A stretch of 64,000 nucleotides of DNA, taken from the NCBI GenBank assembly GCA_965219385.1, contig CBDCNM010000001.1, forward strand, positions 298,631 to 362,630, in the 5' to 3' direction. Source of the DNA: Candidatus Latescibacterota bacterium (GTDB taxonomy: Bacteria; Latescibacterota; UBA2968; UBA8231). The position numbers and the translations under genes were made by a program. Positions within the stretch are counted from its first letter, which is position 1. Each line of letters opens with the position of its first letter. Shown here one piece after another: positions 1 to 64,000 of the stretch. The notes beneath the pieces are model-generated. The model was not told where the DNA came from. It saw only the letters and a program-made list of their open reading frames with translations, and searched no databases.

Positions 1-1977
1 GCCGTCGGCGTCGACCGCACCGGCTGGGCGCAGGCGCAGAGCAATGCCGAAGGCCGCGTGATGATCGAGTCCCCGGAGTATCCCCGCGGCCTGTGGCTGG
101 ACCTCGTGGATGAAGCGGGGGATGCCCTCGCCGGCGTCCAGGTCAACTACCAGGGCCGGCCCGACAGCCTGGTGGCCCTGCGTTGCGTCAATCCGGCCGG
201 TCTGCGGCGGGAGACCCTACTCTGGACCCGGCCCTCGGGCGACCCCCTGCGCCTGACGCTGAGGCCCAGGGAACCCGCCGACCTGCCGGCGGGGCTGGTC
301 CCCATTGACTGGCAGATTGACCCGGCCGCTGGAGTGCTGCTGGAGCCGGTGGAGGAAACCCGGCTGAGCGGTTGGGAGGCGGTGGCGGCCTTTATGCAGG
401 AGCGCTGGCAGGGGCGGACCGGTCGAGTGGCGGTGCAGATCGATTCCAGTACCGCTGTGGCGGTTGATCTGGACCACCCGGAGCCTGTAGAGATGCTAGT
501 CGATTACCTCCAAGACCAAGCGAGGACCTCACTGGGAGGAATCAACGCTTCTACAGATATCCACGCTTCCACAGTACAGGTACTCCTGAATGCACAGGCA
601 TTCAAGAGCGACCTTGCTTTACTGGAAGGCGTGACGATCCTCTCCACTTCTTTCATCTTGTTGTTCGAGGACTCGAAGCTGGAGAAGAGGGTATTGAGGG
701 CTTTGAGCCGACGGGAGGGCCCTATCACCGTGCAGGAAGCCGTTTCCCTGGCCTATCTCAAGGCCATTAGTAGTGACATTCATAGTTTGGTGGGCCTCGA
801 ACACTTTATGGCCCTGGAACGGCTGGATCTGTGGGACAACCAGCTTGCCGATCTAACCCCGCTGGCTCACCTGACCAACTTGGAATGGCTGATTCTGTTC
901 AACAACCAGCTTGCCGATCTAACCCCGCTGGCTCACCTGACCAACCTGAAAGAGCTGATTCTGGGCAACAACCAGATTGCCGACGTGGGTCCCCTGGCCC
1001 CCCTGACCAACTTGGAATGGCTGGCTCTGTACAACAACCAGATTGCCGATCTAACCCCGCTGGCTCACCTGACCAACCTGAAATCGCTGATTCTGGGCAA
1101 CAACCAGATTGCCGACGTGGGTCCCCTGGCCCCCCTGACCAACCTGCAACGGCTGGCTCTGTACAACAACCAGATTGCCGATCTAACCCCGCTGGCTCAC
1201 CTGACCAACCTGAAATCGCTGGATCTGTGGGACAACCAGCTTGCCGATCTAACCCCGCTGGCTCACCTGACCAACCTGCAACGGCTGGAGCTGAATTACA
1301 ACCAGATTGCCGATCTAACCCCGCTGGCTCACCTGACCAACCTGAAATCGCTGATTCTGGGCAACAACCAGCTTGCCGATCTAACCCCGCTGGCTCACCT
1401 GACCAACCTGCAACGGCTGGAGCTGAATTACAACCAGATTGCCGATCTAACCCCGCTGGCTCACCTGACCAACCTGAAATCGCTGATTCTGGGCAACAAC
1501 CAGATTGCCGACGTGGGTCCCCTGGCCCCCCTGACCAACCTGCAACGGCTGGCTCTGTACAACAACCAGATTGCCGATCTAACCCCGCTGGCTCACCTGA
1601 CCAACTTGAAATCGCTGTATCTGGACAACAACCAGATTGCCGACGTGGGTCCCCTGGCCCCCCTGACCAACCTGCAACGGCTGGCTCTGGACAACAACCA
1701 GATTGCCGACGTGGGTCCCCTGGCCCCCCTGACCAACCTGCAACGGCTGGATCTGGACAACAACCAGATTGAGGATTTGAGTCCCCTGGCCCCCCTGACC
1801 AACCTGGGAGAGCTGTACTTGGAGGGCAACCACATTGAGGATTTGAGTCCCCTAATCGCCAACACCGGCCTCGGTGAGGGCGATTATGTATCCTTGAGCA
1901 GCAACCCCCTCAGCGACCAGGCCCTCAACGAACAGATCCCCGCCCTCGAAGCAAGGGGCGTCAAAGTGTACTACTAA
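1..1977 (+). CDS. Internalin-like leucine-rich repeat protein (5' end probably outside the window)
   Basis: Frame is open from base 1; 16 tandem 22-aa LxxLxLxxNQI/LxDL/VxPLxxLTN repeats and a C-terminal cap (LSSNPLS...IPALEARGVKVYY). Confidence 0.9.
   Translation, partial: AVGVDRTGWAQAQSNAEGRVMIESPEYPRGLWLDLVDEAGDALAGVQVNYQGRPDSLVALRCVNPAGLRRETLLWTRPSGDPLRLTLRPREPADLPAGLVPIDWQIDPAAGVLLEPVEETRLSGWEAVAAFMQERWQGRTGRVAVQIDSSTAVAVDLDHPEPVEMLVDYLQDQARTSLGGINASTDIHASTVQVLLNAQAFKSDLALLEGVTILSTSFILLFEDSKLEKRVLRALSRREGPITVQEAVSLAYLKAISSDIHSLVGLEHFMALERLDLWDNQLADLTPLAHLTNLEWLILFNNQLADLTPLAHLTNLKELILGNNQIADVGPLAPLTNLEWLALYNNQIADLTPLAHLTNLKSLILGNNQIADVGPLAPLTNLQRLALYNNQIADLTPLAHLTNLKSLDLWDNQLADLTPLAHLTNLQRLELNYNQIADLTPLAHLTNLKSLILGNNQLADLTPLAHLTNLQRLELNYNQIADLTPLAHLTNLKSLILGNNQIADVGPLAPLTNLQRLALYNNQIADLTPLAHLTNLKSLYLDNNQIADVGPLAPLTNLQRLALDNNQIADVGPLAPLTNLQRLDLDNNQIEDLSPLAPLTNLGELYLEGNHIEDLSPLIANTGLGEGDYVSLSSNPLSDQALNEQIPALEARGVKVYY
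814..1869 (+). repeat. Tandem 66-bp coding repeats (16 LRR units), near-identical at DNA level
   Basis: Recurring aacaaccagattgccgatctaaccccgctggctcacctgaccaacctg and ...gacgtgggtcccctggcccccctgaccaacctg units with a 66-bp period. Confidence 0.92.
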
Positions 1978-2024
1978 ACCCGACACCGCCCTCCTCCGTC
2001 CCTCTTCAGCGAAAGGACCTCACC

Positions 2025-4313
2025 ATGAAAGCCCAACTCACCCTCCTCCTCGCCCTGCTGGCCCCCCTCCCCGCCCTCGGCATCGGCTACGTCTACACCG
2101 GCGTGGGCGACGACGGCCGCCAACATCTCGAACTGACCTCGGTCACCGTCGAGGTGCAGATCAACGAGCGCGTCGCCCGCACCCGCACCGACCAGGTCTT
2201 CACCAACCGCGCCGACCGGGAGGTGGAGGGGATCTACGAATTCACCCTGCCCGCCGGCGCCATTATCACCGATCTGGTACTGTGGATCGGCGACAAGCGG
2301 GTGCAGGGGATCATCATGGAAAAGGAGGAGGCGCGCCGGACCTACGACGCTATCGTGCGCCGCCGCATCGACCCGGCCCTGCTCGAGCAGGTGACCCCCA
2401 ACCAATTTCGCCTGAGCATCTTCCCCTTCCCGGCCCAGGGCAGCCGCCGCGTCGAATTCGAGTACATGCAGCTCCTCGAAGCCCGCCACGGCCGCCTCGG
2501 CTACACCTTCCCGCTGGCACCCGAGACCGACCAACCCCTGCAAATGGAGCTGTTCGTGCTGCGGGCCCAGGTGCACAGCCAGCACCCCTTCGAGGCCACT
2601 ACCTCGGGTCTGCCCCGGCTCACCGAGGTGGCCCGGCCCGACCAGCACACCGCCAACATCTTCTTCGGCGACGAGCAGGTGACGCCCCGGGAGGACTTCA
2701 CTCTGGCCATCCGCCAGACCGACGACCAGCCCAAGCCGACCGTGCTCAGCTTTGCGCCGCAAGGGAACGAAGCCATGGGCTACTACGCCCTGTGGCTGCC
2801 GCCTCTGTCCGAGTTGACCCAAGGCGATCCCCTGCCGCGCAGCCTGACCTTTGTCATCGATATTTCGTCGAGCATGCAGCAGGGCAAGCTCCAGGCCGTC
2901 AAAGGGGCCCTCGCCGCGGCGATTGACGGGCTGGAAGAAGCGGATTTGTTCAACATCGTCGTCTTCACCCACCGGGCCGACGCCTTCGCCGATGCACCGG
3001 TGCCGGCCGACCCGTCCAACAAGGAGGCGGCCATTGCCTTTGTCAACCGGCAGGACGCCCTCGGGGTGAGCAATTTTGAAGCGGGCTTGGCCCGCGCCAT
3101 GCAGCAGGATTTTCCCCCAGGCCGGGTCAACCACGTCATCTTCCTCACCGATGGCCTGCCCACTGTCGGCGAGCTCGAGCTGGGTCCTTTGAGCGAGATG
3201 GTGGGCCAGTGGTCCGCCGGCCAGGCCCGCCTCTTCACCATCGGCGTGGGGCGGGACGTGGACCAGGGTTTTCTGGCCGGCCTGGCCGAGGAGCACCAGG
3301 GCGAGGCCTACTTCCTCTCGGAAGAAGGGGATATCGAGGCGGCGCTCCGGGACCTGTTCCAGGCCTTCACCTTTCCCGTCCTGCTGCTCGACGAGCTGAG
3401 CTTCGACCACGTGGAGATCCACGACGTCCACCCGCGCGGGGTGGAGGTCCTGGCCGCCGGCCGGGAACTGTTCCAGGTGGGCCGCTACCGGGCCGGCGGA
3501 ACCTTCACGCTGAGCATAACCGGCCATGTGGGGGAGGAGAGCATGACCCTCGACTTCCCGCTGGAGTTCACCCAGACCGATGTCTCGGGCGAATTGATTC
3601 CCCGGCTGTGGGCCCACCAGAAGGTGCAGGCCCTCGAAGAACAGATCGCCCGCTTTGGCTCGCAGCAGGAACTGCTCGACGACATCCTGACGCTGGGCCT
3701 GGACTACCGGCTGGTGACCCGGCGCACCTCGCTGTTCGCCCCGGACGAGGGCGTGGAGATCAATCCCGAACCGCGTGATAGAGACGACGGGGGAGCGCCC
3801 ACGGCGGTGAACGACACCCGCCAGACGGCCCACTGGCTGGGCCGCGACTTCGTCCTGCAGGACGACGTGTGGATCAATCTGGCCTACCGGCCGGGCATGC
3901 CCCGGGAGCTCTACGAAGGCCGAGCCGATCAACCCGCGGAGTTGGCCGCTTTTGCCGAATTGGGCCAGGCCATGCTGGTGGTGGTGCAAGAGCGGGCCTA
4001 CGAGATCCGTCCGGGAGAGCGACCCGGCCGGCCGGTGCTGCTGCAGAACGCACCCAATCCTTTCAACGCCTCCACCGTGATTCCCTTCCAGGTGCCGGTC
4101 GCCCTGGCGGGCGAGGAGATCCGCCTGAGCATCTACAATTTGGCCGGCCAGCTCGTGCGCGTACTGCGGCCCGAGACGCAGCAGGCCGGCGAGCATCGCC
4201 TGACCTGGGATGGGCGCGATCAGCAGGGCCGGGCGGTGGCCAGCGGGGTGTACGTATACCGGCTGGAGGTCGGCGCATGGGCTGTGTACCGACGCATGCT
4301 GCTGTTGCGCTGA
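2025..4313 (+). CDS. Secreted VIT + vWA domain protein with C-terminal FlgD Ig-like domain
   Basis: Signal peptide; VIT-like region (ARTRTDQVFTN...EGIYEFTLP); MIDAS DISSSM and IFLTDG; tail LLQNAPNPFNASTVIPF...WDGRDQQGRAVASGVYVYRL. Confidence 0.85.
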   Translation: MKAQLTLLLALLAPLPALGIGYVYTGVGDDGRQHLELTSVTVEVQINERVARTRTDQVFTNRADREVEGIYEFTLPAGAIITDLVLWIGDKRVQGIIMEKEEARRTYDAIVRRRIDPALLEQVTPNQFRLSIFPFPAQGSRRVEFEYMQLLEARHGRLGYTFPLAPETDQPLQMELFVLRAQVHSQHPFEATTSGLPRLTEVARPDQHTANIFFGDEQVTPREDFTLAIRQTDDQPKPTVLSFAPQGNEAMGYYALWLPPLSELTQGDPLPRSLTFVIDISSSMQQGKLQAVKGALAAAIDGLEEADLFNIVVFTHRADAFADAPVPADPSNKEAAIAFVNRQDALGVSNFEAGLARAMQQDFPPGRVNHVIFLTDGLPTVGELELGPLSEMVGQWSAGQARLFTIGVGRDVDQGFLAGLAEEHQGEAYFLSEEGDIEAALRDLFQAFTFPVLLLDELSFDHVEIHDVHPRGVEVLAAGRELFQVGRYRAGGTFTLSITGHVGEESMTLDFPLEFTQTDVSGELIPRLWAHQKVQALEEQIARFGSQQELLDDILTLGLDYRLVTRRTSLFAPDEGVEINPEPRDRDDGGAPTAVNDTRQTAHWLGRDFVLQDDVWINLAYRPGMPRELYEGRADQPAELAAFAELGQAMLVVVQERAYEIRPGERPGRPVLLQNAPNPFNASTVIPFQVPVALAGEEIRLSIYNLAGQLVRVLRPETQQAGEHRLTWDGRDQQGRAVASGVYVYRLEVGAWAVYRRMLLLR

Positions 4314-4411
4314 AGGCCGTCCGGGAACCAGCCCTGGGGGATGGATCCGGCGCCCGATGTCTCGCCGGCATCGGGCGCTTTGCCGGGTCCTCCCCTTTGA
4401 ATCATCGGAGT

Positions 4412-4789
4412 TCAGGCGTTGATACAGGGGATGCCGTACTGTTGGAGGCGAGCATCCCGCGTCACCAGAGTCAAGCCCTCCAATTGCGCTTGCGCCACCT
4501 GGATGCGGTCGAAGGGATCCTGGTGGACGGGCGGCAGGGCAGCCACGGCCAAGGCATGCGGCACGGCAATGGACAGGGGTTGAAAGCGCTCTTCTTCCAT
4601 GACCGCTTCCAGATCGTCGGGAGCCCGGAGTTTGCCCAGGGCCTTTTTGATGGCTATTTCCCAGACCGCCGCCGCACTGACGAAGACCGCATTGCCATCC
4701 CGGGCAATGGCCGTCCGGGCCGGAGGAGTGAGGCGACCGGGATCGTCCAGCCACCACAGCAGCACGTGGGTATCCAGCAGCAGTTTCAC
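4412..4789 (-). CDS. vapC: PIN-domain VapC toxin
   Basis: MKLLLDTHVLLWW...SAAAVWEIAIK...HQDPFDRIQVAQA...LVTRD PIN motifs; overlaps the antitoxin. Confidence 0.9.
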   Translation of the reverse strand: MKLLLDTHVLLWWLDDPGRLTPPARTAIARDGNAVFVSAAAVWEIAIKKALGKLRAPDDLEAVMEEERFQPLSIAVPHALAVAALPPVHQDPFDRIQVAQAQLEGLTLVTRDARLQQYGIPCINA

Positions 4790-5025
4790 GGCTTTTCGCC
4801 CTTAAAGGCTGCTTCCAATTCCTCGGGCAACGCGTCGAAGTCCTCGGCCATTTCGACCCGGCCACGCCACTGTCCGCCCTTGCGAGGCCGGTAAGGCTGT
4901 TCGTAGGGAACCAGTCTGGCCACCGGCTTACCTGCCCGTCCGATGACGATCTCTTCCCCCTGCAACACGCGTGCGATCAACCGCGAAAGCTGACTTTTGG
5001 CCTGGTGGATATTGGTGATCTGCAT
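4786..5025 (-). CDS. Phd/YefM-family antitoxin
   Basis: NIHQAKSQLSRLI...GEEIVIGRAGKPVARLVP; 79 aa directly upstream of vapC. Confidence 0.88.
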   Translation of the reverse strand: MQITNIHQAKSQLSRLIARVLQGEEIVIGRAGKPVARLVPYEQPYRPRKGGQWRGRVEMAEDFDALPEELEAAFKGEKP

Positions 5026-5043
5026 AGCTTTAACTCCTTTTGT

Positions 5044-5081
5044 GACTTAGCTAAACTTAGTCTATTTTTCTGTCGGGTCAA
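5044..5081 (-). promoter_or_regulatory. Putative TA operon promoter with overlapping imperfect inverted-repeat operator
   Basis: Minus strand TTGACC-N16-TAAGTT; imperfect palindrome gactaagtttagctaagtc over the -10. Confidence 0.5.
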
Positions 5082-5134
5082 GCAGGGGCGATTTATTCTT
5101 GATTTACAAGGATAAAATCGGACTGGAATCGGTC

Positions 5135-6121
5135 TTAGTTTGCTTGAGCCCAATCGAAGACTACGGCCAATCGGTCTGTTTTTTTGTGGAGCAGGTCCTG
5201 GTACGCCTGCTGAGCGTTCCCAGGCGAGTACTTCGAGTAGATTGAATCCACCCGGACTCGCCCCTCACAAAGCCAGTTCAGAGCACCTGAGAGATTCTCA
5301 AAAATGCTGCCGTTGCGGAACCCGGTTGTGTGGTGCGGAAGCTCCCATTCCCAGCCGCTGCGAATTACAACGTAGTTGAGGAAGATGGCGCGGTGCAGGT
5401 CGTGCATCGGCAAATCGGTGAACTGCCTCCACGGCGTGGCAATGCAGACGACTTCGCCGCGCTTGCGAACCACCTTTGCGGCATCGAGCAGGGCCTGTTC
5501 GTGGCCCGAACATTCAAGTGCCAGAGCGAAGCTTCCGGACAGGTTTTCGTCGCCAAGCGGCACGGCCGAGAAGACGTTTTTAAGGCCCGCCCGGGTCGCC
5601 ATCTCACGGCGCGATTCGACGGGATCGCTCGCGAAGACTTCGTAGCCGCAGCCGGCAAAATTCTGGGCAGCCAGATGCCCTACCAATCCCAGACCGCAGA
5701 TGAGGACTCTCCCGGGCGGTCTGGCGGTTGTCGTGTTCAGCGTGGTCATGCTGACGCCCATCAGGCGCGCAAAGGTGGCCACTTCAGCGGGAAGACCCGC
5801 CGGGACAGAGAGCGCCTGGTCCTGATTCACCTTGTGGTAGGAGCGATGTCCACCCATGCAGAACACCACATCGCCCGGCCGGAATCGTTCGACCCTCTCC
5901 CCGGCTTCCTCCACCTCCACTACCGCTGCGTAGCCGGGTGTTGTGGGATGCCCTTTTTCAGCAAGGTAAGAGGAGTTTAGTTCGGTGCCGGCGCTGACGA
6001 GTGTGGCCAGAGTGCGGCCGGCGATTTCATCGGGGCCGACTTGGGTGCTCTCTTCGAAGGGCAGCAACTCTGCCTTTTCTTTGTGCGTGATGGTGATGGC
6101 GTACTCGGTTCGTCTATTCAT
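5135..6121 (-). CDS. MDR-family (zinc-type) alcohol dehydrogenase-like oxidoreductase
   Basis: TLVSAGTE, PGYAAV, GLGLVG Rossmann motif, ALECSG. Confidence 0.8.
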   Translation of the reverse strand: MNRRTEYAITITHKEKAELLPFEESTQVGPDEIAGRTLATLVSAGTELNSSYLAEKGHPTTPGYAAVVEVEEAGERVERFRPGDVVFCMGGHRSYHKVNQDQALSVPAGLPAEVATFARLMGVSMTTLNTTTARPPGRVLICGLGLVGHLAAQNFAGCGYEVFASDPVESRREMATRAGLKNVFSAVPLGDENLSGSFALALECSGHEQALLDAAKVVRKRGEVVCIATPWRQFTDLPMHDLHRAIFLNYVVIRSGWEWELPHHTTGFRNGSIFENLSGALNWLCEGRVRVDSIYSKYSPGNAQQAYQDLLHKKTDRLAVVFDWAQAN

Positions 6122-6240
6122 GGTGGGCTACGGCTTGTTAGGGTGGCTGGTTCAATACTACAGAGGCCGGTAGTCTGCGCCGTTGTCGCCTTGTTCCTGC
6201 GCGAACCGCCCCAAAGGCGGAGGAACAGCTCATGATCTCT

Positions 6241-6723
6241 TTACGGCAGGATAGCGACCATCAGAATTTGGTCTACCAAACGCCCCTCTGGGTCATTTAT
6301 AAAGATCGCACTATCGAGTACAAATAGCGCGGGCGGGATTCCGCCCGTGGATACAATGCCTGCTGCGAAGAGATCAAAAGCAAGATAAGAAGGTACGGGT
6401 TCTCCTGTTTCTGCATTTACGACTGCTGGCCAAACGACGTATACTTGAATAACCTTGACAGGGGTTATACGGGAATCAGAAAGGCTGATACTCCCGTTGT
6501 TGTACGAGGACCTGGTGATTTCAAAAGGAATCAGTACGAACTCATCCACAACACCGGGTGCCCCTTGCTCTCCTCGCGCGCCTCGCGCTCCAGGTGCTCC
6601 AGGTAGTCCCTGAACGCCTCGCTCTCCTTGCTCTCCTTTTTCCCCAGGGGGTCCCATCGGTCCCTCTGATCCCTGGCAGGCAGCCAGTCCAAGGGCCAGT
6701 AATGCGGACAGAAAGAGTCTCAT
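6241..6723 (-). CDS. Collagen-like lipoprotein
   Basis: RBS AGGAGG before ATG at 6723; lipobox-like LAAC followed by about 14 Gly-X-Y triplets. Confidence 0.72.
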
Positions 6724-6890
6724 GCTAGTCCTCCTTTTTGAGGGGTAATATCGGACTCTTGTGCCTCCTGGCGCAAGGGGAGCATCGAGCCTTCCTGTAA
6801 GGCTTTGGAGGAAAGGCTTCTTAAGCCGCGCCACGGCCTCGCTCCTTTTCAGCACCTCGAGGCGGGAATTACGAGCATGTCAGTTTTCCC

Positions 6891-6930
6891 TTGACGACAC
6901 TTTTACCCCATGTTAACTTAATTCTATAAT
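6891..6930 (+). promoter_or_regulatory. Putative sigma70 promoter of the T-box-leuS transcript
   Basis: TTGACG (6891)-N17-TAACTT with a TG extension; a further TATAAT at 6925. Confidence 0.55.
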
Positions 6931-6940
6931 ATGCGAACAT

Positions 6941-7196
6941 GCGTTGAAGGGGAGTAGTAGCGGGCCAATCGGCCATAGAGAGCCGGGGACGGTGGAAGCC
7001 CGGCGCAAAGAAGCCCGCGAACTCGCCCTGGAGCATCCGGCCTGAAGTAGCGTTCAGCTATCTAGGGCTGGACGGGTAAGCTCCGTTATGGCTTCCGAGT
7101 GTCCTGACTGTCTGCGCGGTCGGGGAACAAGGGTGGTACCGCGGGTATCTTTCGAGATTGAGATGTCCCGTCCCTTAGCTGGGGCGGGATTTTTTG
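6941..7196 (+). ncRNA. T-box riboswitch (Leu specifier CUC) with intrinsic terminator
   Basis: Stem I motifs AGTA, AGAGA, GGTGGAA; GAA-CTC specifier at 7019-7024; T-box AAGGGTGGTACCGCG at 7129-7143; hairpin gtcccgtccc/ggggcgggat plus T-run; directly upstream of leuS. Confidence 0.9.
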
Positions 7197-7238
7197 TTTG
7201 GCGCAATTAACTCCAGCCCGACGACCGGGGGGAAACAC

Positions 7239-9713
7239 ATGGCAGCCGTCAGAACGACAGAGCAGCGGTTCGACCACAAGGCAATTGAGGTCAAGTGGCA
7301 GAAGCGCTGGGCCGACGACGGAATCAACAAGGTGCGCGACGACGACCCCAGGCCCAGTTGGTACGAGCTTACCATGTACCCGTACCCCTCTGGCGACCTG
7401 CACATCGGCCACTGGTTCGCCATGTCCCCCCCGGACGCCCACGCCAGGTTTCGCCGGATGCAGGGCTACAACGTGTTGCATCCCATGGGATTCGACGCCT
7501 TTGGCCTGCCCGCCGAGAACGCCGCCATTCGCAACGGCATCCATCCCTACAAGTGGACGATGGAGAACATGGCAAACATGCGCCGCCAGCTCCGCAGCAT
7601 GGGGGTCATCTACGACTGGGACCGGGAGATTGTCACCTGCGACCCGGAATACTACAAGTGGAACCAGTGGTTCTTCCTGCAATTCTACAAGTCCGGGTTG
7701 GCCTACCGCGCCTTTGCTCCGGCCAACTGGTGCCCTTCGTGCAATACCACCCTGGCCAACGAGCAGGTGCTGGCCGATGGCACCTGTGAGCGCTGCGAAG
7801 CCCCAGTCACCCACCAAGACCTCAACCAGTGGTTCTTCCGCATTACCCAGTACGCCGAGGAACTGCTGGACCACTCCAAGAAGGAGTGGCCTGAGGATAT
7901 AGACATCATGCAGACCAACTGGATCGGGCGCAGCGAGGGTGTGGAGGTCCGGTTCGACATCTCCGAATACGACCTGGAAGAGAGTTCAATCACGACCTAC
8001 ACCACGCGCATAGACACCATCTATGGCGTAACCTTCGTCGTACTGGCGCCGGAGCATCCCCTGGTGGACAAGCTGACCACCCCGGAGCACAGGGCAGAGG
8101 TGGAGGCATACCTCGGTCAGGCGCGGCTACAGAGCGAGATAGAGCGCCTCTCCACTGAGAAGGAGAAGACCGGGGTTTTCACCGGCTCGTACTGCGTTAA
8201 CTACCTGAACGGCGAGCGCGTGCCCATCCTGGTCGGCGACTACGTGCTGCTGACCTACGGCACGGGCATTGTCATGGGCGTTCCGGCCCACGACCAGCGC
8301 GACTTGGTGTTCGCCAAGAAGTACGGCCTGCCCATAAGGGTCGTCGTCGCACCCCCCGGCTGGGATGGCGAGGAGTTGGAAGAGGCGTACATTGATGAGG
8401 GCACGCAGGTAAACTCCGCTCAGTTTGATGGCATGAGCAGCAGCGAAGGCTGGCAGCGCATAGCCGACCACCTCGAAGGAAACGGCTGGGGAAGCCGCAC
8501 GGTGCAGTATCGCATGCGCGACTGGCTCATCTCCCGCCAGCGCTATTGGGGCACGCCCATACCCATCATCTACTGCGACGAGTGCGGCGCCGTCCCCGTG
8601 CCGGATGAAGACCTGCCCGTGCTGCTGCCCGAGGACGCCGAGTTCCGGCCCACGGGCGAGTCGCCACTGGCCCTGAACGATGGCTTTCTGAACGCAACCT
8701 GTCCCGACTGCGGGACGCTTGGCCAGCGCGAGACCGACACCATGGACACCTTCGTGGACTCGTCGTGGTACTTCCTGCGCTTCGCCAGCGCCCATTACGG
8801 CGACGGCGCTTTTGACCCCGAGGCTGTCAAGAACTGGAACCCCGTCGACCAGTACACCGGCGGCAGAGAGCACGCGGTCATGCACCTGTTGTACGCGCGT
8901 TTCTTCGTCAAGGCGCTGCGCGACCTGGGGCTGGTGGACTTTGACGAACCGTTCGTGAGGCTGTTCAACCAGGGCGTCATCCTGGGCGCGGACCACGAAA
9001 AGATGAGCAAGTCCCGGGGCAACGTCATCGCGCCGGACGAGTACGTCGACGCCTTTGGTGCCGACGTGGTGCGCTGCTCCCTGATGTTCCTGGGACCTTG
9101 GGACCAGGGCGGAAGCTGGAGCGACGCCGGTATCAACGGCATGGCCCGCTGGATGAATCGCGTTTGGGATATTTCCACCCGCGACTCCCGCCAACTGGAC
9201 GACTTCCCCGGGGACGACGGCGCCGTTCGGGACTTTCAGCGCCTGATCCACAAGACCATCCGGCGCGTGGGCGAGGATCTGGAGAGGTTCAAATTCAACA
9301 CGGCCATGGCGTGCTTGATGGAGTACACCAACGGCCTGAACCAGCACTGGGAGCGCAAGGGCATACGCTCTGAGGATTGGAATGAGGCCATAGAGAAGCT
9401 GCTGGTGCTGATGTCTCCCCTAGCCCCGCACGTATCCGAGGAACTGTGGGAGCGCACCGGCCACGCCACCAGCGTACACAGCATGTCATGGCCCGAATGG
9501 AATGAGGAGTTGGCCGCCGGCGAAGTGTTCACGCTGGTGGTTCAGGTGAACGGCCGAGTGCGGGACAAGATTGAAGTTCCCGTATCCATATCAGAGGACG
9601 CCGCCGGAGAGACCGCACTGAACAGCCAGCGCGTCGCGCCTCACATCGAAGGCAAGAAGGTTGCGAAGGTGATATACGTTCCGGGCAAGCTGGTGAATGT
9701 CGTGGCGAGGTAG
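7239..9713 (+). CDS. leuS: Leucine--tRNA ligase
   Basis: MYPYPSGDLHIGH and KMSKS motifs, editing-domain motif GTGIVMGVPAHDQRD, C-terminal VQVNGRVR; ATG at 7239 after the T-box. Confidence 0.97.
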   Translation: MAAVRTTEQRFDHKAIEVKWQKRWADDGINKVRDDDPRPSWYELTMYPYPSGDLHIGHWFAMSPPDAHARFRRMQGYNVLHPMGFDAFGLPAENAAIRNGIHPYKWTMENMANMRRQLRSMGVIYDWDREIVTCDPEYYKWNQWFFLQFYKSGLAYRAFAPANWCPSCNTTLANEQVLADGTCERCEAPVTHQDLNQWFFRITQYAEELLDHSKKEWPEDIDIMQTNWIGRSEGVEVRFDISEYDLEESSITTYTTRIDTIYGVTFVVLAPEHPLVDKLTTPEHRAEVEAYLGQARLQSEIERLSTEKEKTGVFTGSYCVNYLNGERVPILVGDYVLLTYGTGIVMGVPAHDQRDLVFAKKYGLPIRVVVAPPGWDGEELEEAYIDEGTQVNSAQFDGMSSSEGWQRIADHLEGNGWGSRTVQYRMRDWLISRQRYWGTPIPIIYCDECGAVPVPDEDLPVLLPEDAEFRPTGESPLALNDGFLNATCPDCGTLGQRETDTMDTFVDSSWYFLRFASAHYGDGAFDPEAVKNWNPVDQYTGGREHAVMHLLYARFFVKALRDLGLVDFDEPFVRLFNQGVILGADHEKMSKSRGNVIAPDEYVDAFGADVVRCSLMFLGPWDQGGSWSDAGINGMARWMNRVWDISTRDSRQLDDFPGDDGAVRDFQRLIHKTIRRVGEDLERFKFNTAMACLMEYTNGLNQHWERKGIRSEDWNEAIEKLLVLMSPLAPHVSEELWERTGHATSVHSMSWPEWNEELAAGEVFTLVVQVNGRVRDKIEVPVSISEDAAGETALNSQRVAPHIEGKKVAKVIYVPGKLVNVVAR

Positions 9714-10063
9714 CCGAGGATCGCTGTGAAGACTGCGGTGAGTCGTGCCAGCGGCGCTCCTTCCGTCCCAGTTGCACGGGGCGGCGCCTTCGAGGACAGT
9801 GCGGGCACGGCCATGGGCTCCCCGGGCCTGCGGCAATTCCTACAGGTGCAGATGGAGTTCGTGCCCACGCCGTTGCAGGGAGCCGCTTTCGACTTCCTGG
9901 AGTTCTGGGGGTCTCAGCCAAGAGTCGGTCGAATTCGCCGTGGAGGCGCTGGAGGCAGCGCGGGTGCAGCGACCCCGGGCCGGGGGGCCATGGCAAGGCG
10001 TCGCGCGCAGCAGCCGGCGGCGATCTGCCGTTCGCGGCGATCAATCACTACGAAGGAGAATCG

Positions 10064-10933
10064 ATGGAAAGCATCTATCTAAGGTGGGCCGGCTGCGGCC
10101 ACTTCGACGTGGTGATGGGGGACGTCAACATTTGCTTCGACCCGTATCTGTTCGGCGAACACCTGGAAGCGGCCGAGCCGATCTTCGACTACATCTTCAT
10201 CAGCCACGAACACTTCGACCACGCCCATCCGAAGACCCTGAAGAAGCTGTGCCAGGGGGACCGGTTCAAGAAGCTGTTCGTGCCCACCGGCTGCCTGACC
10301 CCGAACGAGCCGGTCGACGAGAACTACGGCGACGCCGCCTTCGAGCGGGACCTGCCGATCACCAAGCACATCCCGGCCGACAAGGTGCAGGTGGCCTACC
10401 CGAAGTACCAGGACGAGGAAAGCTACGGGTGCCGGGATTTCCCCGGACCGTTCGAATTCGACCTGGGCCCCCTGCAGGTGGAGGTCTACGAGAGCGGCGA
10501 GCATGCCCGGCCGGACCTGCCCACCTGCGGCTACCACGTGGTGCACGCGGAGCGAGACGTCTCGGTGTTCCACACCGGCGACCTGCACCGAGCCTATCCC
10601 GCTATGGAACGGATGCGGGGGCGGGTGGACTACCTGGTGCACATGAAGACGGCGATGGCCCCCCTGATCGAAGCGGTGCAACCCCGCTTTGTGGTGCCGA
10701 CCCACTACCGCACGGACCGGGAGACCGAGCCCATACCGGTTGGCCACTGGCCGCCCAACGTTACGGATGTGAACGCCTTCCTCGAAGATTTGCGGGAGCA
10801 GATCGGCGGCAAAACCAGGATGCTGCCGTTCACCGCCCCGGTGCAATACGAAGTCGAGATGCCGTCGAAAAAGGTGAACTGGGCCTGGGAACGGTTCAAC
10901 TCCTGGGTCGTACCGAAATGGCGAGAGGGATGA
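10064..10933 (+). CDS. Metallo-beta-lactamase-fold hydrolase
   Basis: SHEHFDH (HxHxDH), FHTGD and VPTHY motifs; RBS AAGGAG. Confidence 0.8.
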   Translation: MESIYLRWAGCGHFDVVMGDVNICFDPYLFGEHLEAAEPIFDYIFISHEHFDHAHPKTLKKLCQGDRFKKLFVPTGCLTPNEPVDENYGDAAFERDLPITKHIPADKVQVAYPKYQDEESYGCRDFPGPFEFDLGPLQVEVYESGEHARPDLPTCGYHVVHAERDVSVFHTGDLHRAYPAMERMRGRVDYLVHMKTAMAPLIEAVQPRFVVPTHYRTDRETEPIPVGHWPPNVTDVNAFLEDLREQIGGKTRMLPFTAPVQYEVEMPSKKVNWAWERFNSWVVPKWREG

Positions 10934-11039
10934 TGGACGACTGGAGGGAAGCATAATGGTTCGATGGCTCGAGCGGGGGCCGGTATCGATCGTCTCTCAT
11001 GCTCTCTAATCCTACCGAAACTGAAAATAAGCGTTGGCT

Positions 11040-11314
11040 ATTCGGTCCCTTTTCCGATCTGTTCCTATTCAGGCCTGGCGATGGCACAACAGGCTTTGGG
11101 GGATCAAAAAGGTGCCATTACAACGTTTGAAACCATCTTGGAAGTATTTCCGAATAATCCCAGCATATTGCAGGAATTGGGAAAGGCATGGGCTAAACTC
11201 AATGCCCCGGAAAAGTCACAGTATTACTTTAAGCGAGCTGATGCGGCTCGTAAGAAACAAAGTAGTTTGAGAAAAGCCCAAGAACAATCCACAAAGTCAC
11301 CTATCCTATACTGA
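11040..11314 (+). pseudogene. AT-rich C-terminal fragment of a TPR-like protein
   Basis: GLAMAQQALGDQKGAITTFETILEVFPNNPSILQELGKAW is TPR-like; no convincing start; composition differs from flanks. Confidence 0.45.
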
Positions 11315-11347
11315 CTCAAATCCCGAGCCTGCCGGAGTCCCGACGGG

Positions 11348-11587
11348 TTGAGAAGCCGTCTCAACCCGAACGAGGAGAACGGAAGCCTCGGACTCCTGCC
11401 AAGCACCCATCACTGTGGCGTGGCCGAGCTGACCCACACACCGGGCTCTGGACGCGGCGGCGCTCTGAACGAGTTGATCGAATCGGGGCGTTATCCCTCG
11501 AAAATGCGGCTCAATCTCAAGCGCGGCTCGGCGTTCTTATGCGACGCGCGGCTCATCCACCCGGCTTTCTTAAAAACAGGAGATTAA
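11348..11587 (+). pseudogene. Internal fragment of a phytanoyl-CoA dioxygenase (PhyH)-like gene
   Basis: EENGSLGLLPSTHH...LKRGSAFLCDARLIH resembles the PhyH NGxxxxxPGSH and distal His segments; N-terminus missing. Confidence 0.45.
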
Positions 11588-11590
11588 ACT

Positions 11591-13225
11591 ATGAGCCGAT
11601 CTGCCAGCACCGGGTCGCCGCGCCTGATCTTCAACACCGACGGCAACTGGATGACCCAGTACCTGCCCGACCGCCGGCCCGAGGAGGTCGCCGGCCAGCT
11701 CGACGACCTGGCCGGCGCCGGGGTCGAAGCCTTGTCCGTACTGGTCGGTATCGACGACGCTCCCTCCTGGCGCGGCAGTGCCCACGCCGATATGTGGGGC
11801 GACCACGTCGAAGTCTGGGATCCCGATCCGGATGTGGATGACCAGGGACGGCCCGTCCCCAAGAAGACCAGCGGTGGGAACGATATGAGCTACCTGGAGT
11901 ACCTGCACCGATGCATGGAGGCGGTGATCGAGGATGGCCGCGAGTTGATGCAGATCTACATCGACGCCTGCCGGAGGCGCCAGATCGCCGCGTACGCTTC
12001 CTTGCGCATGAACGACGCCCACACCTCGGACGAGGGCCGCGAATGGCAGGTGCGCGGCCGGCACAAATGCGCGCGGCCGGATTTGCTGATCGGCTCGTCC
12101 CTGCCGGAACGCGCCCATGGCTGGCAGTGGAATTTCTCCTGGCAGTGGGACTACGCCCGGGAGGAGGTGCGCCAGCGCTTTCTGGGACTGATCGACGAGG
12201 TCCTGACCCGCTTCGACTTCGATGGCGTAGAGCTGGACTGGATGCGGCAACCGCCGTTTTTCAAGCCCGGTCAGGTGTTCCGGAACATCGACACCCTCAC
12301 CGGGTTCATGCGCCAGGCCCGGGCCATCGTGCGGAGGCACGGCGAAAAAAAGCAAAAGGACATCCGGCTCCTCACCCGCATTCCGCCCAGCCTCGACGAG
12401 GCCGGCGAGCTGGGGATCGACGCGCGCTGCTGGATCAAAGAGGGGCTGGCCGACTTGTTCGTGCTCAGTTCGGCCTCGCTGTGCACCCCTGCGGTGGATA
12501 TCGCCGAGGCGGTTGAATGTGCGGAGGAAAGCGGTGCGTTGGTCCACACCGGGTTCGACGGCACCACCCACCTGACCTCGCCCCACGAAGGCTACGAGCG
12601 CGGCCAGCCCTGCGTCCTGCGCGCCGTGGCCCACAACGGCTACCTTCAGGGCGCGGCCGGGGTCCACTTGTTCAACTACGACATTCCCCACCACCGCGCC
12701 GGCCCGGCCGAAGGCGACGGGTACAATGCCGATCATTTGCAGTTGTTGCGCGATTTGAAGGATCCACAGGTCCTGGCCGGACGGGATCGCGACTACACAG
12801 TGGCGGATTCCCACCTGGCCGGCAATCCGGGCTACGCCAAAGGGGATCACCGGCCGCAGGTGCCGCGCCAGCTGCCCATCCTGGCACGGGGCACCGGGGG
12901 GCCGGGTTTTGCCATGGACCTGGTTATCGAGGACGATGTGGAGGCGGGCCTGGCCCAGGGCCGCATCAAAAGGACCCAGCTGCGTTTGCGCCTGAGCGAG
13001 CACGAAGCCTGCCTGGACCGCATCGTCTGCCGGGTCAACGACCAGGATGTGTCCGTTATCGGCGCCCCTGCCATCGAGAATCAGTGGGGCAATGCCTGGC
13101 TGCTCATCGACGATCCGCCGGTGCACCAGGGCGCCAACCAGGTCCTGATCGGTCTGGACGGCCTGGTAACCCCGGATCCCTGGCCCACCCTGCACCAGTG
13201 CGAGGTGATGGTGCTGTGTCAGTGA
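11591..13225 (+). CDS. Putative glycoside-hydrolase-like (GHL10-like TIM barrel) protein
   Basis: LIFNTDG, ASLRMNDAH, WDYAREEVR, DFDGVELDWMR, GVHLFNY motifs. Confidence 0.6.
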   Translation: MSRSASTGSPRLIFNTDGNWMTQYLPDRRPEEVAGQLDDLAGAGVEALSVLVGIDDAPSWRGSAHADMWGDHVEVWDPDPDVDDQGRPVPKKTSGGNDMSYLEYLHRCMEAVIEDGRELMQIYIDACRRRQIAAYASLRMNDAHTSDEGREWQVRGRHKCARPDLLIGSSLPERAHGWQWNFSWQWDYAREEVRQRFLGLIDEVLTRFDFDGVELDWMRQPPFFKPGQVFRNIDTLTGFMRQARAIVRRHGEKKQKDIRLLTRIPPSLDEAGELGIDARCWIKEGLADLFVLSSASLCTPAVDIAEAVECAEESGALVHTGFDGTTHLTSPHEGYERGQPCVLRAVAHNGYLQGAAGVHLFNYDIPHHRAGPAEGDGYNADHLQLLRDLKDPQVLAGRDRDYTVADSHLAGNPGYAKGDHRPQVPRQLPILARGTGGPGFAMDLVIEDDVEAGLAQGRIKRTQLRLRLSEHEACLDRIVCRVNDQDVSVIGAPAIENQWGNAWLLIDDPPVHQGANQVLIGLDGLVTPDPWPTLHQCEVMVLCQ

Positions 13226-13465
13226 ACTCTGTCATGCTGGTATAGGGGTCGTGCCATCGACCGTCTTTGAAGATCGTGGATAATTCTATCTGTCCTGCTG
13301 AGTGTCAATATCGGTTTTTGATTGTCTTTGCTCTCTTATGCCGTGATGATTATGTTTACCTGATCCAGATTCACAACAGGCCCTTTTACTGTCATGTTTG
13401 GCCCGCTTGCAATCAGGCGGACGCGACGATACACGTGGAAAAATAATGAAGCGGGAGACGGCATC

Positions 13466-14353
13466 ATGCTGGCACCGTCACCAATCCAAGAATTCCATCG
13501 CAACGGCTTCCTCAACGGGGGACGCATCCTCGGCGACGACGAGCTGGAGGAACTTAAGGAAGAGCTGGACCGCGTCCTGGACAAAGGGCTCGAAGGGTTC
13601 GCGCAAGGCGAAAGGCAGCCCGTACTATTGCGCGACATGAAAGGCGGTGAGGGGGTGAGCGCAAATCCCGTTTGGCAGATCGTCAATATCTGGGAGGCAT
13701 CCACGCCCTTCGAGCGCTTGCTCTACCATCCTTTCATCGTCAGGGCCATCAGCCAGCTGACCGGCCAGCCCGATCTGATGATCTGGCACGACCAGATTCA
13801 GTACAAACCCGCCTGTTGCGGGGGGGCGACCCAGTGGCACCAGGACGCGCCCCTGTGGCCGGTCATCCGGCCCATGACCCCGGTTTCGGCCTGGATCCCC
13901 TTTGACGATGCGGACGAGGAAAATGGTTGCATGTGGATGGTGCCGGGCAGCCACAAGTGGGGCAACCAGATCGATTTTCTGCGCACCCAGAGACACCTGG
14001 TCCAGCTTGAGGAGTTCGGGGATATCCAGGGTTTTACCCCGCCGGCCGGGGTCGAGATCAAGACCGTGGAGCCGCGCCCATGGCCGGTCGAAAAAGGCGA
14101 GGTTTCGTTTCATCACTCCCTGTCCTGGCATGGTTCGCCTTTCAACCGTTCCGAGCGTCCGCGGCGGGCCATCGCCATCCACTACATGACCGGCGAGGCG
14201 CGGTTCGAAGCCAGCGGCGAGCATGCAATGAAGGAGTTTGTGGAGCTGGAGGACGGGGCGCCCATGGCCGGGGCCGGGGCCCACTTCCCCCACGTCTGCA
14301 AGGCCGGCGAACCGGTCGGCGCGTCGGCGGGGTTACAGCTACAGGAACCATAA
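13466..14353 (+). CDS. Phytanoyl-CoA dioxygenase (PhyH) family Fe/2OG oxygenase
   Basis: WHQD, NGCMWMVPGSH, WHGS...RRAIAIHY. Confidence 0.88.
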   Translation: MLAPSPIQEFHRNGFLNGGRILGDDELEELKEELDRVLDKGLEGFAQGERQPVLLRDMKGGEGVSANPVWQIVNIWEASTPFERLLYHPFIVRAISQLTGQPDLMIWHDQIQYKPACCGGATQWHQDAPLWPVIRPMTPVSAWIPFDDADEENGCMWMVPGSHKWGNQIDFLRTQRHLVQLEEFGDIQGFTPPAGVEIKTVEPRPWPVEKGEVSFHHSLSWHGSPFNRSERPRRAIAIHYMTGEARFEASGEHAMKEFVELEDGAPMAGAGAHFPHVCKAGEPVGASAGLQLQEP

Positions 14354-14389
14354 TTTCGAGAAGATTTTAACCTACAGGAGGCTAGTGGT

Positions 14390-15973
14390 ATGGCACGAAA
14401 AGAAGCGATTGTCGCGCAGGTCGGCGATTTACAGGACGGCGAGATGAAGCAGGTCGAGGTCGAAGGAACCGGGGTGTTGTTGAGCCGGGTCAAAGGGCAG
14501 TACCACGCCATCGGCGCCTTCTGCTCGCACTTCGGAGCGCCGCTGGCGGACGGTGTGCTGAGCGGCACGCGGGTGGTATGCCCCTGGCACCACGCCTGTT
14601 TTTCGGTGGCCACCGGCCATCTGGAAGAGCCCCCCGGAATCGATGCGCTGCCCTGCTTCGAGGTGCGGGTCGAGGGGGACGACGTCGTGGTCCTTGTCCC
14701 GGAGGACGCCCCTGGCCAGCAGGTGCCCGAAATGGCGGGGCCGGATGCCGACGATGGCCGGGTGTTCGCGATCCTTGGCGGGGGCGCGGCCGGCGGATTG
14801 GCGGCCGAGACCCTGCGGCAGGACGGCTTTGGCGGGCGCATCGTCCTGGTCACGCGCGAAGACCACCTGCCGTACGACCGGACCTCGCTGAGCAAAAGTT
14901 ACCTGGCGCCGGATCAGAGTCTGAGTCTGCTGCGCGATGCCGCCTTTTTCGCGGCGTGCGGCGTCGAGTTCCAGAGCGGGCGTTCGGTGGCGCGCGTGGA
15001 CGCCGGCGCCAGGCGGCTCGAATTCGAGGATGGGACCACCCTGGCCTACGACGCCCTGCTGGTGGCCACCGGCGCGATCCCGCGCCGGCTGGATTTGCCC
15101 GGCGCCGACCTCGAGGGCGTCTTCACCCTGCGCTCTCCCGCCGATGCCGATGCCATTGTAGCTGCGGCCGGGGCCGGGGACCGGGTGGTGGTGATCGGAG
15201 CGAGCTTCATCGGGCTGGAGTGCGCCGCGGCCCTGAGGGGCAACGACTTGAACGTGACGGTGGTAGCCCCTGAGTCCACGCCCTTTGAGCAGATCCTGGG
15301 GGTGGAGATCGGGCAATTGTTCAAGGACGCCCACGAACAGAACGGGGTGGCGTTCAAACTGGGAACCGGGGTACACAGCTTGGGCGGCAACGGCAAGGTG
15401 GAGAAGGTGAAGCTGAGCAACGGCGAAGAGCTGGAAGCCGATTTCGTCGTGGTCGGGGTGGGCGTGCAACCCTCGGCGGAGGTGCTGGACGGGATTGAAA
15501 AGAATCCGGACGGCAGCGTCAATGTGGACTCGTTCCTGCGGGTGGAGGGCGGCGACGGCACCCTGTACGCGGCGGGGGATATAGCCGCCTTTCCGGACGC
15601 GGTTTCGGGGGAGCGGATTCGCGTCGAGCACTGGCGCCTGGCCCAGCAGCACGGCCGCGTGGCCGCGCACAACATGGCCGGTCGCGAAAACGCTTTCGAC
15701 CAGGTCCCGTTTTTCTGGACCCGGCAGTTCGATGTGAACCTGCGCTATGTGGGACACGCCAAAGAGTGGGACGAGGTGCTGCTCAAAGGGGATATCGGCG
15801 AGCGCAATTTCCTGGCCTACTACCTGAAGGACGGCCAGGTCCGGGGCGTTGCCGGCAGCGGCCGCGACAAGGAGATGTGCGCCATCGAAGAGCACATGCG
15901 GCTGGGCAAGATGCCGGCGGTCGAGGATATTCGCAGCGACGCGGTGGACTGGGAAGGGGGCTTGCGGCGCTAG
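14390..15973 (+). CDS. Rieske [2Fe-2S] + FAD-dependent pyridine nucleotide oxidoreductase fusion
   Basis: CSHFG...CPWH Rieske ligands; GGGAAG, PYDRTSLSK, ATG, GASFIGLE, AAGD, PFFWT. Confidence 0.9.
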   Translation: MARKEAIVAQVGDLQDGEMKQVEVEGTGVLLSRVKGQYHAIGAFCSHFGAPLADGVLSGTRVVCPWHHACFSVATGHLEEPPGIDALPCFEVRVEGDDVVVLVPEDAPGQQVPEMAGPDADDGRVFAILGGGAAGGLAAETLRQDGFGGRIVLVTREDHLPYDRTSLSKSYLAPDQSLSLLRDAAFFAACGVEFQSGRSVARVDAGARRLEFEDGTTLAYDALLVATGAIPRRLDLPGADLEGVFTLRSPADADAIVAAAGAGDRVVVIGASFIGLECAAALRGNDLNVTVVAPESTPFEQILGVEIGQLFKDAHEQNGVAFKLGTGVHSLGGNGKVEKVKLSNGEELEADFVVVGVGVQPSAEVLDGIEKNPDGSVNVDSFLRVEGGDGTLYAAGDIAAFPDAVSGERIRVEHWRLAQQHGRVAAHNMAGRENAFDQVPFFWTRQFDVNLRYVGHAKEWDEVLLKGDIGERNFLAYYLKDGQVRGVAGSGRDKEMCAIEEHMRLGKMPAVEDIRSDAVDWEGGLRR

Positions 15974-16089
15974 TTCTCGCCGCCCAGGAACTGCTGGATC
16001 AGGCGCTCGAAGCAGGCGCCGTAGATCAGGTCGTAGGTCTCCATCTGCTCCGGGATGAGCAGATTTACCCGGAAGCAGACAACCCCCAT

Positions 16090-17184
16090 TCAGAACATCG
16101 GGTAATCTTCCGCCAGTCCGAGTTCGGTCAAGATTTCCGCCAGGCGCTCCGTGGTCGGCCCGTCGATGGGGATGCCGCGTGCGGCGCGGTGCTGCCGCTC
16201 CCGGTGGGCGCGCTCTCCGGGGATCGTGATTCCGTCCATCCCCGGGGCTTTTTGCGAATCCTTCAGGCCCTTGACCAGGGTTTCGACCGACTGGATGAAC
16301 TCATCGCGGGAGGCGAACAGGGCCGGGTCGATGGCCAGGGCAAAGATGCCGTTGCCTTCGCGTTCGGTCGCGGCGCCGGTGCTGCACCCGGCGCCGCCGA
16401 GGGCACCGGCCAGAATGTCGACCAGGAGGCCCAGGGCAAAGCCTTTATAACCGGCCAGCATCCCCCCCAGGGGCAACAGCGCACTCTGCTGGGGATCGGT
16501 AAAGAAGGTATTGGGGTCGGTCGTGGACGCGCCCTGCTCGTCGATGAGCCAGCCCTCGGGCACGGGTTCGCCGCGGTTGGCGTAGATCCGCAACTTGCCG
16601 AAGGCTACTATGCTGGTCGAGACATCGATGACGATGGGCGCCTCGCCCATTCGGGGTATGCCGGCGGCCAGCGGGTTGGTGCTCATGAAGGGCTGAATCC
16701 CCCCCCAGGGCACCACGCTCGGACCGCCGCCGGCATCGTTTGCCATGAGCAGGGCGATCAAACCGTTCTGCGCCGGTTCGAGGAGGTAGCTGCCCAGACG
16801 GGCGATATCGTTCGAGTGGATGGTGCTGACGCAGCCCACCCCGACCTGCCGGGCTTTTTCGCCGGCCAGGCGCAGGGCGCGGGTGGCGGTGACCGGCCCC
16901 GGCCCCCAGCCGGCGTCCAGGTGCGCACTGGCCGGGGTTTCGCGCAATACCGTGAGCCGGGCGCCGGGGATCATGGTCCCCTGGCGGATGGCATCGACGT
17001 ACTTGGGGATGCGCATGATGCCGTGCGAGTCGTAGCCCGACAGGCTGGCTTCGAGGAGGGTCTCGGCGATGATGTCGCACTCGTCTTCGGGGACGTTCGA
17101 GCGGTGCAGGATGTCGACCATCAACCGGCGCATCACCTGGCTGTCGAGGCGTAGCTCGTCTGTTTGCTGGTCTGCCATATTCAA
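16090..17184 (-). CDS. Ldh_2 family oxidoreductase (malate/L-sulfolactate/ureidoglycolate dehydrogenase-like)
   Basis: GYDSHG, STNPLA, LLPLGG, YKGFALGL, IPGE. Confidence 0.85.
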   Translation of the reverse strand: MNMADQQTDELRLDSQVMRRLMVDILHRSNVPEDECDIIAETLLEASLSGYDSHGIMRIPKYVDAIRQGTMIPGARLTVLRETPASAHLDAGWGPGPVTATRALRLAGEKARQVGVGCVSTIHSNDIARLGSYLLEPAQNGLIALLMANDAGGGPSVVPWGGIQPFMSTNPLAAGIPRMGEAPIVIDVSTSIVAFGKLRIYANRGEPVPEGWLIDEQGASTTDPNTFFTDPQQSALLPLGGMLAGYKGFALGLLVDILAGALGGAGCSTGAATEREGNGIFALAIDPALFASRDEFIQSVETLVKGLKDSQKAPGMDGITIPGERAHRERQHRAARGIPIDGPTTERLAEILTELGLAEDYPMF

Positions 17185-17187
17185 TTC

Positions 17188-18528
17188 CTAAAGCTGTTGC
17201 AACGCGGTCTGGACAGAGGATACCAGCCGGTCGATGTGCTGGTCTTGCATGGGCAGCGATACATTGCCGCCGTTCTTCCAGTAGATCTCGTGGTTGATGA
17301 GCCAGAAGAACAGCCACTTGTGCATGGTCTCGTCGTCGCGGACGGCTTCGCGGTAGTTGCGCGGCGGGGCGGAGAGGAAGTGGACCCGGAAGATCGAGCC
17401 GATCACCGTGACCTGGGCCTCCACCCCGGCTTCCTCGAATACCTCCTCCAGCCCTGCCCCCAGGCGCCGGGTCGTGGCGCTGAGCTGGTCGTAGGCCGCG
17501 GGCGTCAGGGCGCGGAGGGTGGCCAGGCCCGCGACCATGGCCAGAGGGTTGGCATTGTAGGTCCCGGACTGGGGGATGGCCGGAGGCCCCGAGGTCGGAT
17601 CGTACTGGGCCATGATATCGGCGCGTCCGCCAAAGGCGGCACCGGCGGTGCCGCCGGCGATGACCTTGGCCAGGGCGGTGAGGTCCGGCCGCACCCCGTA
17701 CACTTCCTGGGCGCCGCCGCGCGCCACCCTGAAACTGATGATCTCGTCGAAGATGAGGAGGACGCCGGCGCTCTGGGTGATCCGGTGCAGGCGGACGAGG
17801 AAATCATCCACGGGCATGGTCATACCCGTGGAGGTGGACAGGGGATCGACGATGACCGCCGCCAGCTGGTCGGCGTTTGCGCGGATGATCTTCTCGCAGG
17901 CCCCGGCGTCGTTGAAGGGCAATACCAAAACCTCTTCGAGGGTGGAGGGGGCCAGTCCGGCCGTGGAGGCTACGGAACGGGGCTGGTCGGCCGGTCCCAG
18001 GGCCGGTCCCACGGGCGGTACATAGCTTACCGAGACGCGGTCGTCGACCCCGTGAAAGGCGCCCTCGAATTTGGCAATTTTGGGTTTGCCGGTAAAGCCC
18101 TGGGCCGCTCTCAGGGCATTCAGCACCGACTCGGAGCCCGAGCTGCAAAAGCGGATGCGCTCCAGGGACGGCACCCGTTCCTGGAGGAGTTGGGCCATCT
18201 CGACTTCGAGGGCGGTGGGCAGGGAGAAGGCCGTGCCCTGGTCGATGCGCTGGTGCAGGGCGCCGACTATACCGGGGTGGGCGTGCCCCAGGATCAGGGC
18301 GGTGTTGTTGTTGACGAAGTCCAGGAGGCGGTGGCCGTCCAGGTCGGTCAGGTACACCCCTTCGCCGCGTTCGGCGTAGGGGGGGAAAGGGTCGATGTAG
18401 GCGCCGGTGCGGGTATTGCCGCCCGGCAGGAAGGCCTTGCCCTGTTCGGCTTTGGCGCCGGAGCGCGGGTTTCTGGCCACGTACTCTGCTATTTGATGGT
18501 CGAGCAGGCTTTTTATGGTTTGTTGCAC
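17188..18528 (-). CDS. Class III PLP aminotransferase (glutamate-1-semialdehyde aminomutase-like)
   Basis: DLDGHRLLDF, LGHAHP, SGSE, KFEGAFHG, LIFDEI, PDLTALAK, GTYNANP. Confidence 0.85.
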   Translation of the reverse strand: MQQTIKSLLDHQIAEYVARNPRSGAKAEQGKAFLPGGNTRTGAYIDPFPPYAERGEGVYLTDLDGHRLLDFVNNNTALILGHAHPGIVGALHQRIDQGTAFSLPTALEVEMAQLLQERVPSLERIRFCSSGSESVLNALRAAQGFTGKPKIAKFEGAFHGVDDRVSVSYVPPVGPALGPADQPRSVASTAGLAPSTLEEVLVLPFNDAGACEKIIRANADQLAAVIVDPLSTSTGMTMPVDDFLVRLHRITQSAGVLLIFDEIISFRVARGGAQEVYGVRPDLTALAKVIAGGTAGAAFGGRADIMAQYDPTSGPPAIPQSGTYNANPLAMVAGLATLRALTPAAYDQLSATTRRLGAGLEEVFEEAGVEAQVTVIGSIFRVHFLSAPPRNYREAVRDDETMHKWLFFWLINHEIYWKNGGNVSLPMQDQHIDRLVSSVQTALQQL

Positions 18529-18612
18529 GGTCTTTCCTCCCGGGAGGTTCGGGTGGAGGAGCAGCTTAATAGCCGATGCGACATTGAGTCCTGATTATGC
18601 CCAACTCTCAAA

Positions 18613-18662
18613 AAATGTTTTATTGCCGTTGGGCGGTCAAGGAGGCTGCTCTGAAAAAAGGG
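18613..18662. repeat. 50-bp direct repeat, copy 1 (copy 2 at 20005-20054)
   Basis: aaatgttttattgccgttgggcggtcaaggaggctgctctgaaaaaaggg is identical at both positions. Confidence 0.92.
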
Positions 18663-18673
18663 TCAAAGATTAG

Positions 18674-18726
18674 ATTAGGCTATTTCAAATTCATATATTG
18701 ACATAGCCTAATTTTTCCGCTATACT
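18674..18726 (+). promoter_or_regulatory. Consensus promoter with inverted-repeat operator for the AAA ATPase gene (probably leaderless mRNA)
   Basis: TTGACA(18698)-N17-TATACT(18721), ATG 7 nt after the -10; inverted repeat attaggctatttcaa / ttgacatagcctaat. Confidence 0.75.
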
Positions 18727-18733
18727 CTTCGCG

Positions 18734-19954
18734 ATGATTATACGCGACCTCACGCCCAAGCTGAAGAAGGCGGCAAGGACATCGCCTTCCATCACGCTCA
18801 CCGGCCCCCGGCAAAGCGGCAAGACAACCTTAAGCCGAGCCGTGTTTCCGCAGCATCCGTACGCGACTCTCGAGGCTCCGGACGTACGCGCTTTCGCGAC
18901 GGAGGATCCCCGTGCCTTCCTGGCTCAATTTCCCGAGGGCGCCATCATTGACGAGGTGCAACGGGTGCCAGACTTGCTCTCCTATTTGCAGGGCGTCATC
19001 GACGCAGATCCAGCACCCGGGCGCTGGATCCTCACGGGCTCGCAAAACCTCTCCCTGCTCGAGTCGGTCAGCCAATCGCTGGCCGGAAGGACGGCGGTAT
19101 ACAACTTGCTGCCGCTTACCCGCGGCGAGATTGTGCGCTTCCCTCAGCATCCCAAGGGTCTCGACGAGACTCTTCTCACCGGCGCGTACCCCCGCATATT
19201 CGATCGTGCACTCGACCCGGTAGACTGGCTCCGTTCGTATGTCGCCACCTATATCGAACGCGACGTGCGGACAATCAGCAACGTGGGTGATCTCGCGACA
19301 TTCCAACGCTTCGTCGAGTTGTGTGCCGGTCGTACGGCGCAGTTGGCCAATTACTCGTCACTGGCCGGCGACTGCGGGGTATCACAGCCAAGCGCCAAAG
19401 CCTGGCTCAGCATACTTGAGACCAGCTTTCTCGCTTTCCGCCTGCCGGCATTTCACTCGAATCTGCGCAAGCGGCTCGTGAAGCTGCCGAAGCTGCACTT
19501 CTACGACACCGGTCTCGTCTGCTGGCTGCTCGGTATCCGTACGCCTGAACAGCTCCGCACCCATCCTCTTCGTGGCCCGATCTTCGAGACCTGGGTCGTC
19601 TCGGAGATCGCGAAATACCGAACCAACCGGGGTGAGACGGGTGGTCTGTCGTTTTACCGCGACCGCAACGGGGCCGAGGCCGGTCTCATCATCGAGCACC
19701 CGTCCCGCATCACGCTCGTCGAAGCCAAGTCCGCCGAGACTGCATCCTCGAGCTTGTTCGATGGTACCCGACGCGTCCGGAGACATCTCACCCAATCACC
19801 TCGTCCATGTTCCGTAGTCGTAGCCTATGGCGGCGATCAACTCCAGCACCGCGCGGCGGGGAGTCTGATACCTTGGAGCAAGCTACACGAAGCAGGTTTT
19901 TGGGAATCGGAACGCGTCGTTTCCGTCTTTGCCGCTGGTCAGCCGAATCGCTGA
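18734..19954 (+). CDS. AAA+ ATP-binding protein, AAA_14 + DUF4143 type
   Basis: GPRQSGKT Walker A, IIDEVQ Walker B, ILTGS, KLHFYDTGL, FYRDRNG-EA; the usual E-V-D nuclease-like motif reads EAG. Confidence 0.88.
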   Translation: MIIRDLTPKLKKAARTSPSITLTGPRQSGKTTLSRAVFPQHPYATLEAPDVRAFATEDPRAFLAQFPEGAIIDEVQRVPDLLSYLQGVIDADPAPGRWILTGSQNLSLLESVSQSLAGRTAVYNLLPLTRGEIVRFPQHPKGLDETLLTGAYPRIFDRALDPVDWLRSYVATYIERDVRTISNVGDLATFQRFVELCAGRTAQLANYSSLAGDCGVSQPSAKAWLSILETSFLAFRLPAFHSNLRKRLVKLPKLHFYDTGLVCWLLGIRTPEQLRTHPLRGPIFETWVVSEIAKYRTNRGETGGLSFYRDRNGAEAGLIIEHPSRITLVEAKSAETASSSLFDGTRRVRRHLTQSPRPCSVVVAYGGDQLQHRAAGSLIPWSKLHEAGFWESERVVSVFAAGQPNR

Positions 19955-19977
19955 TACCTTCACGGATAGCCTCGCCG

Positions 19978-20002
19978 GTCTCCCCTTGCTTCGGCAAGGG
20001 GA
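19978..20002 (+). CRISPR. Solitary truncated degenerate CRISPR repeat
   Basis: GTCTCCCCTTGCTTCGGCAAGGGGA versus array GTCTCCCCTCGCTTCGGTGAGGGGA; changes keep the stem paired; 3' handle absent. Confidence 0.75.
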
Positions 20003-20004
20003 AT

Positions 20005-20054
20005 AAATGTTTTATTGCCGTTGGGCGGTCAAGGAGGCTGCTCTGAAAAAAGGG
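20005..20054. repeat. 50-bp direct repeat, copy 2
   Basis: Identical to 18613-18662. Confidence 0.92.
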
Positions 20055-20081
20055 CCAAAAATTTAGATTTTTTCGACACAA

Positions 20082-20098
20082 CGGACATTCCCTGTCCG
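20082..20098. promoter_or_regulatory. Putative WYL-regulator operator
   Basis: Inverted repeat CGGACA-ttccc-TGTCCG about 40 bp upstream of the WYL start. Confidence 0.5.
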
Positions 20099-20134
20099 CT
20101 TGGAGAATATCTTTATCCCGTGGAGGATTGAGCT

Positions 20135-21112
20135 ATGCCCATAACCGATGCAATCCACAAGGCGGACCGGCTCGAAGAGATCAAAGTACTGTTCCTGCGC
20201 CGGCCCGAAGGCATGGGGACCAAGGAAATCGCAAGGCTGTTGCGCGTGAGTCAGCGGACGGCCCGGCGCTACGTGCTGGAGTTGTCGGAGAAAGGGCGGC
20301 TGCCGGTGTACCGGGAGGGCCGGGTCTGGAAGCTGGTGGAGGGCGGGCAAATCGACCTGCGTCGTATCCAGTTGAACCTAGACGAGGCCCTCGCGCTTTA
20401 TTTGGCGGCGCGGATGCTGTCGGCCTATAGCGACAAGCACAATCCGCACGTGGTCGCGTCCCTGCTCAAGCTGGCCTCGGCCTTGCCGGAGGCCATTGGG
20501 GCGCACATTGAGCGCACGGCAGAGGCGGTTTCGCAAAGGCGGCTGGCGCCGGAGTATCTGAAAGTCTTGGAAGGTCTGACCCGGGCCTGGGCCGGCCGGC
20601 GGCAGGTGCGGCTCAGCTATCGCGATCCCGTCTCCGGGGAGCGCTCGGAGCGCCGGTTCGATCCCTTTTTCATCGAGCCGTCCTTTGTGGGCTATGCCTG
20701 CTATGTGCTCGGTTTCGATCACTTTCGCTAGGCGATCCGCATCTTCAAGGTCGAGCGCTTGGAGCGGGTCGAGGTGCTGGACTCCAGCTACGAGATGCCG
20801 CCGGATTTTGACCCCTACGACTACCTGAAGTACGCCTGGGGGATCATGGGCGGCGACGAGGTGGTGGAGGTGAAATTGCGGTTTTCCGAGAAGGTGGCCT
20901 ATCGGGTGCGGGAATCGGACTGGCCGGGCGTGGTGGCCCGGGAGGAAGGCAAAGACGGGCGGTGTACGCTGACTTTTTCGGTCAACCACGTTTTGGAAAT
21001 GAAGCCCTGGATCAGAGGATGGGGGCCGGATTGCGAGGTGCTGGCCCCGGAGGGCTTGCGGGCGGAAATTGCCGCAGAGATGAAGGCGGCAGGGGCGGTG
21101 TATGAAGGATGA
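20135..21112 (+). pseudogene. HTH-WYL-WCX transcriptional regulator with one in-frame TAG at 20729-20731
   Basis: HTH (TKEIARLLRVSQRTARRY); WYL region YACYVLGFDHFR*AIRIFKVERLE continues in frame into a WCX-like region (EMKPWIRGWGPDCEVLAPEGLR). Confidence 0.85.
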
Positions 21113-21114
21113 GA

Positions 21115-21222
21115 GTGCTCGGATGGAAAATCGCACGCAGGTACGGCAACCTTTGCACGATTTTTCGTGTATTAGGACGAGATTGGATGCTCGGATAGAA
21201 AATTACACGCAGGTACGGCAAC
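21115..21222. repeat. Two 36-bp imperfect direct repeats separated by 36 bp
   Basis: GTGCTCGGATGGAAAATCGCACGCAGGTACGGCAAC (21115) and ATGCTCGGATAGAAAATTACACGCAGGTACGGCAAC (21187). Confidence 0.8.
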
Positions 21223-21294
21223 GCCTTGCATGGTGAACAAAATTTCACTATTTTAATATGGCAGCGGCGGAACCAACTCAGAAGGCGAACCTCA

Positions 21295-21677
21295 ATGGGC
21301 GCGATCTATGTTGACGTAACCACCCGCAATCCCGCGGATCTGCAGCGAAGCTGGACCGGCACATTCCTGGTCGATACCGGCGTGTTCGACTCGCTCGTGC
21401 CGAGGGCGCGCCTCGAAGCGATCGGACTCGAACCGAGGGGCCGCCGCGAGTACCGGACGGAAAGCCCATCGCCCTGGACATGACCATCGCCGAGATCGAG
21501 TTCGAGGGAGAAGTCGTCGGTGGGACCATCGTATACGGGGATGAAGGCGCGGAGCCTTCGCTTGGCACTACGGCATTGGACTCTGGCGGATGCGAGATCG
21601 ACCCGCACAACGAAGAACTGAAGCGGCTGTCGGCCGTTCTGTTGAAGGCATGCGGCTGTGAGCGGAACAGTGTCTAA
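21295..21677 (+). pseudogene. Frameshifted clan AA (retropepsin-like) aspartic protease
   Basis: FLVDTGVFDSLVP in one frame; C-terminal part (IAEIEFEG...EPSLGTTAL...IDP) in another; break near 21455. Confidence 0.7.
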
Positions 21678-21724
21678 CGCCTTCACTTACGTCGGGGAGC
21701 TAGCAGACTTTTAGTGGTCAATTT

Positions 21725-23986
21725 ATGAACTATTACGCCCACACAGCCGAAACGGCTACTGGAGAATGCGATACGAATAAATCGCGTTGGCAATTGCTTT
21801 CCACCCACCTGTGCAATGTCGCGGAACGGGCCGAACAATTCGCTGCTCCCTGCGGGTTGGCAGATGAAGCACGCCTTGCCGGTTTACTACATGACCTCGG
21901 AAAGTACGGGAAACGCTTCCAGCAGCGCCTTGAAAATCCTTCCATCCGCGGAATTAATCATTGGGTACAGGGTGCTTACGCCGCCTTTCTAAAGAGGAAT
22001 ATTCGTTTACCGTTCGCCATTGACGGGCACCACACAGGAATGCCTGCCTTCACATGTGATGAGTTCAAGCGCTCGCTAAAAAATTCGATGAAGGATTTTC
22101 ATGTGGGTAACGGTGTCGTGTTGGAAACCGGTCATGAAGAATCGGTGAATGAGTTGCTTGTTCGCGCCAAAAACGATGCCATTTCGCTTGGCTCATTTCT
22201 AGCGACGGATGAAATGTCGTTCGCCTCCGCACTACGAACGCGCATGTTGTTCAGTTGTCTGGTGGATGCGGATTTTCTGGACACGGAAAATCACTTCGAT
22301 TCCGAACGGGCCAAATCGCGGAGTGTTCCATCGCTTTCCGAGGAAGCGGCCTTCAAAATTGTCATGAAATTTCTCCACGGCCTTTCTACAGATGGGCAAG
22401 TCAACCAAGCACGACAACAACTACTGACGGACTGTCTTGCGGCGGCGGACAAACAACCCGGACTGTTTTCCCTTACCGCGCCGACCGGTAGCGGCAAGAC
22501 GCTCGCGTCGCTGGCCTTCGCGCTGAAGCACTGTTGTCGGCATAACGCCAGTTTGCCTGCCACCTCCCATGATCGCTTTCGGCGCGTCATCGTCGTCATT
22601 CCCTTTACCAGCATTATCGAACAGACCGCCAAAGTCTTTCGCGACCTCTTCAAACCGGTCTTTGGCCCAGACTACGTGCTCGAACACCACAGCGCCGTTG
22701 CATGGGGAGAATCAGGTTCCGACCTTGGCCGGGATGCGGAAGATGCCTGGATTCGCCGGGCACGTCTGGCGGCAGAAAATTGGGCGTCTCCCCTCGTCGT
22801 CACCACTTCCGTGCAGTTCTTTGAAAGCCTCTTCGCGCACAGACCGTCCCGCTGCCGTAAGCTCCACAATATCGCCCGCTCGGTGGTCATTTTCGATGAA
22901 GTTCAGACTCTGCCGACATGTTTGGTGCCTTCCCTCCTTTCGGCGGTGAACTGCCTCACCCACGATTACGGTGTTACGGCCGTCTTCTGCACCGCCACTC
23001 AGCCTGCGTTCGGAACTGCGGCGAAGGCGATTGATGACGGCTGGCATCCTCGGGAAATTTCAAGCCGACCTGATGCAATGGCTGAAACACTCAAGCGAAC
23101 CAACATTACCATCCGTTGCGACGAGGATTCCCCGGCTGACTGGCAGGAGCTTGCCAGCGAAATCAGCCAGCACAACTGCGTCCTTTGTGTCGTCAACACA
23201 CGTGCTCAAGCTGCCGAGCTGTTCCAATTACTGCCCGAGGCGGGACGCTTCCACCTTTCAGCGGCCATGTGTGCGGCGCATCGCTCGGATAAGCTCGCGG
23301 TCATTCGCCAACGGCTTGAAGAGGACAAAACCTGCCGGCTCATCTCGACCCAACTCATTGAAGCAGGAGTGGACGTGGATTTCCCCATCGCCTATCGCGC
23401 CCGCGGCCCGTTGGACTCCATCATCCAGACCGCTGGCCGCTGCAATCGCGAAGGCCACTTGCCCGACCCCGGTCCTGTTACCGTATTCACACCGCCTTTG
23501 GGCGGCATGCCGCGTGGTGCTTACAAAACCGCTACCCAGGAAACCGAATCGTTCCTCGCCGAATTCCCGGATGTGCCTCTGCACCAGCCGGAAACCTATC
23601 GCAGCTATTTCGCGCGACTTTACGCAACGCTCGGCCCCGATTCGGCAAATGATGATCCTGCCTACTCCGCCAGCAAGAATTTCGATTTTCCCGCTGCCGC
23701 CAAAGCCTGCCAACTGATCGGCGATGAGACGCGATCCGTCCTCGTACCATACGGCCATAGCAGAGAACTCATCGAAACCATCCGTCATCAACAGCATCTT
23801 ACCGCTGACCTTGCCCGCCGGTGCCAGCGTTTCACAATCAATCTTTACGAGTCGGAATTTCAGAAGTCCCGTAGCACTGGTGTCATAACTCCGCTGCTCA
23901 AGGACGAATCCATGTTTTTCTGGAGTTCCGGCTATGACGACCAACTTGGCATCTGCAATTACGAAGCTGAACATTTCGTTCTCTGA
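21725..23986 (+). CDS. cas3: CRISPR-associated HD nuclease/helicase Cas3
   Basis: YYAHT, LLHDLGK, SCLVDADFLDT; APTGSGKT, FDEVQ, TATQ, STQLIEAGVDVDF, QTAGRCNR. Confidence 0.96.
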   Translation: MNYYAHTAETATGECDTNKSRWQLLSTHLCNVAERAEQFAAPCGLADEARLAGLLHDLGKYGKRFQQRLENPSIRGINHWVQGAYAAFLKRNIRLPFAIDGHHTGMPAFTCDEFKRSLKNSMKDFHVGNGVVLETGHEESVNELLVRAKNDAISLGSFLATDEMSFASALRTRMLFSCLVDADFLDTENHFDSERAKSRSVPSLSEEAAFKIVMKFLHGLSTDGQVNQARQQLLTDCLAAADKQPGLFSLTAPTGSGKTLASLAFALKHCCRHNASLPATSHDRFRRVIVVIPFTSIIEQTAKVFRDLFKPVFGPDYVLEHHSAVAWGESGSDLGRDAEDAWIRRARLAAENWASPLVVTTSVQFFESLFAHRPSRCRKLHNIARSVVIFDEVQTLPTCLVPSLLSAVNCLTHDYGVTAVFCTATQPAFGTAAKAIDDGWHPREISSRPDAMAETLKRTNITIRCDEDSPADWQELASEISQHNCVLCVVNTRAQAAELFQLLPEAGRFHLSAAMCAAHRSDKLAVIRQRLEEDKTCRLISTQLIEAGVDVDFPIAYRARGPLDSIIQTAGRCNREGHLPDPGPVTVFTPPLGGMPRGAYKTATQETESFLAEFPDVPLHQPETYRSYFARLYATLGPDSANDDPAYSASKNFDFPAAAKACQLIGDETRSVLVPYGHSRELIETIRHQQHLTADLARRCQRFTINLYESEFQKSRSTGVITPLLKDESMFFWSSGYDDQLGICNYEAEHFVL

Positions 23987-23992
23987 CCATCT

Positions 23993-24031
23993 AAAAAAAT
24001 AGAAGCCAAACGACGTAAGTCATTTGGCTTC
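23993..24031 (-). terminator. Intrinsic terminator closing the antisense crRNA-like transcript
   Basis: Stem 24002-24010/24023-24031 (extended by gac/gtc) followed on the minus strand by TATTTTTTT. Confidence 0.7.
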
Positions 24032-24088
24032 AAATAGATACGAAACAATCAATGTTTCAATCCGCACCCAGACAGGTGATTTCGAGAC
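23993..24088 (-). ncRNA. Putative crRNA-like regulatory RNA: degenerate repeat + 22-nt guide + terminator
   Basis: Minus strand GTCTCGAAATCACCTGTCTGGGTGCGGATTGAAAC (24088-24054), guide ATTGATTGTTTCGTATCTATTT (24053-24032), then GAAGCCAAA/TTTGGCTTC hairpin and T-run; guide matches 24152-24170. Confidence 0.75.
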
Positions 24089-24118
24089 CTCAGAATAAGA
24101 AACTCTTACAGAGGGTCC

Positions 24119-24147
24119 TTGACAAGCGTTGTGGAAGCATTTATATT
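24119..24147 (+). promoter_or_regulatory. Near-consensus sigma70 promoter for the orphan ORF and cas5-cas8-cas7
   Basis: TTGACA (24119-24124)-N17-TATATT (24142-24147). Confidence 0.8.
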
Positions 24148-24195
24148 TGCTATTGAATGTTTTGTATCTAATAACCATTTCTAATATAGGATTGA

Positions 24196-24483
24196 ATGAC
24201 CATGAAAGCAACAAAAATACTCGATAGCATTCGGTACCATGTCTTTCCGCCTTTGGAACACTGGCGGGTAATAAAACGGCGTCCTAGAGTGCATCCCTAC
24301 GATGATATGCCACTATCAATTCCATCATTAGTATGGTTGCACCTCCTCGCGGACTCGCCGGAAGAAGCTGACAAAGCTGTTGCAATGGTCGTAGCATACG
24401 GAATAGCTGAATTCCAAAACCCGAATAGGGTGAACTCACAGCATGTCGCTGTCTTTAAAACCTTGCCCTTTTCCCTAAACTGA
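24196..24483 (+). CDS. Small orphan protein (93-95 aa) immediately upstream of cas5c
   Basis: Follows the promoter and an AGGA RBS; stop is 2 nt before the cas5 ATG; lower GC than the cas genes; no recognised motif. Confidence 0.5.
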   Translation: MTMKATKILDSIRYHVFPPLEHWRVIKRRPRVHPYDDMPLSIPSLVWLHLLADSPEEADKAVAMVVAYGIAEFQNPNRVNSQHVAVFKTLPFSLN

Positions 24484-24485
24484 TT

Positions 24486-25208
24486 ATGCACACTGAACGA
24501 ATCCATCTCCGTGTCTGGGGCGATCTGGCCTGTTTCACACGCCCGGAAATGAAAGTCGAACGGATGAGCTATCCCGTACCCACGCCCTCGGCTGCCCGGG
24601 GCATCCTCGAAGCGATTCTCTACAAGCCGCAATTCCGTTGGCACATCCACCGCATCGCCGTTCGCCTCCCCATCAAGTTCCTCAGTTTCCGCCGCAATGA
24701 AGTAAAATCCGTCGCCAACTCCCGCAAGCCCGAACCCATCTTGGCCGAGGATGATCGCACGCAACGCAACACGCTTGCCCTCCGCGACGTGGATTACGTC
24801 ATCGAAGCCAGCCTGGAACTCAACCGCTTGGCCAATCAGCCCCGTCAAAAGCCACTCGCTCCCGATGAACCCCAAGGCGACGATAATCTTAGTAAATACT
24901 ATGGGATGTTCCGACGCCGGGTCGAGAAGGGCCAATGCTTCACCCAGCCTTGTTTTGGTTGCCGTGAATTCCCCGCCAACTTCGAGTTGGCTCGGCCGAG
25001 CGACATGGCCGCGCCGCCCGACGCCAATGTGGACACAGATTTGGGACATATCCTCTACGATGTGTTCGATCTCGACATCCCGGCGGACTGGCAGCCCGGC
25101 AAGGTCGAAAAGCCGGAACCTGTCAGTAACTTTTTCCAAGCCCGTCTCGAAAACGGCATCGTCAATGTGCCCGACTGGCGTGACATTAAGGCCAGCCTTG
25201 AAGCCTGA
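24486..25208 (+). CDS. cas5c: Type I-C Cas5c (Cas5d)
   Basis: WGDLACFTRPEMKVERMSYPVPTPSAARGILEAI, RRNEV, GQCFTQPCFGCREF. Confidence 0.96.
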   Translation: MHTERIHLRVWGDLACFTRPEMKVERMSYPVPTPSAARGILEAILYKPQFRWHIHRIAVRLPIKFLSFRRNEVKSVANSRKPEPILAEDDRTQRNTLALRDVDYVIEASLELNRLANQPRQKPLAPDEPQGDDNLSKYYGMFRRRVEKGQCFTQPCFGCREFPANFELARPSDMAAPPDANVDTDLGHILYDVFDLDIPADWQPGKVEKPEPVSNFFQARLENGIVNVPDWRDIKASLEA

Positions 25209-25226
25209 ATCAACTGGGAAGAAACC

Positions 25227-26966
25227 ATGATGCTGCAAGCCCTCATCGAATACGCCGAACGCGAGGGGCTCGGCGATGCCGACTTTCACGAAGCGTCTGT
25301 CCGCTGGCTGGTCCCTTTGGACGCCGCCGGCAATCTCGCAGGCGGCCCCATCGAACTGCTGGACAAGCCTGATGCGAAAAAGCCCAAACCGCAAACGCTC
25401 ACCCGTCCGTTCATTGAACAAAAGGAACTCACAGTTGCTTCGCGCCCGCGTGCCTTCTTCCTTTGCGACACGCTGGAGCGTGCGGTCAACTATCCCGACC
25501 CCAAAAAGCCCGAACGAGCCGAACGGCGCGAAGGTTCCCACGCCTATTTCAAGCAATTGCTTGAGGCGGCCGTGGGGGAATGCCCCAACGACGGTCCAAT
25601 GGCCCAGGCGACTCTGGCCTTTCTGAACCAGCCGGACATGCTCGAAAAACTTCACGCATCACTGACGGAACAAAAAGCGAAGCCGAACGACAACATCACT
25701 TTCCGGATCTCCGGCCATAGGCTGCTTCAAGCGGAGGAACTCAAACAATTCTGGCGCAGACGCCGCGCCGCAGATCGGCCACAAGCTGCGGGCAGGAAAC
25801 GCCTCTGTCTGGCGACTGGCGAATTGACGGAGCCGGTTTTAACCACGGAGAAAATCAAGGGTGTACCCGGCGGCCTTGCCGTGGGAACCAACCTGATTTC
25901 GTTCGACAAGGCTTCGTTCACTTCTTTTGGTCTTCAGCAGGGTGAAAACGCCTCCATCTCCGCTGCCGCTGAGTTGAAAATTCGCAGCGCGTTGAACGAT
26001 CTCATCCAGCACGGCCTTTGGCAGAACGGAATCGTTCACCTTCACTGGACCCGCGAGAAGGATGACCCCGACCCGTTTGGCCTAGTTGAGACTGCCGACG
26101 AACAGGGTGTTCGCAACCTGCTTGAGGCACCACGCACCGGACAATCCCAACATGTGGACGCCCGGAAGTATTACGCCATGAGTCTCTCGGGCAACGGTGG
26201 TCGCATCATCGTCCGCGACTGGCTCGAATCCACTGTTCCCGAAGTTGAGCAGAACGTGCGGCAATGGTTTGAAGACCTCGCCATCGTTCGCCCGGAAGGC
26301 GATTTCGTCTCCACTGATTTCAAGCTCGGCTATCTCTTGCACGGTCTCGTTCGCGACAAACTCGACGAGTTGGCTCCACAGATTCCCACGCAGTTTTTGT
26401 ATGCCGCACTGCGCGACGCGCCCTTGCCTTTGCCGGCTTTGACCGCGGCGCTGCGGCGGCAGCAAATCGAAACCGACAACAAAACCAACCCGGCGCGCTT
26501 GGCCCTTATCAAGGCTTGCCTCCTGCGTCAGGATCGTTTCAATCAACCAAAGGGAAGGAACAACATGACCGAATCGTTAAATACTGAATCCACAGACCCC
26601 GCCTATCTCTGCGGGAGACTGTTCTCGGTCTTTGACCGTCTCCAATACCTCGCCCTCAGCGGTGTCAACGCCGGGGTTGTCGAGCGTTTCTATGCCAGTG
26701 CTAGCACCACGCCTGCCCTGGTGATGGGGCGACTCTTTCGCAACGCGCAATTCCACTTGGCCAAAGTCAGCGGTGGTGCGGCGGAAAACGTGCGCAAGGA
26801 CTTCGAAGTCATCAGCATCCAACTGGGCGACCATTTCCCGCCCAGCCTCGACCTCGAAGGGCAGGGCCGCTTCGCCCTCGGCTATTACCACCAAAAAGCC
26901 GAATACCGACGACTCGCCGCCGAGCGCAAGGAACAAGCCACCAACGCTGAACCCGCTACGGCATAA
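25227..26966 (+). CDS. cas8c: Type I-C Cas8c (Csd1)
   Basis: MMLQALIEYA start, LISFDKASFTSFG, LSGNGGRI, AYLCGRLF, QGRFALGYYHQK. Confidence 0.94.
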   Translation: MMLQALIEYAEREGLGDADFHEASVRWLVPLDAAGNLAGGPIELLDKPDAKKPKPQTLTRPFIEQKELTVASRPRAFFLCDTLERAVNYPDPKKPERAERREGSHAYFKQLLEAAVGECPNDGPMAQATLAFLNQPDMLEKLHASLTEQKAKPNDNITFRISGHRLLQAEELKQFWRRRRAADRPQAAGRKRLCLATGELTEPVLTTEKIKGVPGGLAVGTNLISFDKASFTSFGLQQGENASISAAAELKIRSALNDLIQHGLWQNGIVHLHWTREKDDPDPFGLVETADEQGVRNLLEAPRTGQSQHVDARKYYAMSLSGNGGRIIVRDWLESTVPEVEQNVRQWFEDLAIVRPEGDFVSTDFKLGYLLHGLVRDKLDELAPQIPTQFLYAALRDAPLPLPALTAALRRQQIETDNKTNPARLALIKACLLRQDRFNQPKGRNNMTESLNTESTDPAYLCGRLFSVFDRLQYLALSGVNAGVVERFYASASTTPALVMGRLFRNAQFHLAKVSGGAAENVRKDFEVISIQLGDHFPPSLDLEGQGRFALGYYHQKAEYRRLAAERKEQATNAEPATA

Positions 26967-27035
26967 CCATCAACCCAGTCTCAAATTGCGTCTCCTCTTC
27001 TTCAGTAAGAGGGACAAAAAGAAAGTGAAAGCACT

Positions 27036-27902
27036 ATGAATTCGATCCAAAGCCGATACGATTTCGTCTATCTCTTCGACTGCAAAGACGGCAACCCGAA
27101 CGGCGATCCCGATGCCGCCAACGCTCCACGTGTGGACCCGCAAGACATGCACGGTCTCGTGTCTGACGTGTGCCTGAAACGCAAAATCCGCAACTACGTT
27201 CTGGAAGCCAGCGGTGGCGCGGAACCGTTCGATATCTTCGTCCGCCAGGGCGCGATTCTGAATGAGTCCATCGCCCAAGCCCACAAAGATCTCGGCCACG
27301 AGATGGACGGCAAAGCCAAGAAGGCCACCCGCGACCAAGTCAAAGATGCCCGTGCCAAAATGTGCCATCGCTACTACGATGTAAGGACGTTCGGCGCGGT
27401 GATGTCCACCGGGACCAACGCCGGACAAGTGCGCGGCCCTGTGCAACTGAGCTTCAGCCGCAGCCTTGATCCCATCCTGCCAATGGACATTTCCATTACC
27501 CGCATGGCCGTCACCGAGGCTAAGGAACTCGACGCCCCGAACCAGACGATGGGCCGTAAAAACCTCATTCCCTACGGCCTGTACCGCTGCCACGGCTTCA
27601 TTTCCGCCAACCTCGCACACGACACTGGATTCAGCGACGACGACCTCAACCTTTTTTGGCAGGCGTTGCAGAATATGTTTGACCTTGACCGTTCCGCCTC
27701 GCGTGGTACCATGGCTCCGCAAAAGCTCATCGTTTTCAAACATCAATCCGCCCTCGGCAATGCGCCCGCACACAAGTTGTTCGAACGCATAACGGTTACC
27801 CGAAAGGAGTCCGTCCAGGCAGCCCGCCAATTCTCCGACTACGAAATTTCCACCAACTGGAATGATCTGCCCGAAAATGTGGAACTGGTCGAGATGCTGT
27901 GA
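27036..27902 (+). CDS. cas7c: Type I-C Cas7c (Csd2)
   Basis: GNPNGDPDAANAPR, SDVCLKRKIRNYV, DVRTFGAVM, VRGPVQ, TMGRK. Confidence 0.96.
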   Translation: MNSIQSRYDFVYLFDCKDGNPNGDPDAANAPRVDPQDMHGLVSDVCLKRKIRNYVLEASGGAEPFDIFVRQGAILNESIAQAHKDLGHEMDGKAKKATRDQVKDARAKMCHRYYDVRTFGAVMSTGTNAGQVRGPVQLSFSRSLDPILPMDISITRMAVTEAKELDAPNQTMGRKNLIPYGLYRCHGFISANLAHDTGFSDDDLNLFWQALQNMFDLDRSASRGTMAPQKLIVFKHQSALGNAPAHKLFERITVTRKESVQAARQFSDYEISTNWNDLPENVELVEML

Positions 27903-28540
27903 CTAACGCCGCTCCATTTCCCAATCTGCCCGATCCCATCCCCCTCTCGCTCCTCAACGACTACCTCTATTGCCAACGCCGGGCGGCATTGAAGGCGATT
28001 GAAGGGTGGCGCGGGACCAACGAGCACACCGTGGTCGGCGATGGTGTCCACGAGCAGGCCGACGTCTCCGGCTACGAAACCGTCAGGGGCGTGACTCTGT
28101 TGCGCGCCCTGCCCGTCTGGTCGGACCGGCTCGGGCTCAACGGCAAGTGCGACATCGTCGAGCGTCATCCCGACGGCTCGTTGATCCCGGTCGAGTTCAA
28201 AAAGGGCAAACGTCGCAAGTTCGACAACGACGACGCTCAGCTTTGCGCCCAAGCGTTGTGCCTCGAAGAGATGTTCGGGCGGGACATTCCCAAGGGGGCC
28301 ATCTTCCACGCTAAGAGTAAGCGCCGCCGAGAGGTGGAATTTACCGAAGATTTGCGCCGCCTCACCGAACAGGCCATCGAAGCCATGCACCGGCTGATCG
28401 AAGAGGAAGCGGTCCCCCAAGCCGTCCATAAGCCCCAATGTTCCGAGTGCTCGCTTTTTGACCATTGCCTTCCCGAAATCACCAGCGTTCCGCCTATGCT
28501 GGCGCGGGCCTATCGGGAAGTGTTCGATACCACCGCCTAG
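27899..28540 (+). CDS. cas4: Cas4 exonuclease
   Basis: YLYCQRR, GKCDIVE, PVEFKKG, QLCAQALCLEEM, CSECSLFDHC Fe-S cysteines. Confidence 0.95.
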   Translation: MTNAAPFPNLPDPIPLSLLNDYLYCQRRAALKAIEGWRGTNEHTVVGDGVHEQADVSGYETVRGVTLLRALPVWSDRLGLNGKCDIVERHPDGSLIPVEFKKGKRRKFDNDDAQLCAQALCLEEMFGRDIPKGAIFHAKSKRRREVEFTEDLRRLTEQAIEAMHRLIEEEAVPQAVHKPQCSECSLFDHCLPEITSVPPMLARAYREVFDTTA

Positions 28541-28568
28541 AGTCACCTAGCTCTCCGTGCCGAGCGAA

Positions 28569-28606
28569 GTCTCGCCTTGCTTCGGTAAGGGGGAACGGAT
28601 TGAAAC
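28569..28606 (+). CRISPR. Solitary degenerate CRISPR repeat abutting the cas1 start codon
   Basis: GTCTCGCCTTGCTTCGGTAAGGGGGAACGGATTGAAAC immediately followed by the cas1 ATG. Confidence 0.85.
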
Positions 28607-29668
28607 ATGGCCATTGTCCAAAACACTCTTTATCTGACGACGCCGAAAACCGTAGTGCTCAGGGATCACTTGACGCTCCGGGTCGAGATCGAAAAGCAAA
28701 CCCGCCTGACCGTGCCCATTCACCATTTGGAAAGCATCTGCGCCTTTGGGCAGGTCGTGGTTACGCCGCCGGCCATGGCCTTGTGCTGGGATCATCAGGT
28801 GGCGGTGCATTACCACACCGAGAACGGCTATTTGCTGGCGCAGGTCTTGGGAAGCGGAGATACCCGCTACTTGCTGCGCCGGGCTCAGTACGCGGCGGCG
28901 GACAGCCCACAGGATGCGGCTTGCATTGCCCGGCAATTCGTCGCTGGAAAGCTGCAAAATGCACGATCCAATCTCTTGCGGTCCAGGCGGGAAGTCGATG
29001 GCGATTCGGATCGGGGGAAGCTGGCGGATGCGGCTGATGAACTGGCCCGGCTGATCCGCCAACTCGGCGATGCCCCGCCCGTTGCCCCGGGTTGCGGGCT
29101 TCGGGAGGCGCTCGACCCGATCAGGGGCTTGGAAGGTCTGGGTGCCAAGGTGTATTTCTCGGTGTTCCAGTACATGCTCAAACAACAGCGAGAAGATTTC
29201 AGGTTTGTAACCCGCACGCGACGTCCGCCCCGGGATCGGATAAACTGCCTGCTTTCCTTTATATATGCCTTGGTCCGCCACGATTGTTTGGCCGCGTTGA
29301 CGACCGCCGGGCTGGACCCTTATGTCGGCTGGCTTCATGCGACGCGCGCCGGGAGGCCGGCTTGCGCTCTGGACCTGATGGAAGAGTTCCGGCCCTGTCT
29401 GGCGGAACGGCTGGCGTTGACCCTCGTCAATCGCCGCCAGATCGAATCCAAGCACTTTCGCGAACGAGAGGGCGGCGCCGTAGAATTCACCGACCAGGGC
29501 AGGAAAGAGGTCATCCAGGCTTGGCAACAGCGCAAGCAAACAGAAGTAAAACACGCCCTGTTTGAGCAAAATATCCATTTGGGACAAGTGTTCAGCATTC
29601 AAGCCAAGTTATTGGCCCGCAAGCTCCGCGGCGATGTCCCTGACTATATTCCCTTCATTCCGAAATAA
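28607..29668 (+). CDS. cas1: Type I-C Cas1
   Basis: NTLYLTT, RGLEGLGAKVYF, RRPPRDRINCLLSFIY, GLDPYVGWLH, ALDLMEEFRP. Confidence 0.96.
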   Translation: MAIVQNTLYLTTPKTVVLRDHLTLRVEIEKQTRLTVPIHHLESICAFGQVVVTPPAMALCWDHQVAVHYHTENGYLLAQVLGSGDTRYLLRRAQYAAADSPQDAACIARQFVAGKLQNARSNLLRSRREVDGDSDRGKLADAADELARLIRQLGDAPPVAPGCGLREALDPIRGLEGLGAKVYFSVFQYMLKQQREDFRFVTRTRRPPRDRINCLLSFIYALVRHDCLAALTTAGLDPYVGWLHATRAGRPACALDLMEEFRPCLAERLALTLVNRRQIESKHFREREGGAVEFTDQGRKEVIQAWQQRKQTEVKHALFEQNIHLGQVFSIQAKLLARKLRGDVPDYIPFIPK

Positions 29669-29958
29669 TGTTTATCCTGATCGCGTACGACGTTTCGACT
29701 GCGGACAAATCTGGGCAAAAACGACTGCGCCGAGTGGCAAGAGCCTGTGAGGATTACGGCGTCCGGGTGCAAAAATCGCTTTTTGAGTGTCAGGTGGGAA
29801 AAACCGAATGGGCGGCACTCAGAAATCGTCTGCTGAAGGAAATCGATTCCAAGCAGGATTCTCTCAGGGTCTATCATTTGGGCGAAGACACTAGAGACAA
29901 GACGGAGCATCACGGGTTCAACGAGCCCGTGGACTTGAATGCACCACTGATCTTATAG
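29668..29958 (+). CDS. cas2: Cas2
   Basis: ILIAYDV, RLRRVARACEDYGVRVQKSLFEC, DSLRVY. Confidence 0.96.
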   Translation: MFILIAYDVSTADKSGQKRLRRVARACEDYGVRVQKSLFECQVGKTEWAALRNRLLKEIDSKQDSLRVYHLGEDTRDKTEHHGFNEPVDLNAPLIL

Positions 29959-30138
29959 TATGCGCGAAGGTAGAGTAATGGAGTTTCGCCCCTGGTTTCG
30001 CGCAATGCGAAAACGTATGTATAACAACAGGTTAGCGCGTTCATCGATACTTGAGTCAGGAATTCTCGTCATCCATTCGATAGAATCGCGCATCCATCTG
30101 TGTAACCCTTTAGTATTCCGCTGGTTACAGCAACCAGC
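29959..30138 (+). promoter_or_regulatory. CRISPR leader
   Basis: 180-bp lower-GC non-coding stretch between cas2 and the first repeat. Confidence 0.75.
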
Positions 30139-33100
30139 GTCTCCCCTCGCTTCGGTGAGGGGAGCGGATTGAAACAGGTTGGCAGCTTCGGACATTTTGG
30201 CAGCGGACAAGTCTCCCCTCGCTTCGGTGAGGGGAGCGGATTGAAACCTATCCCGCATTTTTCGATCAACCCCAGCGATGAAAGTCTCCCCTCGCTTCGG
30301 TGAGGGGAGCGGATTGAAACGGATCACTCCGGTGGACTGGATTGGTGATGTCGTCGGTCTCCCCTCGCTTCGGTGAGGGGAGCGGATTGAAACATCCTCT
30401 TCATCCTCATCCCGTTGCTCATCCCGGTCTCCCCTCGCTTCGGTGAGGGGAGCGGATTGAAACTTGGCGGGTTGCGTCTTTTTCGCCGCCCGCGACTGTC
30501 TCCCCTCGCTTCGGTGAGGGGAGCGGATTGAAACCTCACGGTCCCGGGTACGGCAATTCCGCCGATACAGTCTCCCCTCGCTTCGGTGAGGGGAGCGGAT
30601 TGAAACACTGGTGCTATGGTAGCTGGTACCGGGGCTCAGGTGGTCTCCCCTCGCTTCGGTGAGGGGAGCGGATTGAAACGGTATATTATCCCAGACAGGC
30701 ACAAAGGAGGCCGTCTCCCCTCGCTTCGGTGAGGGGAGCGGATTGAAACGTGGTTGGGCGCGCCGGATTATGGAGCAGTATCGGGTCTCCCCTCGCTTCG
30801 GTGAGGGGAGCGGATTGAAACACCAACGCCACCAACGATAAAAGCGGACGGCCATCGTCTCCCCTCGCTTCGGTGAGGGGAGCGGATTGAAACCTGGTGC
30901 ACCAGGCATTTAACATCCAACGAGGAGTGTCTCCCCTCGCTTCGGTGAGGGGAGCGGATTGAAACATGAGACCTGTTGGCTCTGGCCCTCGGATTGCTTA
31001 GTCTCCCCTCGCTTCGGTGAGGGGAGCGGATTGAAACATCCGTATGTTAGTAATCAGAAATTGAAATTGAAGGTCTCCCCTCGCTTCGGTGAGGGGAGCG
31101 GATTGAAACGTGGTTGGGCGCGCCGGATTATGGAGCAGTATCGGGTCTCCCCTCGCTTCGGTGAGGGGAGCGGATTGAAACCAACACCGGCGTCTGGAAA
31201 AAGACCTGCGGACTGGGTCTCCCCTCGCTTCGGTGAGGGGAGCGGATTGAAACGCTGCTGAGTATTTCAGGTACCCGATCCTCCTCCTGTCTCCCCTCGC
31301 TTCGGTGAGGGGAGCGGATTGAAACTCCTGCCGTGCGCACATCAATTCACTAGCCCACTTGTCTCCCCTCGCTTCGGTGAGGGGAGCGGATTGAAACCCT
31401 TTCCGGCCTATCCCCTTAGAATGTGCCGCTTGTGTCTCCCCTCGCTTCGGTGAGGGGAGCGGATTGAAACCTCACCCTAACCGGAGGAACCGAATGACCG
31501 CACCAGTCTCCCCTCGCTTCGGTGAGGGGAGCGGATTGAAACCTCTACCTCTTCTGGGCGATCTTCACCGGCCTAGTGGTCTCCCCTCGCTTCGGTGAGG
31601 GGAGCGGATTGAAACGCAGTATTCGCACATCCAGGGATCGGGTGCCTCCGTCTCCCCTCGCTTCGGTGAGGGGAGCGGATTGAAACGAAATGGGGCATCC
31701 GCAAGGCCCGTGGGCAAAAAAGTCTCCCCTCGCTTCGGTGAGGGGAGCGGATTGAAACAAGCTTTCTAAAGCCCCAAGGCATCCCCCGCTACGTCTCCCC
31801 TCGCTTCGGTGAGGGGAGCGGATTGAAACACTGCCGGTACTGCGGCGCTCGCCTCAGCACCCCGGTCTCCCCTCGCTTCGGTGAGGGGAGCGGATTGAAA
31901 CCCGTCTGCGAAGACGAACCATGAAATTTAACCCACGTCTCCCCTCGCTTCGGTGAGGGGAGCGGATTGAAACGCTGGCGAGGGGCAAAATCGAGCGTCC
32001 GCGCAGGAGGTCTCCCCTCGCTTCGGTGAGGGGAGCGGATTGAAACATAGCTGGCCGTCCAGGTGCCGGCGGCGGAAAAGTGTCTCCCCTCGCTTCGGTG
32101 AGGGGAGCGGATTGAAACCCAACCCTCGGCCAAGCTGAGGATCCGGTCGCTGTGTCTCCCCTCGCTTCGGTGAGGGGAGCGGATTGAAACTGCTTGACCA
32201 CCCCGAACCTGTACTGCGTCCACTGGGTCTCCCCTCGCTTCGGTGAGGGGAGCGGATTGAAACAACTGTGCGATGCCGGTGGTAGCCGTGACGGCCAGGT
32301 CTCCCCTCGCTTCGGTGAGGGGAGCGGATTGAAACAGCAGCGGGAAGGGCCTCTAAAGAGGAATACAAAAGTCTCCCCTCGCTTCGGTGAGGGGAGCGGA
32401 TTGAAACCCGGCCGTCCCTCTGCTTTTAGGTGCTGTTGAGGCGTCTCCCCTCGCTTCGGTGAGGGGAGCGGATTGAAACGGGATGGATAGCACACCCTGG
32501 CATACTCAGCATGAGTCTCCCCTCGCTTCGGTGAGGGGAGCGGATTGAAACCCGAAATTGAGAAGCGCGCGAGAATAACGCAGGTTGTCTCCCCTCGCTT
32601 CGGTGAGGGGAGCGGATTGAAACAACCCATGGCAGTTACCATAGACAGCATCCCTGTAGTCTCCCCTCGCTTCGGTGAGGGGAGCGGATTGAAACTTATC
32701 CCAGGGCGATTAATCCTCTATGGGTCGAGGTCTCCCCTCGCTTCGGTGAGGGGAGCGGATTGAAACCATCCTTGTGTGCTCGGAAACCTGATACGCCTTT
32801 CAGGTCTCCCCTCGCTTCGGTGAGGGGAGCGGATTGAAACACAGATACCGGGTATTTTTCCTTCTCCTCCGCCATGGTCTCCCCTCGCTTCGGTGAGGGG
32901 AGCGGATTGAAACAGGTTGGCAGGTAGCGGACATTTTGGCAGCAAGACGTCTCCCCTCGCTTCGGTGAGGGGAGCGGATTGAAACCCAACCCTCGGCCAA
33001 GCTGAGGATCCGGTCGCTGTGTCTCCCCTCGCTTCGGTGAGGGGAGCGGATTGAAACTTTTTACATGTGGTGCACAGTCCCGGCTTGTACTTGTCTCCCC

Positions 33101-36100
33101 TCGCTTCGGTGAGGGGAGCGGATTGAAACACCCGATAGCTGTCGAGGGCTGAAGCCCTCCTGATGAGGTCTCCCCTCGCTTCGGTGAGGGGAGCGGATTG
33201 AAACGCTGCTGAGTATTTCAGGTACCCGCCTCCTCCTGGGTCTCCCCTCGCTTCGGTGAGGGGAGCGGATTGAAACCAAGCCCGCTCAATCACGTACACT
33301 CAGGCATGGGCGTCTCCCCTCGCTTCGGTGAGGGGAGCGGATTGAAACCAGTGCTCTCGGATTTCCCCCGATGACATCACTTGTCTCCCCTCGCTTCGGT
33401 GAGGGGAGCGGATTGAAACTGATATTGCCAATAATGTCTCCCTCGTACCGGCAAGTCTCCCCTCGCTTCGGTGAGGGGAGCGGATTGAAACAAGACGTCG
33501 GCGTCGGCCCCTTGCCCATCGGAACAGTCTCCCCTCGCTTCGGTGAGGGGAGCGGATTGAAACCGATGTTGCGGAAGGGGAAAACCTCGACGAGATTAGT
33601 CTCCCCTCGCTTCGGTGAGGGGAGCGGATTGAAACCGATGTTGCGGAAGGGGAAAACCTCGACGAGATTAGTCTCCCCTCGCTTCGGTGAGGGGAGCGGA
33701 TTGAAACGACTACACTGATGAGGAGCTGATCGAGCTCATCGTCTCCCCTCGCTTCGGTGAGGGGAGCGGATTGAAACATTTTACGGCCGGACCAAACCTG
33801 AGCGCCACTTCGTCTCCCCTCGCTTCGGTGAGGGGAGCGGATTGAAACCAGAGGGTGATGATCCTGGTTCATACCAACTCCTACGTCTCCCCTCGCTTCG
33901 GTGAGGGGAGCGGATTGAAACCTGTGGTGGCATGGCACGGACTGGACGACATCTATGTCTCCCCTCGCTTCGGTGAGGGGAGCGGATTGAAACGTGATGT
34001 CGTCTACGGGGCACGACAGGGAACTGTGTCTCCCCTCGCTTCGGTGAGGGGAGCGGATTGAAACGTAAAAGCTTCGCCAATTCGTGACGAGCTTGGCGAG
34101 TCTCCCCTCGCTTCGGTGAGGGGAGCGGATTGAAACGACTACACTGATGAGGAGCTGATCGAGCTCATCGTCTCCCCTCGCTTCGGTGAGGGGAGCGGAT
34201 TGAAACATTTTACGGCCGGACCAAACCTGAGCGCCACTTCGTCTCCCCTCGCTTCGGTGAGGGGAGCGGATTGAAACCAGAGGGTGATGATCCTGGTTCA
34301 TACCAACTCCTACGTCTCCCCTCGCTTCGGTGAGGGGAGCGGATTGAAACCTGTGGTGGCATGGCACGGACTGGACGACATCTATGTCTCCCCTCGCTTC
34401 GGTGAGGGGAGCGGATTGAAACGTGATGTCGTCTACGGGGCACGACAGGGAACTGTGTCTCCCCTCGCTTCGGTGAGGGGAGCGGATTGAAACGTAAAAG
34501 CTTCGCCAATTCGTGACGAGCTTGGCGAGTCTCCCCTCGCTTCGGTGAGGGGAGCGGATTGAAACGACTACACTGATGAGGAGCTGATCGAGCTCATCGT
34601 CTCCCCTCGCTTCGGTGAGGGGAGCGGATTGAAACATTTTACGGCCGGACCAAACCTGAGCGCCACTTCGTCTCCCCTCGCTTCGGTGAGGGGAGCGGAT
34701 TGAAACCAGAGGGTGATGATCCTGGTTCATACCAACTCCTACGTCTCCCCTCGCTTCGGTGAGGGGAGCGGATTGAAACCTGTGGTGGCATGGCACGGAC
34801 TGGACGACATCTATGTCTCCCCTCGCTTCGGTGAGGGGAGCGGATTGAAACGTGATGTCGTCTACGGGGCACGACAGGGAACTGTGTCTCCCCTCGCTTC
34901 GGTGAGGGGAGCGGATTGAAACGTAAAAGCTTCGCCAATTCGTGACGAGCTTGGCGAGTCTCCCCTCGCTTCGGTGAGGGGAGCGGATTGAAACAAAGCT
35001 ACTGAGCTTGATATACTGATTGAGAAAAGTCTCCCCTCGCTTCGGTGAGGGGAGCGGATTGAAACCTCAACGACGCGGTTGGCTTTGCCCTCGTCCTCGA
35101 TGAAGGAGTCTCCCCTCGCTTCGGTGAGGGGAGCGGATTGAAACTTGCTACTTCTGATTGTTGCTGACATTGCTACATGTCTCCCCTCGCTTCGGTGAGG
35201 GGAGCGGATTGAAACTACCTACTGCCGATGCCCATGCGTGTATGCCTATCCGGTCTCCCCTCGCTTCGGTGAGGGGAGCGGATTGAAACGGGTTCAACTC
35301 GACCACCTGGCCCGGGGGCAGGGACGTCTCCCCTCGCTTCGGTGAGGGGAGCGGATTGAAACGGAGACGACGGGGACGATGGAGAGGACGGGCAGGATGT
35401 CTCCCCTCGCTTCGGTGAGGGGAGCGGATTGAAACAGCACCAAGTGTCCTCAACGAAAGATACACTCGAAGTCTCCCCTCGCTTCGGTGAGGGGAGCGGA
35501 TTGAAACAACGCAGCAGGACACGTAGTGCACTCTCCTTGCTGGTCTCCCCTCGCTTCGGTGAGGGGAGCGGATTGAAACACCGTCGTCCCGGACATAGAG
35601 TCGCTGATTGGTCTGTCTCCCCTCGCTTCGGTGAGGGGAGCGGATTGAAACCCGATAGTGAGAAGCGCGCGAGAATAACGCGAAGTGTCTCCCCTCGCTT
35701 CGGTGAGGGGAGCGGATTGAAACGGCTACCATACCGACGCTCGACAGCTTTTATGCCGGTCTCCCCTCGCTTCGGTGAGGGGAGCGGATTGAAACACTGA
35801 TGAGTCCTGGTAGTGGCCAGGTCGAAACCGTCTCCCCTCGCTTCGGTGAGGGGAGCGGATTGAAACAGAAAAAAAAGAAGGACCACCCCCCCACAAGATT
35901 GGTCTCCCCTCGCTTCGGTGAGGGGAGCGGATTGAAACGACTTGCTGTGGCCGACAGAGGAAGGGCCCTCCTGTCTCCCCTCGCTTCGGTGAGGGGAGCG
36001 GATTGAAACAAGGCATCCAGTAGCGTAACGATCTGGGCTGCGGGTCTCCCCTCGCTTCGGTGAGGGGAGCGGATTGAAACAAATACTTCCCGAGGGTGCA

Positions 36101-37951
36101 CGATGCAAGCCGATGTCTCCCCTCGCTTCGGTGAGGGGAGCGGATTGAAACGGCAACCGGCGCTTAGAGGCGCTCGACGCGCTGGGTCTCCCCTCGCTTC
36201 GGTGAGGGGAGCGGATTGAAACGAGAATGCGCGGTTACTTGAGGAGCTCGCGCGCGGGTCTCCCCTCGCTTCGGTGAGGGGAGCGGATTGAAACTCGAAT
36301 TTCGGGCCGGCCGACGCGGGCTGCCGTTCGGTCTCCCCTCGCTTCGGTGAGGGGAGCGGATTGAAACAGTTATGGGCTTCTGGGCAGCCGGCCTGATTTC
36401 CGGGTCTCCCCTCGCTTCGGTGAGGGGAGCGGATTGAAACGTCGTCGAGCCGTCCGTTGTTCGGTGTTGCGGTAAGTCTCCCCTCGCTTCGGTGAGGGGA
36501 GCGGATTGAAACCAGCAGCGCCGTCCGTTCGCCCTCTACCGTGGTAAGTCTCCCCTCGCTTCGGTGAGGGGAGCGGATTGAAACCACCACAACAACGGCC
36601 AGCCCGAAACGCAGTGCTGAGTCTCCCCTCGCTTCGGTGAGGGGAGCGGATTGAAACTTGCGCTCCCCGGGTACGGCAATTCCGCCTATACCAGTCTCCC
36701 CTCGCTTCGGTGAGGGGAGCGGATTGAAACGATTACGGGCATCCGCAAGGCCCATGGGCAGAAAGTCTCCCCTCGCTTCGGTGAGGGGAGCGGATTGAAA
36801 CAAGGCATCCAGTAGCGTAACGATCTGGGCTGCGGGTCTCCCCTCGCTTCGGTGAGGGGAGCGGATTGAAACGGCAACCGGCGCTTAGAGGCGCTCGACG
36901 CGCTGGGTCTCCCCTCGCTTCGGTGAGGGGAGCGGATTGAAACGAGAATGCGCGGTTACTTGAGGAGCTCGCGCGCGGGTCTCCCCTCGCTTCGGTGAGG
37001 GGAGCGGATTGAAACACCACGCGCTCGGAGACCTCCACTTCTTTTCTGGCCGTCTCCCCTCGCTTCGGTGAGGGGAGCGGATTGAAACACCACGCGCTCG
37101 GAGACCTCCACTTCTTTTCTGGCCGTCTCCCCTCGCTTCGGTGAGGGGAGCGGATTGAAACATATTTCAATCCCTGGCAACTTCAGCTTTACCACCGTCT
37201 CCCCTCGCTTCGGTGAGGGGAGCGGATTGAAACCCGAATCAGTGGGCGGTAGAGGTCACGCTACCGCGTCTCCCCTCGCTTCGGTGAGGGGAGCGGATTG
37301 AAACATTGAAAATTGAAGCTCGTCACCCGCTGGCCGCCGGTCTCCCCTCGCTTCGGTGAGGGGAGCGGATTGAAACGAGTGAGCGGGGTAATGCGCGCGC
37401 GTTGCTCGTCGGTCTCCCCTCGCTTCGGTGAGGGGAGCGGATTGAAACATTGAAAATTGAAGCTCGTCACCCGCTGGCCGCCGGTCTCCCCTCGCTTCGG
37501 TGAGGGGAGCGGATTGAAACGAGTGAGCGGGGTAATGCGCGCGCGTTGCTCGTCGGTCTCCCCTCGCTTCGGTGAGGGGAGCGGATTGAAACGACCAGAT
37601 TACCGATAGCAAGGTGGTCGCTATCCACGTCTCCCCTCGCTTCGGTGAGGGGAGCGGATTGAAACCGGATTCGGGCCCGCTTCTCGGTCGGGATGTGGAG
37701 GTCTCCCCTCGCTTCGGTGAGGGGAGCGGATTGAAACTTGGAAATTGAAGCTCGTCACCCGCTGGCCGCCGGTCTCCCCTCGCTTCGGTGAGGGGAGCGG
37801 ATTGAAACGTCGAAGCCGGATCGATCAACCAGTGACGGCAGGGTCTCCCCTCGCTTCGGTGAGGGGAGCGGATTGAAACCGGTACCGCGAGCTGGTGTTC
37901 CAGCACCATCCCGAGTCTCCCCTCGCTTCGGTGAGGGGAGCGGATTGAAAC
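30139..37951 (+). CRISPR. Type I-C CRISPR array: 109 copies of 37-nt GTCTCCCCTCGCTTCGGTGAGGGGAGCGGATTGAAAC, 108 spacers (mostly 33-38 nt, one 42 nt)
   Basis: Manual count; hairpin CTCCCCTCGC-TTCG-GTGAGGGGAG and ATTGAAAC end; degenerate remnant tgctttggtgaggggaatgg right after the last repeat. Confidence 0.98.
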
Positions 37952-37972
37952 TGCTTTGGTGAGGGGAATGGT

Positions 37973-37990
37973 TGCCAACTATAGTTGGCA
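37973..37990. promoter_or_regulatory. Perfect 18-bp palindrome, probable operator of the addiction module
   Basis: TGCCAACTATAGTTGGCA upstream of the toxin remnant and antitoxin. Confidence 0.6.
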
Positions 37991-38040
37991 CTTGCATATT
38001 ATTATGAAACAGAATAGGTGAATGTGGCCGGGATGGCTAG

Positions 38041-38244
38041 AGAGAAACATGTCATTTTGATTGCAGGTCGCTCAAAGACGGTGTCTTTGAGCTTCGTTTG
38101 GTATTTGGCCCCGGCTACCGCGTGTATTTCGGGGAAGCTGGAGACACTATAGTTGTGATACTGTGCGGGGGAGATAAGAGCAGCCAAATGCAGGATATTG
38201 CAAGGGCAAAAGCCTACTGGAAGGAGTATTCGAGCCATGCCTAA
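38041..38244 (+). pseudogene. 5'-truncated RelE/HigB-like addiction-module killer
   Basis: DCRSLKDGVFELRLVFGPGYRVYFG...ILCGGDKSSQMQDIARAKAYW; in-frame TAG at 38038 and N-terminal part missing. Confidence 0.75.
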
Positions 38245-38554
38245 ATACAGGACATTAGAAGAAGTCACCGAAGAATATTTCAGAGAACACCCGGATGAAA
38301 TCGAGGACTTTCTGACAGAAAACTTTGAGGAATACGCCAAGGACGGCGATTCGGCAGCGCTTTTATCTGCGTTGCGGATCGTTGCCCGCGTCAAAAGCAT
38401 ATCTGCCATAGCCGACGAAATCGGCATGACCCGTCATGGATTGCAAAAGGCACTTTCTTCCAAGGGAAATCCACGCCTCGATAACATCAACTCCATCATG
38501 CGGGCGATGGGATACCGGCTTATGCCGCAAAAGATGGAACAGCCCGCCGGATAA
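38237..38554 (+). CDS. Addiction-module antidote (HTH antitoxin)
   Basis: LLSALRIVARVKSISAIADEIGMTRHGLQKALSSKGNPRLDNINSIMRAMG; AAGGAG RBS; overlaps the toxin remnant. Confidence 0.85.
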   Translation: MPKYRTLEEVTEEYFREHPDEIEDFLTENFEEYAKDGDSAALLSALRIVARVKSISAIADEIGMTRHGLQKALSSKGNPRLDNINSIMRAMGYRLMPQKMEQPAG

Positions 38555-38726
38555 ATGCCTAAACCGCCCAGTACTTGGTACGTATGTATAATCCGCAGGC
38601 TTGATTCCAAGGAGGTCGACGGCAAAAGCCTCTTCAATACGCCGGTTGCTTGCCTCAGTTTTACCCTGTTGCACCTGCTCGGGGTTTGGTATCATTTTTA
38701 TGTATTCGCTCCCATGGAAGACCACA

Positions 38727-39986
38727 ATGGATCCGACAAAAAACACCGTAACCTGGGCGGATTATTATCCGGAAGTGGCCGAAATATTCGCCCACAATGT
38801 GCTCGACTGGCCCTGTGAGAAAATCGATACCGGGTTCGGGCCCGTGGTGCAGCCCTGCATCGCCCAGGGGCCGCGGCAAGAGATCTACGTCTCGGGCTAC
38901 AGGGGCCACGTATTCCACAGCCTGGACCTGGGCGCGACCTGGTCCTTGCTGTGCCAGGCCCCAGGGCTCAATCCCCCCGTGCCGCCAGGCGGCGAGCTGG
39001 CCTACCTGCAGGTTGAGGGAGGCGTGACCCTGGGAGGGGTTGAAGTGGGGGGGATAGGGGCCACGCGGGAAGGGACCCTGCTGCTGCTGTGGACCATGAG
39101 TTACAAGGATGGACGCGAGGGGCGCGGTGAAGGGGATGAGTCCCATCGCCGGACCACCTGGGTGACCCGTTCGGCGGACCAGGGGAAGACATGGGAGGCC
39201 ACAGCGCCCTTTGAGCACGAACTTTTTCGGATCATCACCGCCAACCAGGGCAACCTGGTCCAGCTGGCGGACGGCCGGATCCTGGCCCATGTGCTGGCCC
39301 GCTCCAGCACCCCTGGGGCACCAAAGACCACGGCCTCATTGCTCTACGCCTCGGACGACGACGGGAGGACCTGGACCCACTTCTCCGATTTTGTGGGCCC
39401 TTCGTCCGAGCCGCACCTGATGGAGGTTGAGCCCGGCCGGATGCTCGCGGCTCTGCGCTACCAGCGCGACAAGCGGCCCGATGACCCGGAAAACCTGGCC
39501 ACCGGGTACGATGCGGAATGGTGGGCGGAATTCGCCCACCATCAAAACCCCTGGGACAAGCCCACGGATACCGGGGTGCGGATCTTCCAGCACACCGCTT
39601 TGAGCGCCAGCCGGGATGGGGGCCGCACCTGGAGCAAACCCAGAGTGGTCACCGGCCTTTTGCAGCAGAGCGCTTCCCTGATCAAGTTGTCCGACGGGAC
39701 CCTGGCCCTGACCTTTGGGCGGCCCGGCCAGCGTTTGATGCTCAGCTACGACGGGGGAGAGACCTGGGCCAAGGTGGCGTACCAGCTGCACGGTGATGGG
39801 GAGTACGCCCGTGCCGTTGGTCTCAAAGACGATACCCTTGTGGCGATTCACGACTTTGGTCATTATATGTGGCACCAAAAAAACGACACCCGTCTCGGCG
39901 TCCTCAGATTCAAGGTGCCTCCGCGCCAGGAGGTGGAAAAACACGGCTTCTTCACCCCGCGCCAGGTCGAGCAAGGATTGCGCTAA
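38727..39986 (+). CDS. BNR/Asp-box repeat (sialidase-like) protein
   Basis: Asp-boxes SLDLGATW, SADQGKTW, SDDDGRTW, SRDGGRTW, SYDGGETW. Confidence 0.8.
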   Translation: MDPTKNTVTWADYYPEVAEIFAHNVLDWPCEKIDTGFGPVVQPCIAQGPRQEIYVSGYRGHVFHSLDLGATWSLLCQAPGLNPPVPPGGELAYLQVEGGVTLGGVEVGGIGATREGTLLLLWTMSYKDGREGRGEGDESHRRTTWVTRSADQGKTWEATAPFEHELFRIITANQGNLVQLADGRILAHVLARSSTPGAPKTTASLLYASDDDGRTWTHFSDFVGPSSEPHLMEVEPGRMLAALRYQRDKRPDDPENLATGYDAEWWAEFAHHQNPWDKPTDTGVRIFQHTALSASRDGGRTWSKPRVVTGLLQQSASLIKLSDGTLALTFGRPGQRLMLSYDGGETWAKVAYQLHGDGEYARAVGLKDDTLVAIHDFGHYMWHQKNDTRLGVLRFKVPPRQEVEKHGFFTPRQVEQGLR

Positions 39987-39999
39987 CCAGGAGAAACCC

Positions 40000-41499
40000 A
40001 TGAACAAGCGAAAATTGCTGTTCTACAACGACTCCCGACATTTCTACATGTACTGCTACGATCCACCCATGCGCCTCGAAGAAGCCTGGGCCCCAATTGA
40101 CGAGATCGCCGGCACCCGGGTGGACACCTTTGTGTATTGCTACGGCGCCGGGCAGACCATGTTCCACAATACCAGGGTGGGCGAGATCTGGGGCGAGCGC
40201 TTCGAGGCGTTCGATGCCCTCTACGCCTACCAGTGCGCCGAAAACATCAAAAGCCTGATCGACCGGGGGCTGGATCCGCTCAACCTGCTCATCGAGCGGG
40301 CCCACCAAAAGGGGCTGGAGTTTTTCTCCAGCCTGCGGCTGATGAGCAGCGGCGATCCCCAAGACCCGGGCAGTGTGTTTGTCTCGCGCTTCAAGATCGA
40401 CCACCCGGAGTGGTGCCAGCACCAAAGCGGAAGGCCCCACTTCGACTTTTCCCACCCGGAGGTGCGGCAAGAACGCTTTGCCCTCATCGAAGAGACCGTC
40501 GGCAACTACGCGGTGGACGGCTTTGAGCTGGACTGGGCCTTCGAGCCGTATTACTTCGAGGACGACGAGGTGGAAGAGAAGACCCCCATCCTCACCGAGT
40601 ACATGGGCGAAATTCGCCGCATGGTCGAGGCGGCGGCCCGGGCGCGGGGCCGGGCCATCGTCCTGGGCGCGCGGGTGCTGCCGACCCTCGAAGGCAATCT
40701 GGGGGTGGGGCTGGACGTGCCGACCTGGTTGCGGGAAGGCTTGCTGGATTTTGTTGTGCCCAACTTCTACGGCTACCACCACCTGGACGCGGATTTTCCC
40801 TTCGAGTGGCTGGTGGAGCTGGCGCGGCCGGTGGGGTGTCAGGTCTACCCGGCGCTGCAGTCCCGCGTCCTGGGTCCGGATCCGGCCCTGGAACACCGGG
40901 TCAGCCCGCCCATGGAGTACCCGGCCAAACCCTGCCACTACTACGCCGGGGCCGCGGCCTACTGGACCCGAGGGGCCGACGGCATCTACCTGCCCTGGTT
41001 CGTTTATCCCCACGGCTCCAATCACCAGCTCCTCTCCGAGATCCACGATCCGGATCTTTTGCGCCCCAAGACCAAGCACTACGCGGTCCGCAGCAGCCAG
41101 GAGGACGCGGCCAGCCTCGGGTACAGCGCGCCCCTGCCGCTGAAGCTAAAAACCGGTCTGGAGGCGCCCGGGCAGATCGTGCCGTTCTTTATCGCGGATG
41201 AGCTGGAGCGGACGAACGTGGTGCTGAAGCTGCGGCTGGGGGGGCCGAGCCCCAAGGATTCCATGACCGTGAGCCTCAACGGCCAGGCCCTGGCGCCGCC
41301 GGTCCGGGTGCAGCCGGTGCGCTACTCGTATGCGTGGCTGGACTATCAGCTGCCCCCGGGTTGGTTGCGGCAGGGGCGCAACGAGCTGGGAGTGGCCATT
41401 CACGCCCGGCCGCCCAGGCTGGCGGCGCCGGTGACGGTAGAGGGGGTCGAGGTGGTGGTGAGGCACGCCCAGCCCATGCCGGATGTGGCGGAGGTCTAG
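40000..41499 (+). CDS. Putative glycoside-hydrolase-like (GHL10-like) protein
   Basis: LLFYNDSRH, FDFSHPEVR, VDGFELDW, GADGIYL; same motif pattern as 11591-13225. Confidence 0.6.
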   Translation: MNKRKLLFYNDSRHFYMYCYDPPMRLEEAWAPIDEIAGTRVDTFVYCYGAGQTMFHNTRVGEIWGERFEAFDALYAYQCAENIKSLIDRGLDPLNLLIERAHQKGLEFFSSLRLMSSGDPQDPGSVFVSRFKIDHPEWCQHQSGRPHFDFSHPEVRQERFALIEETVGNYAVDGFELDWAFEPYYFEDDEVEEKTPILTEYMGEIRRMVEAAARARGRAIVLGARVLPTLEGNLGVGLDVPTWLREGLLDFVVPNFYGYHHLDADFPFEWLVELARPVGCQVYPALQSRVLGPDPALEHRVSPPMEYPAKPCHYYAGAAAYWTRGADGIYLPWFVYPHGSNHQLLSEIHDPDLLRPKTKHYAVRSSQEDAASLGYSAPLPLKLKTGLEAPGQIVPFFIADELERTNVVLKLRLGGPSPKDSMTVSLNGQALAPPVRVQPVRYSYAWLDYQLPPGWLRQGRNELGVAIHARPPRLAAPVTVEGVEVVVRHAQPMPDVAEV

Positions 41500-41529
41500 C
41501 CCGCCGCCGTATTGCGATGGAACCTGTAG

Positions 41530-43707
41530 ATGATTGAAAACCACCCCTCCGAAGCGCCAGCGCGGGCTTTGTACGGCTGGGCCGAGATCGACCCGGCCGG
41601 CCCGGTGGTGGCCGGCCAGGTGGGGACCTGGCGGATCACCTACCACGTCGGGCGCTACGGGGTGGACGACGGCGGCGCCGTCAAAATCGCCTGGCGGGAT
41701 GTCAGCGATTGGGCCGCACCGCAGTTTGAAGATCCCGCCGCCCCGGACTACGCCGTGGTTGCCACCACCGGGCCGGCTATCCTGCGGGCCACCTTCGAAA
41801 AACAGCGCTACGTGCGGCCCTGGCGCCTGTGCGTCACCATCGACGTATTCGACGACTCGCTCGCGGAAGGGGACGCGGTCTTCCTGACCCTGGGGGAAAG
41901 AGCCGGCGGGAGTCCGGGCAGCCGGGCCCAGACCTTCTGCAAGGAGGCCTTTGAGTTCAGGGTGGCGGTGGACTGGTGCGGCACCTGGGTCTACACCGAG
42001 GTGCCCTCGCCGCGCTTTCCGGTCGTCAGCGGTCCACCCCATCGACTCGTGGCGCTGGGGCCGTCGGAGGCGGTGTCCGGGGAAGAAATCTGGCTGGGGG
42101 TCAAGGCCGAGGATGTGTGGGGCAATCCCTGCACCGGCTACAAAGGCCAGGTAGGGATCGATGCAGGGGGGCTGGAGGGGGCGCCGCGGACCTACCGGTT
42201 TGCGGCCGAGGATGGCGGGGTGCGGCGGTTCGAGGGGATAAGGGCCCCTCGGGAGGGGGGGTACCGGGTGCGGGTCGAAGATAGGGAGAGAGGGCTGGAA
42301 GCAGAGACCAATCCCATCCGCTGTGTTGCGGCGCCCGGCGCCCACCGGCCCTTCTGGGGGGATCTGCACGGACAGAGCGAGGAGACCGTGGGGACCAATC
42401 CGGTCTCCTCCTATTTTCGCTTTGCCCGGGAGGTGGCCCTGCTCGACTTTGCCGGCCATCAGGGCAATGATTTCCAGATTACTCAAAAGGTCTGGTCCGA
42501 GATACGCCGGCAGGCCAATCGCATCAACCAGGCGGGTCGATTCGTTGCCTTTGTAGGCTACGAGTGGTCCGGGAATACGCCCCTGGGGGGCGACCACAAT
42601 GTATACTATCTCGGCGATGATGGCCCGCTGCACCGTTCCAGCCATGTGCTGGTTCCGGACAAGGGCGACGTGGATACCGATTGCCCCCACGTGCAGGACC
42701 TGTACGCGGCCCTGAAGGACCAGGACGCCTTGCTGGTGCCCCACGTGGGGGGACGCTATGCCAATCTGGAGTGGCACGACCCGAAGCTGGAACCGGTGAT
42801 CGAGGTCTATTCCGAGTGGGGGGAGTTCGAGTGGTTTTTGCGCCAGGCCCTGGAAAAAGGCTATCAGGTGGGGTTTACCGCGGGCAGCGACGATCACAAG
42901 GGGCGGCTCGGGGCGGCGCATCCGGGCAGCGGGTCCTTCGGGGTGTACGGGGGGCTGACCTGTATCTGGGCCCGGGAGCTGACGCGGCAGGGGCTCTGGG
43001 AAGCCCTCAAGGCCCGCCGCTGTTACGGCACCACGGGGCAGCGCATCCTGCTGGAGGTGGAAGTGGACGGCCATCCCATGGGCTCGAAGTACCAGGCTGC
43101 AGGGCCACCGGAGGTGGCCGTGCGGGTCATGGGCACGGCCCCGATCGAGCAGGTGGAGGTGTTCCGGGGGGTGGAGCCGGTCTACCGCTTTCCGGAGAAA
43201 ATCGAGCGGGATGCAAAAAAGCTGCGGGTGGCGTGGTCGGGTCAGCGGATCCGGGCGCGCCAACGGCTGGTGCGGTGGGATGGCGCCCTGGAGATCGACC
43301 GGGGGCGGATCGTGGAGGCCACAGGCTACGCCTTTGATTCTCCGGCCGAGGGCATCCGGGAGGCGACGGCGCGGAGGGTGTCCTGGAAGTCGGTGACCAC
43401 TGGAGATGCCGACGGCGTGGTCTTGCAAGTGGAGGCGCCCCCTGAGACCATGCTTCGCTTTGAGACGGGAGTGGTGCACACCGCCCATGCGCTGCGGGAA
43501 ATCGCCGCCGGGCCGATTGAGGTGGACGCCGGAGGGATCGATATGAAAGTGGTGTTCGAGCAGGCGCCGCAGGGCATTGGACGGGAGGTAGAATTCACCT
43601 TTAACGGAGATCATCCGCCGCCGGGGTGCCACCCCTACTGGGTGCGGGTGGTGCAAACGGATGGGGCCAAGGCCTGGGCAAGTCCGGTCTACGTCATCGC
43701 GGGGTAG
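41530..43707 (+). CDS. DUF3604/PHP-like metal-dependent hydrolase
   Basis: FWGDLHGQS, GYEWS, GDHNV, IEVYSEWG, GFTAGSDDH, CYGTTG, AWASPV. Confidence 0.75.
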   Translation: MIENHPSEAPARALYGWAEIDPAGPVVAGQVGTWRITYHVGRYGVDDGGAVKIAWRDVSDWAAPQFEDPAAPDYAVVATTGPAILRATFEKQRYVRPWRLCVTIDVFDDSLAEGDAVFLTLGERAGGSPGSRAQTFCKEAFEFRVAVDWCGTWVYTEVPSPRFPVVSGPPHRLVALGPSEAVSGEEIWLGVKAEDVWGNPCTGYKGQVGIDAGGLEGAPRTYRFAAEDGGVRRFEGIRAPREGGYRVRVEDRERGLEAETNPIRCVAAPGAHRPFWGDLHGQSEETVGTNPVSSYFRFAREVALLDFAGHQGNDFQITQKVWSEIRRQANRINQAGRFVAFVGYEWSGNTPLGGDHNVYYLGDDGPLHRSSHVLVPDKGDVDTDCPHVQDLYAALKDQDALLVPHVGGRYANLEWHDPKLEPVIEVYSEWGEFEWFLRQALEKGYQVGFTAGSDDHKGRLGAAHPGSGSFGVYGGLTCIWARELTRQGLWEALKARRCYGTTGQRILLEVEVDGHPMGSKYQAAGPPEVAVRVMGTAPIEQVEVFRGVEPVYRFPEKIERDAKKLRVAWSGQRIRARQRLVRWDGALEIDRGRIVEATGYAFDSPAEGIREATARRVSWKSVTTGDADGVVLQVEAPPETMLRFETGVVHTAHALREIAAGPIEVDAGGIDMKVVFEQAPQGIGREVEFTFNGDHPPPGCHPYWVRVVQTDGAKAWASPVYVIAG

Positions 43708-43736
43708 GCGGTTGCGGCGGCGCACAGGAGACAACC

Positions 43737-44741
43737 ATGGAAATCGGTACGACCCTGACCCGGTTCATCATCGAGGAACAACGCAACTACCCGGAAGCCA
43801 CCGGCGATTTTACCGGCCTTTTGATCGAGCTGACCAAGGCCGGCAAAATCATTGCGCGCGAAGTAAACAAAGCCGGTCTGGCAGAGACCATGGGACTTAC
43901 CGGCCATACCAATCTACACGGCGAGGCCGTGCAGAAGCTGGACGAATACGCCAACGCCACCATCATCAAGTCCACCAATCACACCGGACATTTGGCCGGG
44001 ATGGGCTCCGAAGAGATGGAGGAGATCTATCAGGTATCCGATCGCCATCCCCGGGGCGAATACATCCTCCTGTTCGATCCGGTCGACGGTTCCTCCAACA
44101 TCGATGTGAACGTCAGTATCGGGACGATTTTTTCCATGTACCGGAGGAAGAGCGCGGCCGGCGGGGCGGAGCTGGAAGACTTTCTCCGCCAGGGCCGGGA
44201 ACAGGTATGCGCCGGCTACCTCATCTACGGCTCGAGCACCATGCTGGTCTACACCACCGGACGCGGGGTCCACGGCTTTACCCTGGATCCGACCATCGGC
44301 GAATTTCTGCTCTCCCACGAGGATATCGCCATTCCGCCCCGGGGCAAGACCTACAGCGCCAACGAGAGTTATTACAACAGGTGGGCCCCGGGAGTGCGGC
44401 ACTACGTGGACTATCTCAAAGAAGAGGATGAGGAGACCGGGCGGCCCTATTCGGCCCGCTATATCGGGTCTTTGGTCGCCGATTTTCACCGCAACCTGCT
44501 GAAGGGCGGGATATTCCTTTATCCAGGGAAGGTGAAATCCCCCCAGGGTAAACTGCGGCTCATGTACGAGGCGGCCCCTCTGGCCTTTGTGGTCCAGCAG
44601 GCGGGCGGGGCGGCGTCCACCGGCAGCCAGGATATTCTCGACATCCAGGCCGAGGCGTTGCATCAGCGGGTGCCGCTGGTCATCGGCAGCGCCGACGACG
44701 TGCGGGAAGCCGAGGCCTTCATACAGGGGAAAAGGAGTTGA
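43737..44741 (+). CDS. fbp: Class 1 fructose-1,6-bisphosphatase
   Basis: VQKLDEYAN, FDPVDGSSNIDVNVSIGTIF, RYIGSLVADFHR, GKLRLMYE. Confidence 0.95.
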   Translation: MEIGTTLTRFIIEEQRNYPEATGDFTGLLIELTKAGKIIAREVNKAGLAETMGLTGHTNLHGEAVQKLDEYANATIIKSTNHTGHLAGMGSEEMEEIYQVSDRHPRGEYILLFDPVDGSSNIDVNVSIGTIFSMYRRKSAAGGAELEDFLRQGREQVCAGYLIYGSSTMLVYTTGRGVHGFTLDPTIGEFLLSHEDIAIPPRGKTYSANESYYNRWAPGVRHYVDYLKEEDEETGRPYSARYIGSLVADFHRNLLKGGIFLYPGKVKSPQGKLRLMYEAAPLAFVVQQAGGAASTGSQDILDIQAEALHQRVPLVIGSADDVREAEAFIQGKRS

Positions 44742-44745
44742 AGAG

Positions 44746-46188
44746 ATGATCGACCAGAAGATGGAAAACTACTTTGCCGATTGGGCCAAGCGGGAGGAGG
44801 TGGCCGAATCCATGGTCCCGCTCATCGGCAAACTCTACCGGGATCACGGCGTGGTCACCATGATCTACGGCCGCTCCCTGGTACACAACTCCACGATTGA
44901 CATCCTCAAGGCCCATCGCTTTGCCCGCCAGGTGCTCAAGGACGAACTCTCCGTGTTTTCGAGCTTTGTGATCCTCCAGGCCCTGTCCCGGCTGGACCTG
45001 GCCCCGACGCGGATAGATATCGGAAAGTTGACTACCAGGTTCCACCGAAGTAAAGCGAACATGGATGTGGACGCCTTTGTGCGCCGGGAACTGGCTGAGA
45101 TCAATGGCGGGAAGACCCTGCTGGACAAGCCGCAGGACGTGGTGCTCTACGGCTTTGGCCGGATCGGGCGCATCCTGGCGCGGATCCTGATCGAACGCAG
45201 CGGCGGGGGCGATAAGTGGCGGCTGCGGGCCGTGGTGGTGCGCACGGACCTGGAGGGCGACCTGGTGAAACGGGCCAGTCTGCTGCGGCGAGACTCCATT
45301 CACGGACCCTTCAAGGGGACCATTGTCATGGACCGGGAAAAAAACGCCATCGTCGCCAATGGCAACATGATTCGCGTCCTCTACTCGGATACCCCGGAAG
45401 GCATGGATTACAGCGCCTACGGCATCGAAAACGCCATTGTGCTGGACAACACCGGCGTCTGGCGGGATCGCGAGGATCTCGAACGCCACCTCCAGGCCCC
45501 AGGGGTCTCCAAGGTCGTCCTGACCGCACCCGGCAAGGGCGATGTCCCCAATATAGTCTACGGGATCAACAACGATTGCATTATGGAGGAAGAGCGGATC
45601 CTCTCCGCCGGCAGCTGTACCACCAATGCTATTGTGCCGGTGATCAAGGTCGTGCACGACCGCTACGGCATCGCCAGCGGCCACATCGAGACCTGCCATT
45701 CCTACACCAACGACCAGAATCTCATCGACAACTATCACAAGAACGACCGGCGGGGCCGCGGGGCGCCGCTGAACATGGTCATAACCGACACCGGGGCGGC
45801 CAGCGCCGTGGCCAAGGTCCTGCCGGAATTAAAAGGCAAGCTCACGGCCAATGCCATTCGCGTGCCCACCCCCAATGTCTCCCTCGCCATTTTGAACCTG
45901 ACCCTGGAACGGGAAGTCAGCGTAGAGGAGATAAACACCTACCTGCGGGATATCTCCCTCGATGTGCCCCTGGGGGGCCAGATCGATTACATTAGTTCGC
46001 CCGAGGTGGTATCCAGCGACTTCGTCGGCAATGAAAGAAGCGGCATCGTCGACTCAGGGGCGACCATTACCCAGGGCAAGCGCTGCGTTCTGTACGTATG
46101 GTACGACAACGAGTACGGCTACAGCGCCCAGGTGATCCGCATCCTGCAGCACGTATCCGGTCTCGAACTGCCCTATTTTCCCAAGTGA
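44746..46188 (+). CDS. gap: Glyceraldehyde-3-phosphate dehydrogenase, long N-terminally extended type
   Basis: YGFGRIGR, SCTTN catalytic motif, TGAASAV, RVPTPNVS, WYDNEYGYS. Confidence 0.93.
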   Translation: MIDQKMENYFADWAKREEVAESMVPLIGKLYRDHGVVTMIYGRSLVHNSTIDILKAHRFARQVLKDELSVFSSFVILQALSRLDLAPTRIDIGKLTTRFHRSKANMDVDAFVRRELAEINGGKTLLDKPQDVVLYGFGRIGRILARILIERSGGGDKWRLRAVVVRTDLEGDLVKRASLLRRDSIHGPFKGTIVMDREKNAIVANGNMIRVLYSDTPEGMDYSAYGIENAIVLDNTGVWRDREDLERHLQAPGVSKVVLTAPGKGDVPNIVYGINNDCIMEEERILSAGSCTTNAIVPVIKVVHDRYGIASGHIETCHSYTNDQNLIDNYHKNDRRGRGAPLNMVITDTGAASAVAKVLPELKGKLTANAIRVPTPNVSLAILNLTLEREVSVEEINTYLRDISLDVPLGGQIDYISSPEVVSSDFVGNERSGIVDSGATITQGKRCVLYVWYDNEYGYSAQVIRILQHVSGLELPYFPK

Positions 46189-46281
46189 TGGCCCCCAATG
46201 ATTGAAATCGATCCGGTCGCCCTGACCTCGGCGGCCGACGAAATGGCCCTGTAGCTTCATACCCTTAAGGAGGATGAGAAA

Positions 46282-48174
46282 ATGCCGGAAACCAGCAGTC
46301 GGGAAACCGTCCCTCTGACCATGGCCCAGGCCCTGGTAAAGTACCTGCAGGTCCAGCACAGCGAACGCGACGGCCAGCGCCGCCGTCTGATCGCCGGAGT
46401 ATTCGGCATCTTCGGCCACGGCAATGTGGCCGGATTGGGCCAGGCCCTGTACGAATACGGCCGGGATTTGCCCTACTACCAACCCTGCAACGAGCAGTCC
46501 ATGGTCCACACTGCGTCCGGGTACGCCAAGGCGAATTTGCGCCTGGCCACCATGGCCTGCACCTCGTCCATCGGCCCGGGAGCCACCAACATGGTCACCG
46601 GGGCGGCCACCGCGACCATCAACCGGTTGCCGGTGCTGCTGCTGCCCTCCGACTACTATGCCACCCGCTACCAGGGGCCGGTGTTGCAGCAGCTGGAGCA
46701 CCCGGTTTCGGCGGATGTGAGCGTCAACGATTGTTTCCGCCCGGTTAGCCGCTTCTTCGACCGCATCACCCGCCCCGAGCAGCTGCTCACCGCCCTGCCC
46801 GAAGCCATGCGGGTCCTGCTGGATCCGGCCGATACCGGGGCGGTGACCCTGTCCCTGCCCCAGGATGTCCAGGCGCACGCCTACGACTACCCGGTCTCCT
46901 TCTTCGAGGAGCGCACCTGGCAGGTCGAACGCCGGCTGCCGGACCCGCGGCGCATCGACCAGGCCGTGGCCCTGCTCCAACAGGCGAAGAGACCGGTGAT
47001 CATTGCCGGCGGCGGGGTGCACTACTCGGCGGCCTGGGACGAGTTGGAGACCCTCTCCGGACAGTGCGGCATCCCGGTGGGCGAGACCTTTGCCGGCAAG
47101 GGCGCCATGCGCAACGAGTCCACCCTGGTGCTGGGCGGGCACGGCGTCACCGGCACACCGGTGGCGGGCAAGATCGCGGCGCAGGCCGATCTGGTGATTT
47201 GCGTCGGCACCCGGTTGACGGATTTCGCCACCGGTTCCCAGGCGATGTTTCAACACCCGGGGGTGAAATTCATCAATATCAACGTGAACAACCACGATGC
47301 CTACAAGCAGGGCGCCCTGCCGGTCGCGGCCGATGCCCGCGAGACCCTGCGCGTCCTGGCCTCGGCGGCCGGGGCCGCGGGTATAACACCGCAGGCGGAT
47401 TATCTGCAAGAGATCGAGAGGTTGAAGCAGGAGTGGACAGGGCAACTGGACAAAGAGGTCTACCGCCAGATCCCCGGCGAAGCCATGAGCCAGGGGCAGC
47501 TGATCGAGGTGATGAACGCAGAAGCGCGGGCGGGCGATTCAATCATTGCGGCGGCCGGCGGACCTCCCGGGGATTTGCTCAAGCTGTGGGACGCCAGCCG
47601 CGGCCGGGCCTGCCGGCTCGAATTCGGCTTTTCCTGCATGGGCTGGGAGTTGCCGGCCGGTCTGGGGGTGCGCCTGGCCCAGCCCGAGGGCGAGGTCGTG
47701 GTCTACATCGGCGACGGCACCTACCTGATGAATCCCATGGAGCTGGTCACGGCCATACAGGAAGGCCTCAAGGTCACGGTGGTGGTGGCCAACAACCACG
47801 GCTACCAGGTGATCCGGCAGCTGCAGATGGGGCGAGCCGGCCACAGCTTCGGCAACGAATTCCGGGCCCGCGACCAGACCACGGATCGGCTCGAGGGCGA
47901 CTACCTGGAAATCGACTTTGCCGACAATGCGAGGAGCATGGGGGCCCGGACCTGGAATGTAAGCACCCCCGACGAGTTGCGCAGCGCCCTGCGCGAGGCC
48001 CGCGATGAGGAGGATTCCTGCGTGATCGTCGTGGAGGTCGAGAAGCACCGCTACGCGCCCGGAGCGGGGGTGTGGTGGGATATAGCGGCCGCTGAAACCA
48101 GCAACGACCCGCAGACCCGCAAGTTGCGGGAGGAATACGAAGAGGACCAGCAGAAACAGCGGTTCTACTATTGA
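46282..48174 (+). CDS. iolD: 3D-(3,5/4)-trihydroxycyclohexane-1,2-dione acylhydrolase (TPP enzyme)
   Basis: LTMAQAL, GIFGHGNVAGLG, TSSIGPGATNMVT, EFGFSCMGWE, GDGTYLM. Confidence 0.9.
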   Translation: MPETSSRETVPLTMAQALVKYLQVQHSERDGQRRRLIAGVFGIFGHGNVAGLGQALYEYGRDLPYYQPCNEQSMVHTASGYAKANLRLATMACTSSIGPGATNMVTGAATATINRLPVLLLPSDYYATRYQGPVLQQLEHPVSADVSVNDCFRPVSRFFDRITRPEQLLTALPEAMRVLLDPADTGAVTLSLPQDVQAHAYDYPVSFFEERTWQVERRLPDPRRIDQAVALLQQAKRPVIIAGGGVHYSAAWDELETLSGQCGIPVGETFAGKGAMRNESTLVLGGHGVTGTPVAGKIAAQADLVICVGTRLTDFATGSQAMFQHPGVKFININVNNHDAYKQGALPVAADARETLRVLASAAGAAGITPQADYLQEIERLKQEWTGQLDKEVYRQIPGEAMSQGQLIEVMNAEARAGDSIIAAAGGPPGDLLKLWDASRGRACRLEFGFSCMGWELPAGLGVRLAQPEGEVVVYIGDGTYLMNPMELVTAIQEGLKVTVVVANNHGYQVIRQLQMGRAGHSFGNEFRARDQTTDRLEGDYLEIDFADNARSMGARTWNVSTPDELRSALREARDEEDSCVIVVEVEKHRYAPGAGVWWDIAAAETSNDPQTRKLREEYEEDQQKQRFYY

Positions 48175-48233
48175 TACCCATCTATTGATACCCTCGGCGC
48201 GGCGCGCTCGAGGACCTGGAAGGGGGGCTGAGG

Positions 48234-50351
48234 GTGGCATACAGGCTGGGGATAGACATCGGCGGCACCTTCACCGACGCCATCCTGATCGACGAGGGCA
48301 CGGGGGCGCTCCGCATCGGCAAGGTGCCCTCCACGCCCCGCGATCCCTCAGTGGGATTCATGGATGCGGCCCACCGCCTGCGGCGCGAGAGCGGCATAGC
48401 CCCCGCGGACATAAGCTATATCGTCCACGCCACCACGGTCGCCACCAATGCCATCATCGAAGGCAAGATCGCCCGGACGGGTTTTATCACCACGGAGGGG
48501 TTCCGCGATATCCTGGAAATCGCCCGCCAGATCCGGCCTTCCCTCTACGATTTGCACTTCGAGAAACCCCCGCCCCTGGTGCCGCGCTATCTGTGCTTCG
48601 GGGTCGGGGAGCGGCTGGATGCCCAGGGCCAGGTCCTCGCAACTCTCGATGAAGAGGCTCTGCGCGCGGCAGGGGAACAACTCCGCCGCGAAGAGGTGGA
48701 GGCGATCGCGGTGTGTTTTTTGCACGCCTATGTCAACCCGGAGCACGAAATGCGGGCGCGGCGGATTCTCCAGGAGGTCTTCCCCGACGCCCTGGTGTCC
48801 CTTTCCTCGGAAGTAGCCCCGGAGTTTCGCGAGTACTTCCGCGCCAGTACCACGGTCATCAACGCTGGCATCCGCCCGGTGGTGGGGCGCTACCTGCACC
48901 GCATCGAGACCCGCTTGCGCCAGGAAGGGGTGTCGGCGGAATTGCTGGTGATGCAAAGCAGCGGCGGCGTGCTCTCTTTTGCCGCCGCTGGCGAGAAACC
49001 GGTTTTCATGGTGGAATCCGGACCGGCCGCCGGAGTCATCGCCTCCACCTACCTGGGCAAAGCCCTGAAGCGCGCGGACGTCATCTCCTTCGACATGGGG
49101 GGGACCACGGCCAAGACCGCTCTGGTCCAGGACGGCATGCCGCGGATCACCACAGACTACGAGGTCGGCGGGGCGGCCGGCGCCGGGACGGGGAGTGCGC
49201 CGGGTTCGGGCTATCCCATCCGCACCCCGGTGATCGATCTGGTGGAGATTGGCGCCGGAGGGGGATCCATCGCCTGGGTGGACTCGGGGGGAGGGCTGCG
49301 GGTGGGGCCGCGGAGCGCGGGGGCGGATCCAGGGCCGGTGTGCTACGGCGAGGGAGGCGTCGAGCCGACCATCACCGATGCCAACCTGGTACTGGGGCGG
49401 CTCAGCCCGCGCTACTTCCTGGGCGGCGAGATGGTGCTGGACGTGGAGGCGGCGCAACGGGCCATAGAGGAGAAATGCGCCGGACCACTCGGACTCGAGG
49501 GGGTGGAAGCGGCGCACGGCATCGTCGAAATAGCCAATGCCGCCATGGTGAACGCCCTGCGTCTGGTCTCGGTGCAGCGCGGCTTCGACCCCAGGGATTT
49601 CGTGCTGGTGGCCTTTGGCGGCGCCGGGCCGGTGCATGCCAACCAGTTGGCCGCGGCGCACGAAATCCCCACGACCTTGATCCCCATGAGTCCGGGTACT
49701 TTTTCGGCTATGGGCTTGCTGGTAACCGATCTGCGGCACGATTATTCCACCACCTTTATCCACCGCGTGGACGAGCTGGATCCGGATGCCGTGGCAGCGA
49801 CCTACCAGAAGCTGGAAGCAGAGGGGCGAACCCGTTTTGCGCGCGAAGGAGTGTCGGAACAGGATATGCTTTTTTTGCGCCAGGTAGACATGCGCTACGT
49901 GGGGCAAAGCTACGAGTTGACCGTGGCCGTGCCACCGGGTGCGCTGAGCCCGGTGAAAATCGCCCAAGTTGTAGCGCGGTTCCACGCCGAGCACGACCGG
50001 GCCTATGGTTTCAGCGCCCCGGACGAGCCCGCCGAGTGGGTCAATTTGCGACTCATGGCCACGGGTAAGATCGCCAAGCCAAGATTGCGGGAGCTGGAAG
50101 GAAGAGCGGGCAAGGTGGCCCAGGCCCGGAAGGAAATTCGACCGGTGTACTTTGCCGAGAACGGCGGGTACGTGGACTGTCCGATTTACGATCGCTACCT
50201 GCTGGGTGCGGGAGGTGTGGTCCCAGGGCCGGCCATAGTGGAAGAGATGGACTCTACCACGGTGATCCATCCGCACTACCGGGCCGTGGTCGACCTGTAC
50301 GGCAACCTGGTGCTGGAAAAGGAGAAAGGGGATGGCAGTGGCAAGATTTGA
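48234..50351 (+). CDS. Hydantoinase/oxoprolinase subunit A
   Basis: GIDIGGTFTD, HATTVATNA, ESGPAAG, DMGGTT, GAGGGSIA, AFGGAGP. Confidence 0.9.
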   Translation: MAYRLGIDIGGTFTDAILIDEGTGALRIGKVPSTPRDPSVGFMDAAHRLRRESGIAPADISYIVHATTVATNAIIEGKIARTGFITTEGFRDILEIARQIRPSLYDLHFEKPPPLVPRYLCFGVGERLDAQGQVLATLDEEALRAAGEQLRREEVEAIAVCFLHAYVNPEHEMRARRILQEVFPDALVSLSSEVAPEFREYFRASTTVINAGIRPVVGRYLHRIETRLRQEGVSAELLVMQSSGGVLSFAAAGEKPVFMVESGPAAGVIASTYLGKALKRADVISFDMGGTTAKTALVQDGMPRITTDYEVGGAAGAGTGSAPGSGYPIRTPVIDLVEIGAGGGSIAWVDSGGGLRVGPRSAGADPGPVCYGEGGVEPTITDANLVLGRLSPRYFLGGEMVLDVEAAQRAIEEKCAGPLGLEGVEAAHGIVEIANAAMVNALRLVSVQRGFDPRDFVLVAFGGAGPVHANQLAAAHEIPTTLIPMSPGTFSAMGLLVTDLRHDYSTTFIHRVDELDPDAVAATYQKLEAEGRTRFAREGVSEQDMLFLRQVDMRYVGQSYELTVAVPPGALSPVKIAQVVARFHAEHDRAYGFSAPDEPAEWVNLRLMATGKIAKPRLRELEGRAGKVAQARKEIRPVYFAENGGYVDCPIYDRYLLGAGGVVPGPAIVEEMDSTTVIHPHYRAVVDLYGNLVLEKEKGDGSGKI

Positions 50352-52134
50352 GACGGCTTCCACGCTGGCTCCAGAGCGGGTAGATCCCATTGAATTCGAA
50401 GTGGTGCGCAATGCCCTGGTGGCGGCCACCGAGGAAATGGCTCTTGCCCTCAAGCGCAGTGCCTACTCGACCAATATCAAGACCCGGGCCGACTTTTCCT
50501 GCGCCTTCTTCGACCGCCAGCTGCGCCCCATCGCCCAGGCCATGGGCCAGCCTACTCACCTGGGCTCCCTGGTCGAGTTGGTGCCCCGGTCGCTCGAGGC
50601 CTACGGAGTCGACAACCTGCAAGCAGGAGATGGCCTCCTGGTCAACGATCCCTACGGCGGCGGCGGCCACCTCAACGATATCACCCTCATCTCGCCGGTG
50701 CACCGCGGCGCCGCGGTGCTGGGCTTTGTCGCCAATGTCGCCCATCACGTGGACGTGGGCGGCGGGGCGCCGGCCAGTGTAGGGGCTTTCCGCGAGGTGT
50801 TTCAGGAGGGCGTCATCATCCCGCCGGTGAAGCTGGTGCGGGGCGGAGAACTGGTGGAGGATGTGCTCCGGCTGGTGCTGGCGCAGATCCGCTCCAAGCG
50901 CGAGACCGGGGGGGATTTCCGGGCCCAGGTGGCGGCCAACAACACCGGGGTGCGGCGGCTTTGTGCCCTGGCCGAGCGGCTGGGTGCCGAGAAGTTCGCT
51001 CTGTACGTGGAGGAGTTGATCGCTTATACCCGGCGCCGGACCGAGGCGGAAATGAGCCAACTTCCCCAGGGGGTGTACCAGGCCGAGGGGCTGGTGGACA
51101 ACGATGGGTTCACCGACGAGCCGGTGCGCCTGAAGGTCCGGATCGCGATCGACGAGTCGGGCGTGCTTTTCGATTTCAGGGGATCGGATCCACAGCGCCC
51201 AGCGCCGGTCAACTCGACCTACGCCCAGACCTTTTCGGGCTGTGCCTATGTGCTCAAGTGCCTGATGGATCCGGACGTGCCGGTGAATGCGGGTTTTTAC
51301 GACCGGGTGCGTTTGCTCGCGCCCGAGGGCACGGTGGTCAACTCCTCGCCGCCGGCCCCGGTAGTGGGCGGCTGGGAGACCCAGCTGCGGCTAACCGAGG
51401 TGATGTTCAAGGCCCTGGCGCCGGGGTTGCCGGAGCTGGTCCCGGCCGGCACCAAGGGCATGATCTGCCACGTGGGATTCGGCGGTACGGACCCGCAAAC
51501 CGGGGAATATTACTGCTTTCTGGAGACCGTGGCCGGCGGCTACGGCGGCCGGTCGGGCAAGGATGGCCCGGACGCGGTGCAGACCCACGGCCAGAACACG
51601 GAGAATGCGCCGGTGGAGGAGACCGAGATCAACTACCCGGTGCGGATTTTGCGCTACGAGCTGGTGGACGATTCAGAGGGGGCCGGCCAGTACCGGGGCG
51701 GGCTGGGTCTGCGGCGGGACTACCTGTTTATCGGGCCAACCTCGTTTACGGTGCTGGCGGATCGGGATCGGTGGGGGCCGTGGGGACTTTTCGGAGGTGA
51801 AGCGGGTCGCAAGGCCAGTTATGTGTTGAACCCGGAGGGTGGGGCCGAGGAGTTGAGCTCCAAGGTGACGCTGCGGTTGGCGGCCGGGGATGTGGTGAGC
51901 TACCGGACGTGTGGCGGGGGTGGGTACGGTCCGGCCCGAGAACGGGATGTAGATGAGGTGTTGCGGGATGTGCGCCAGGGCAAGGTGAGTGTTGGGCGGG
52001 CCCGGGAAGTCTACGGAGTGGCGATCGAGGTGGGCCCCTGGCGGGTGGACGGGGTCGAGACCGCCCGATTGCGGGGGAAGACTGAGAGCAGTGAAGACAA
52101 ACAGAGCGCCCTACTTGAAGCGAGGAAAAAATGA
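50332..52134 (+). CDS. Hydantoinase B/oxoprolinase subunit
   Basis: SAYSTNIK, NDPYGGGGHLND, AHHVDVGG, GGYGG, TCGGGGYG. Confidence 0.9.
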   Translation: MAVARFETASTLAPERVDPIEFEVVRNALVAATEEMALALKRSAYSTNIKTRADFSCAFFDRQLRPIAQAMGQPTHLGSLVELVPRSLEAYGVDNLQAGDGLLVNDPYGGGGHLNDITLISPVHRGAAVLGFVANVAHHVDVGGGAPASVGAFREVFQEGVIIPPVKLVRGGELVEDVLRLVLAQIRSKRETGGDFRAQVAANNTGVRRLCALAERLGAEKFALYVEELIAYTRRRTEAEMSQLPQGVYQAEGLVDNDGFTDEPVRLKVRIAIDESGVLFDFRGSDPQRPAPVNSTYAQTFSGCAYVLKCLMDPDVPVNAGFYDRVRLLAPEGTVVNSSPPAPVVGGWETQLRLTEVMFKALAPGLPELVPAGTKGMICHVGFGGTDPQTGEYYCFLETVAGGYGGRSGKDGPDAVQTHGQNTENAPVEETEINYPVRILRYELVDDSEGAGQYRGGLGLRRDYLFIGPTSFTVLADRDRWGPWGLFGGEAGRKASYVLNPEGGAEELSSKVTLRLAAGDVVSYRTCGGGGYGPARERDVDEVLRDVRQGKVSVGRAREVYGVAIEVGPWRVDGVETARLRGKTESSEDKQSALLEARKK

Positions 52135-53276
52135 GCGAAGCCTTATACGACGCGATCGTGGTGGGCGCGGGGGGCATGGGTAGCGCGGCCGCGTATCACC
52201 TCGCCCGGGCCGGGAGCCGGGTCCTGGTGCTGGAGCAGTTTCGCCGCGGCCATACCTGGGGCAGTTCCCATGGCGAGACCCGGGCCATCCGCATGTTTTA
52301 CCACAAGGATTTTTACGTCGAATTGATGAAATCCGCCTATCCCGAATGGCGCCGGCTCGAAGAGGCCGCGGGCAAAAAGCTGCTCTTCATAACGGGGGGA
52401 GTGGTTCTGGCGCCCGCAGGACACGAATTCACCCTGGAGCGCCGGGAACTCCTGGAGCAGGCCGGCATCGAATCCGAGTGGTGGGACCCGGAGCGGCTCG
52501 AAGAGCGCTTTCCGCAATTCCGCGTCGAGGACGATACCCGGGTACTGTGGCAAAAGGATACCGGCTTTCTCCTGGCCTCGGCCTGCGTCGCCACCCACCT
52601 GGAGCTGGCCGCGGCGCACGGGGCCGAGATCAGGGAGGAAATGCCGGTCAGCCATATCCACTGGCAGGGGGACCCCCTCGAGGTGGCGGCCGGGGGAGAG
52701 CGCTTTCGGGCGCACAAGGTGATCTCCACGGCGGGGGCCTGGACCGGCGGGTTGTTGCGCGACCTGGAGTTGCCCTTGCAGGTGACGCGCCAGCAGATCG
52801 TCCATTACCGACCCGTGGATCCGGTCCAGTTTCAGCCGGGTAGATTCCCGGTCTTTGCCGACGTCACCTGGGGAGAGACCATGTATGGTTTTCCCCTGTT
52901 CGAGATCGAGGGCGTGAAGGTGGCGCGGGATGGTCTGGGGCTGGACGCGGTGGAGATCGATGATGCCGAGCGCACCCCCGACCAGGACTACATCCAGCAT
53001 TTGCGCCGCTTTATGCGGGAGCGCATCCCGGGCGCGGCCGGCGAAACAGTGGAAGCCCAGGTGTGTTTTTACACCGAAACCCCGGATCTCGACTTTATCA
53101 TCGACACCCACCCGCACTGTCCCCGGCTCCTCCTCGCGGCCGGATTCTCCGGCCACGGTTTCAAGTTCTGCGCCCTGGTGGGCCGGATCCTGGCGGAATT
53201 GGCCCTGGAGGGCCAGACCCAGTTCGCCATCGACCCCTTCAGCCTGGGGCGTTTCAGCGCCGCCCAGCAGGCCTAG
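52131..53276 (+). CDS. Monomeric sarcosine oxidase / N-methyltryptophan oxidase family
   Basis: GAGGMG, GSSHGETRAIR, CFYTETPD, GFSGHGFKF. Confidence 0.88.
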   Translation: MSEALYDAIVVGAGGMGSAAAYHLARAGSRVLVLEQFRRGHTWGSSHGETRAIRMFYHKDFYVELMKSAYPEWRRLEEAAGKKLLFITGGVVLAPAGHEFTLERRELLEQAGIESEWWDPERLEERFPQFRVEDDTRVLWQKDTGFLLASACVATHLELAAAHGAEIREEMPVSHIHWQGDPLEVAAGGERFRAHKVISTAGAWTGGLLRDLELPLQVTRQQIVHYRPVDPVQFQPGRFPVFADVTWGETMYGFPLFEIEGVKVARDGLGLDAVEIDDAERTPDQDYIQHLRRFMRERIPGAAGETVEAQVCFYTETPDLDFIIDTHPHCPRLLLAAGFSGHGFKFCALVGRILAELALEGQTQFAIDPFSLGRFSAAQQA

Positions 53277-53295
53277 CGCGAGCTTCAGGTAGGCT

Positions 53296-54276
53296 TCATC
53301 CAGCCTCATTGGATTCCGCCGATGGCCGTGGTGGGGGCTCCTCTTGCCATTGTTCGATGTGGATCAGGGCCGCGGCGATTCTTCGTCTCAGGGCCTCGGC
53401 CGCCTCCGGGGTCCACTGGTAGAAGCCGGTGCCGCTCTTCACCCCTAGTTCGCCGCGTTCGACCTTTTCCCGCAGCAAAGGGGGTTCGGGGGCGGTGGAA
53501 AGATGGGGAAAAAGTCCGGAGGCAATGTCCTGTACCAGGTCCCAGCCGGCCAGCTCGAGGACCTCGAAGACCCCGGCGACGGCCCAGCGCCGGCCGATGC
53601 TGGTCGCGAGGACTGCGTCCACGTCCTGCGGGCTGGCAAGGCCCTGCCGCACGATTTCCAGGGCTTCTCGGAGCAGGGCCATCTGCAGGCGGTTGGCAAT
53701 AAAGCCGGGGGCTTCCCGGTGCATCACAATGGGCCGCTTGCCCAGTTTTTCCAGGAGGGCGCACAGGGTCGAGACGGTGGTGTCGGAGGTTTTCCGCCCG
53801 CGCACGATTTCCACCAGCGGGATTAAGTAGGGCGGGTTGGCGTAGTGGGCGACCAGGACCTTGTCGGGCCGGCGGGTTGCGGCGGCGAATGCCGTGGGCA
53901 TCAGGGAGGAGGTGTTGCTCGCCAGGATGGTGCGGGCGGGACAGCGGGCATCCAGGGCGCGAAAGATGCGTTGTTTGAGAGTTAGGTCCTCGTGCACCGA
54001 TTCGAAAACCACGTCCGCCTCCTCGGCGGCTTCTTCGAGGAGGGTGGTGGGGTGGATTCGGGCCCTCAGTCCCGCGGCTTGTCCGGATTCGACCAGGCCC
54101 AGACGGGTCAGTCTTTCCAGGTTGGCCTGGATATTGTCGAGGGCCTGGTCGAGACTCTCCTGCCGGCGGGAATGCAGGCGAACCTGGTAACCGGCCAGGG
54201 CAAATTCCTGGGCGATTCCGTGTCCCATCAGGCCGGCGCCGACCACGGCTATGCGCTTTATTTGATCTACCTCCAT
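53296..54276 (-). CDS. 3-hydroxyacyl-CoA dehydrogenase family protein
   Basis: GAGLMGHG, LASNTSS, HYANPP, PGFIANRLQ, LGVKSGTGFY. Confidence 0.9.
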   Translation of the reverse strand: MEVDQIKRIAVVGAGLMGHGIAQEFALAGYQVRLHSRRQESLDQALDNIQANLERLTRLGLVESGQAAGLRARIHPTTLLEEAAEEADVVFESVHEDLTLKQRIFRALDARCPARTILASNTSSLMPTAFAAATRRPDKVLVAHYANPPYLIPLVEIVRGRKTSDTTVSTLCALLEKLGKRPIVMHREAPGFIANRLQMALLREALEIVRQGLASPQDVDAVLATSIGRRWAVAGVFEVLELAGWDLVQDIASGLFPHLSTAPEPPLLREKVERGELGVKSGTGFYQWTPEAAEALRRRIAAALIHIEQWQEEPPPRPSAESNEAG

Positions 54277-54621
54277 GGTTTCCTCACTGTGCCAACTAGT
54301 TGCAAATCAACTATCAGTCCTGCACGGAATCGGCAGGCGGCCGTGCGGGGCTTGAGCTCCAAATAGATCTGGATAGACTATAAACTAATGAATTTTCCAC
54401 CATCAGCCTCACCGATCCAGGCAGTGGGTCAGGGGCGCGGTGTCGCCGGTGTCCTGGTCCCCCAGCGGATTTGACACAAGGTGTTGAAATTGTTACTCAT
54501 AATCTCCGGCGGAAGCGGGAGCCTCCCGGCTCTCAATTGCATCCAGTTTCATCTGGATCGGGCGACCGGGGCCCTGGTTGGGCTGGAGGTGCGACGGCTG
54601 ATAAAATGAAGCGAGGCTGAG

Positions 54622-56028
54622 ATGAGCGAGGAGATCTACTATGGGGACGCGGTGGAGCTGGCCGCGCGGATACGGGCAAAAGAGCTTTCGCCGGTAGAGG
54701 TGCTGCAGGCGCATCTGGAGCGCATCGAGGCGGTAAATCCCCAGCTGAACGCGGTGGTCTGTCTGGACGACCGGGTCGTGGAACGGGCCCGGGACGCCGA
54801 GGCGGCCATTGGGCGCGGCGAAAACTGGGGGCCGTTGCACGGGGTACCTTTTACCATCAAAGACTGCTTCGACACCGAAGGGGTCAGGACCACCCGGGGC
54901 TCGAAGCTGTTCGAGGACTATGTGCCCTCCTTTGACGCAGTGGTGGTGCGGCGGCTCAAGGAGGCGGGAGGCATCTTTGTCGGCCATACCAATATGCCGG
55001 AGTTTGCCTTTTGGTGGGAGACCGGCAACAGGGTCTATGGCCGCACCGTGAATCCGTGGAACCAGGAGCGCACCTGCGGTGGGTCCACCGGGGGGGAAGC
55101 CGCGGCGATTGCCGCGGGGCTGTCGCCCCTGGGCATGGGCAGCGACGTAGGGGGCTCGATCCGCCAGCCGTCGCACTACTGCGGCATTGTCGGCTTAAAA
55201 CCCACCCATGGGCGGATCCCCACCACCGGACACTGGCCCGAGGTCATGCTGCGCTTCATGCACGTGGGGCCGATGGCGCGCAGTGTGGGGGATGTGGCCC
55301 TGGCGCTCGGGGTTCTGGCGGGTCCGGACGGGGCCGATCCGTACGCGGTGCCGGTGCCGGCGCCCGAGCTGGGGGGGCTGGAGGAGGATCTGCCCGCTCT
55401 GCGGGTCGGCTTTTGCGTTGAAGGTCCTTTTGCGCCGGTGCACACCGAGGTACAGGAAGCGGTTGGCAAGGCTGCCGCGGCCCTGGAAGGGTTGGGGTGC
55501 GAGGTGGCGCCGGTATCCCTGAAGGCATGGGAGGAATGGCAGGCCCAGGATATTTCCATGTCGTTCTTTTCCGGCGAGGGAACCGCGTACCTGGAAGGTT
55601 TTTACCAGGGGCGCGAAGACGAGCTAACCTGGTACATCCAGAGGCGCCTGAGCCTGCCGGCGCCCACCGTGCGCGACTTTGTGGAGTCGATAGAAAAGAC
55701 CGAGTGCTTGCGCCGCGATCTGGCGCGGTTCTTCAGCGGCTACGATCTGCTGCTGTGTCCCACCAGCGTGGTGCCGGCCCACGAGCACGAGGCCCCAGAA
55801 CTGGTGATCAATGGGGTGGGTGTACCGGGGAGGAACTCGCTGCGCGTCACCGTGCCCTTTGACATGACGGGCTCCCCGGCCGTGAGCGTGCCCTTTGACT
55901 GGAGCAGTGATGGTTTGCCGATCGGCGTCCAGCTGGTCGCCCCTCATTTTGACGAGGCCACCTTGCTGCGCGCTGCCGCGGCCCTGGAGAGGGTGCGCCC
56001 CGGAGGGGGCCGCCGGCCGCCGCTCTAA
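54622..56028 (+). CDS. Amidase signature family protein
   Basis: GPLHGVPFTIKD, GGSTGGEAAA, GSDVGGSIR, GLPIGVQ. Confidence 0.92.
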   Translation: MSEEIYYGDAVELAARIRAKELSPVEVLQAHLERIEAVNPQLNAVVCLDDRVVERARDAEAAIGRGENWGPLHGVPFTIKDCFDTEGVRTTRGSKLFEDYVPSFDAVVVRRLKEAGGIFVGHTNMPEFAFWWETGNRVYGRTVNPWNQERTCGGSTGGEAAAIAAGLSPLGMGSDVGGSIRQPSHYCGIVGLKPTHGRIPTTGHWPEVMLRFMHVGPMARSVGDVALALGVLAGPDGADPYAVPVPAPELGGLEEDLPALRVGFCVEGPFAPVHTEVQEAVGKAAAALEGLGCEVAPVSLKAWEEWQAQDISMSFFSGEGTAYLEGFYQGREDELTWYIQRRLSLPAPTVRDFVESIEKTECLRRDLARFFSGYDLLLCPTSVVPAHEHEAPELVINGVGVPGRNSLRVTVPFDMTGSPAVSVPFDWSSDGLPIGVQLVAPHFDEATLLRAAAALERVRPGGGRRPPL

Positions 56029-56081
56029 AATACAAGGAGCGCAAGACGGAGTGAGATCAGAGATGGACTACTAAGGAACAG

Positions 56082-56426
56082 GTGCGTCAGTGGCTGGACA
56101 AGCTGCGCCAGGGGACCCTGAAGGAGGCCGATCTCCAGCAGGCCCTGGATCAGTTCGAAGGCCGGGATTACAGGGGGGCAAAAATCCAGCGGTTGCTGTA
56201 TTTGCAAACCCGCACCACGGGGACGGACTCGGAGGTGCTCGGCATGTCGGTCGTGGAAAAGGGCCAGGTGCGCGAAGGAGCGGACGATCCGGCCGAGTGG
56301 CCCTACAATTCCGTGATTGAAGCCCTGAACGATGGCTGGCGAGTGGTGAAGTTCCCGGAACTGGCCCTGTTGCTCCAGGAAGATAAAACCATCGGCCTGG
56401 GATGCGAATTCATTCTCGAGAAATAG
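56082..56426 (+). CDS. Hypothetical protein
   Basis: AAGGA RBS before GTG; operon-like spacing; WPYNSVIEALNDGWRVVKFP. Confidence 0.65.
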   Translation: MRQWLDKLRQGTLKEADLQQALDQFEGRDYRGAKIQRLLYLQTRTTGTDSEVLGMSVVEKGQVREGADDPAEWPYNSVIEALNDGWRVVKFPELALLLQEDKTIGLGCEFILEK

Positions 56427-56451
56427 GTCATTAATTGAGGAGGATATTCTC

Positions 56452-57543
56452 ATGATAAAATATCGGCTAGGGGTTCTGAGCTTGCTGCTGCTTCCGGTTG
56501 GGGGACATGCCCAAGAAGAGGAGGTGGTTTCGTTTCGCGCTATAGCCCTGGCGGTGCTGGGCCAGCAGGTCCAGGGCATTGGAGTGGCCGATTCGCAGGG
56601 CGTGGTGGAGCAGATCGCCCAGGAGAGCGGGCTGGACCAGACCGAGGTCCGCGGCAAACTTGTGGAATTGCTGGACGAACTGGACAACCAGCGCCGGGGG
56701 AAAACCGAGGTCTGGAAGAGCCTGGTGACCGCGGGAGGAGATGAAGTTGCGGAAAAGAAGGCCGACAAGTTTTTAAAGGAAATGGACAAGGCCATGCGCA
56801 AGGTGCTGAAAAAGGAGGGCGCCTACGCCTTGGAGCCCCTGGTGAACAAGGCCGCCAGAAAGGCGAAGATGCCGACCTATCAGGGGAAGGATTTCCTGGT
56901 GCTGCTGTTGAATCCGGGCGTGGACGAAACCATGCCGACCGTGGAGTTGCCGGACAAGATCGGACTTCTAGTGGCCGGAGAGAGTAAGTACGCCATCGAT
57001 CGGACGGCCTTTGAGTCCATCCTGATAACCGCGTCGGACCGCCTCAACCAGAACAAGGTCCGGAATGTCCACAAGCCCATTACCAAGGTCCTGGCCCCGG
57101 AGCTGGAGGGATCCGGGTTCGTCAAGTGGGCTCTGGGCAGGCCGAATCCCAAACTGACGCCGGACTGTCGGCTGGACTTTGAGATCGACTGGTTCAGTAC
57201 CAAGACAACTATGGAAACCGCACAGCAAGCCGCAGCACCTGCGCCTGGCTCGGGGGAGGGACAGCTTCCCAACGAGGAGGGCGCCGGCGGCCAGCAAGCC
57301 GCGGGTGGCCAACAGAGCAGTCTGGGGCGGAATGTCCTGCCCAAGGTCTATTTGAACGCCCGCTTCGTCATGACCCACCTGGAGAGTGGAGTGATTGTGT
57401 TCAGCAAGTCGATGGAGTTCAACTACGACTTCGAAAACGAGTCGGATGCCCGGATACAGGGCATGCGGCTGCTCGACAATTTTTACCAGAAGATCGCCCG
57501 GGAAGCGACCAGGGAGGTGAATCAGTTTCTGGCGGGAGAGTAA
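56452..57543 (+). CDS. Hypothetical secreted protein
   Basis: GAGGAGG RBS; signal peptide; 363-aa ORF. Confidence 0.7.
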   Translation: MIKYRLGVLSLLLLPVGGHAQEEEVVSFRAIALAVLGQQVQGIGVADSQGVVEQIAQESGLDQTEVRGKLVELLDELDNQRRGKTEVWKSLVTAGGDEVAEKKADKFLKEMDKAMRKVLKKEGAYALEPLVNKAARKAKMPTYQGKDFLVLLLNPGVDETMPTVELPDKIGLLVAGESKYAIDRTAFESILITASDRLNQNKVRNVHKPITKVLAPELEGSGFVKWALGRPNPKLTPDCRLDFEIDWFSTKTTMETAQQAAAPAPGSGEGQLPNEEGAGGQQAAGGQQSSLGRNVLPKVYLNARFVMTHLESGVIVFSKSMEFNYDFENESDARIQGMRLLDNFYQKIAREATREVNQFLAGE

Positions 57544-57746
57544 GAGCCGGATTGCTAGCGCGGCACGGCAAACGTTTGTTACCGGTTTTCCGGGGCCAGG
57601 TCGAAGGGCGCCCTCTCGCTCATGCCTTGCATGCTTCGCAGGCAAATGCTCGCCCGACATCCTGTCGGGCTCCGGGGCCATGCCCGCTCCCCCGCTGATC
57701 TCCGACAACTTGGCGGCGACCGTAAAAAACGTTCGCAGCAGGGGGG

Positions 57747-57895
57747 TCAACTCCCGGTGGAGCGGTAGTGGCGCACGCCGATTTTCCATACTTGCAGGCA
57801 CAGACAGAAGAAGAGGGCCACTTCGGGCCAGGTCCATTCTTCCAGGCGCTCAAAGCGGTCGAAGAGCACCAGGGCGCCGATGAATTCCAGGCCGG
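57747..57895 (-). pseudogene. Remnant of an ABC-2 type permease gene
   Basis: Minus frame LEFIGALVLFDRFERLEEWTWPEVALFF joined to VWKIGVRHYRSTGS*, resembling N-proximal and C-terminal permease segments. Confidence 0.4.
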
Positions 57896-58138
57896 TCGGG
57901 GTTGCACAGGGGCTCGTGCTGAAGGTCCAGAAGAAGGATGTGGATGCCTATAGCCGGGGGGCTCTCGACCTGGCAGAGTTTCGCCAGAAGGTGGATATCC
58001 TGGAGTTTTAAGAAACCTCCTAAAAGCTTGCAGCAAACCACCAGGCACTCTCTTTTTTCGCTCCTGGAGATGCCCTATCTTTTATACGCCATGCAAAACA
58101 GCTCAAAATATAATCCCGCTTGAAGGTCTAAGGTTTCC

Positions 58139-59191
58139 TCAAACCCAGCCGTGGCGCGGCGTGACCGAAGCGCCGGAGCTTTGGTTGAACCATCCCGGGC
58201 CACTCTCCAGAAGCACTTCGCGTCCGCTGAGGGCCGACTCTTCCGCGGCAAAGAGGATTTCCATGATATGGCGGCCCCACGCGCCGTGGGTCGGCGGTTC
58301 CAGGTCGCGCTCGATGGCTTCGGCAAAGGCCTCCCACTCGTGCAGCATTTCGGCGGGCGGGTTGTCGAAGGGCACGTCTTCCCAGCGCTCGCCGCGGCCA
58401 ATCTGGACGAACTGCTCGCCGTGCTGGCTGAAGCGCAGGGAGCCGTTGGCGCAGATCACCTCGCTGTTGAGATTGGGCCCCCCGTCGGCATAGCCCACGA
58501 CCACGGCCACCCCGGCCAAGCCGTTCTTGTAGCGCACCAGAGCCGTGGCCGAATCGTCGCCGGCCTGGTAGTGGGCGCGGGTGCCGATGGCCGCGGACAC
58601 GGACACGGCCTGGGAGGCCATCAGCCAGGTGAGGCGGTCGACCACGTGGACCCCGTTGGTCAGCCACATGCCGCCGCCGTGGTAGCGGCTGCGATACTGG
58701 GGCCGGCGGCCGGCGTGGTTCCAATTCTTGGACATATAGCACACGGCTGTGATGATGGGGCCCAACTCGCCCGAGTCGAGAATCTCCTTGGCCTTGAGGC
58801 TGGTGCCGTAGAAGTGCTGGGTGAGGCCAATCATCAATTTGACGCGATTGGCCGCCGCGGCTTCGATCATGGCGTCGCACTGCTCCAGGCTGATGGCCAT
58901 GGGTTTTTCCACCAGGACATGTTTGCCGGCCCTGCAGGCGTCCACGGTCAGCTGGTGGTGGAGTTGGTGCCCCAGGATAACGGCCACGGCGTCGACCTGG
59001 TCGTCCTGCAGCAGTTCGGTGTGGGAGGAGTAGCCTTTGGGGATGTGGTACTTTTCCATGTACTCGTGCCGTTTGTCCTCAAAGAGGTCGGCTACGGCAA
59101 TGACTTCCACGCGGTCGAGGTGGGAAATGGCTTCGCAGTGGGCGCGGGCAATGCCGCCCAGGCCAATGAGGCCGATTCTGAGTTTTGGCAT
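58139..59191 (-). CDS. Gfo/Idh/MocA family oxidoreductase
   Basis: RIGLIGLGGIA, GKHVLVEKPMA, GGGMWLTNGVHVVD. Confidence 0.9.
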   Translation of the reverse strand: MPKLRIGLIGLGGIARAHCEAISHLDRVEVIAVADLFEDKRHEYMEKYHIPKGYSSHTELLQDDQVDAVAVILGHQLHHQLTVDACRAGKHVLVEKPMAISLEQCDAMIEAAAANRVKLMIGLTQHFYGTSLKAKEILDSGELGPIITAVCYMSKNWNHAGRRPQYRSRYHGGGMWLTNGVHVVDRLTWLMASQAVSVSAAIGTRAHYQAGDDSATALVRYKNGLAGVAVVVGYADGGPNLNSEVICANGSLRFSQHGEQFVQIGRGERWEDVPFDNPPAEMLHEWEAFAEAIERDLEPPTHGAWGRHIMEILFAAEESALSGREVLLESGPGWFNQSSGASVTPRHGWV

Positions 59192-59342
59192 GGTGTCGCC
59201 TCGTCTTTTGGGGTCGCTGGTCGGCGCGAGGCTGGAGATGCCGCCTGGCAAGCCAATCCGCCGGAAACTATGCTATTGACCTGCCCCGGGCAAGGGCAAA
59301 CAGGATGGGCCACGGAAATACAGGTGACGGGAGAATTGCACT

Positions 59343-59490
59343 ATGCAGTGGAGCGAGACGGAAAAGGCGCGGTTCGATGAGCAGGGATTGCTGTTTGCGC
59401 CGGGTTTGTTGGGAGGCGAAGAGGTGGAGTGGATCAACAAGGTCGTGCCGGACCTGTTGGCCGGTGAGGACGAAGTCGACGGACGACAGC
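59343..59490 (+). pseudogene. N-terminal fragment of a PhyH-like gene
   Basis: GGAG RBS, MQWSETEKARFDEQGLLFAPGLLGGEEVE; the frame then runs into the antisense of the next gene. Confidence 0.45.
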
Positions 59491-59527
59491 GGTCACCACC
59501 TGTCGCCCCTGCCGCGCAAGACCGTTA

Positions 59528-60619
59528 TTATGGCTTACAATGCGCCGGACGGCCAGCCCCGGCCAGTCGAGAATCTGCGCTCCGACTGGGTCGTGGCGGC
59601 GGGGCGCCCATGGGGTGGGGGCCGCTGGTCAGGGGACTTTTGCGGGCGTGGTCGGACACCGCGTCCTGTATTTCGAGGATGCGCACGGCTTGGTCGATAT
59701 TGGGAGTGAAGGGCTGCCCGGCCGCCAAAGTGGTCAAGGCCTGGTCGACAATGGCCTTCATGCGGGTTCCGTGCGACAGATCCTCGCTGAATTGCACCCC
59801 CTCGGTAGTGTGGATCTCAATGAGGGGCTCGCCCTCTTTGCCGTACTGCTCAAAGACCATGGCCCGGGTGCCGATAAAGCGGAAGAAGTGGTCGCCGCTG
59901 CGCACCCCCGAGGGATAGGCGTAGCCGCTTTCAATGAGACCGGTCAGACCGTCGTCGGTGCGCAGTAGCCCCAAGCCAATGTCCTCCACCATGCGGCCGT
60001 GGGTGGCGTTGGACATGACGGCGCCGACCACGTGTACCGCCCGCTCGCCGGCGAATTGGAGGAAGGTGTCAATGCCGTGGGCCGCCTCTACGGCCCAACT
60101 GCCGCCACCGGAAATGGCCGGGTCGTTGTGCCAGGCCGAGGGGGTCGGGTCGTAGCGCGAGGGCGGGCCGTTGTTGAGGCGGCTGCTATACTGGACCAGA
60201 TCACCCAGAGTGCCGTTGGCCAACAGACGTTCTACCGTGGCGACGATGCGGCTGGCGCGGTTGGGCAGGGTGAGGGCACTGAAGACCCCGTGTCTGGCCG
60301 AGGCTTCGGCCGCGGGTCTGAGCCGGGCGGCGCAGTCGGCAAAGGGTTTGTCGAGCAGGTAGGGGATGCGCCGGTCGACGCAGGTTTTCACGTGGTCCGG
60401 CATTTCAATGTGCTTGCCGGCGACCAAGGCGGCGTCGGGGTGGGTGGCGTCGAGGCACTCGCCCGCGGTGGCAAAGCCGGGGCATTGGAAGGTTTCTTCC
60501 AGTTGTTGGCGAGGCCCTCCCTCCCCGTCCATGACCCCGACTATTTCGTGCCCCAGGGCGCGGGCAGTCTGGCCGATGCTGCGGCCGTGGTGGCTGTACG
60601 ATAGGATGACTAAGCGCAT
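59528..60619 (-). CDS. Gfo/Idh/MocA family oxidoreductase
   Basis: LLDKPFA, WHNDPAISGGGSWAVEAAHGID. Confidence 0.8.
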   Translation of the reverse strand: MRLVILSYSHHGRSIGQTARALGHEIVGVMDGEGGPRQQLEETFQCPGFATAGECLDATHPDAALVAGKHIEMPDHVKTCVDRRIPYLLDKPFADCAARLRPAAEASARHGVFSALTLPNRASRIVATVERLLANGTLGDLVQYSSRLNNGPPSRYDPTPSAWHNDPAISGGGSWAVEAAHGIDTFLQFAGERAVHVVGAVMSNATHGRMVEDIGLGLLRTDDGLTGLIESGYAYPSGVRSGDHFFRFIGTRAMVFEQYGKEGEPLIEIHTTEGVQFSEDLSHGTRMKAIVDQALTTLAAGQPFTPNIDQAVRILEIQDAVSDHARKSPLTSGPHPMGAPPPRPSRSADSRLAGAGRPAHCKP

Positions 60620-60698
60620 AGGTCGGCATTCTGGTTTGGCGTTGGTGGAACCTCGCTAGACTTTCGACTCGCCATTTGAAGGGTTTTAAAACGGCTTC

Positions 60699-61247
60699 TT
60701 AGAGGAATACATCGCGCACCGGCAGGGTCCAACCCGGTACCACTTCGCCGCCGTCGAGTACGTCGTCGGTGGTCAGGATGCGGATGTCGCTCCGCGAGTG
60801 GTACAGGCTGACCGTTTGAGGGCCTGGATTGACCACCACGACCAAGCGAGTGCCGGCGTCGAGCCAGTCGGCGACCTTGTCCTCCACCTCGGCGTAGGTA
60901 TCGCCCGGTGAGACGACCTCGGCCGCCAAGTCGGGGGCGCCGGGCCAAAAGCCCGCGGTCTGGCCAAGCGCCTCGACCCGCTCGCGCCCGACGAAGGCCG
61001 CGTCTGGGGCCCGCACCACATCGGGGGCCGTGGCCAGCTTGAAGCCGGTTTCGGCCGCATATACGGTGCCTAGGTTATGCGTTTTTACGTGCTGAAAAAG
61101 CGGTCCTGCCAAATTGAGCGCGATTCTGCCGTGCTGGTGGCCGGCCGGACTCATTTTTCTCAATTCTCCTCGGACGAGTTCGTAGCGGAAGCCATCGTCC
61201 TTCATTTGCAACAACTCGTCTGCGGTGACCAAAGCGGTGGTCGTCAT
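60699..61247 (-). CDS. Uma2 (DUF820) family putative endonuclease
   Basis: RYELVRGEL, RAPDAAFV, GAPDLAAEVVSPGD, WLDAGTRLVVVVNP; GGAGG RBS before ATG at 61247. Confidence 0.9.
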   Translation of the reverse strand: MTTTALVTADELLQMKDDGFRYELVRGELRKMSPAGHQHGRIALNLAGPLFQHVKTHNLGTVYAAETGFKLATAPDVVRAPDAAFVGRERVEALGQTAGFWPGAPDLAAEVVSPGDTYAEVEDKVADWLDAGTRLVVVVNPGPQTVSLYHSRSDIRILTTDDVLDGGEVVPGWTLPVRDVFL

Positions 61248-61541
61248 GGGAACCTCCACAAGGGCAGGTAGGAAAGGAACCTTTTTCCTCGAACCTAGCA
61301 AAAGCGCCCTGCGTGTCAAGACTTCGATACGCAGCGGCTTGTTCTCGCGCCGCCGCCGCGCCTCTTGCTCCGGGCGGGTCAGCCCATCCCGGCGCATCCC
61401 TGCATCGGGTTCGGCTGCTTTAGTTTGACACACTACCAATAATGCCTGTTTATTTGCCCTATACGCTTGTCCACCTGATCATGATCAGTCCTGCGCCCCC
61501 GACCACGCGCTGGACTTCCCAGCAGAAAGAAGCCAGGCTAT

Positions 61542-62831
61542 ATGAGAGCAATGACGCGGCGCTCGCTGCTCCGTGCCGGCCTTACCGGTTGCTTGGTCGC
61601 CCCTTGGTGGCACGCACTGCGGGCCTTTGCCGCCCGCCCCGTTGAGCCGCCGACAGCATCTGGCGTAACCGACACCGAGATAATCCTCGGTATGTCCGCC
61701 GCCTTCTCCGGCCCCTCCCGGGGGTTGGGCATCGAACTCTATCGAGGTGCTGGCGCGTATTTTACCCACGTAAACGAGCAGGGAGGCGTGGCTGACCGCA
61801 CCCTGCGGGTCAAAGCCTATGACGATGGCTACCAACCCGGCCCTTCCGTCAAGAACACCATGAAGCTGATGCTCGACGATCAGGTGTTTTTGCTGTTCGG
61901 TTACGTTGGCACGCCGACGGTAACGCGCGTGCTGCCCATCCTCAAGAAATTCCAAGACCGGAACATCCTGCTGTTCTTCCCCTTCACCGGCGCCCAACCC
62001 CAGCGCGAACCGCCCTATGGTGCCTTCGCCTTTAATCTGCGCGCCTCCTACCGCCAGGAAACGGCTGGTCTGGTCGACAATTTCGCGCGCATCAACCGCC
62101 GGCGCATTGCCGTGTTCTATCAGGCCGATGCCTACGGCCGCAGCGGCTGGGCCGGCGTGCGAAGCGCCCTGAAAAGGCACGGGAAACGGATCGTCGGAGA
62201 GGCCACTTACCGGCGCGGCGAACGGTTCACCGGCACCATGCGCAAACAGGTCGAAATCCTGAAGGCGTCCAAGCCCGAAGCGGTGATCTGCATCGGGGCC
62301 TATGCCGCCTGCGCGGCCTTTGCCCGCGATGCCGTAGACCTCGGCCTGCAGGTGCCCTTTGCCAACCTGTCCTTTGTCGGCAGCGAAAATCTCCTCAAGC
62401 TGCTCACCGAGGGGCGCGGTGACAGCCAGCGCTATACGCAATGGCTGGTAAACTCCCAGGTGGTGCCCAGTTACGAAGAAATATCCAGACCCGCGGTCCA
62501 AGAGTATCGCGACTTGATGAAGCGCTACGCCCCGCAGCTTCCCCCGGAGCTGTTGAAAGACCCCTATACGCCCTTTGCCCACAGCTTCGTCAGCCTCGAG
62601 GGCTTTCTCAACGCCAAGTTGATGGTCGAAATTCTGCACCGCCTCGGGGCCGAGCCGCAGCGTAGCCAACTTGAAGGCGCGGTCTTCTCCGTCGAGGATT
62701 TCGATCTGGGCATCGGCGAACGGGTCTCCTTTGGTCCCAATCGTCGCCAGGGTCTCCAGCGCGTGTACTACACGGTTGTCGATGGAGGCCGTTTTGTCCC
62801 ACTGGACGATTGGCGCGCCAGGTTTGCATGA
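61542..62831 (+). CDS. Periplasmic ligand-binding protein (LivJ-like type I), Tat signal
   Basis: TRRSLL twin-arginine motif; GMSAAFSGPS, DDGYQP, GYVGTPT, FNLRASY. Confidence 0.85.
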   Translation: MRAMTRRSLLRAGLTGCLVAPWWHALRAFAARPVEPPTASGVTDTEIILGMSAAFSGPSRGLGIELYRGAGAYFTHVNEQGGVADRTLRVKAYDDGYQPGPSVKNTMKLMLDDQVFLLFGYVGTPTVTRVLPILKKFQDRNILLFFPFTGAQPQREPPYGAFAFNLRASYRQETAGLVDNFARINRRRIAVFYQADAYGRSGWAGVRSALKRHGKRIVGEATYRRGERFTGTMRKQVEILKASKPEAVICIGAYAACAAFARDAVDLGLQVPFANLSFVGSENLLKLLTEGRGDSQRYTQWLVNSQVVPSYEEISRPAVQEYRDLMKRYAPQLPPELLKDPYTPFAHSFVSLEGFLNAKLMVEILHRLGAEPQRSQLEGAVFSVEDFDLGIGERVSFGPNRRQGLQRVYYTVVDGGRFVPLDDWRARFA

Positions 62832-63559
62832 TGGTGATAAAAGTCCAAAAGCTCTTTAAGAAAACGCTGTTCGGCGTCTTTTCCCTGTTTGGCTTGATCG
62901 GCCTGTCGACCTCCATTCTGTGCGTCTATACGGTCGATACGCACCTGTCGGCCGAATACGAGAGCAATAGCCGCGACATCGCCAAGACCATCGCCGATTC
63001 CAGTGTGGACATTCTCTTGAATCGCGACTTGGCGGCGTTGCAGTCGCTCATCGATCAATTCGTCGAGATTCAAGGCATAAAGTATATCTACATTACGGAC
63101 GAAGCCGGCGAGTTTCTCGCCCACACCTTTGTGCCGGGCATTCCCGCAGAGATTCGAGCCGGCGATCCGTTTAATATGACGACTGTGGAGCGCAGCCTGC
63201 CTGGAATGGGCGATTTCGTCGAAGTGGGCAGTCCGATTCTGGCCGGCGTCGCCGGGACGGTTCACGTGGGCATGGACACCGATCTGATCGCGCTGAAAAT
63301 TCAACGAGCAATCGGTCAGCAGGTCTACCTTTTCTCCATCATACTCGTCGTCGGCGTCTTTGCCGCCATCTGGTTGGTCAATCTGGCGGCAAAACCGCTG
63401 GGCGCGCTCTTGGGCTATGCCGTGGGCATGGCGCGTGGCGGGAATGATGGGGAGGCCGCGGACGACAAACTTCTGGCGCGCGACGACGAAGTCGGGCATC
63501 TAGCTCGACTCTTCCTCTATGTTGCCGAAAGGGAGCCGCGCCCGCCGCCTGGCGAGTGA
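62828..63559 (+). CDS. Two-TM membrane sensor with HAMP-like C-terminus and no output domain
   Basis: Two hydrophobic segments flanking a small extracytoplasmic domain; KPL...RDDEVGHLARLF. Confidence 0.65.
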   Translation: MMVIKVQKLFKKTLFGVFSLFGLIGLSTSILCVYTVDTHLSAEYESNSRDIAKTIADSSVDILLNRDLAALQSLIDQFVEIQGIKYIYITDEAGEFLAHTFVPGIPAEIRAGDPFNMTTVERSLPGMGDFVEVGSPILAGVAGTVHVGMDTDLIALKIQRAIGQQVYLFSIILVVGVFAAIWLVNLAAKPLGALLGYAVGMARGGNDGEAADDKLLARDDEVGHLARLFLYVAEREPRPPPGE

Positions 63560-63583
63560 TTGGCGATTGAGGTCTTAGGGAAA

Positions 63584-64000
63584 ATGGCGAAACGAAGGAT
63601 GCTGATTCCGCGTTCGATGATGGCTCTATTCTGCACGTTTCTGCAGATCTGTTTTGGGACGGTGTATGCGTGGAGTTTCTTTCAAACGCTCTTGGTCCGG
63701 CAACTGGGTTGGTCGTTCACGGAAACGGCTTGGGCTTTCAGCCTGGCGATCTTTTCGCTGGGAACCTCGGCGGCTTGGGCTGGCGCGATGCTGCCGCGGG
63801 TCGGACCGCGGCGCTTGGCAGTGGCCGGTAGCCTCATGTTTTCGAGCGGCTATTTGCTGGCGAGTCTGGCGCTTCACCTGGACACTCTCGCGCTGTTCTA
63901 TGTGGGGTATGGCGTCATCGGGGGGGCGGGAATCGGGCTGGGCTATGTGACGCCCGTGGCGACGGTGGCCAAATGGTTCCCGGACCGAAAGGGATTGGCG
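63584..64000 (+). CDS. OFA-family MFS transporter (partial, runs off the window)
   Basis: Translated by hand: QICFGTVYAWSFF...GIGLGYVTPVATVAKWFPDRKGLA. Confidence 0.88.
   Translation, partial: MAKRRMLIPRSMMALFCTFLQICFGTVYAWSFFQTLLVRQLGWSFTETAWAFSLAIFSLGTSAAWAGAMLPRVGPRRLAVAGSLMFSSGYLLASLALHLDTLALFYVGYGVIGGAGIGLGYVTPVATVAKWFPDRKGLA

Follow-up and report, generated by a model that had tools for sequence, protein, structure and literature searches.

Between cas3 and cas5c of a type I-C CRISPR–Cas locus, a minus-strand unit ends in the same 11 nucleotides as the repeats of the locus' own array and is followed by a short guide, which raises the question of whether the locus encodes an RNA that directs Cascade to its own promoter. 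The locus is complete within the window (the whole 64,000-nucleotide stretch of DNA analysed here), and comprises cas3 (21725..23986, plus strand), cas5c (24486-25208, plus), cas8c (25227-26966, plus), cas7 (27036-27902, plus), cas4 (27899-28540), cas1 (28607-29668), cas2 (29668-29958) and a plus-strand array of 109 identical 37-nt repeats with 108 spacers (30139..37951); there is no cas6. Pfam calls (Cas3, Cas5d, Csd1 (Cas8c), Cas7 (Csd2), Cas4, Cas1 and Cas2) have E-values from 1e-15 to 1e-110. The cas3–cas5c gap measures 499 nt. The first-pass annotation had read the element in this gap as a CreR-type crRNA mimic aimed at the promoter of the Cascade operon, a reading supported by conservation, by compensatory changes in the hairpin and by co-variation of guide and target; we conclude with good confidence that the element is a CreR-type, crRNA-like autorepressor RNA of this type I-C system.

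Anatomy of the element and its target

The arrangement first described from the letters, with a repeat-like unit, a guide and a terminator on the minus strand between cas3 and cas5, is borne out letter for letter. The 35-nt repeat-like unit (psiR, GTCTCGAAATCACCTGTCTGGGTGCGGATTGAAAC, 24088..24054) holds a 5-bp hairpin (CACCU/GGGUG, loop GUCU), shorter than the 10-bp hairpin of the array repeat, directly 5′ of an 11-nt handle (CGGATTGAAAC, 24064..24054) that is identical to the end of the array repeat, as had been claimed. Cas5c is predicted to cut between 24065 and 24064. The handle occurs 111 times in the window against 0.03 expected: 109 times in the array, once in the element and once before cas1. 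The array is the source of the handle and of competing crRNAs. A guide of 22 nt (ATTGATTGTTTCGTATCTATTT, 24053..24032) and an intrinsic terminator (24031..23993) follow, again as proposed, the latter formed by a 13-pair stem (24031..24002) and the T-run TATTTTTTT (24001..23993); cas3 ends 6 nt before this T-run. No second repeat-like unit or handle lies 3′ of the guide, where the terminator hairpin stands instead. The fold of the element has a z-score of -4.73, and an Rfam scan of the element returned no family reaching its gathering score, with CRISPR-DR9 matching psiR at a sub-threshold 19.1 bits against a gathering score of 45.

A consensus scan of the minus strand found no sigma-70 promoter for the small RNA and no convincing -35 was seen, with a -10-like hexamer, TATTCT (24092..24097, minus), as a candidate promoter element upstream of psiR. 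Six of the nine element-bearing loci described below have a TAnnnT hexamer 32-35 nt upstream of the handle, which may be the -10 of the small RNA. A search for RNA sequencing runs returned no record. An overlapping 64-aa minus-strand ORF (24020-24214) was rejected as a real gene, with relatives carrying 1-nt indels there.

The promoter of the orf95-cas5-cas8c-cas7 operon (24119..24147, plus) consists of TTGACA (24119-24124), a 17-nt spacing and TATATT (24142-24147), and agrees with the consensus at 11 of 12 positions. Guide nucleotides 1-19 match the plus strand just behind it (ATTGAATGTTTTGTATCTA, 24152..24170; the protospacer on the non-target strand) at 17 of 19 positions, the mismatches falling at 6 and 12 only. 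This target begins 4 nt past the -10 and overlaps the expected transcription start, and is flanked at the PAM position by GCT (24149..24151, plus); match, spacing and flank all agree with what the first-pass annotation had reported. Behind the promoter lie a 95-aa ORF (orf95, 24196..24483, plus), the first gene downstream, and then the Cascade genes cas5c, cas8c and cas7 (together 24486..27902, plus). Searching both strands of the 5.81-Mb genome, we found that the promoter site is the sole site with one to three mismatches to guide nucleotides 1-19; the seven further sites have exactly four mismatches each. At the target the guide reads in the sense of the plus strand and would pair with the template DNA strand; because it thereby shares the sense of the operon mRNA, antisense RNA–RNA pairing with cas mRNA is ruled out.

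Conservation and co-variation in related loci

Searching with Cas5c, we collected 80 loci from genomes, 80 from metagenomes and 15 from taxonomic relatives. In this last set the type I-C systems are all distant (Cas5 identity at most 56%), and close relatives of the locus (Cas5 65-91% identical) come from metagenome-assembled genomes labelled as several different phyla; therefore the locus appears to move horizontally. The branch of type I-C to which the window belongs has 37-nt repeats. It was sampled as 25 distinct loci whose Cas5 is at least 65% identical and whose upstream region is long enough, after removal of four duplicates and two contigs with short upstream regions; the loci compared are related, and counts among them are not independent events. 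The whole element (hairpin, handle, guide of about 22 nt and terminator) is present in nine of the 25, namely the window, L016, L017, L018, L020, L023, L096, L098 and L105, and all nine have a cas3–cas5 gap of at least 187 nt. In the remaining 16, cas3 abuts cas5 (gap at most 79 nt) and there is no element; a look upstream of cas3 in these gapless relatives for repeat-like units gave weak single-mismatch sites only, without hairpins.

Alignment of the nine sequences shows what is held constant. Nine of the 11 handle positions and three positions in the stem are invariant, as are a few columns scattered elsewhere, and the 5′ part of the repeat-like unit varies freely. The psiR hairpin is paired in 93.3% of alignment cells, compared with 29-62% in slid controls; three of its five pairs have changed on both sides, and none of 500 shuffles matches its covariation score. 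The terminator helix is paired in 82.8% of cells, a value without a separate control, with six of 13 pairs changed on both sides. The look at homologous loci proposed at the outset thus finds the element kept in eight other distinct related loci, with compensatory changes in both hairpin and terminator.

Guide and target also change together, as the first-pass annotation had suggested should be sought in relatives. The site matched by the guide lies on the plus strand in all nine loci, 53-65 nt upstream of the 5′ end of the unit. TTGACA is kept in eight (by eye, L105 differs), with the target about 26-33 nt downstream of the box in those eight; -10-like boxes, also picked by eye, would lie about 4-9 nt upstream of the target in eight of the nine, and are weak in L020, L023 and L105. 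At least three groups of very different guides can be told apart, and each target tracks its own guide. Across eight distinct clade pairs, positions 1-17 without 6 and 12 match in 115 of 120 cells; the same pairs match in 3/8 cases at position 6, 4/8 at position 12 (7/16 jointly) and 1/8 at position 18, and beyond position 19 agreement is random. The pairing of the window's guide reaches position 19, longer than that of its relatives. The ninth locus, L096 (with its duplicate L097), matches at guide positions 1-12 except 6, and again at 13-22 after one extra target base. This extra base (target at L096:7343-7365, and in L097) follows position 12, and pairing would continue there only through a 1-nt bulge at a flipped-out position.

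Our first co-variation scoring ignored positions 6, 12 and 18, and it was repeated with all 17 positions counted. The 170 loci contain 38 solitary handle-like sites upstream of cas5; scored in this way, 20 of them have a match of 13/17 or better close by, a threshold passed by 3.2% of 760 shuffled guides. With about half of such sites accompanied by a matching target, the design is common in type I-C. The concentration of mismatches at the two positions first named for the window persists under this scoring, which does not favour them: branch loci have five mismatches at position 6, four at 12 and none or one at every other, and distant loci have eight at position 6 and six at 12. In type I Cascade every sixth guide base is flipped out, as has also been noted for type I-C crRNA-like RNAs (10.1101/2024.12.27.630466; here and below, statements about cited work refer to those portions of its text that were available). 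As judged from the aligned guides and targets, the pile-up at 6 and 12 is a signature of type I Cascade.

These patterns bear on the reading that the element is a functionless leftover of the array or of a rearrangement, its promoter match arising by chance or as a duplicated inverted repeat such as a protein operator. The second repeat-like unit before cas1 does show that repeats have moved within the locus, which is what a leftover would lead one to expect; against this, compensatory changes maintain both hairpins, the handle and stem base alone are invariant, and guides and targets differ completely between groups and are still matched. Mismatches at 6, 12 and 18 are not expected from a protein operator or a plain duplication, and the element occurs exactly where there is an intergenic promoter (nine with, 16 without). 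We consider a leftover very improbable.

Solitary repeats are also found elsewhere. About 30 copies are scattered in same-class genomes (28-62 nt, 78-95% identity to the window array; for example G026:C10:264222-264263, G098:C52:26405-26452 and G056:C1:3965964-3966007). Outside the window, contig C2 of G000 carries a solitary unit (about 1023320-1023357, plus) composed of CTCCCC-TACT-GGGGAG and CGGATTGAAAC, just downstream, by eye, of the 3′ end of an apparent tyrosine recombinase gene. A search for its target found no genome site at 14/15 or better, with genome-wide noise at 13/15; the unit may be an RNA anti-CRISPR of a mobile element, or else a remnant.

Target flank and the Cas8c loop

TTC is the known PAM of type I-C systems, and the GCT flank of the window's target had been entered as a caveat from the start. 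That the flank is not TTC stands; its weight is softened by the relatives, whose targets are flanked by GCC (L016, L018, L023, L096, L098 and L105) or GTC (L017 and L020), and by a Cas8c loop that lacks the SGS/GNG-type motif. Position -1 is C in all eight other distinct clade loci and T in the window only. The same design recurs, at a stricter score, in seven distant type I-C loci (Cas5 43-47% identical), with TTC flanks in six and TTT in one (L137); an eighth, L072, scores 12/15 and has a TTC flank. The solitary units near cas5 in distant type I-C loci (L037, L072, L080, L091, L092, L137, L138 and L173) occur in several orientations, with guides that skip 6 and 12 and TTC- or TTT-flanked matches nearby.

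Structural work offers one way to interpret the flank. Cas8c of N. lactamica reads T-3 and T-2 through an S70-G71-S72 loop, D. vulgaris uses G-N72-G, and the authors call this loop motif a predictor of type I-C PAM specificity (10.1101/2023.08.05.552134, 10.1101/2022.06.15.496202). Aligned to the N. lactamica chain with phmmer, the window Cas8c places TVASRPRA opposite GRS-GSKS. In a MAFFT alignment, the eight distant loci with TTC or TTT targets have loops of the R-(S/T)-(S/G) type, and the eight branch Cas8c proteins that accompany the element have TVASRPR (five), TIASRPR (one), TSATQPR (one) and NQGTKS (one). At the low identity of the loop region, this absence of an SGS/GNG-type motif is at most suggestive; Cas8c of the taxonomic relatives is too divergent for PAM inference. 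The consistent non-TTC flank and the divergent loop together point to a type I-C branch with a different PAM, which would matter for spacer-based matching of hosts and viruses and for type I-C editing tools.

Deriving the PAM from array protospacers, as had been advised, yielded no protospacer in the genome, phage records, plasmid records, 132 same-class genomes or viral contigs. Window spacers gave only partial 17-20-nt matches to their own genome, reaching 18-25 of 34-36 positions on extension; 504 clade spacers searched against the collected loci and the genome hit duplicate arrays only; the whole array had no match in phage or plasmid records and, in the 132 same-class genomes, met other arrays and solitary repeats only. 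The array of L019 had no target outside arrays in four genomes, and six single-spacer stretches (22 or 29 nt each) had no match in viral contigs.

The lone T at position -1 admits another reading, in which the lineage is a real CreR lineage weakened or inactive in the window genome through a flank mutation from GCC or GTC to GCT. The C shared by all eight other distinct loci speaks for it, and T at this position may weaken binding. However, guide, handle, hairpin and terminator are intact in the window, pairing extends to position 19 and so beyond that of the relatives, the N. lactamica type I-C system tolerates T or C at -1 (10.1101/2023.08.05.552134), and the distant locus L137 has a TTT flank. 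Weakening or loss of function in the window seems to us unlikely, and we return to the reading of an autorepressor.

Proposed autorepression, orf95 and relation to known systems

The circuit that we propose would begin with a minus-strand transcript of about 100 nt, starting just upstream of the repeat-like hairpin and stopping at the terminator. Cas5c would cut the base of the hairpin to leave the 11-nt handle, and Cascade (Cas5c, Cas8c, Cas7 and Cas11) would assemble on the 22-nt guide. Despite the GCT flank, the loaded complex would bind where transcription from the orf95-cas5-cas8c-cas7 promoter starts, its guide pairing with the template strand at positions 1-5, 7-11 and 13-19 while 6 and 12 stay flipped out; the resulting short R-loop would block RNA polymerase and should not license Cas3. 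Cascade would in this way repress its own synthesis, and the promoter would open once crRNAs titrate Cascade away or anti-CRISPRs block it. Such sensing of crRNA load or of anti-CRISPRs is proposed by analogy with published CreR work in other subtypes.

CreR RNAs are already known, as are crRNA-like RNAs tested in type I-C (10.1101/2024.12.27.630466). Autorepression by CreR is published for types I-B, I-E and V-A, and the same report lists manually found type I-C cases (its Figure S7) that, in its available text, are untried (10.1101/2023.03.10.532045). The window's element shares with these CreRs a degenerate repeat that keeps the handle, a short pseudo-spacer that partly matches the effector cas promoter and an expected outcome of Cascade autorepression without cleavage (10.1101/2023.03.10.532045). 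It differs in that the tested type I CreRs have two repeat-like units, whereas the window has one and a terminator, like the V-A CreR, and lacks the second unit 3′ of the guide that defines the type I mini-array (psiR1-psiS-psiR2); published CreR targets also have a canonical PAM, and the window's has GCT (10.1101/2023.03.10.532045).

Closer in subtype are the type I-C crRNA-like RNAs made from solitary repeats, whose supervised cargo is Nezha, Gabija and CRISIS. They have an 11-nt handle and a 3′ hairpin, mismatch their targets at 6 and 12, and repress promoters 4.8- to 60-fold (10.1101/2024.12.27.630466). The likeness extends to a single unit cut by Cas5c to an 11-nt handle (a cut that is predicted in the window), to the 3′ hairpin, to pairing over about 16 nt that skips 6 and 12, and to cargo between cas3 and cas5c (10.1101/2024.12.27.630466). 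The CRISIS-type unit, however, lies on the coding strand directly before cas5c, and that of the window is divergent and adjoins cas3; the CRISIS-type target precedes the cargo promoter, 37-46 bp upstream of the start site, and the window's overlaps the start site; the CRISIS-type PAM is TTC or TTA, and the window's flank GCT (10.1101/2024.12.27.630466). None of the three CRISIS-type features (a coding-strand unit before cas5c, a target upstream of the cargo promoter, a TTC or TTA flank) is thus found in the window and, unlike in CRISIS-type cargo supervision, the cas operon itself stands behind the target (10.1101/2024.12.27.630466). Published type I-C tests cover cargo promoters and not the cas operon itself; judged by comparison of loci, the element would add a comparatively validated case of the Cascade autorepression design in type I-C.

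Phage-encoded mimics provide a third comparison. Viral Cracr RNAs also consist of a single repeat-like unit, a 17-21-nt guide and a terminator, and some target type I-C cas promoters, but the window's element is chromosomal and lies inside its own cas locus (10.1101/2024.10.29.618823). One scan of viral contigs found no viral mimic of the window's handle and seed.

The first gene past the target, orf95, deserves separate attention. Because it ends 2 nt before cas5, the two share one promoter, and orf95 is a candidate new CRISPR-linked gene under the same control as the Cascade genes. Homologues with 21-74% identity stand at the same position in six distinct loci (L016, L096/L097, L023/L102, L105-L107 and L020), and the invariant residues include R28, R31, H33, P34, G69 and I70. 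The family is rare, with 40 cluster representatives among 1.84 billion proteins; many of these are about 160-170 aa long and match at their C terminus, and may be gene calls that begin too far upstream, as in L020 and L023. A word-based homologue search gave three close relatives only, and a protein-atlas search gave no usable match. The predicted fold is beta-alpha-beta-beta-alpha-beta (mean pLDDT 76.5). Searches of Pfam, NCBIfam and PADLOC returned no family, toxin and defence families included, Foldseek found no match in the PDB at E of 0.001 or below, and no structural neighbour was convincing (best VIA-align Z = 3.0). A search of the main texts of papers found none on orf95.

Its position invites the view that the circuit mainly controls orf95 as cargo, which would be a toxin or defence factor set free once Cascade is disabled, as in CrePA, with its protein toxin repressed by Cascade, or CRISIS, with defence genes supervised by CRISPR. 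Small cargo in the cas3–Cascade gap under crRNA-like control is indeed published (CreP, 103 aa, 10.1101/2024.01.05.574328; type I-C cargo, 10.1101/2024.12.27.630466), and the rarity of the family and its constant place directly behind the target are in keeping with such a role. The likeness to CrePA/CreTA lies in a small ORF in the cas3–Cascade gap that follows a site to which a crRNA-like guide matches over about 19 nt, position 12 being mismatched; CrePA, however, belongs to type I-F, has two repeat-like units and uses a CC PAM, and CreP is a toxin with a KilAC domain, whereas orf95 has no recognisable domain (10.1101/2024.01.05.574328). Against a circuit built mainly around cargo, three of the nine element loci (L017, L018 and L098) lack orf95 and have the same guide–promoter design directly before cas5, orf95 shares its promoter with cas5 at a distance of 2 nt, and it matches no toxin or defence family or fold. 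We regard this role as possible, though on balance doubtful; it is compatible with autorepression of the cas genes, which we continue to prefer as the main function.

More speculative is a wider scheme in which the PAM of the 37-nt-repeat branch has shifted from TTC to about 5′-G(C/T)C or YGYC, read by the Cas8c loop without SGS/GNG (TVASRPR in the window), and orf95 is a new CRISPR-supervised cargo, a toxin or an anti-anti-CRISPR factor, released with Cascade on inhibition. We put this forward tentatively, as an idea that may well prove wrong. Were the PAM shift true, the flanks of conserved CreR targets would be a built-in read-out of PAM specificity. The same search of main texts found no paper on a GYC-type type I-C PAM; what may be new in the present locus is orf95 and the branch-specific non-TTC flank with its divergent Cas8c loop.

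Several further features of the locus were recorded. The second repeat copy outside the array (GTCTCGCCTTGCTTCGGTAAGGGGGAACGGATTGAAAC, 28570-28606, plus) is nearly intact, and its 3′ end abuts the ATG of cas1 exactly; its stem carries paired changes (CCCTC/GAGGG to CCTT/AAGG), and in the closest relatives, L016 and L096, TTGAAAC-ATG alone survives. If Cas5c cuts the operon mRNA at this repeat, cas1-cas2 would be separated from the Cascade genes. Within the array, a block of six repeat-spacer units is duplicated at 33527-35065 (plus; period 429 nt, about 3.6 copies, 94% identity), and 15 spacers are present two or three times each. About 1 kb upstream of cas3, an HTH-WYL protein (20135-20731, plus) matches the PADLOC WYL profile (E 8.6e-20) and the N-terminal part of a Cas3c profile (E 7.4e-40), and could be a second, protein-based regulator of the locus. 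Near the start of the window, a tandem array with a 66-nt period (813-1807, plus; about 15 copies, 81% matches) resembles the coding region of a repeat protein, possibly one with leucine-rich repeats.

Follow-up and report, generated by a model that had tools for sequence, protein, structure and literature searches.

A spacer resembling the 5' half of a hammerhead ribozyme in a type I-C CRISPR array of a Candidatus Latescibacterota bacterium

The 42nd spacer of a CRISPR array in the genome studied here looks, by its layout, like the 5' half of a type III-style hammerhead ribozyme, as far as the letters of its sequence can tell. This raises the question of whether the spacer was taken from an element that encodes such ribozymes, whether that element was made of DNA or of RNA, and whether the likeness has any effect in the transcript of the array. 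The locus lies in a stretch of 64,000 nucleotides, referred to as the window, in which the array follows a complete set of cas genes:

21725-29958, plus strand: type I-C cas operon, assigned by Pfam matches; RT domain absent
21725-23986, plus strand: cas3 (Cas3-like_C_2/DEAD/HD)
24486-25208, plus strand: cas5d (Cas_Cas5d, 1.3e-32)
25227-26966, plus strand: cas8c/csd1 (Cas_Csd1, 1.9e-110)
27036-27902, plus strand: cas7 (Cas_Cas7, 9e-104)
27899-28540, plus strand: cas4 (Cas_Cas4, 7e-24)
28607-29668, plus strand: cas1 (Cas_Cas1, 8.8e-91), 353 aa
29668-29958, plus strand: cas2 (CRISPR_Cas2, 7.6e-24)
29959-30138: leader
30139-37951, plus strand: CRISPR array with 109 identical 37-nt repeats and 108 spacers, 87 of them unique

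The full cas set adjoins a hairpin repeat with terminal ATTGAAAC, in keeping with type I-C. The 37-nt repeat reads GTCTCCCCTCGCTTCGGTGAGGGGAGCGGATTGAAAC; its nearest Rfam repeat family is CRISPR-DR9, at 19.6-23.3 bits and under the gathering score of 45, and a full-text literature search matched no paper to the 19-mer at its 3' end. Cas1 (28607-29668) matches Cas_Cas1 alone, in agreement with the earlier statement that it carries no RT domain.

Spacer 42 reads ACCCGATAGCT-GTC-GAGGGC-TGAA-GCCCTC-CTGATGA-G and is divided as follows:

33130-33167, plus strand: spacer 42, 38 nt, 42nd of the 108 array spacers
11 nt, 5' of GUC: leading segment
33141-33143: GTC, candidate cleavage triplet
33144-33149 paired with 33154-33159: stem I, 6 bp, perfect
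33150-33153: loop UGAA
33160-33166: CTGATGA

The preliminary description of this DNA had reported a GUC triplet, a perfect 6-bp hairpin and then CUGAUGAG, and this order was confirmed at 33130-33167: an NUH triplet (GUC) stands immediately 5' of stem I, and the closed stem I abuts the core C3-A9 (CUGANGA). The comparison with hammerhead models that it had proposed also returned a match. Searched alone against Rfam Hammerhead_3 in truncated mode, spacer 42 obtained 20.4 bits (E=0.007 in a 38-nt search) over model positions 1-29 of 54, a score far below the RF00008 gathering score of 48.5 bits because it represents a half motif.

The motif is rare. Counted over the two strands of the 5.81-Mb genome (11.6 Mb), CTGATGA occurs at 692 sites, and U, a non-G base and an abutting hairpin of at least 6 bp come before it at only 8 of these, one being spacer 42. 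In shuffles drawn on the 196 unique spacers of the four arrays of the genome, the spacer 42 motif arose in 5 of 20,000, while CTGATGA, present at 4 spacer sites, was expected at 0.44 per shuffle. That the motif arose by chance is unlikely.

The same array holds a second hammerhead-like spacer, absent from the preliminary description, which looks like the back half of a hammerhead. Its parts are given below together with spacer 50, which also contains the core word:

35796-35829, plus strand: spacer 79, 34 nt; A, CUGAUGA, stem II hairpin, GAAAC, C
35797-35803: CUGAUGA of spacer 79
35804-35823: stem II hairpin of spacer 79, 20 nt; G-C, U.U, 6 pairs and an AGUG loop in the computed fold
35824-35828: GAAAC of spacer 79
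33708-33740, plus strand: spacer 50, identical to spacers 56 and 62; contains CTGATGAG

In spacer 79, CUGANGA, a stem II closed by G10.1-C11.1 and GAAA all stand in register, a motif seen in none of 20,000 shuffles and at 2 sites in 11.6 Mb, spacer 79 included. Searched alone in truncated mode, it had no match at E<=10 among the Rfam hammerhead families. DNA viral contigs (IMG/VR) are rich in hammerheads whose stem II base is CUGAUGAGUCC...GGACGAAAC, with no fewer than 126 loci; spacer 79 is one base off this class, with GGUC for GGAC, and an exact counterpart of its own stem II base (GGTC) was not found in those contigs. Spacer 50 was dropped as a hammerhead-like candidate, as no GAAA follows its CTGATGAG and it reads as an open frame (translation by eye).

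Spacers 42 and 79 were also ranked with a model, R1, made from 20 type III hammerheads of IMG/VR contigs that had been picked by core and stem II base only, with stem I and the cleavage site not used. Among the 23 matches listed in the 64-kb window, the best is spacer 42, with 17.8 bits (E=0.0032), followed by spacer 79 with 13.3 bits (E=0.1); the complete type III hammerhead of a same-family genome obtains 19.6 bits with this model. Genome-wide, R1 also gave an 18.3-bit match within a 446-aa ORF, and about 18 bits is therefore the noise level for 5.8 Mb.

What follows spacer 42 in the target can be read from a spacer of the type I-E system of the same genome. The reverse strand of I-E spacer 51 (G000:C1:136699-136731) corresponds to the last 13 nt of spacer 42 plus a PAM-derived G, and the AAG PAM for I-E spacer 51 is formed by the three bases just before the overlap, inside spacer 42. 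The overlap lengthens the spacer 42 protospacer by 19 nt, from 38 to 57 nt, the extension being TTCCCCTTCTGGCAATCGG. A type III version of the site would read CUGAUGAG, hairpin, GAAAC, AGCUAUCGGGU, and the preliminary description had predicted that the protospacer goes on with stem II and GAAAC. This prediction failed over the 19 nt, which, on the assumption that both spacers come from one locus, contain neither a stem II hairpin with a 10.1-11.1 pair nor GAAA. This rules out a compact type III hammerhead for the copy behind spacer 42, which could be of type II, interrupted, a relic or a product of chance; a real ribozyme at this site would have to be of type II, to contain a long insertion within stem II, or to be a relic.

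A downstream strand pairing with the start of spacer 42 had been predicted as well, and here the outcome was mixed: 7 of the 8 positions are complementary between GCAATCGG, in the extension, and CCGATAGC, in spacer 42, a level that chance would reach in 1.9% of cases, but the GAAAC that should precede it is absent. In terms of stem III and its A15.1-U16.1 pair, the distal complement is paired to that extent, and the A15.1 position is missing along with GAAA. Across the 57-nt stretch the three reverse frames are all open and the three forward frames all closed, so a coding region on the opposite strand is possible; the fold of the stretch is not more stable than that of shuffles (z = -1.0). A protospacer that is coding and lacks both stem II-GAAA and stem III pairing had been named as evidence against the hammerhead reading. 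Of these traits, the absence of stem II-GAAA and the open reverse frames were found, while the flank pairing is present in part.

The target itself was not recovered, and the suggested search of viral and plasmid collections gave no true match for spacer 42. Queried by blastn against phage (50,697) and plasmid (72,556) records, both hammerhead-like spacers and the complete I-C and I-E arrays returned chance words or other arrays only, and pieces of spacers 42 and 79, together with the conserved cores of four other spacer families, had no exact or gapped match in IMG/VR. When metagenomes were scanned for a 20-mer from spacer 42, a single match appeared, L015, with a 24-nt identity; it was rejected as a locally repeated hairpin on a chromosomal contig, with flanks unlike spacer 42 and a G at the cleavage position. 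In genome contigs, a 30-mer of spacer 79 had no match, and a 21-nt identity to I-E spacer 51 was set aside as chance, since it falls within a 615-aa Wzy_C/TPR ORF. Spacers 42 and 79 match nothing in their own genome except themselves, and among 132 genomes of the class spacer 42 was found, with up to 3 mismatches, in its own genome only. BLAST of the array against 61 relatives and 168 phylum genomes yielded related arrays and solo repeats only; the 569 spacers of related arrays, from nine loci of relatives, show no overlap with spacers 42 and 79 and none is common to this genome. Three sequencing runs of one study, with no RNA run listed, gave against 33112-33185 only a contig of the 37-nt repeat. 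At the level of ribozyme models, the own genome has no match to RF02276 or RF00008 at E<=1, and type III hammerheads were matched in 0 of the 132 genomes of the class. A hammerhead-bearing element of this lineage is absent from the phage, plasmid, IMG/VR and genome collections searched.

The nature of the source can be judged from the capture machinery. The PAM of type I-C systems is TTC; the 5' flanks of the I-C protospacers, inferred via overlapping variant spacers, are GCC and CCA, with no TTC. On the I-E side, Cse1 adjoins the array, and two further I-E protospacers, visible within I-C spacers 77 and 88, have AAG and GAG in front of them (by eye). The genes for reverse transcription and for spacer integration are distributed as follows:

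C1:138757, C1:327258, C2:1539769, C2:2614012: the four cas1 genes
C1:868347, C2:3321911, C2:3658480: RVT_1 matches

No RT is fused to or adjoins any of the four cas1 genes, and the three RVT_1 matches are distant from all of them. Other overlapping spacers of the same arrays assemble into a gene start with a Shine-Dalgarno sequence and ATG (by eye). A DNA source is favoured because the PAM at the spacer 42 site is correct and no reverse transcriptase lies near any cas1, and the earlier view that a DNA phage or plasmid is the likelier source is upheld on both counts.

An origin of the spacers from a viroid-like circular RNA with hammerheads would have a precedent in the Roseiflexus type III arrays, where spacers match the hammerhead cores of viroid-like cccRNAs (Lee et al., 2022; 10.1101/2022.07.19.500677). 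The reported arrays, however, are RT-bearing and of type III, while those examined here are of types I-C and I-E with no RT near any cas1; the proper AAG PAM of the I-E protospacer and the assembled gene start also speak against an RNA replicon, which we regard as extremely unlikely. Hardly better placed is the proposal that the capture of spacer 42 joined a foreign hammerhead 5' half to the repeat, so that the transcript would form an accidental active hammerhead cutting its own guide after C33143. The segment involved downstream of spacer 42 would be:

33168-33208, plus strand: repeat 43 and the first 4 nt of spacer 43, with a drawable stem II, GAAAC and a stem III strand

In such a structure, the repeat hairpin and the terminal GAUUGAAAC would substitute for stem II and the GAAA box, and GCUG of spacer 43 would complete the fold. 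The earlier suggestion of a hammerhead-like core in the pre-crRNA stands in so far as it can be drawn with every core base: the composite (33136-33208) gives a full-length Hammerhead_3 alignment over model positions 1-54, with C17, CUGAUGA, GAA and the A15.1-U16.1 pair all placed, a stem II in which G.U, G.U, U-A and C-G close around the repeat hairpin, and a stem III of 6 pairs and one bulged U. It does not stand as a gain in likeness, as the composite scores 19.9 bits against 20.4 for spacer 42 alone, likewise short of the gathering score, and the repeat therefore adds nothing to spacer 42; with R1 the composite obtains 17.8 bits. Moreover, GAAAC ends every repeat, so the repeat-supplied half is not specific to spacer 42, and the 10.1-11.1 pair is a wobble in place of the usual G-C. 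The composite fold, at -29.0 kcal/mol, lies 4.6 above the MFE of -33.6, with an estimated share of 4e-5. In type I-C systems Cas5d binds and cuts the repeat hairpin, which counts against the composite, and no benefit to the cell is evident. A working composite ribozyme is, on this modelling, very unlikely.

A stronger competitor is that spacer 42 is a chance look-alike: mobile-element DNA in which a 6-bp palindrome lies beside CTGATGAG, with no ribozyme there, whatever spacer 79 is, the source then being probably a gene on the opposite strand. The I-E spacer 51 extension without stem II and GAAA fits this explanation, as do the open reverse frames, the seven comparable motifs elsewhere in the genome and the 18.3-bit R1 match within an ORF, and the identities of 24 nt (L015) and 21 nt (the Wzy_C/TPR gene) show that such words recur by chance. 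It must nevertheless accommodate a motif seen in so few of the shuffles, a second, independent hammerhead-like spacer in the same array, a flank pairing that chance would rarely give, and the first two R1 ranks in the window falling to spacers 42 and 79. Taken together, a chance resemblance is considered rather unlikely, if by no means negligible. The account that we hold to be probable, with modest confidence, is that the type I-C system acquired spacer 42 in the ordinary way, as DNA, from a recurrent phage or plasmid family that most likely encodes hammerheads. The spacers resemble the front and back halves of the ribozyme, and the bacterium has therefore probably met hammerhead-carrying DNA phages or plasmids. 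The motifs, how rare they are, the type I-C and I-E systems, the overlap with its PAM and the lack of an RT near cas1 are direct observations; that the two motifs come from real ribozymes is what we infer. The claim that the targeted elements encode hammerheads thus draws support from the spacer 79 motif and from the R1 ranks, and is weakened by the lack of stem II and GAAAC after spacer 42.

Under the favoured reading of a DNA capture, the source would be a phage or plasmid family met repeatedly by the bacterium, and the same site would have been captured separately by the type I-E system of the genome. The element family would most likely encode hammerheads, like many DNA phages; the cleavage triplet, stem I and the CUGAUGA box in spacer 42 would derive from one copy, and the CUGAUGA, stem II and GAAAC in spacer 79 from another. 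If the former copy is of type II, its stem II would be open, with GAAA and the stem III hairpin upstream of spacer 42. Both spacers would simply guide Cascade and Cas3 to invader DNA, and the ribozyme likeness would play no part in immunity. If this is true, the spacers record an attack on a poorly studied lineage by hammerhead-carrying DNA elements. Were the composite real instead, arrays with repeats ending in AUUGAAAC could complete captured ribozyme halves. A practical trick also emerges: overlapping spacers of two CRISPR systems in one genome lengthen a protospacer, and in this way a structural prediction was tested without the target in hand.

Hammerheads in phage DNA and spacers matching hammerhead cores are both already published, and the present case adds no new mechanism. 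Perreault and others described bacterial hammerheads by the hundreds; many lie close to prophage integrases, and one prophage often holds several. In their survey type II equals types I and III in frequency, and the pseudoknot spans 4 bp or more in most type II copies (Perreault et al., 2011; PMC3088659). Type III hammerheads of phages and prophages (RF00008; IMG/VR L045, L066, L073 and others) share with spacer 42 the GUC, an abutting 6-bp stem I, a short loop and CUGAUGAG. The layout of spacer 42 (GU plus H, stem I, loop, CUGAUGAG) appears in 20 of the 83 viral matches listed, and in these 20 examples stem I measures 5-8 bp and its loop 3-7 nt. All 20 continue after CUGAUGAG with a short stem II and GAAAC, whereas the next 19 nt of the spacer 42 protospacer have neither.

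Type II (RF02276) offers another likeness, as its members have a closed stem I, an unpaired-looking tail after CUGAUGA and no stem II hairpin, as in spacer 42 joined to I-E spacer 51. One such copy lies in the same-family genome G111 (G111:C1:4052718-4052780), at 36.9 bits against a gathering score of 37, with a type III-like copy 175 nt from it. The type II hallmark, an upstream GAAA and stem III hairpin, would fall 5' of spacer 42; compared with type II, loop I of spacer 42 is just 4 nt long and its pseudoknot to the tail reaches at most 3 bp (by eye). The spacers reported by Lee and others carry the hammerhead core, like spacer 42, and such spacers can link a ribozyme-bearing element to its prokaryotic host; those spacers belong to RT-associated type III arrays and RNA replicons, whereas the systems described here are DNA-targeting, of types I-C and I-E, with no RT and with a DNA PAM (Lee et al., 2022).

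Two spacers of the type I-C array resemble halves of a hammerhead ribozyme. The CRISPR-Cas features concerned, in window positions or on contigs C1 and C2 of the bacterium's 5.81 Mb, two-contig genome, which holds three arrays beyond the type I-C one, are as follows:

21725-29958, complete type I-C cas operon (cas3, cas5d, csd1/cas8c, cas7, cas4, cas1, cas2)
28569-28606, lone degenerate I-C repeat (GTCTCGCCTTGCTTCGGTAAGGGGGAACGGATTGAAAC), between cas4 and cas1
between the cas operon and the type I-C array, leader of 180 nt
30139-37951, type I-C array of 109 identical 37-nt repeats and 108 spacers
33130-33167, spacer 42, ACCCGATAGCT-GTC-GAGGGC-TGAA-GCCCTC-CTGATGA-G
35796-35829, spacer 79, A-CUGAUGA-GUCCUGGUAGUGGCCAGGUC-GAAAC-C
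C1:133624-138162, type I-E array of 75 repeats, adjoined by Cse1
C2, two more arrays, of 25 and 19 repeats

In the type I-C array, 87 of the 108 spacers are unique. A six-spacer block is present three times over at 33564-35065 (spacers 50-55, 56-61 and 62-67), and nine more spacers are duplicated (9=14, 28=40, 48=49, 82=93, 84=94, 85=95, 96=97, 100=102, 101=103), which reflects duplication inside the array and not new acquisition. The degenerate repeat, an 88% match in the BLAST of the array, abuts with its 3' end the cas1 ATG (28607) and might act in the cas mRNA as a site of Cas5d processing or as a regulatory repeat. Upstream of cas3 (18734-20731) lie genes for a DUF4143 AAA ATPase and an HTH-WYL regulator, and a tandem repeat with a period of 66 nt at the window start (813-1807) looks like a leucine-rich-repeat gene.

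The sequence and coordinates of spacer 42 are exactly those of the preliminary description, which had likened it to a hammerhead 5' half, and the observation proved correct and non-random. Two motifs were defined: H1, a U and a non-G base, a directly abutting hairpin with 6 or more bp and CTGATGA; and H2, CTGATGA, a hairpin with 6 or more pairs (one mismatch tolerated) and GAAA. Spacer 79, which had not been flagged, is the H2 site of the array, its stem II consisting of a G-C closing pair, a U.U mismatch, six more pairs and an AGUG loop. Both genome strands (11.6 Mb) contain 692 CTGATGA sites, eight H1 and two H2, with one spacer of the type I-C array within each motif count. When the 196 unique spacers (6,812 nt) were shuffled in 20,000 replicates, H1 arose in 5 and H2 in none; CTGATGA was observed at 4 sites in the spacers vs 0.44 per shuffle replicate.

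Covariance models were used as well. The Rfam type III model, Hammerhead_3, matched spacer 42 alone in truncated mode with 20.4 bits (E=0.007 in the 38-nt search), covering positions 1-29 of the model's 54, and Rfam reported no hammerhead in spacer 79 alone. As a positive control, IMG/VR was scanned for CTGATGAGTCC-N4-20-GGACGAAAC, the textbook hammerhead stem II base, giving at least 126 loci, with multiple copies on several contigs. Among the 83 matches listed, in 80 loci, a script put 65 in the type I-like class, 26 in the type III-like class (10 fell in both) and 2 in neither. Twenty of these 83 were clean type III copies, with GU+H, a stem I of 5-8 bp, a loop of 3-7 nt, then CUGAUGAG and a short stem II, and last GAAAC with 3-7 bp of stem III. 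Their alignment gave model R1, and because the members were picked by core and stem II alone, their 5' halves are independent of spacer 42.

An R1 scan of the 64-kb window, run with filters off, listed 23 hits, the top two being spacer 42 together with its repeat, at 17.8 bits (E=0.0032), and spacer 79, at 13.3 bits (E=0.1). For calibration, the complete type III hammerhead of a same-family genome, G111, scored 19.6 bits, and an own-genome site with CUGAUGA and GAAAG (G000:C2:527148-527201, minus strand) scored 18.3 bits. The latter falls within a 446-aa ORF and is probably a chance site, therefore setting the genome-wide R1 noise level at about 18 bits; what stands out in the scan is that both best window hits fall in spacers. 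The stem II base variant of spacer 79 itself (GGTC) had no exact match in IMG/VR.

No true protospacer was found in phage and plasmid records, in IMG/VR queried with spacer pieces, in the bacterium's own genome or in 132 genomes of the class. The same held for genome contigs, where one query had no match and the other a chance match inside a gene. BLAST of the array against 61, then 168 related genomes returned arrays only, and three sequencing runs of one study gave a repeat contig only. The metagenome scan likewise yielded no true protospacer, its single match being an unrelated repeated hairpin on contig Ga0326732_1000506 (L015:170-720). This intergenic region, upstream of an S1/P1-like nuclease gene, is crowded with repeated hairpins (GGGGGCUGAAGCCCCC, CCGGACUGAAGUCCGG, GGAGGGCUGAAGCCCUCC) sharing a CUGAAG loop, in units of about 75-145 nt. 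The copy was rejected as protospacer: 24 nt are identical to spacer 42, but a G occupies the cleavage position and GAAA is absent.

When all 224 spacers of the four arrays were compared with one another, several I-C/I-E overlaps emerged (42/IE51, 77/IE21, 88/IE30, 19/IE29-30, 18/IE40). On the array-transcribed strand, I-E spacer 51 (G000:C1:136699-136731) reads as a repeat-derived G, then CCCTCCTGATGAG, identical to the 13 nt with which spacer 42 ends, then TTCCCCTTCTGGCAATCGG. The three bases directly before CCCTCC within spacer 42 are AAG, the type I-E PAM, and by eye the same position holds AAG and GAG in two other overlaps. The shared end and the AAG before it thus point to one DNA site sampled by both systems, the protospacer being known, as read from the overlap, over 57 nt. 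The 5' flanks deduced for I-C spacers 18 and 19 are GCC and CCA, not TTC, the type I-C PAM. Diverged variants of one another are numerous among the spacers of the I-C and I-E arrays (e.g., 16/43, 22/92, 34/77, 6/91 and 1/39, agreeing at 26-29 of about 35 positions), and variants of the same elements are re-sampled repeatedly by both systems.

The extension contains neither a stem II hairpin nor GAAA, although stem II and GAAAC had been predicted to follow spacer 42. Judged by the criterion of the preliminary description itself, a compact type III hammerhead at that site is disfavoured, and that form of the prediction failed. Where stem III would lie, 7 of 8 positions pair between GCAATCGG in the extension and CCGATAGC in spacer 42 as an outer helix (chance 1.9% with shuffled or real 19-mers), with no GAAA. 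The layout fits a type II hammerhead with stem I closed and stem II open, whose GAAA and stem III hairpin would lie on the 5' side of the spacer. A relic or chance site accounts for it equally well. The 57-nt stretch folds no better than its shuffles (z = -1.0), and its three reverse frames are all open and its three forward frames all closed. Perreault et al. (2011; PMC3088659), where they treat the types in bacteria, give type II as being as frequent as types I and III. Among the 132 genomes of the class, Rfam gave type III hits in none and type II hits in two, both under the gathering score. One of these two, in a same-family genome, belongs to a pair:

L031:10539-10781 (a stretch of G111:C1), two hammerheads on one strand, 175 nt apart, type II upstream of type III

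The type II copy scores 36.9 bits vs the gathering score of 37. The type III copy (24.6 bits with Rfam) shows by eye the full consensus, with UUA followed by C, the core CUGAAGA, stem II of 5 bp, GAA, and stem III of 6 bp. Both copies are intergenic, ahead of a DUF5615/PIN-like gene and with a 22-codon ORF between them; type II and type III copies therefore occur side by side in the bacterium's family. A spacer of a related 195-repeat array in same-class genome G053 (L017:13567-13601) reads CUGAUGA-GGCC-AGAGAG-GGCC-GA on its reverse strand, ends there, and may be another captured hammerhead core.

It had also been proposed that the pre-crRNA could fold into a hammerhead-like core. Infernal did align 33136-33208 to the full Hammerhead_3 model with every core base present (checked), stem II (G.U, G.U, U-A, C-G) closing round the repeat hairpin, GAAAC being the repeat end, and stem III, which has one bulged U, pairing with the GCUG in spacer 43. 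However, its 19.9 bits fall below the 20.4 of the spacer alone, its fold (-29.0 kcal/mol vs an MFE of -33.6) has an estimated share of 4e-5, and its repeat half is common to all 108 spacers. The composite would be unlikely to be active and very unlikely to be functional.

The best reading, which we hold to be slightly better than an even prospect, is that the array targets hammerhead-bearing DNA elements, mainly because of spacer 79 and the phage-derived model R1. The earlier argument for a DNA source was borne out: the Cas1 protein of the type I-C locus has the Cas1 domain alone, without RT; three RVT_1 matches genome-wide are all far from the four cas1 genes; the I-E capture at the spacer 42 site follows a DNA PAM; and another chain of overlapping spacers assembles, by eye, to a gene start with Shine-Dalgarno and ATG. 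On the same grounds, a viroid-like RNA is very unlikely as the source. Published work already covers hammerheads encoded by phages as well as spacers that match hammerhead cores. In the account that the preprint of Lee et al. (2022; 10.1101/2022.07.19.500677) gives of its spacers, those of RT-bearing type III arrays match viroid-like RNA, whereas the source here is a DNA element.
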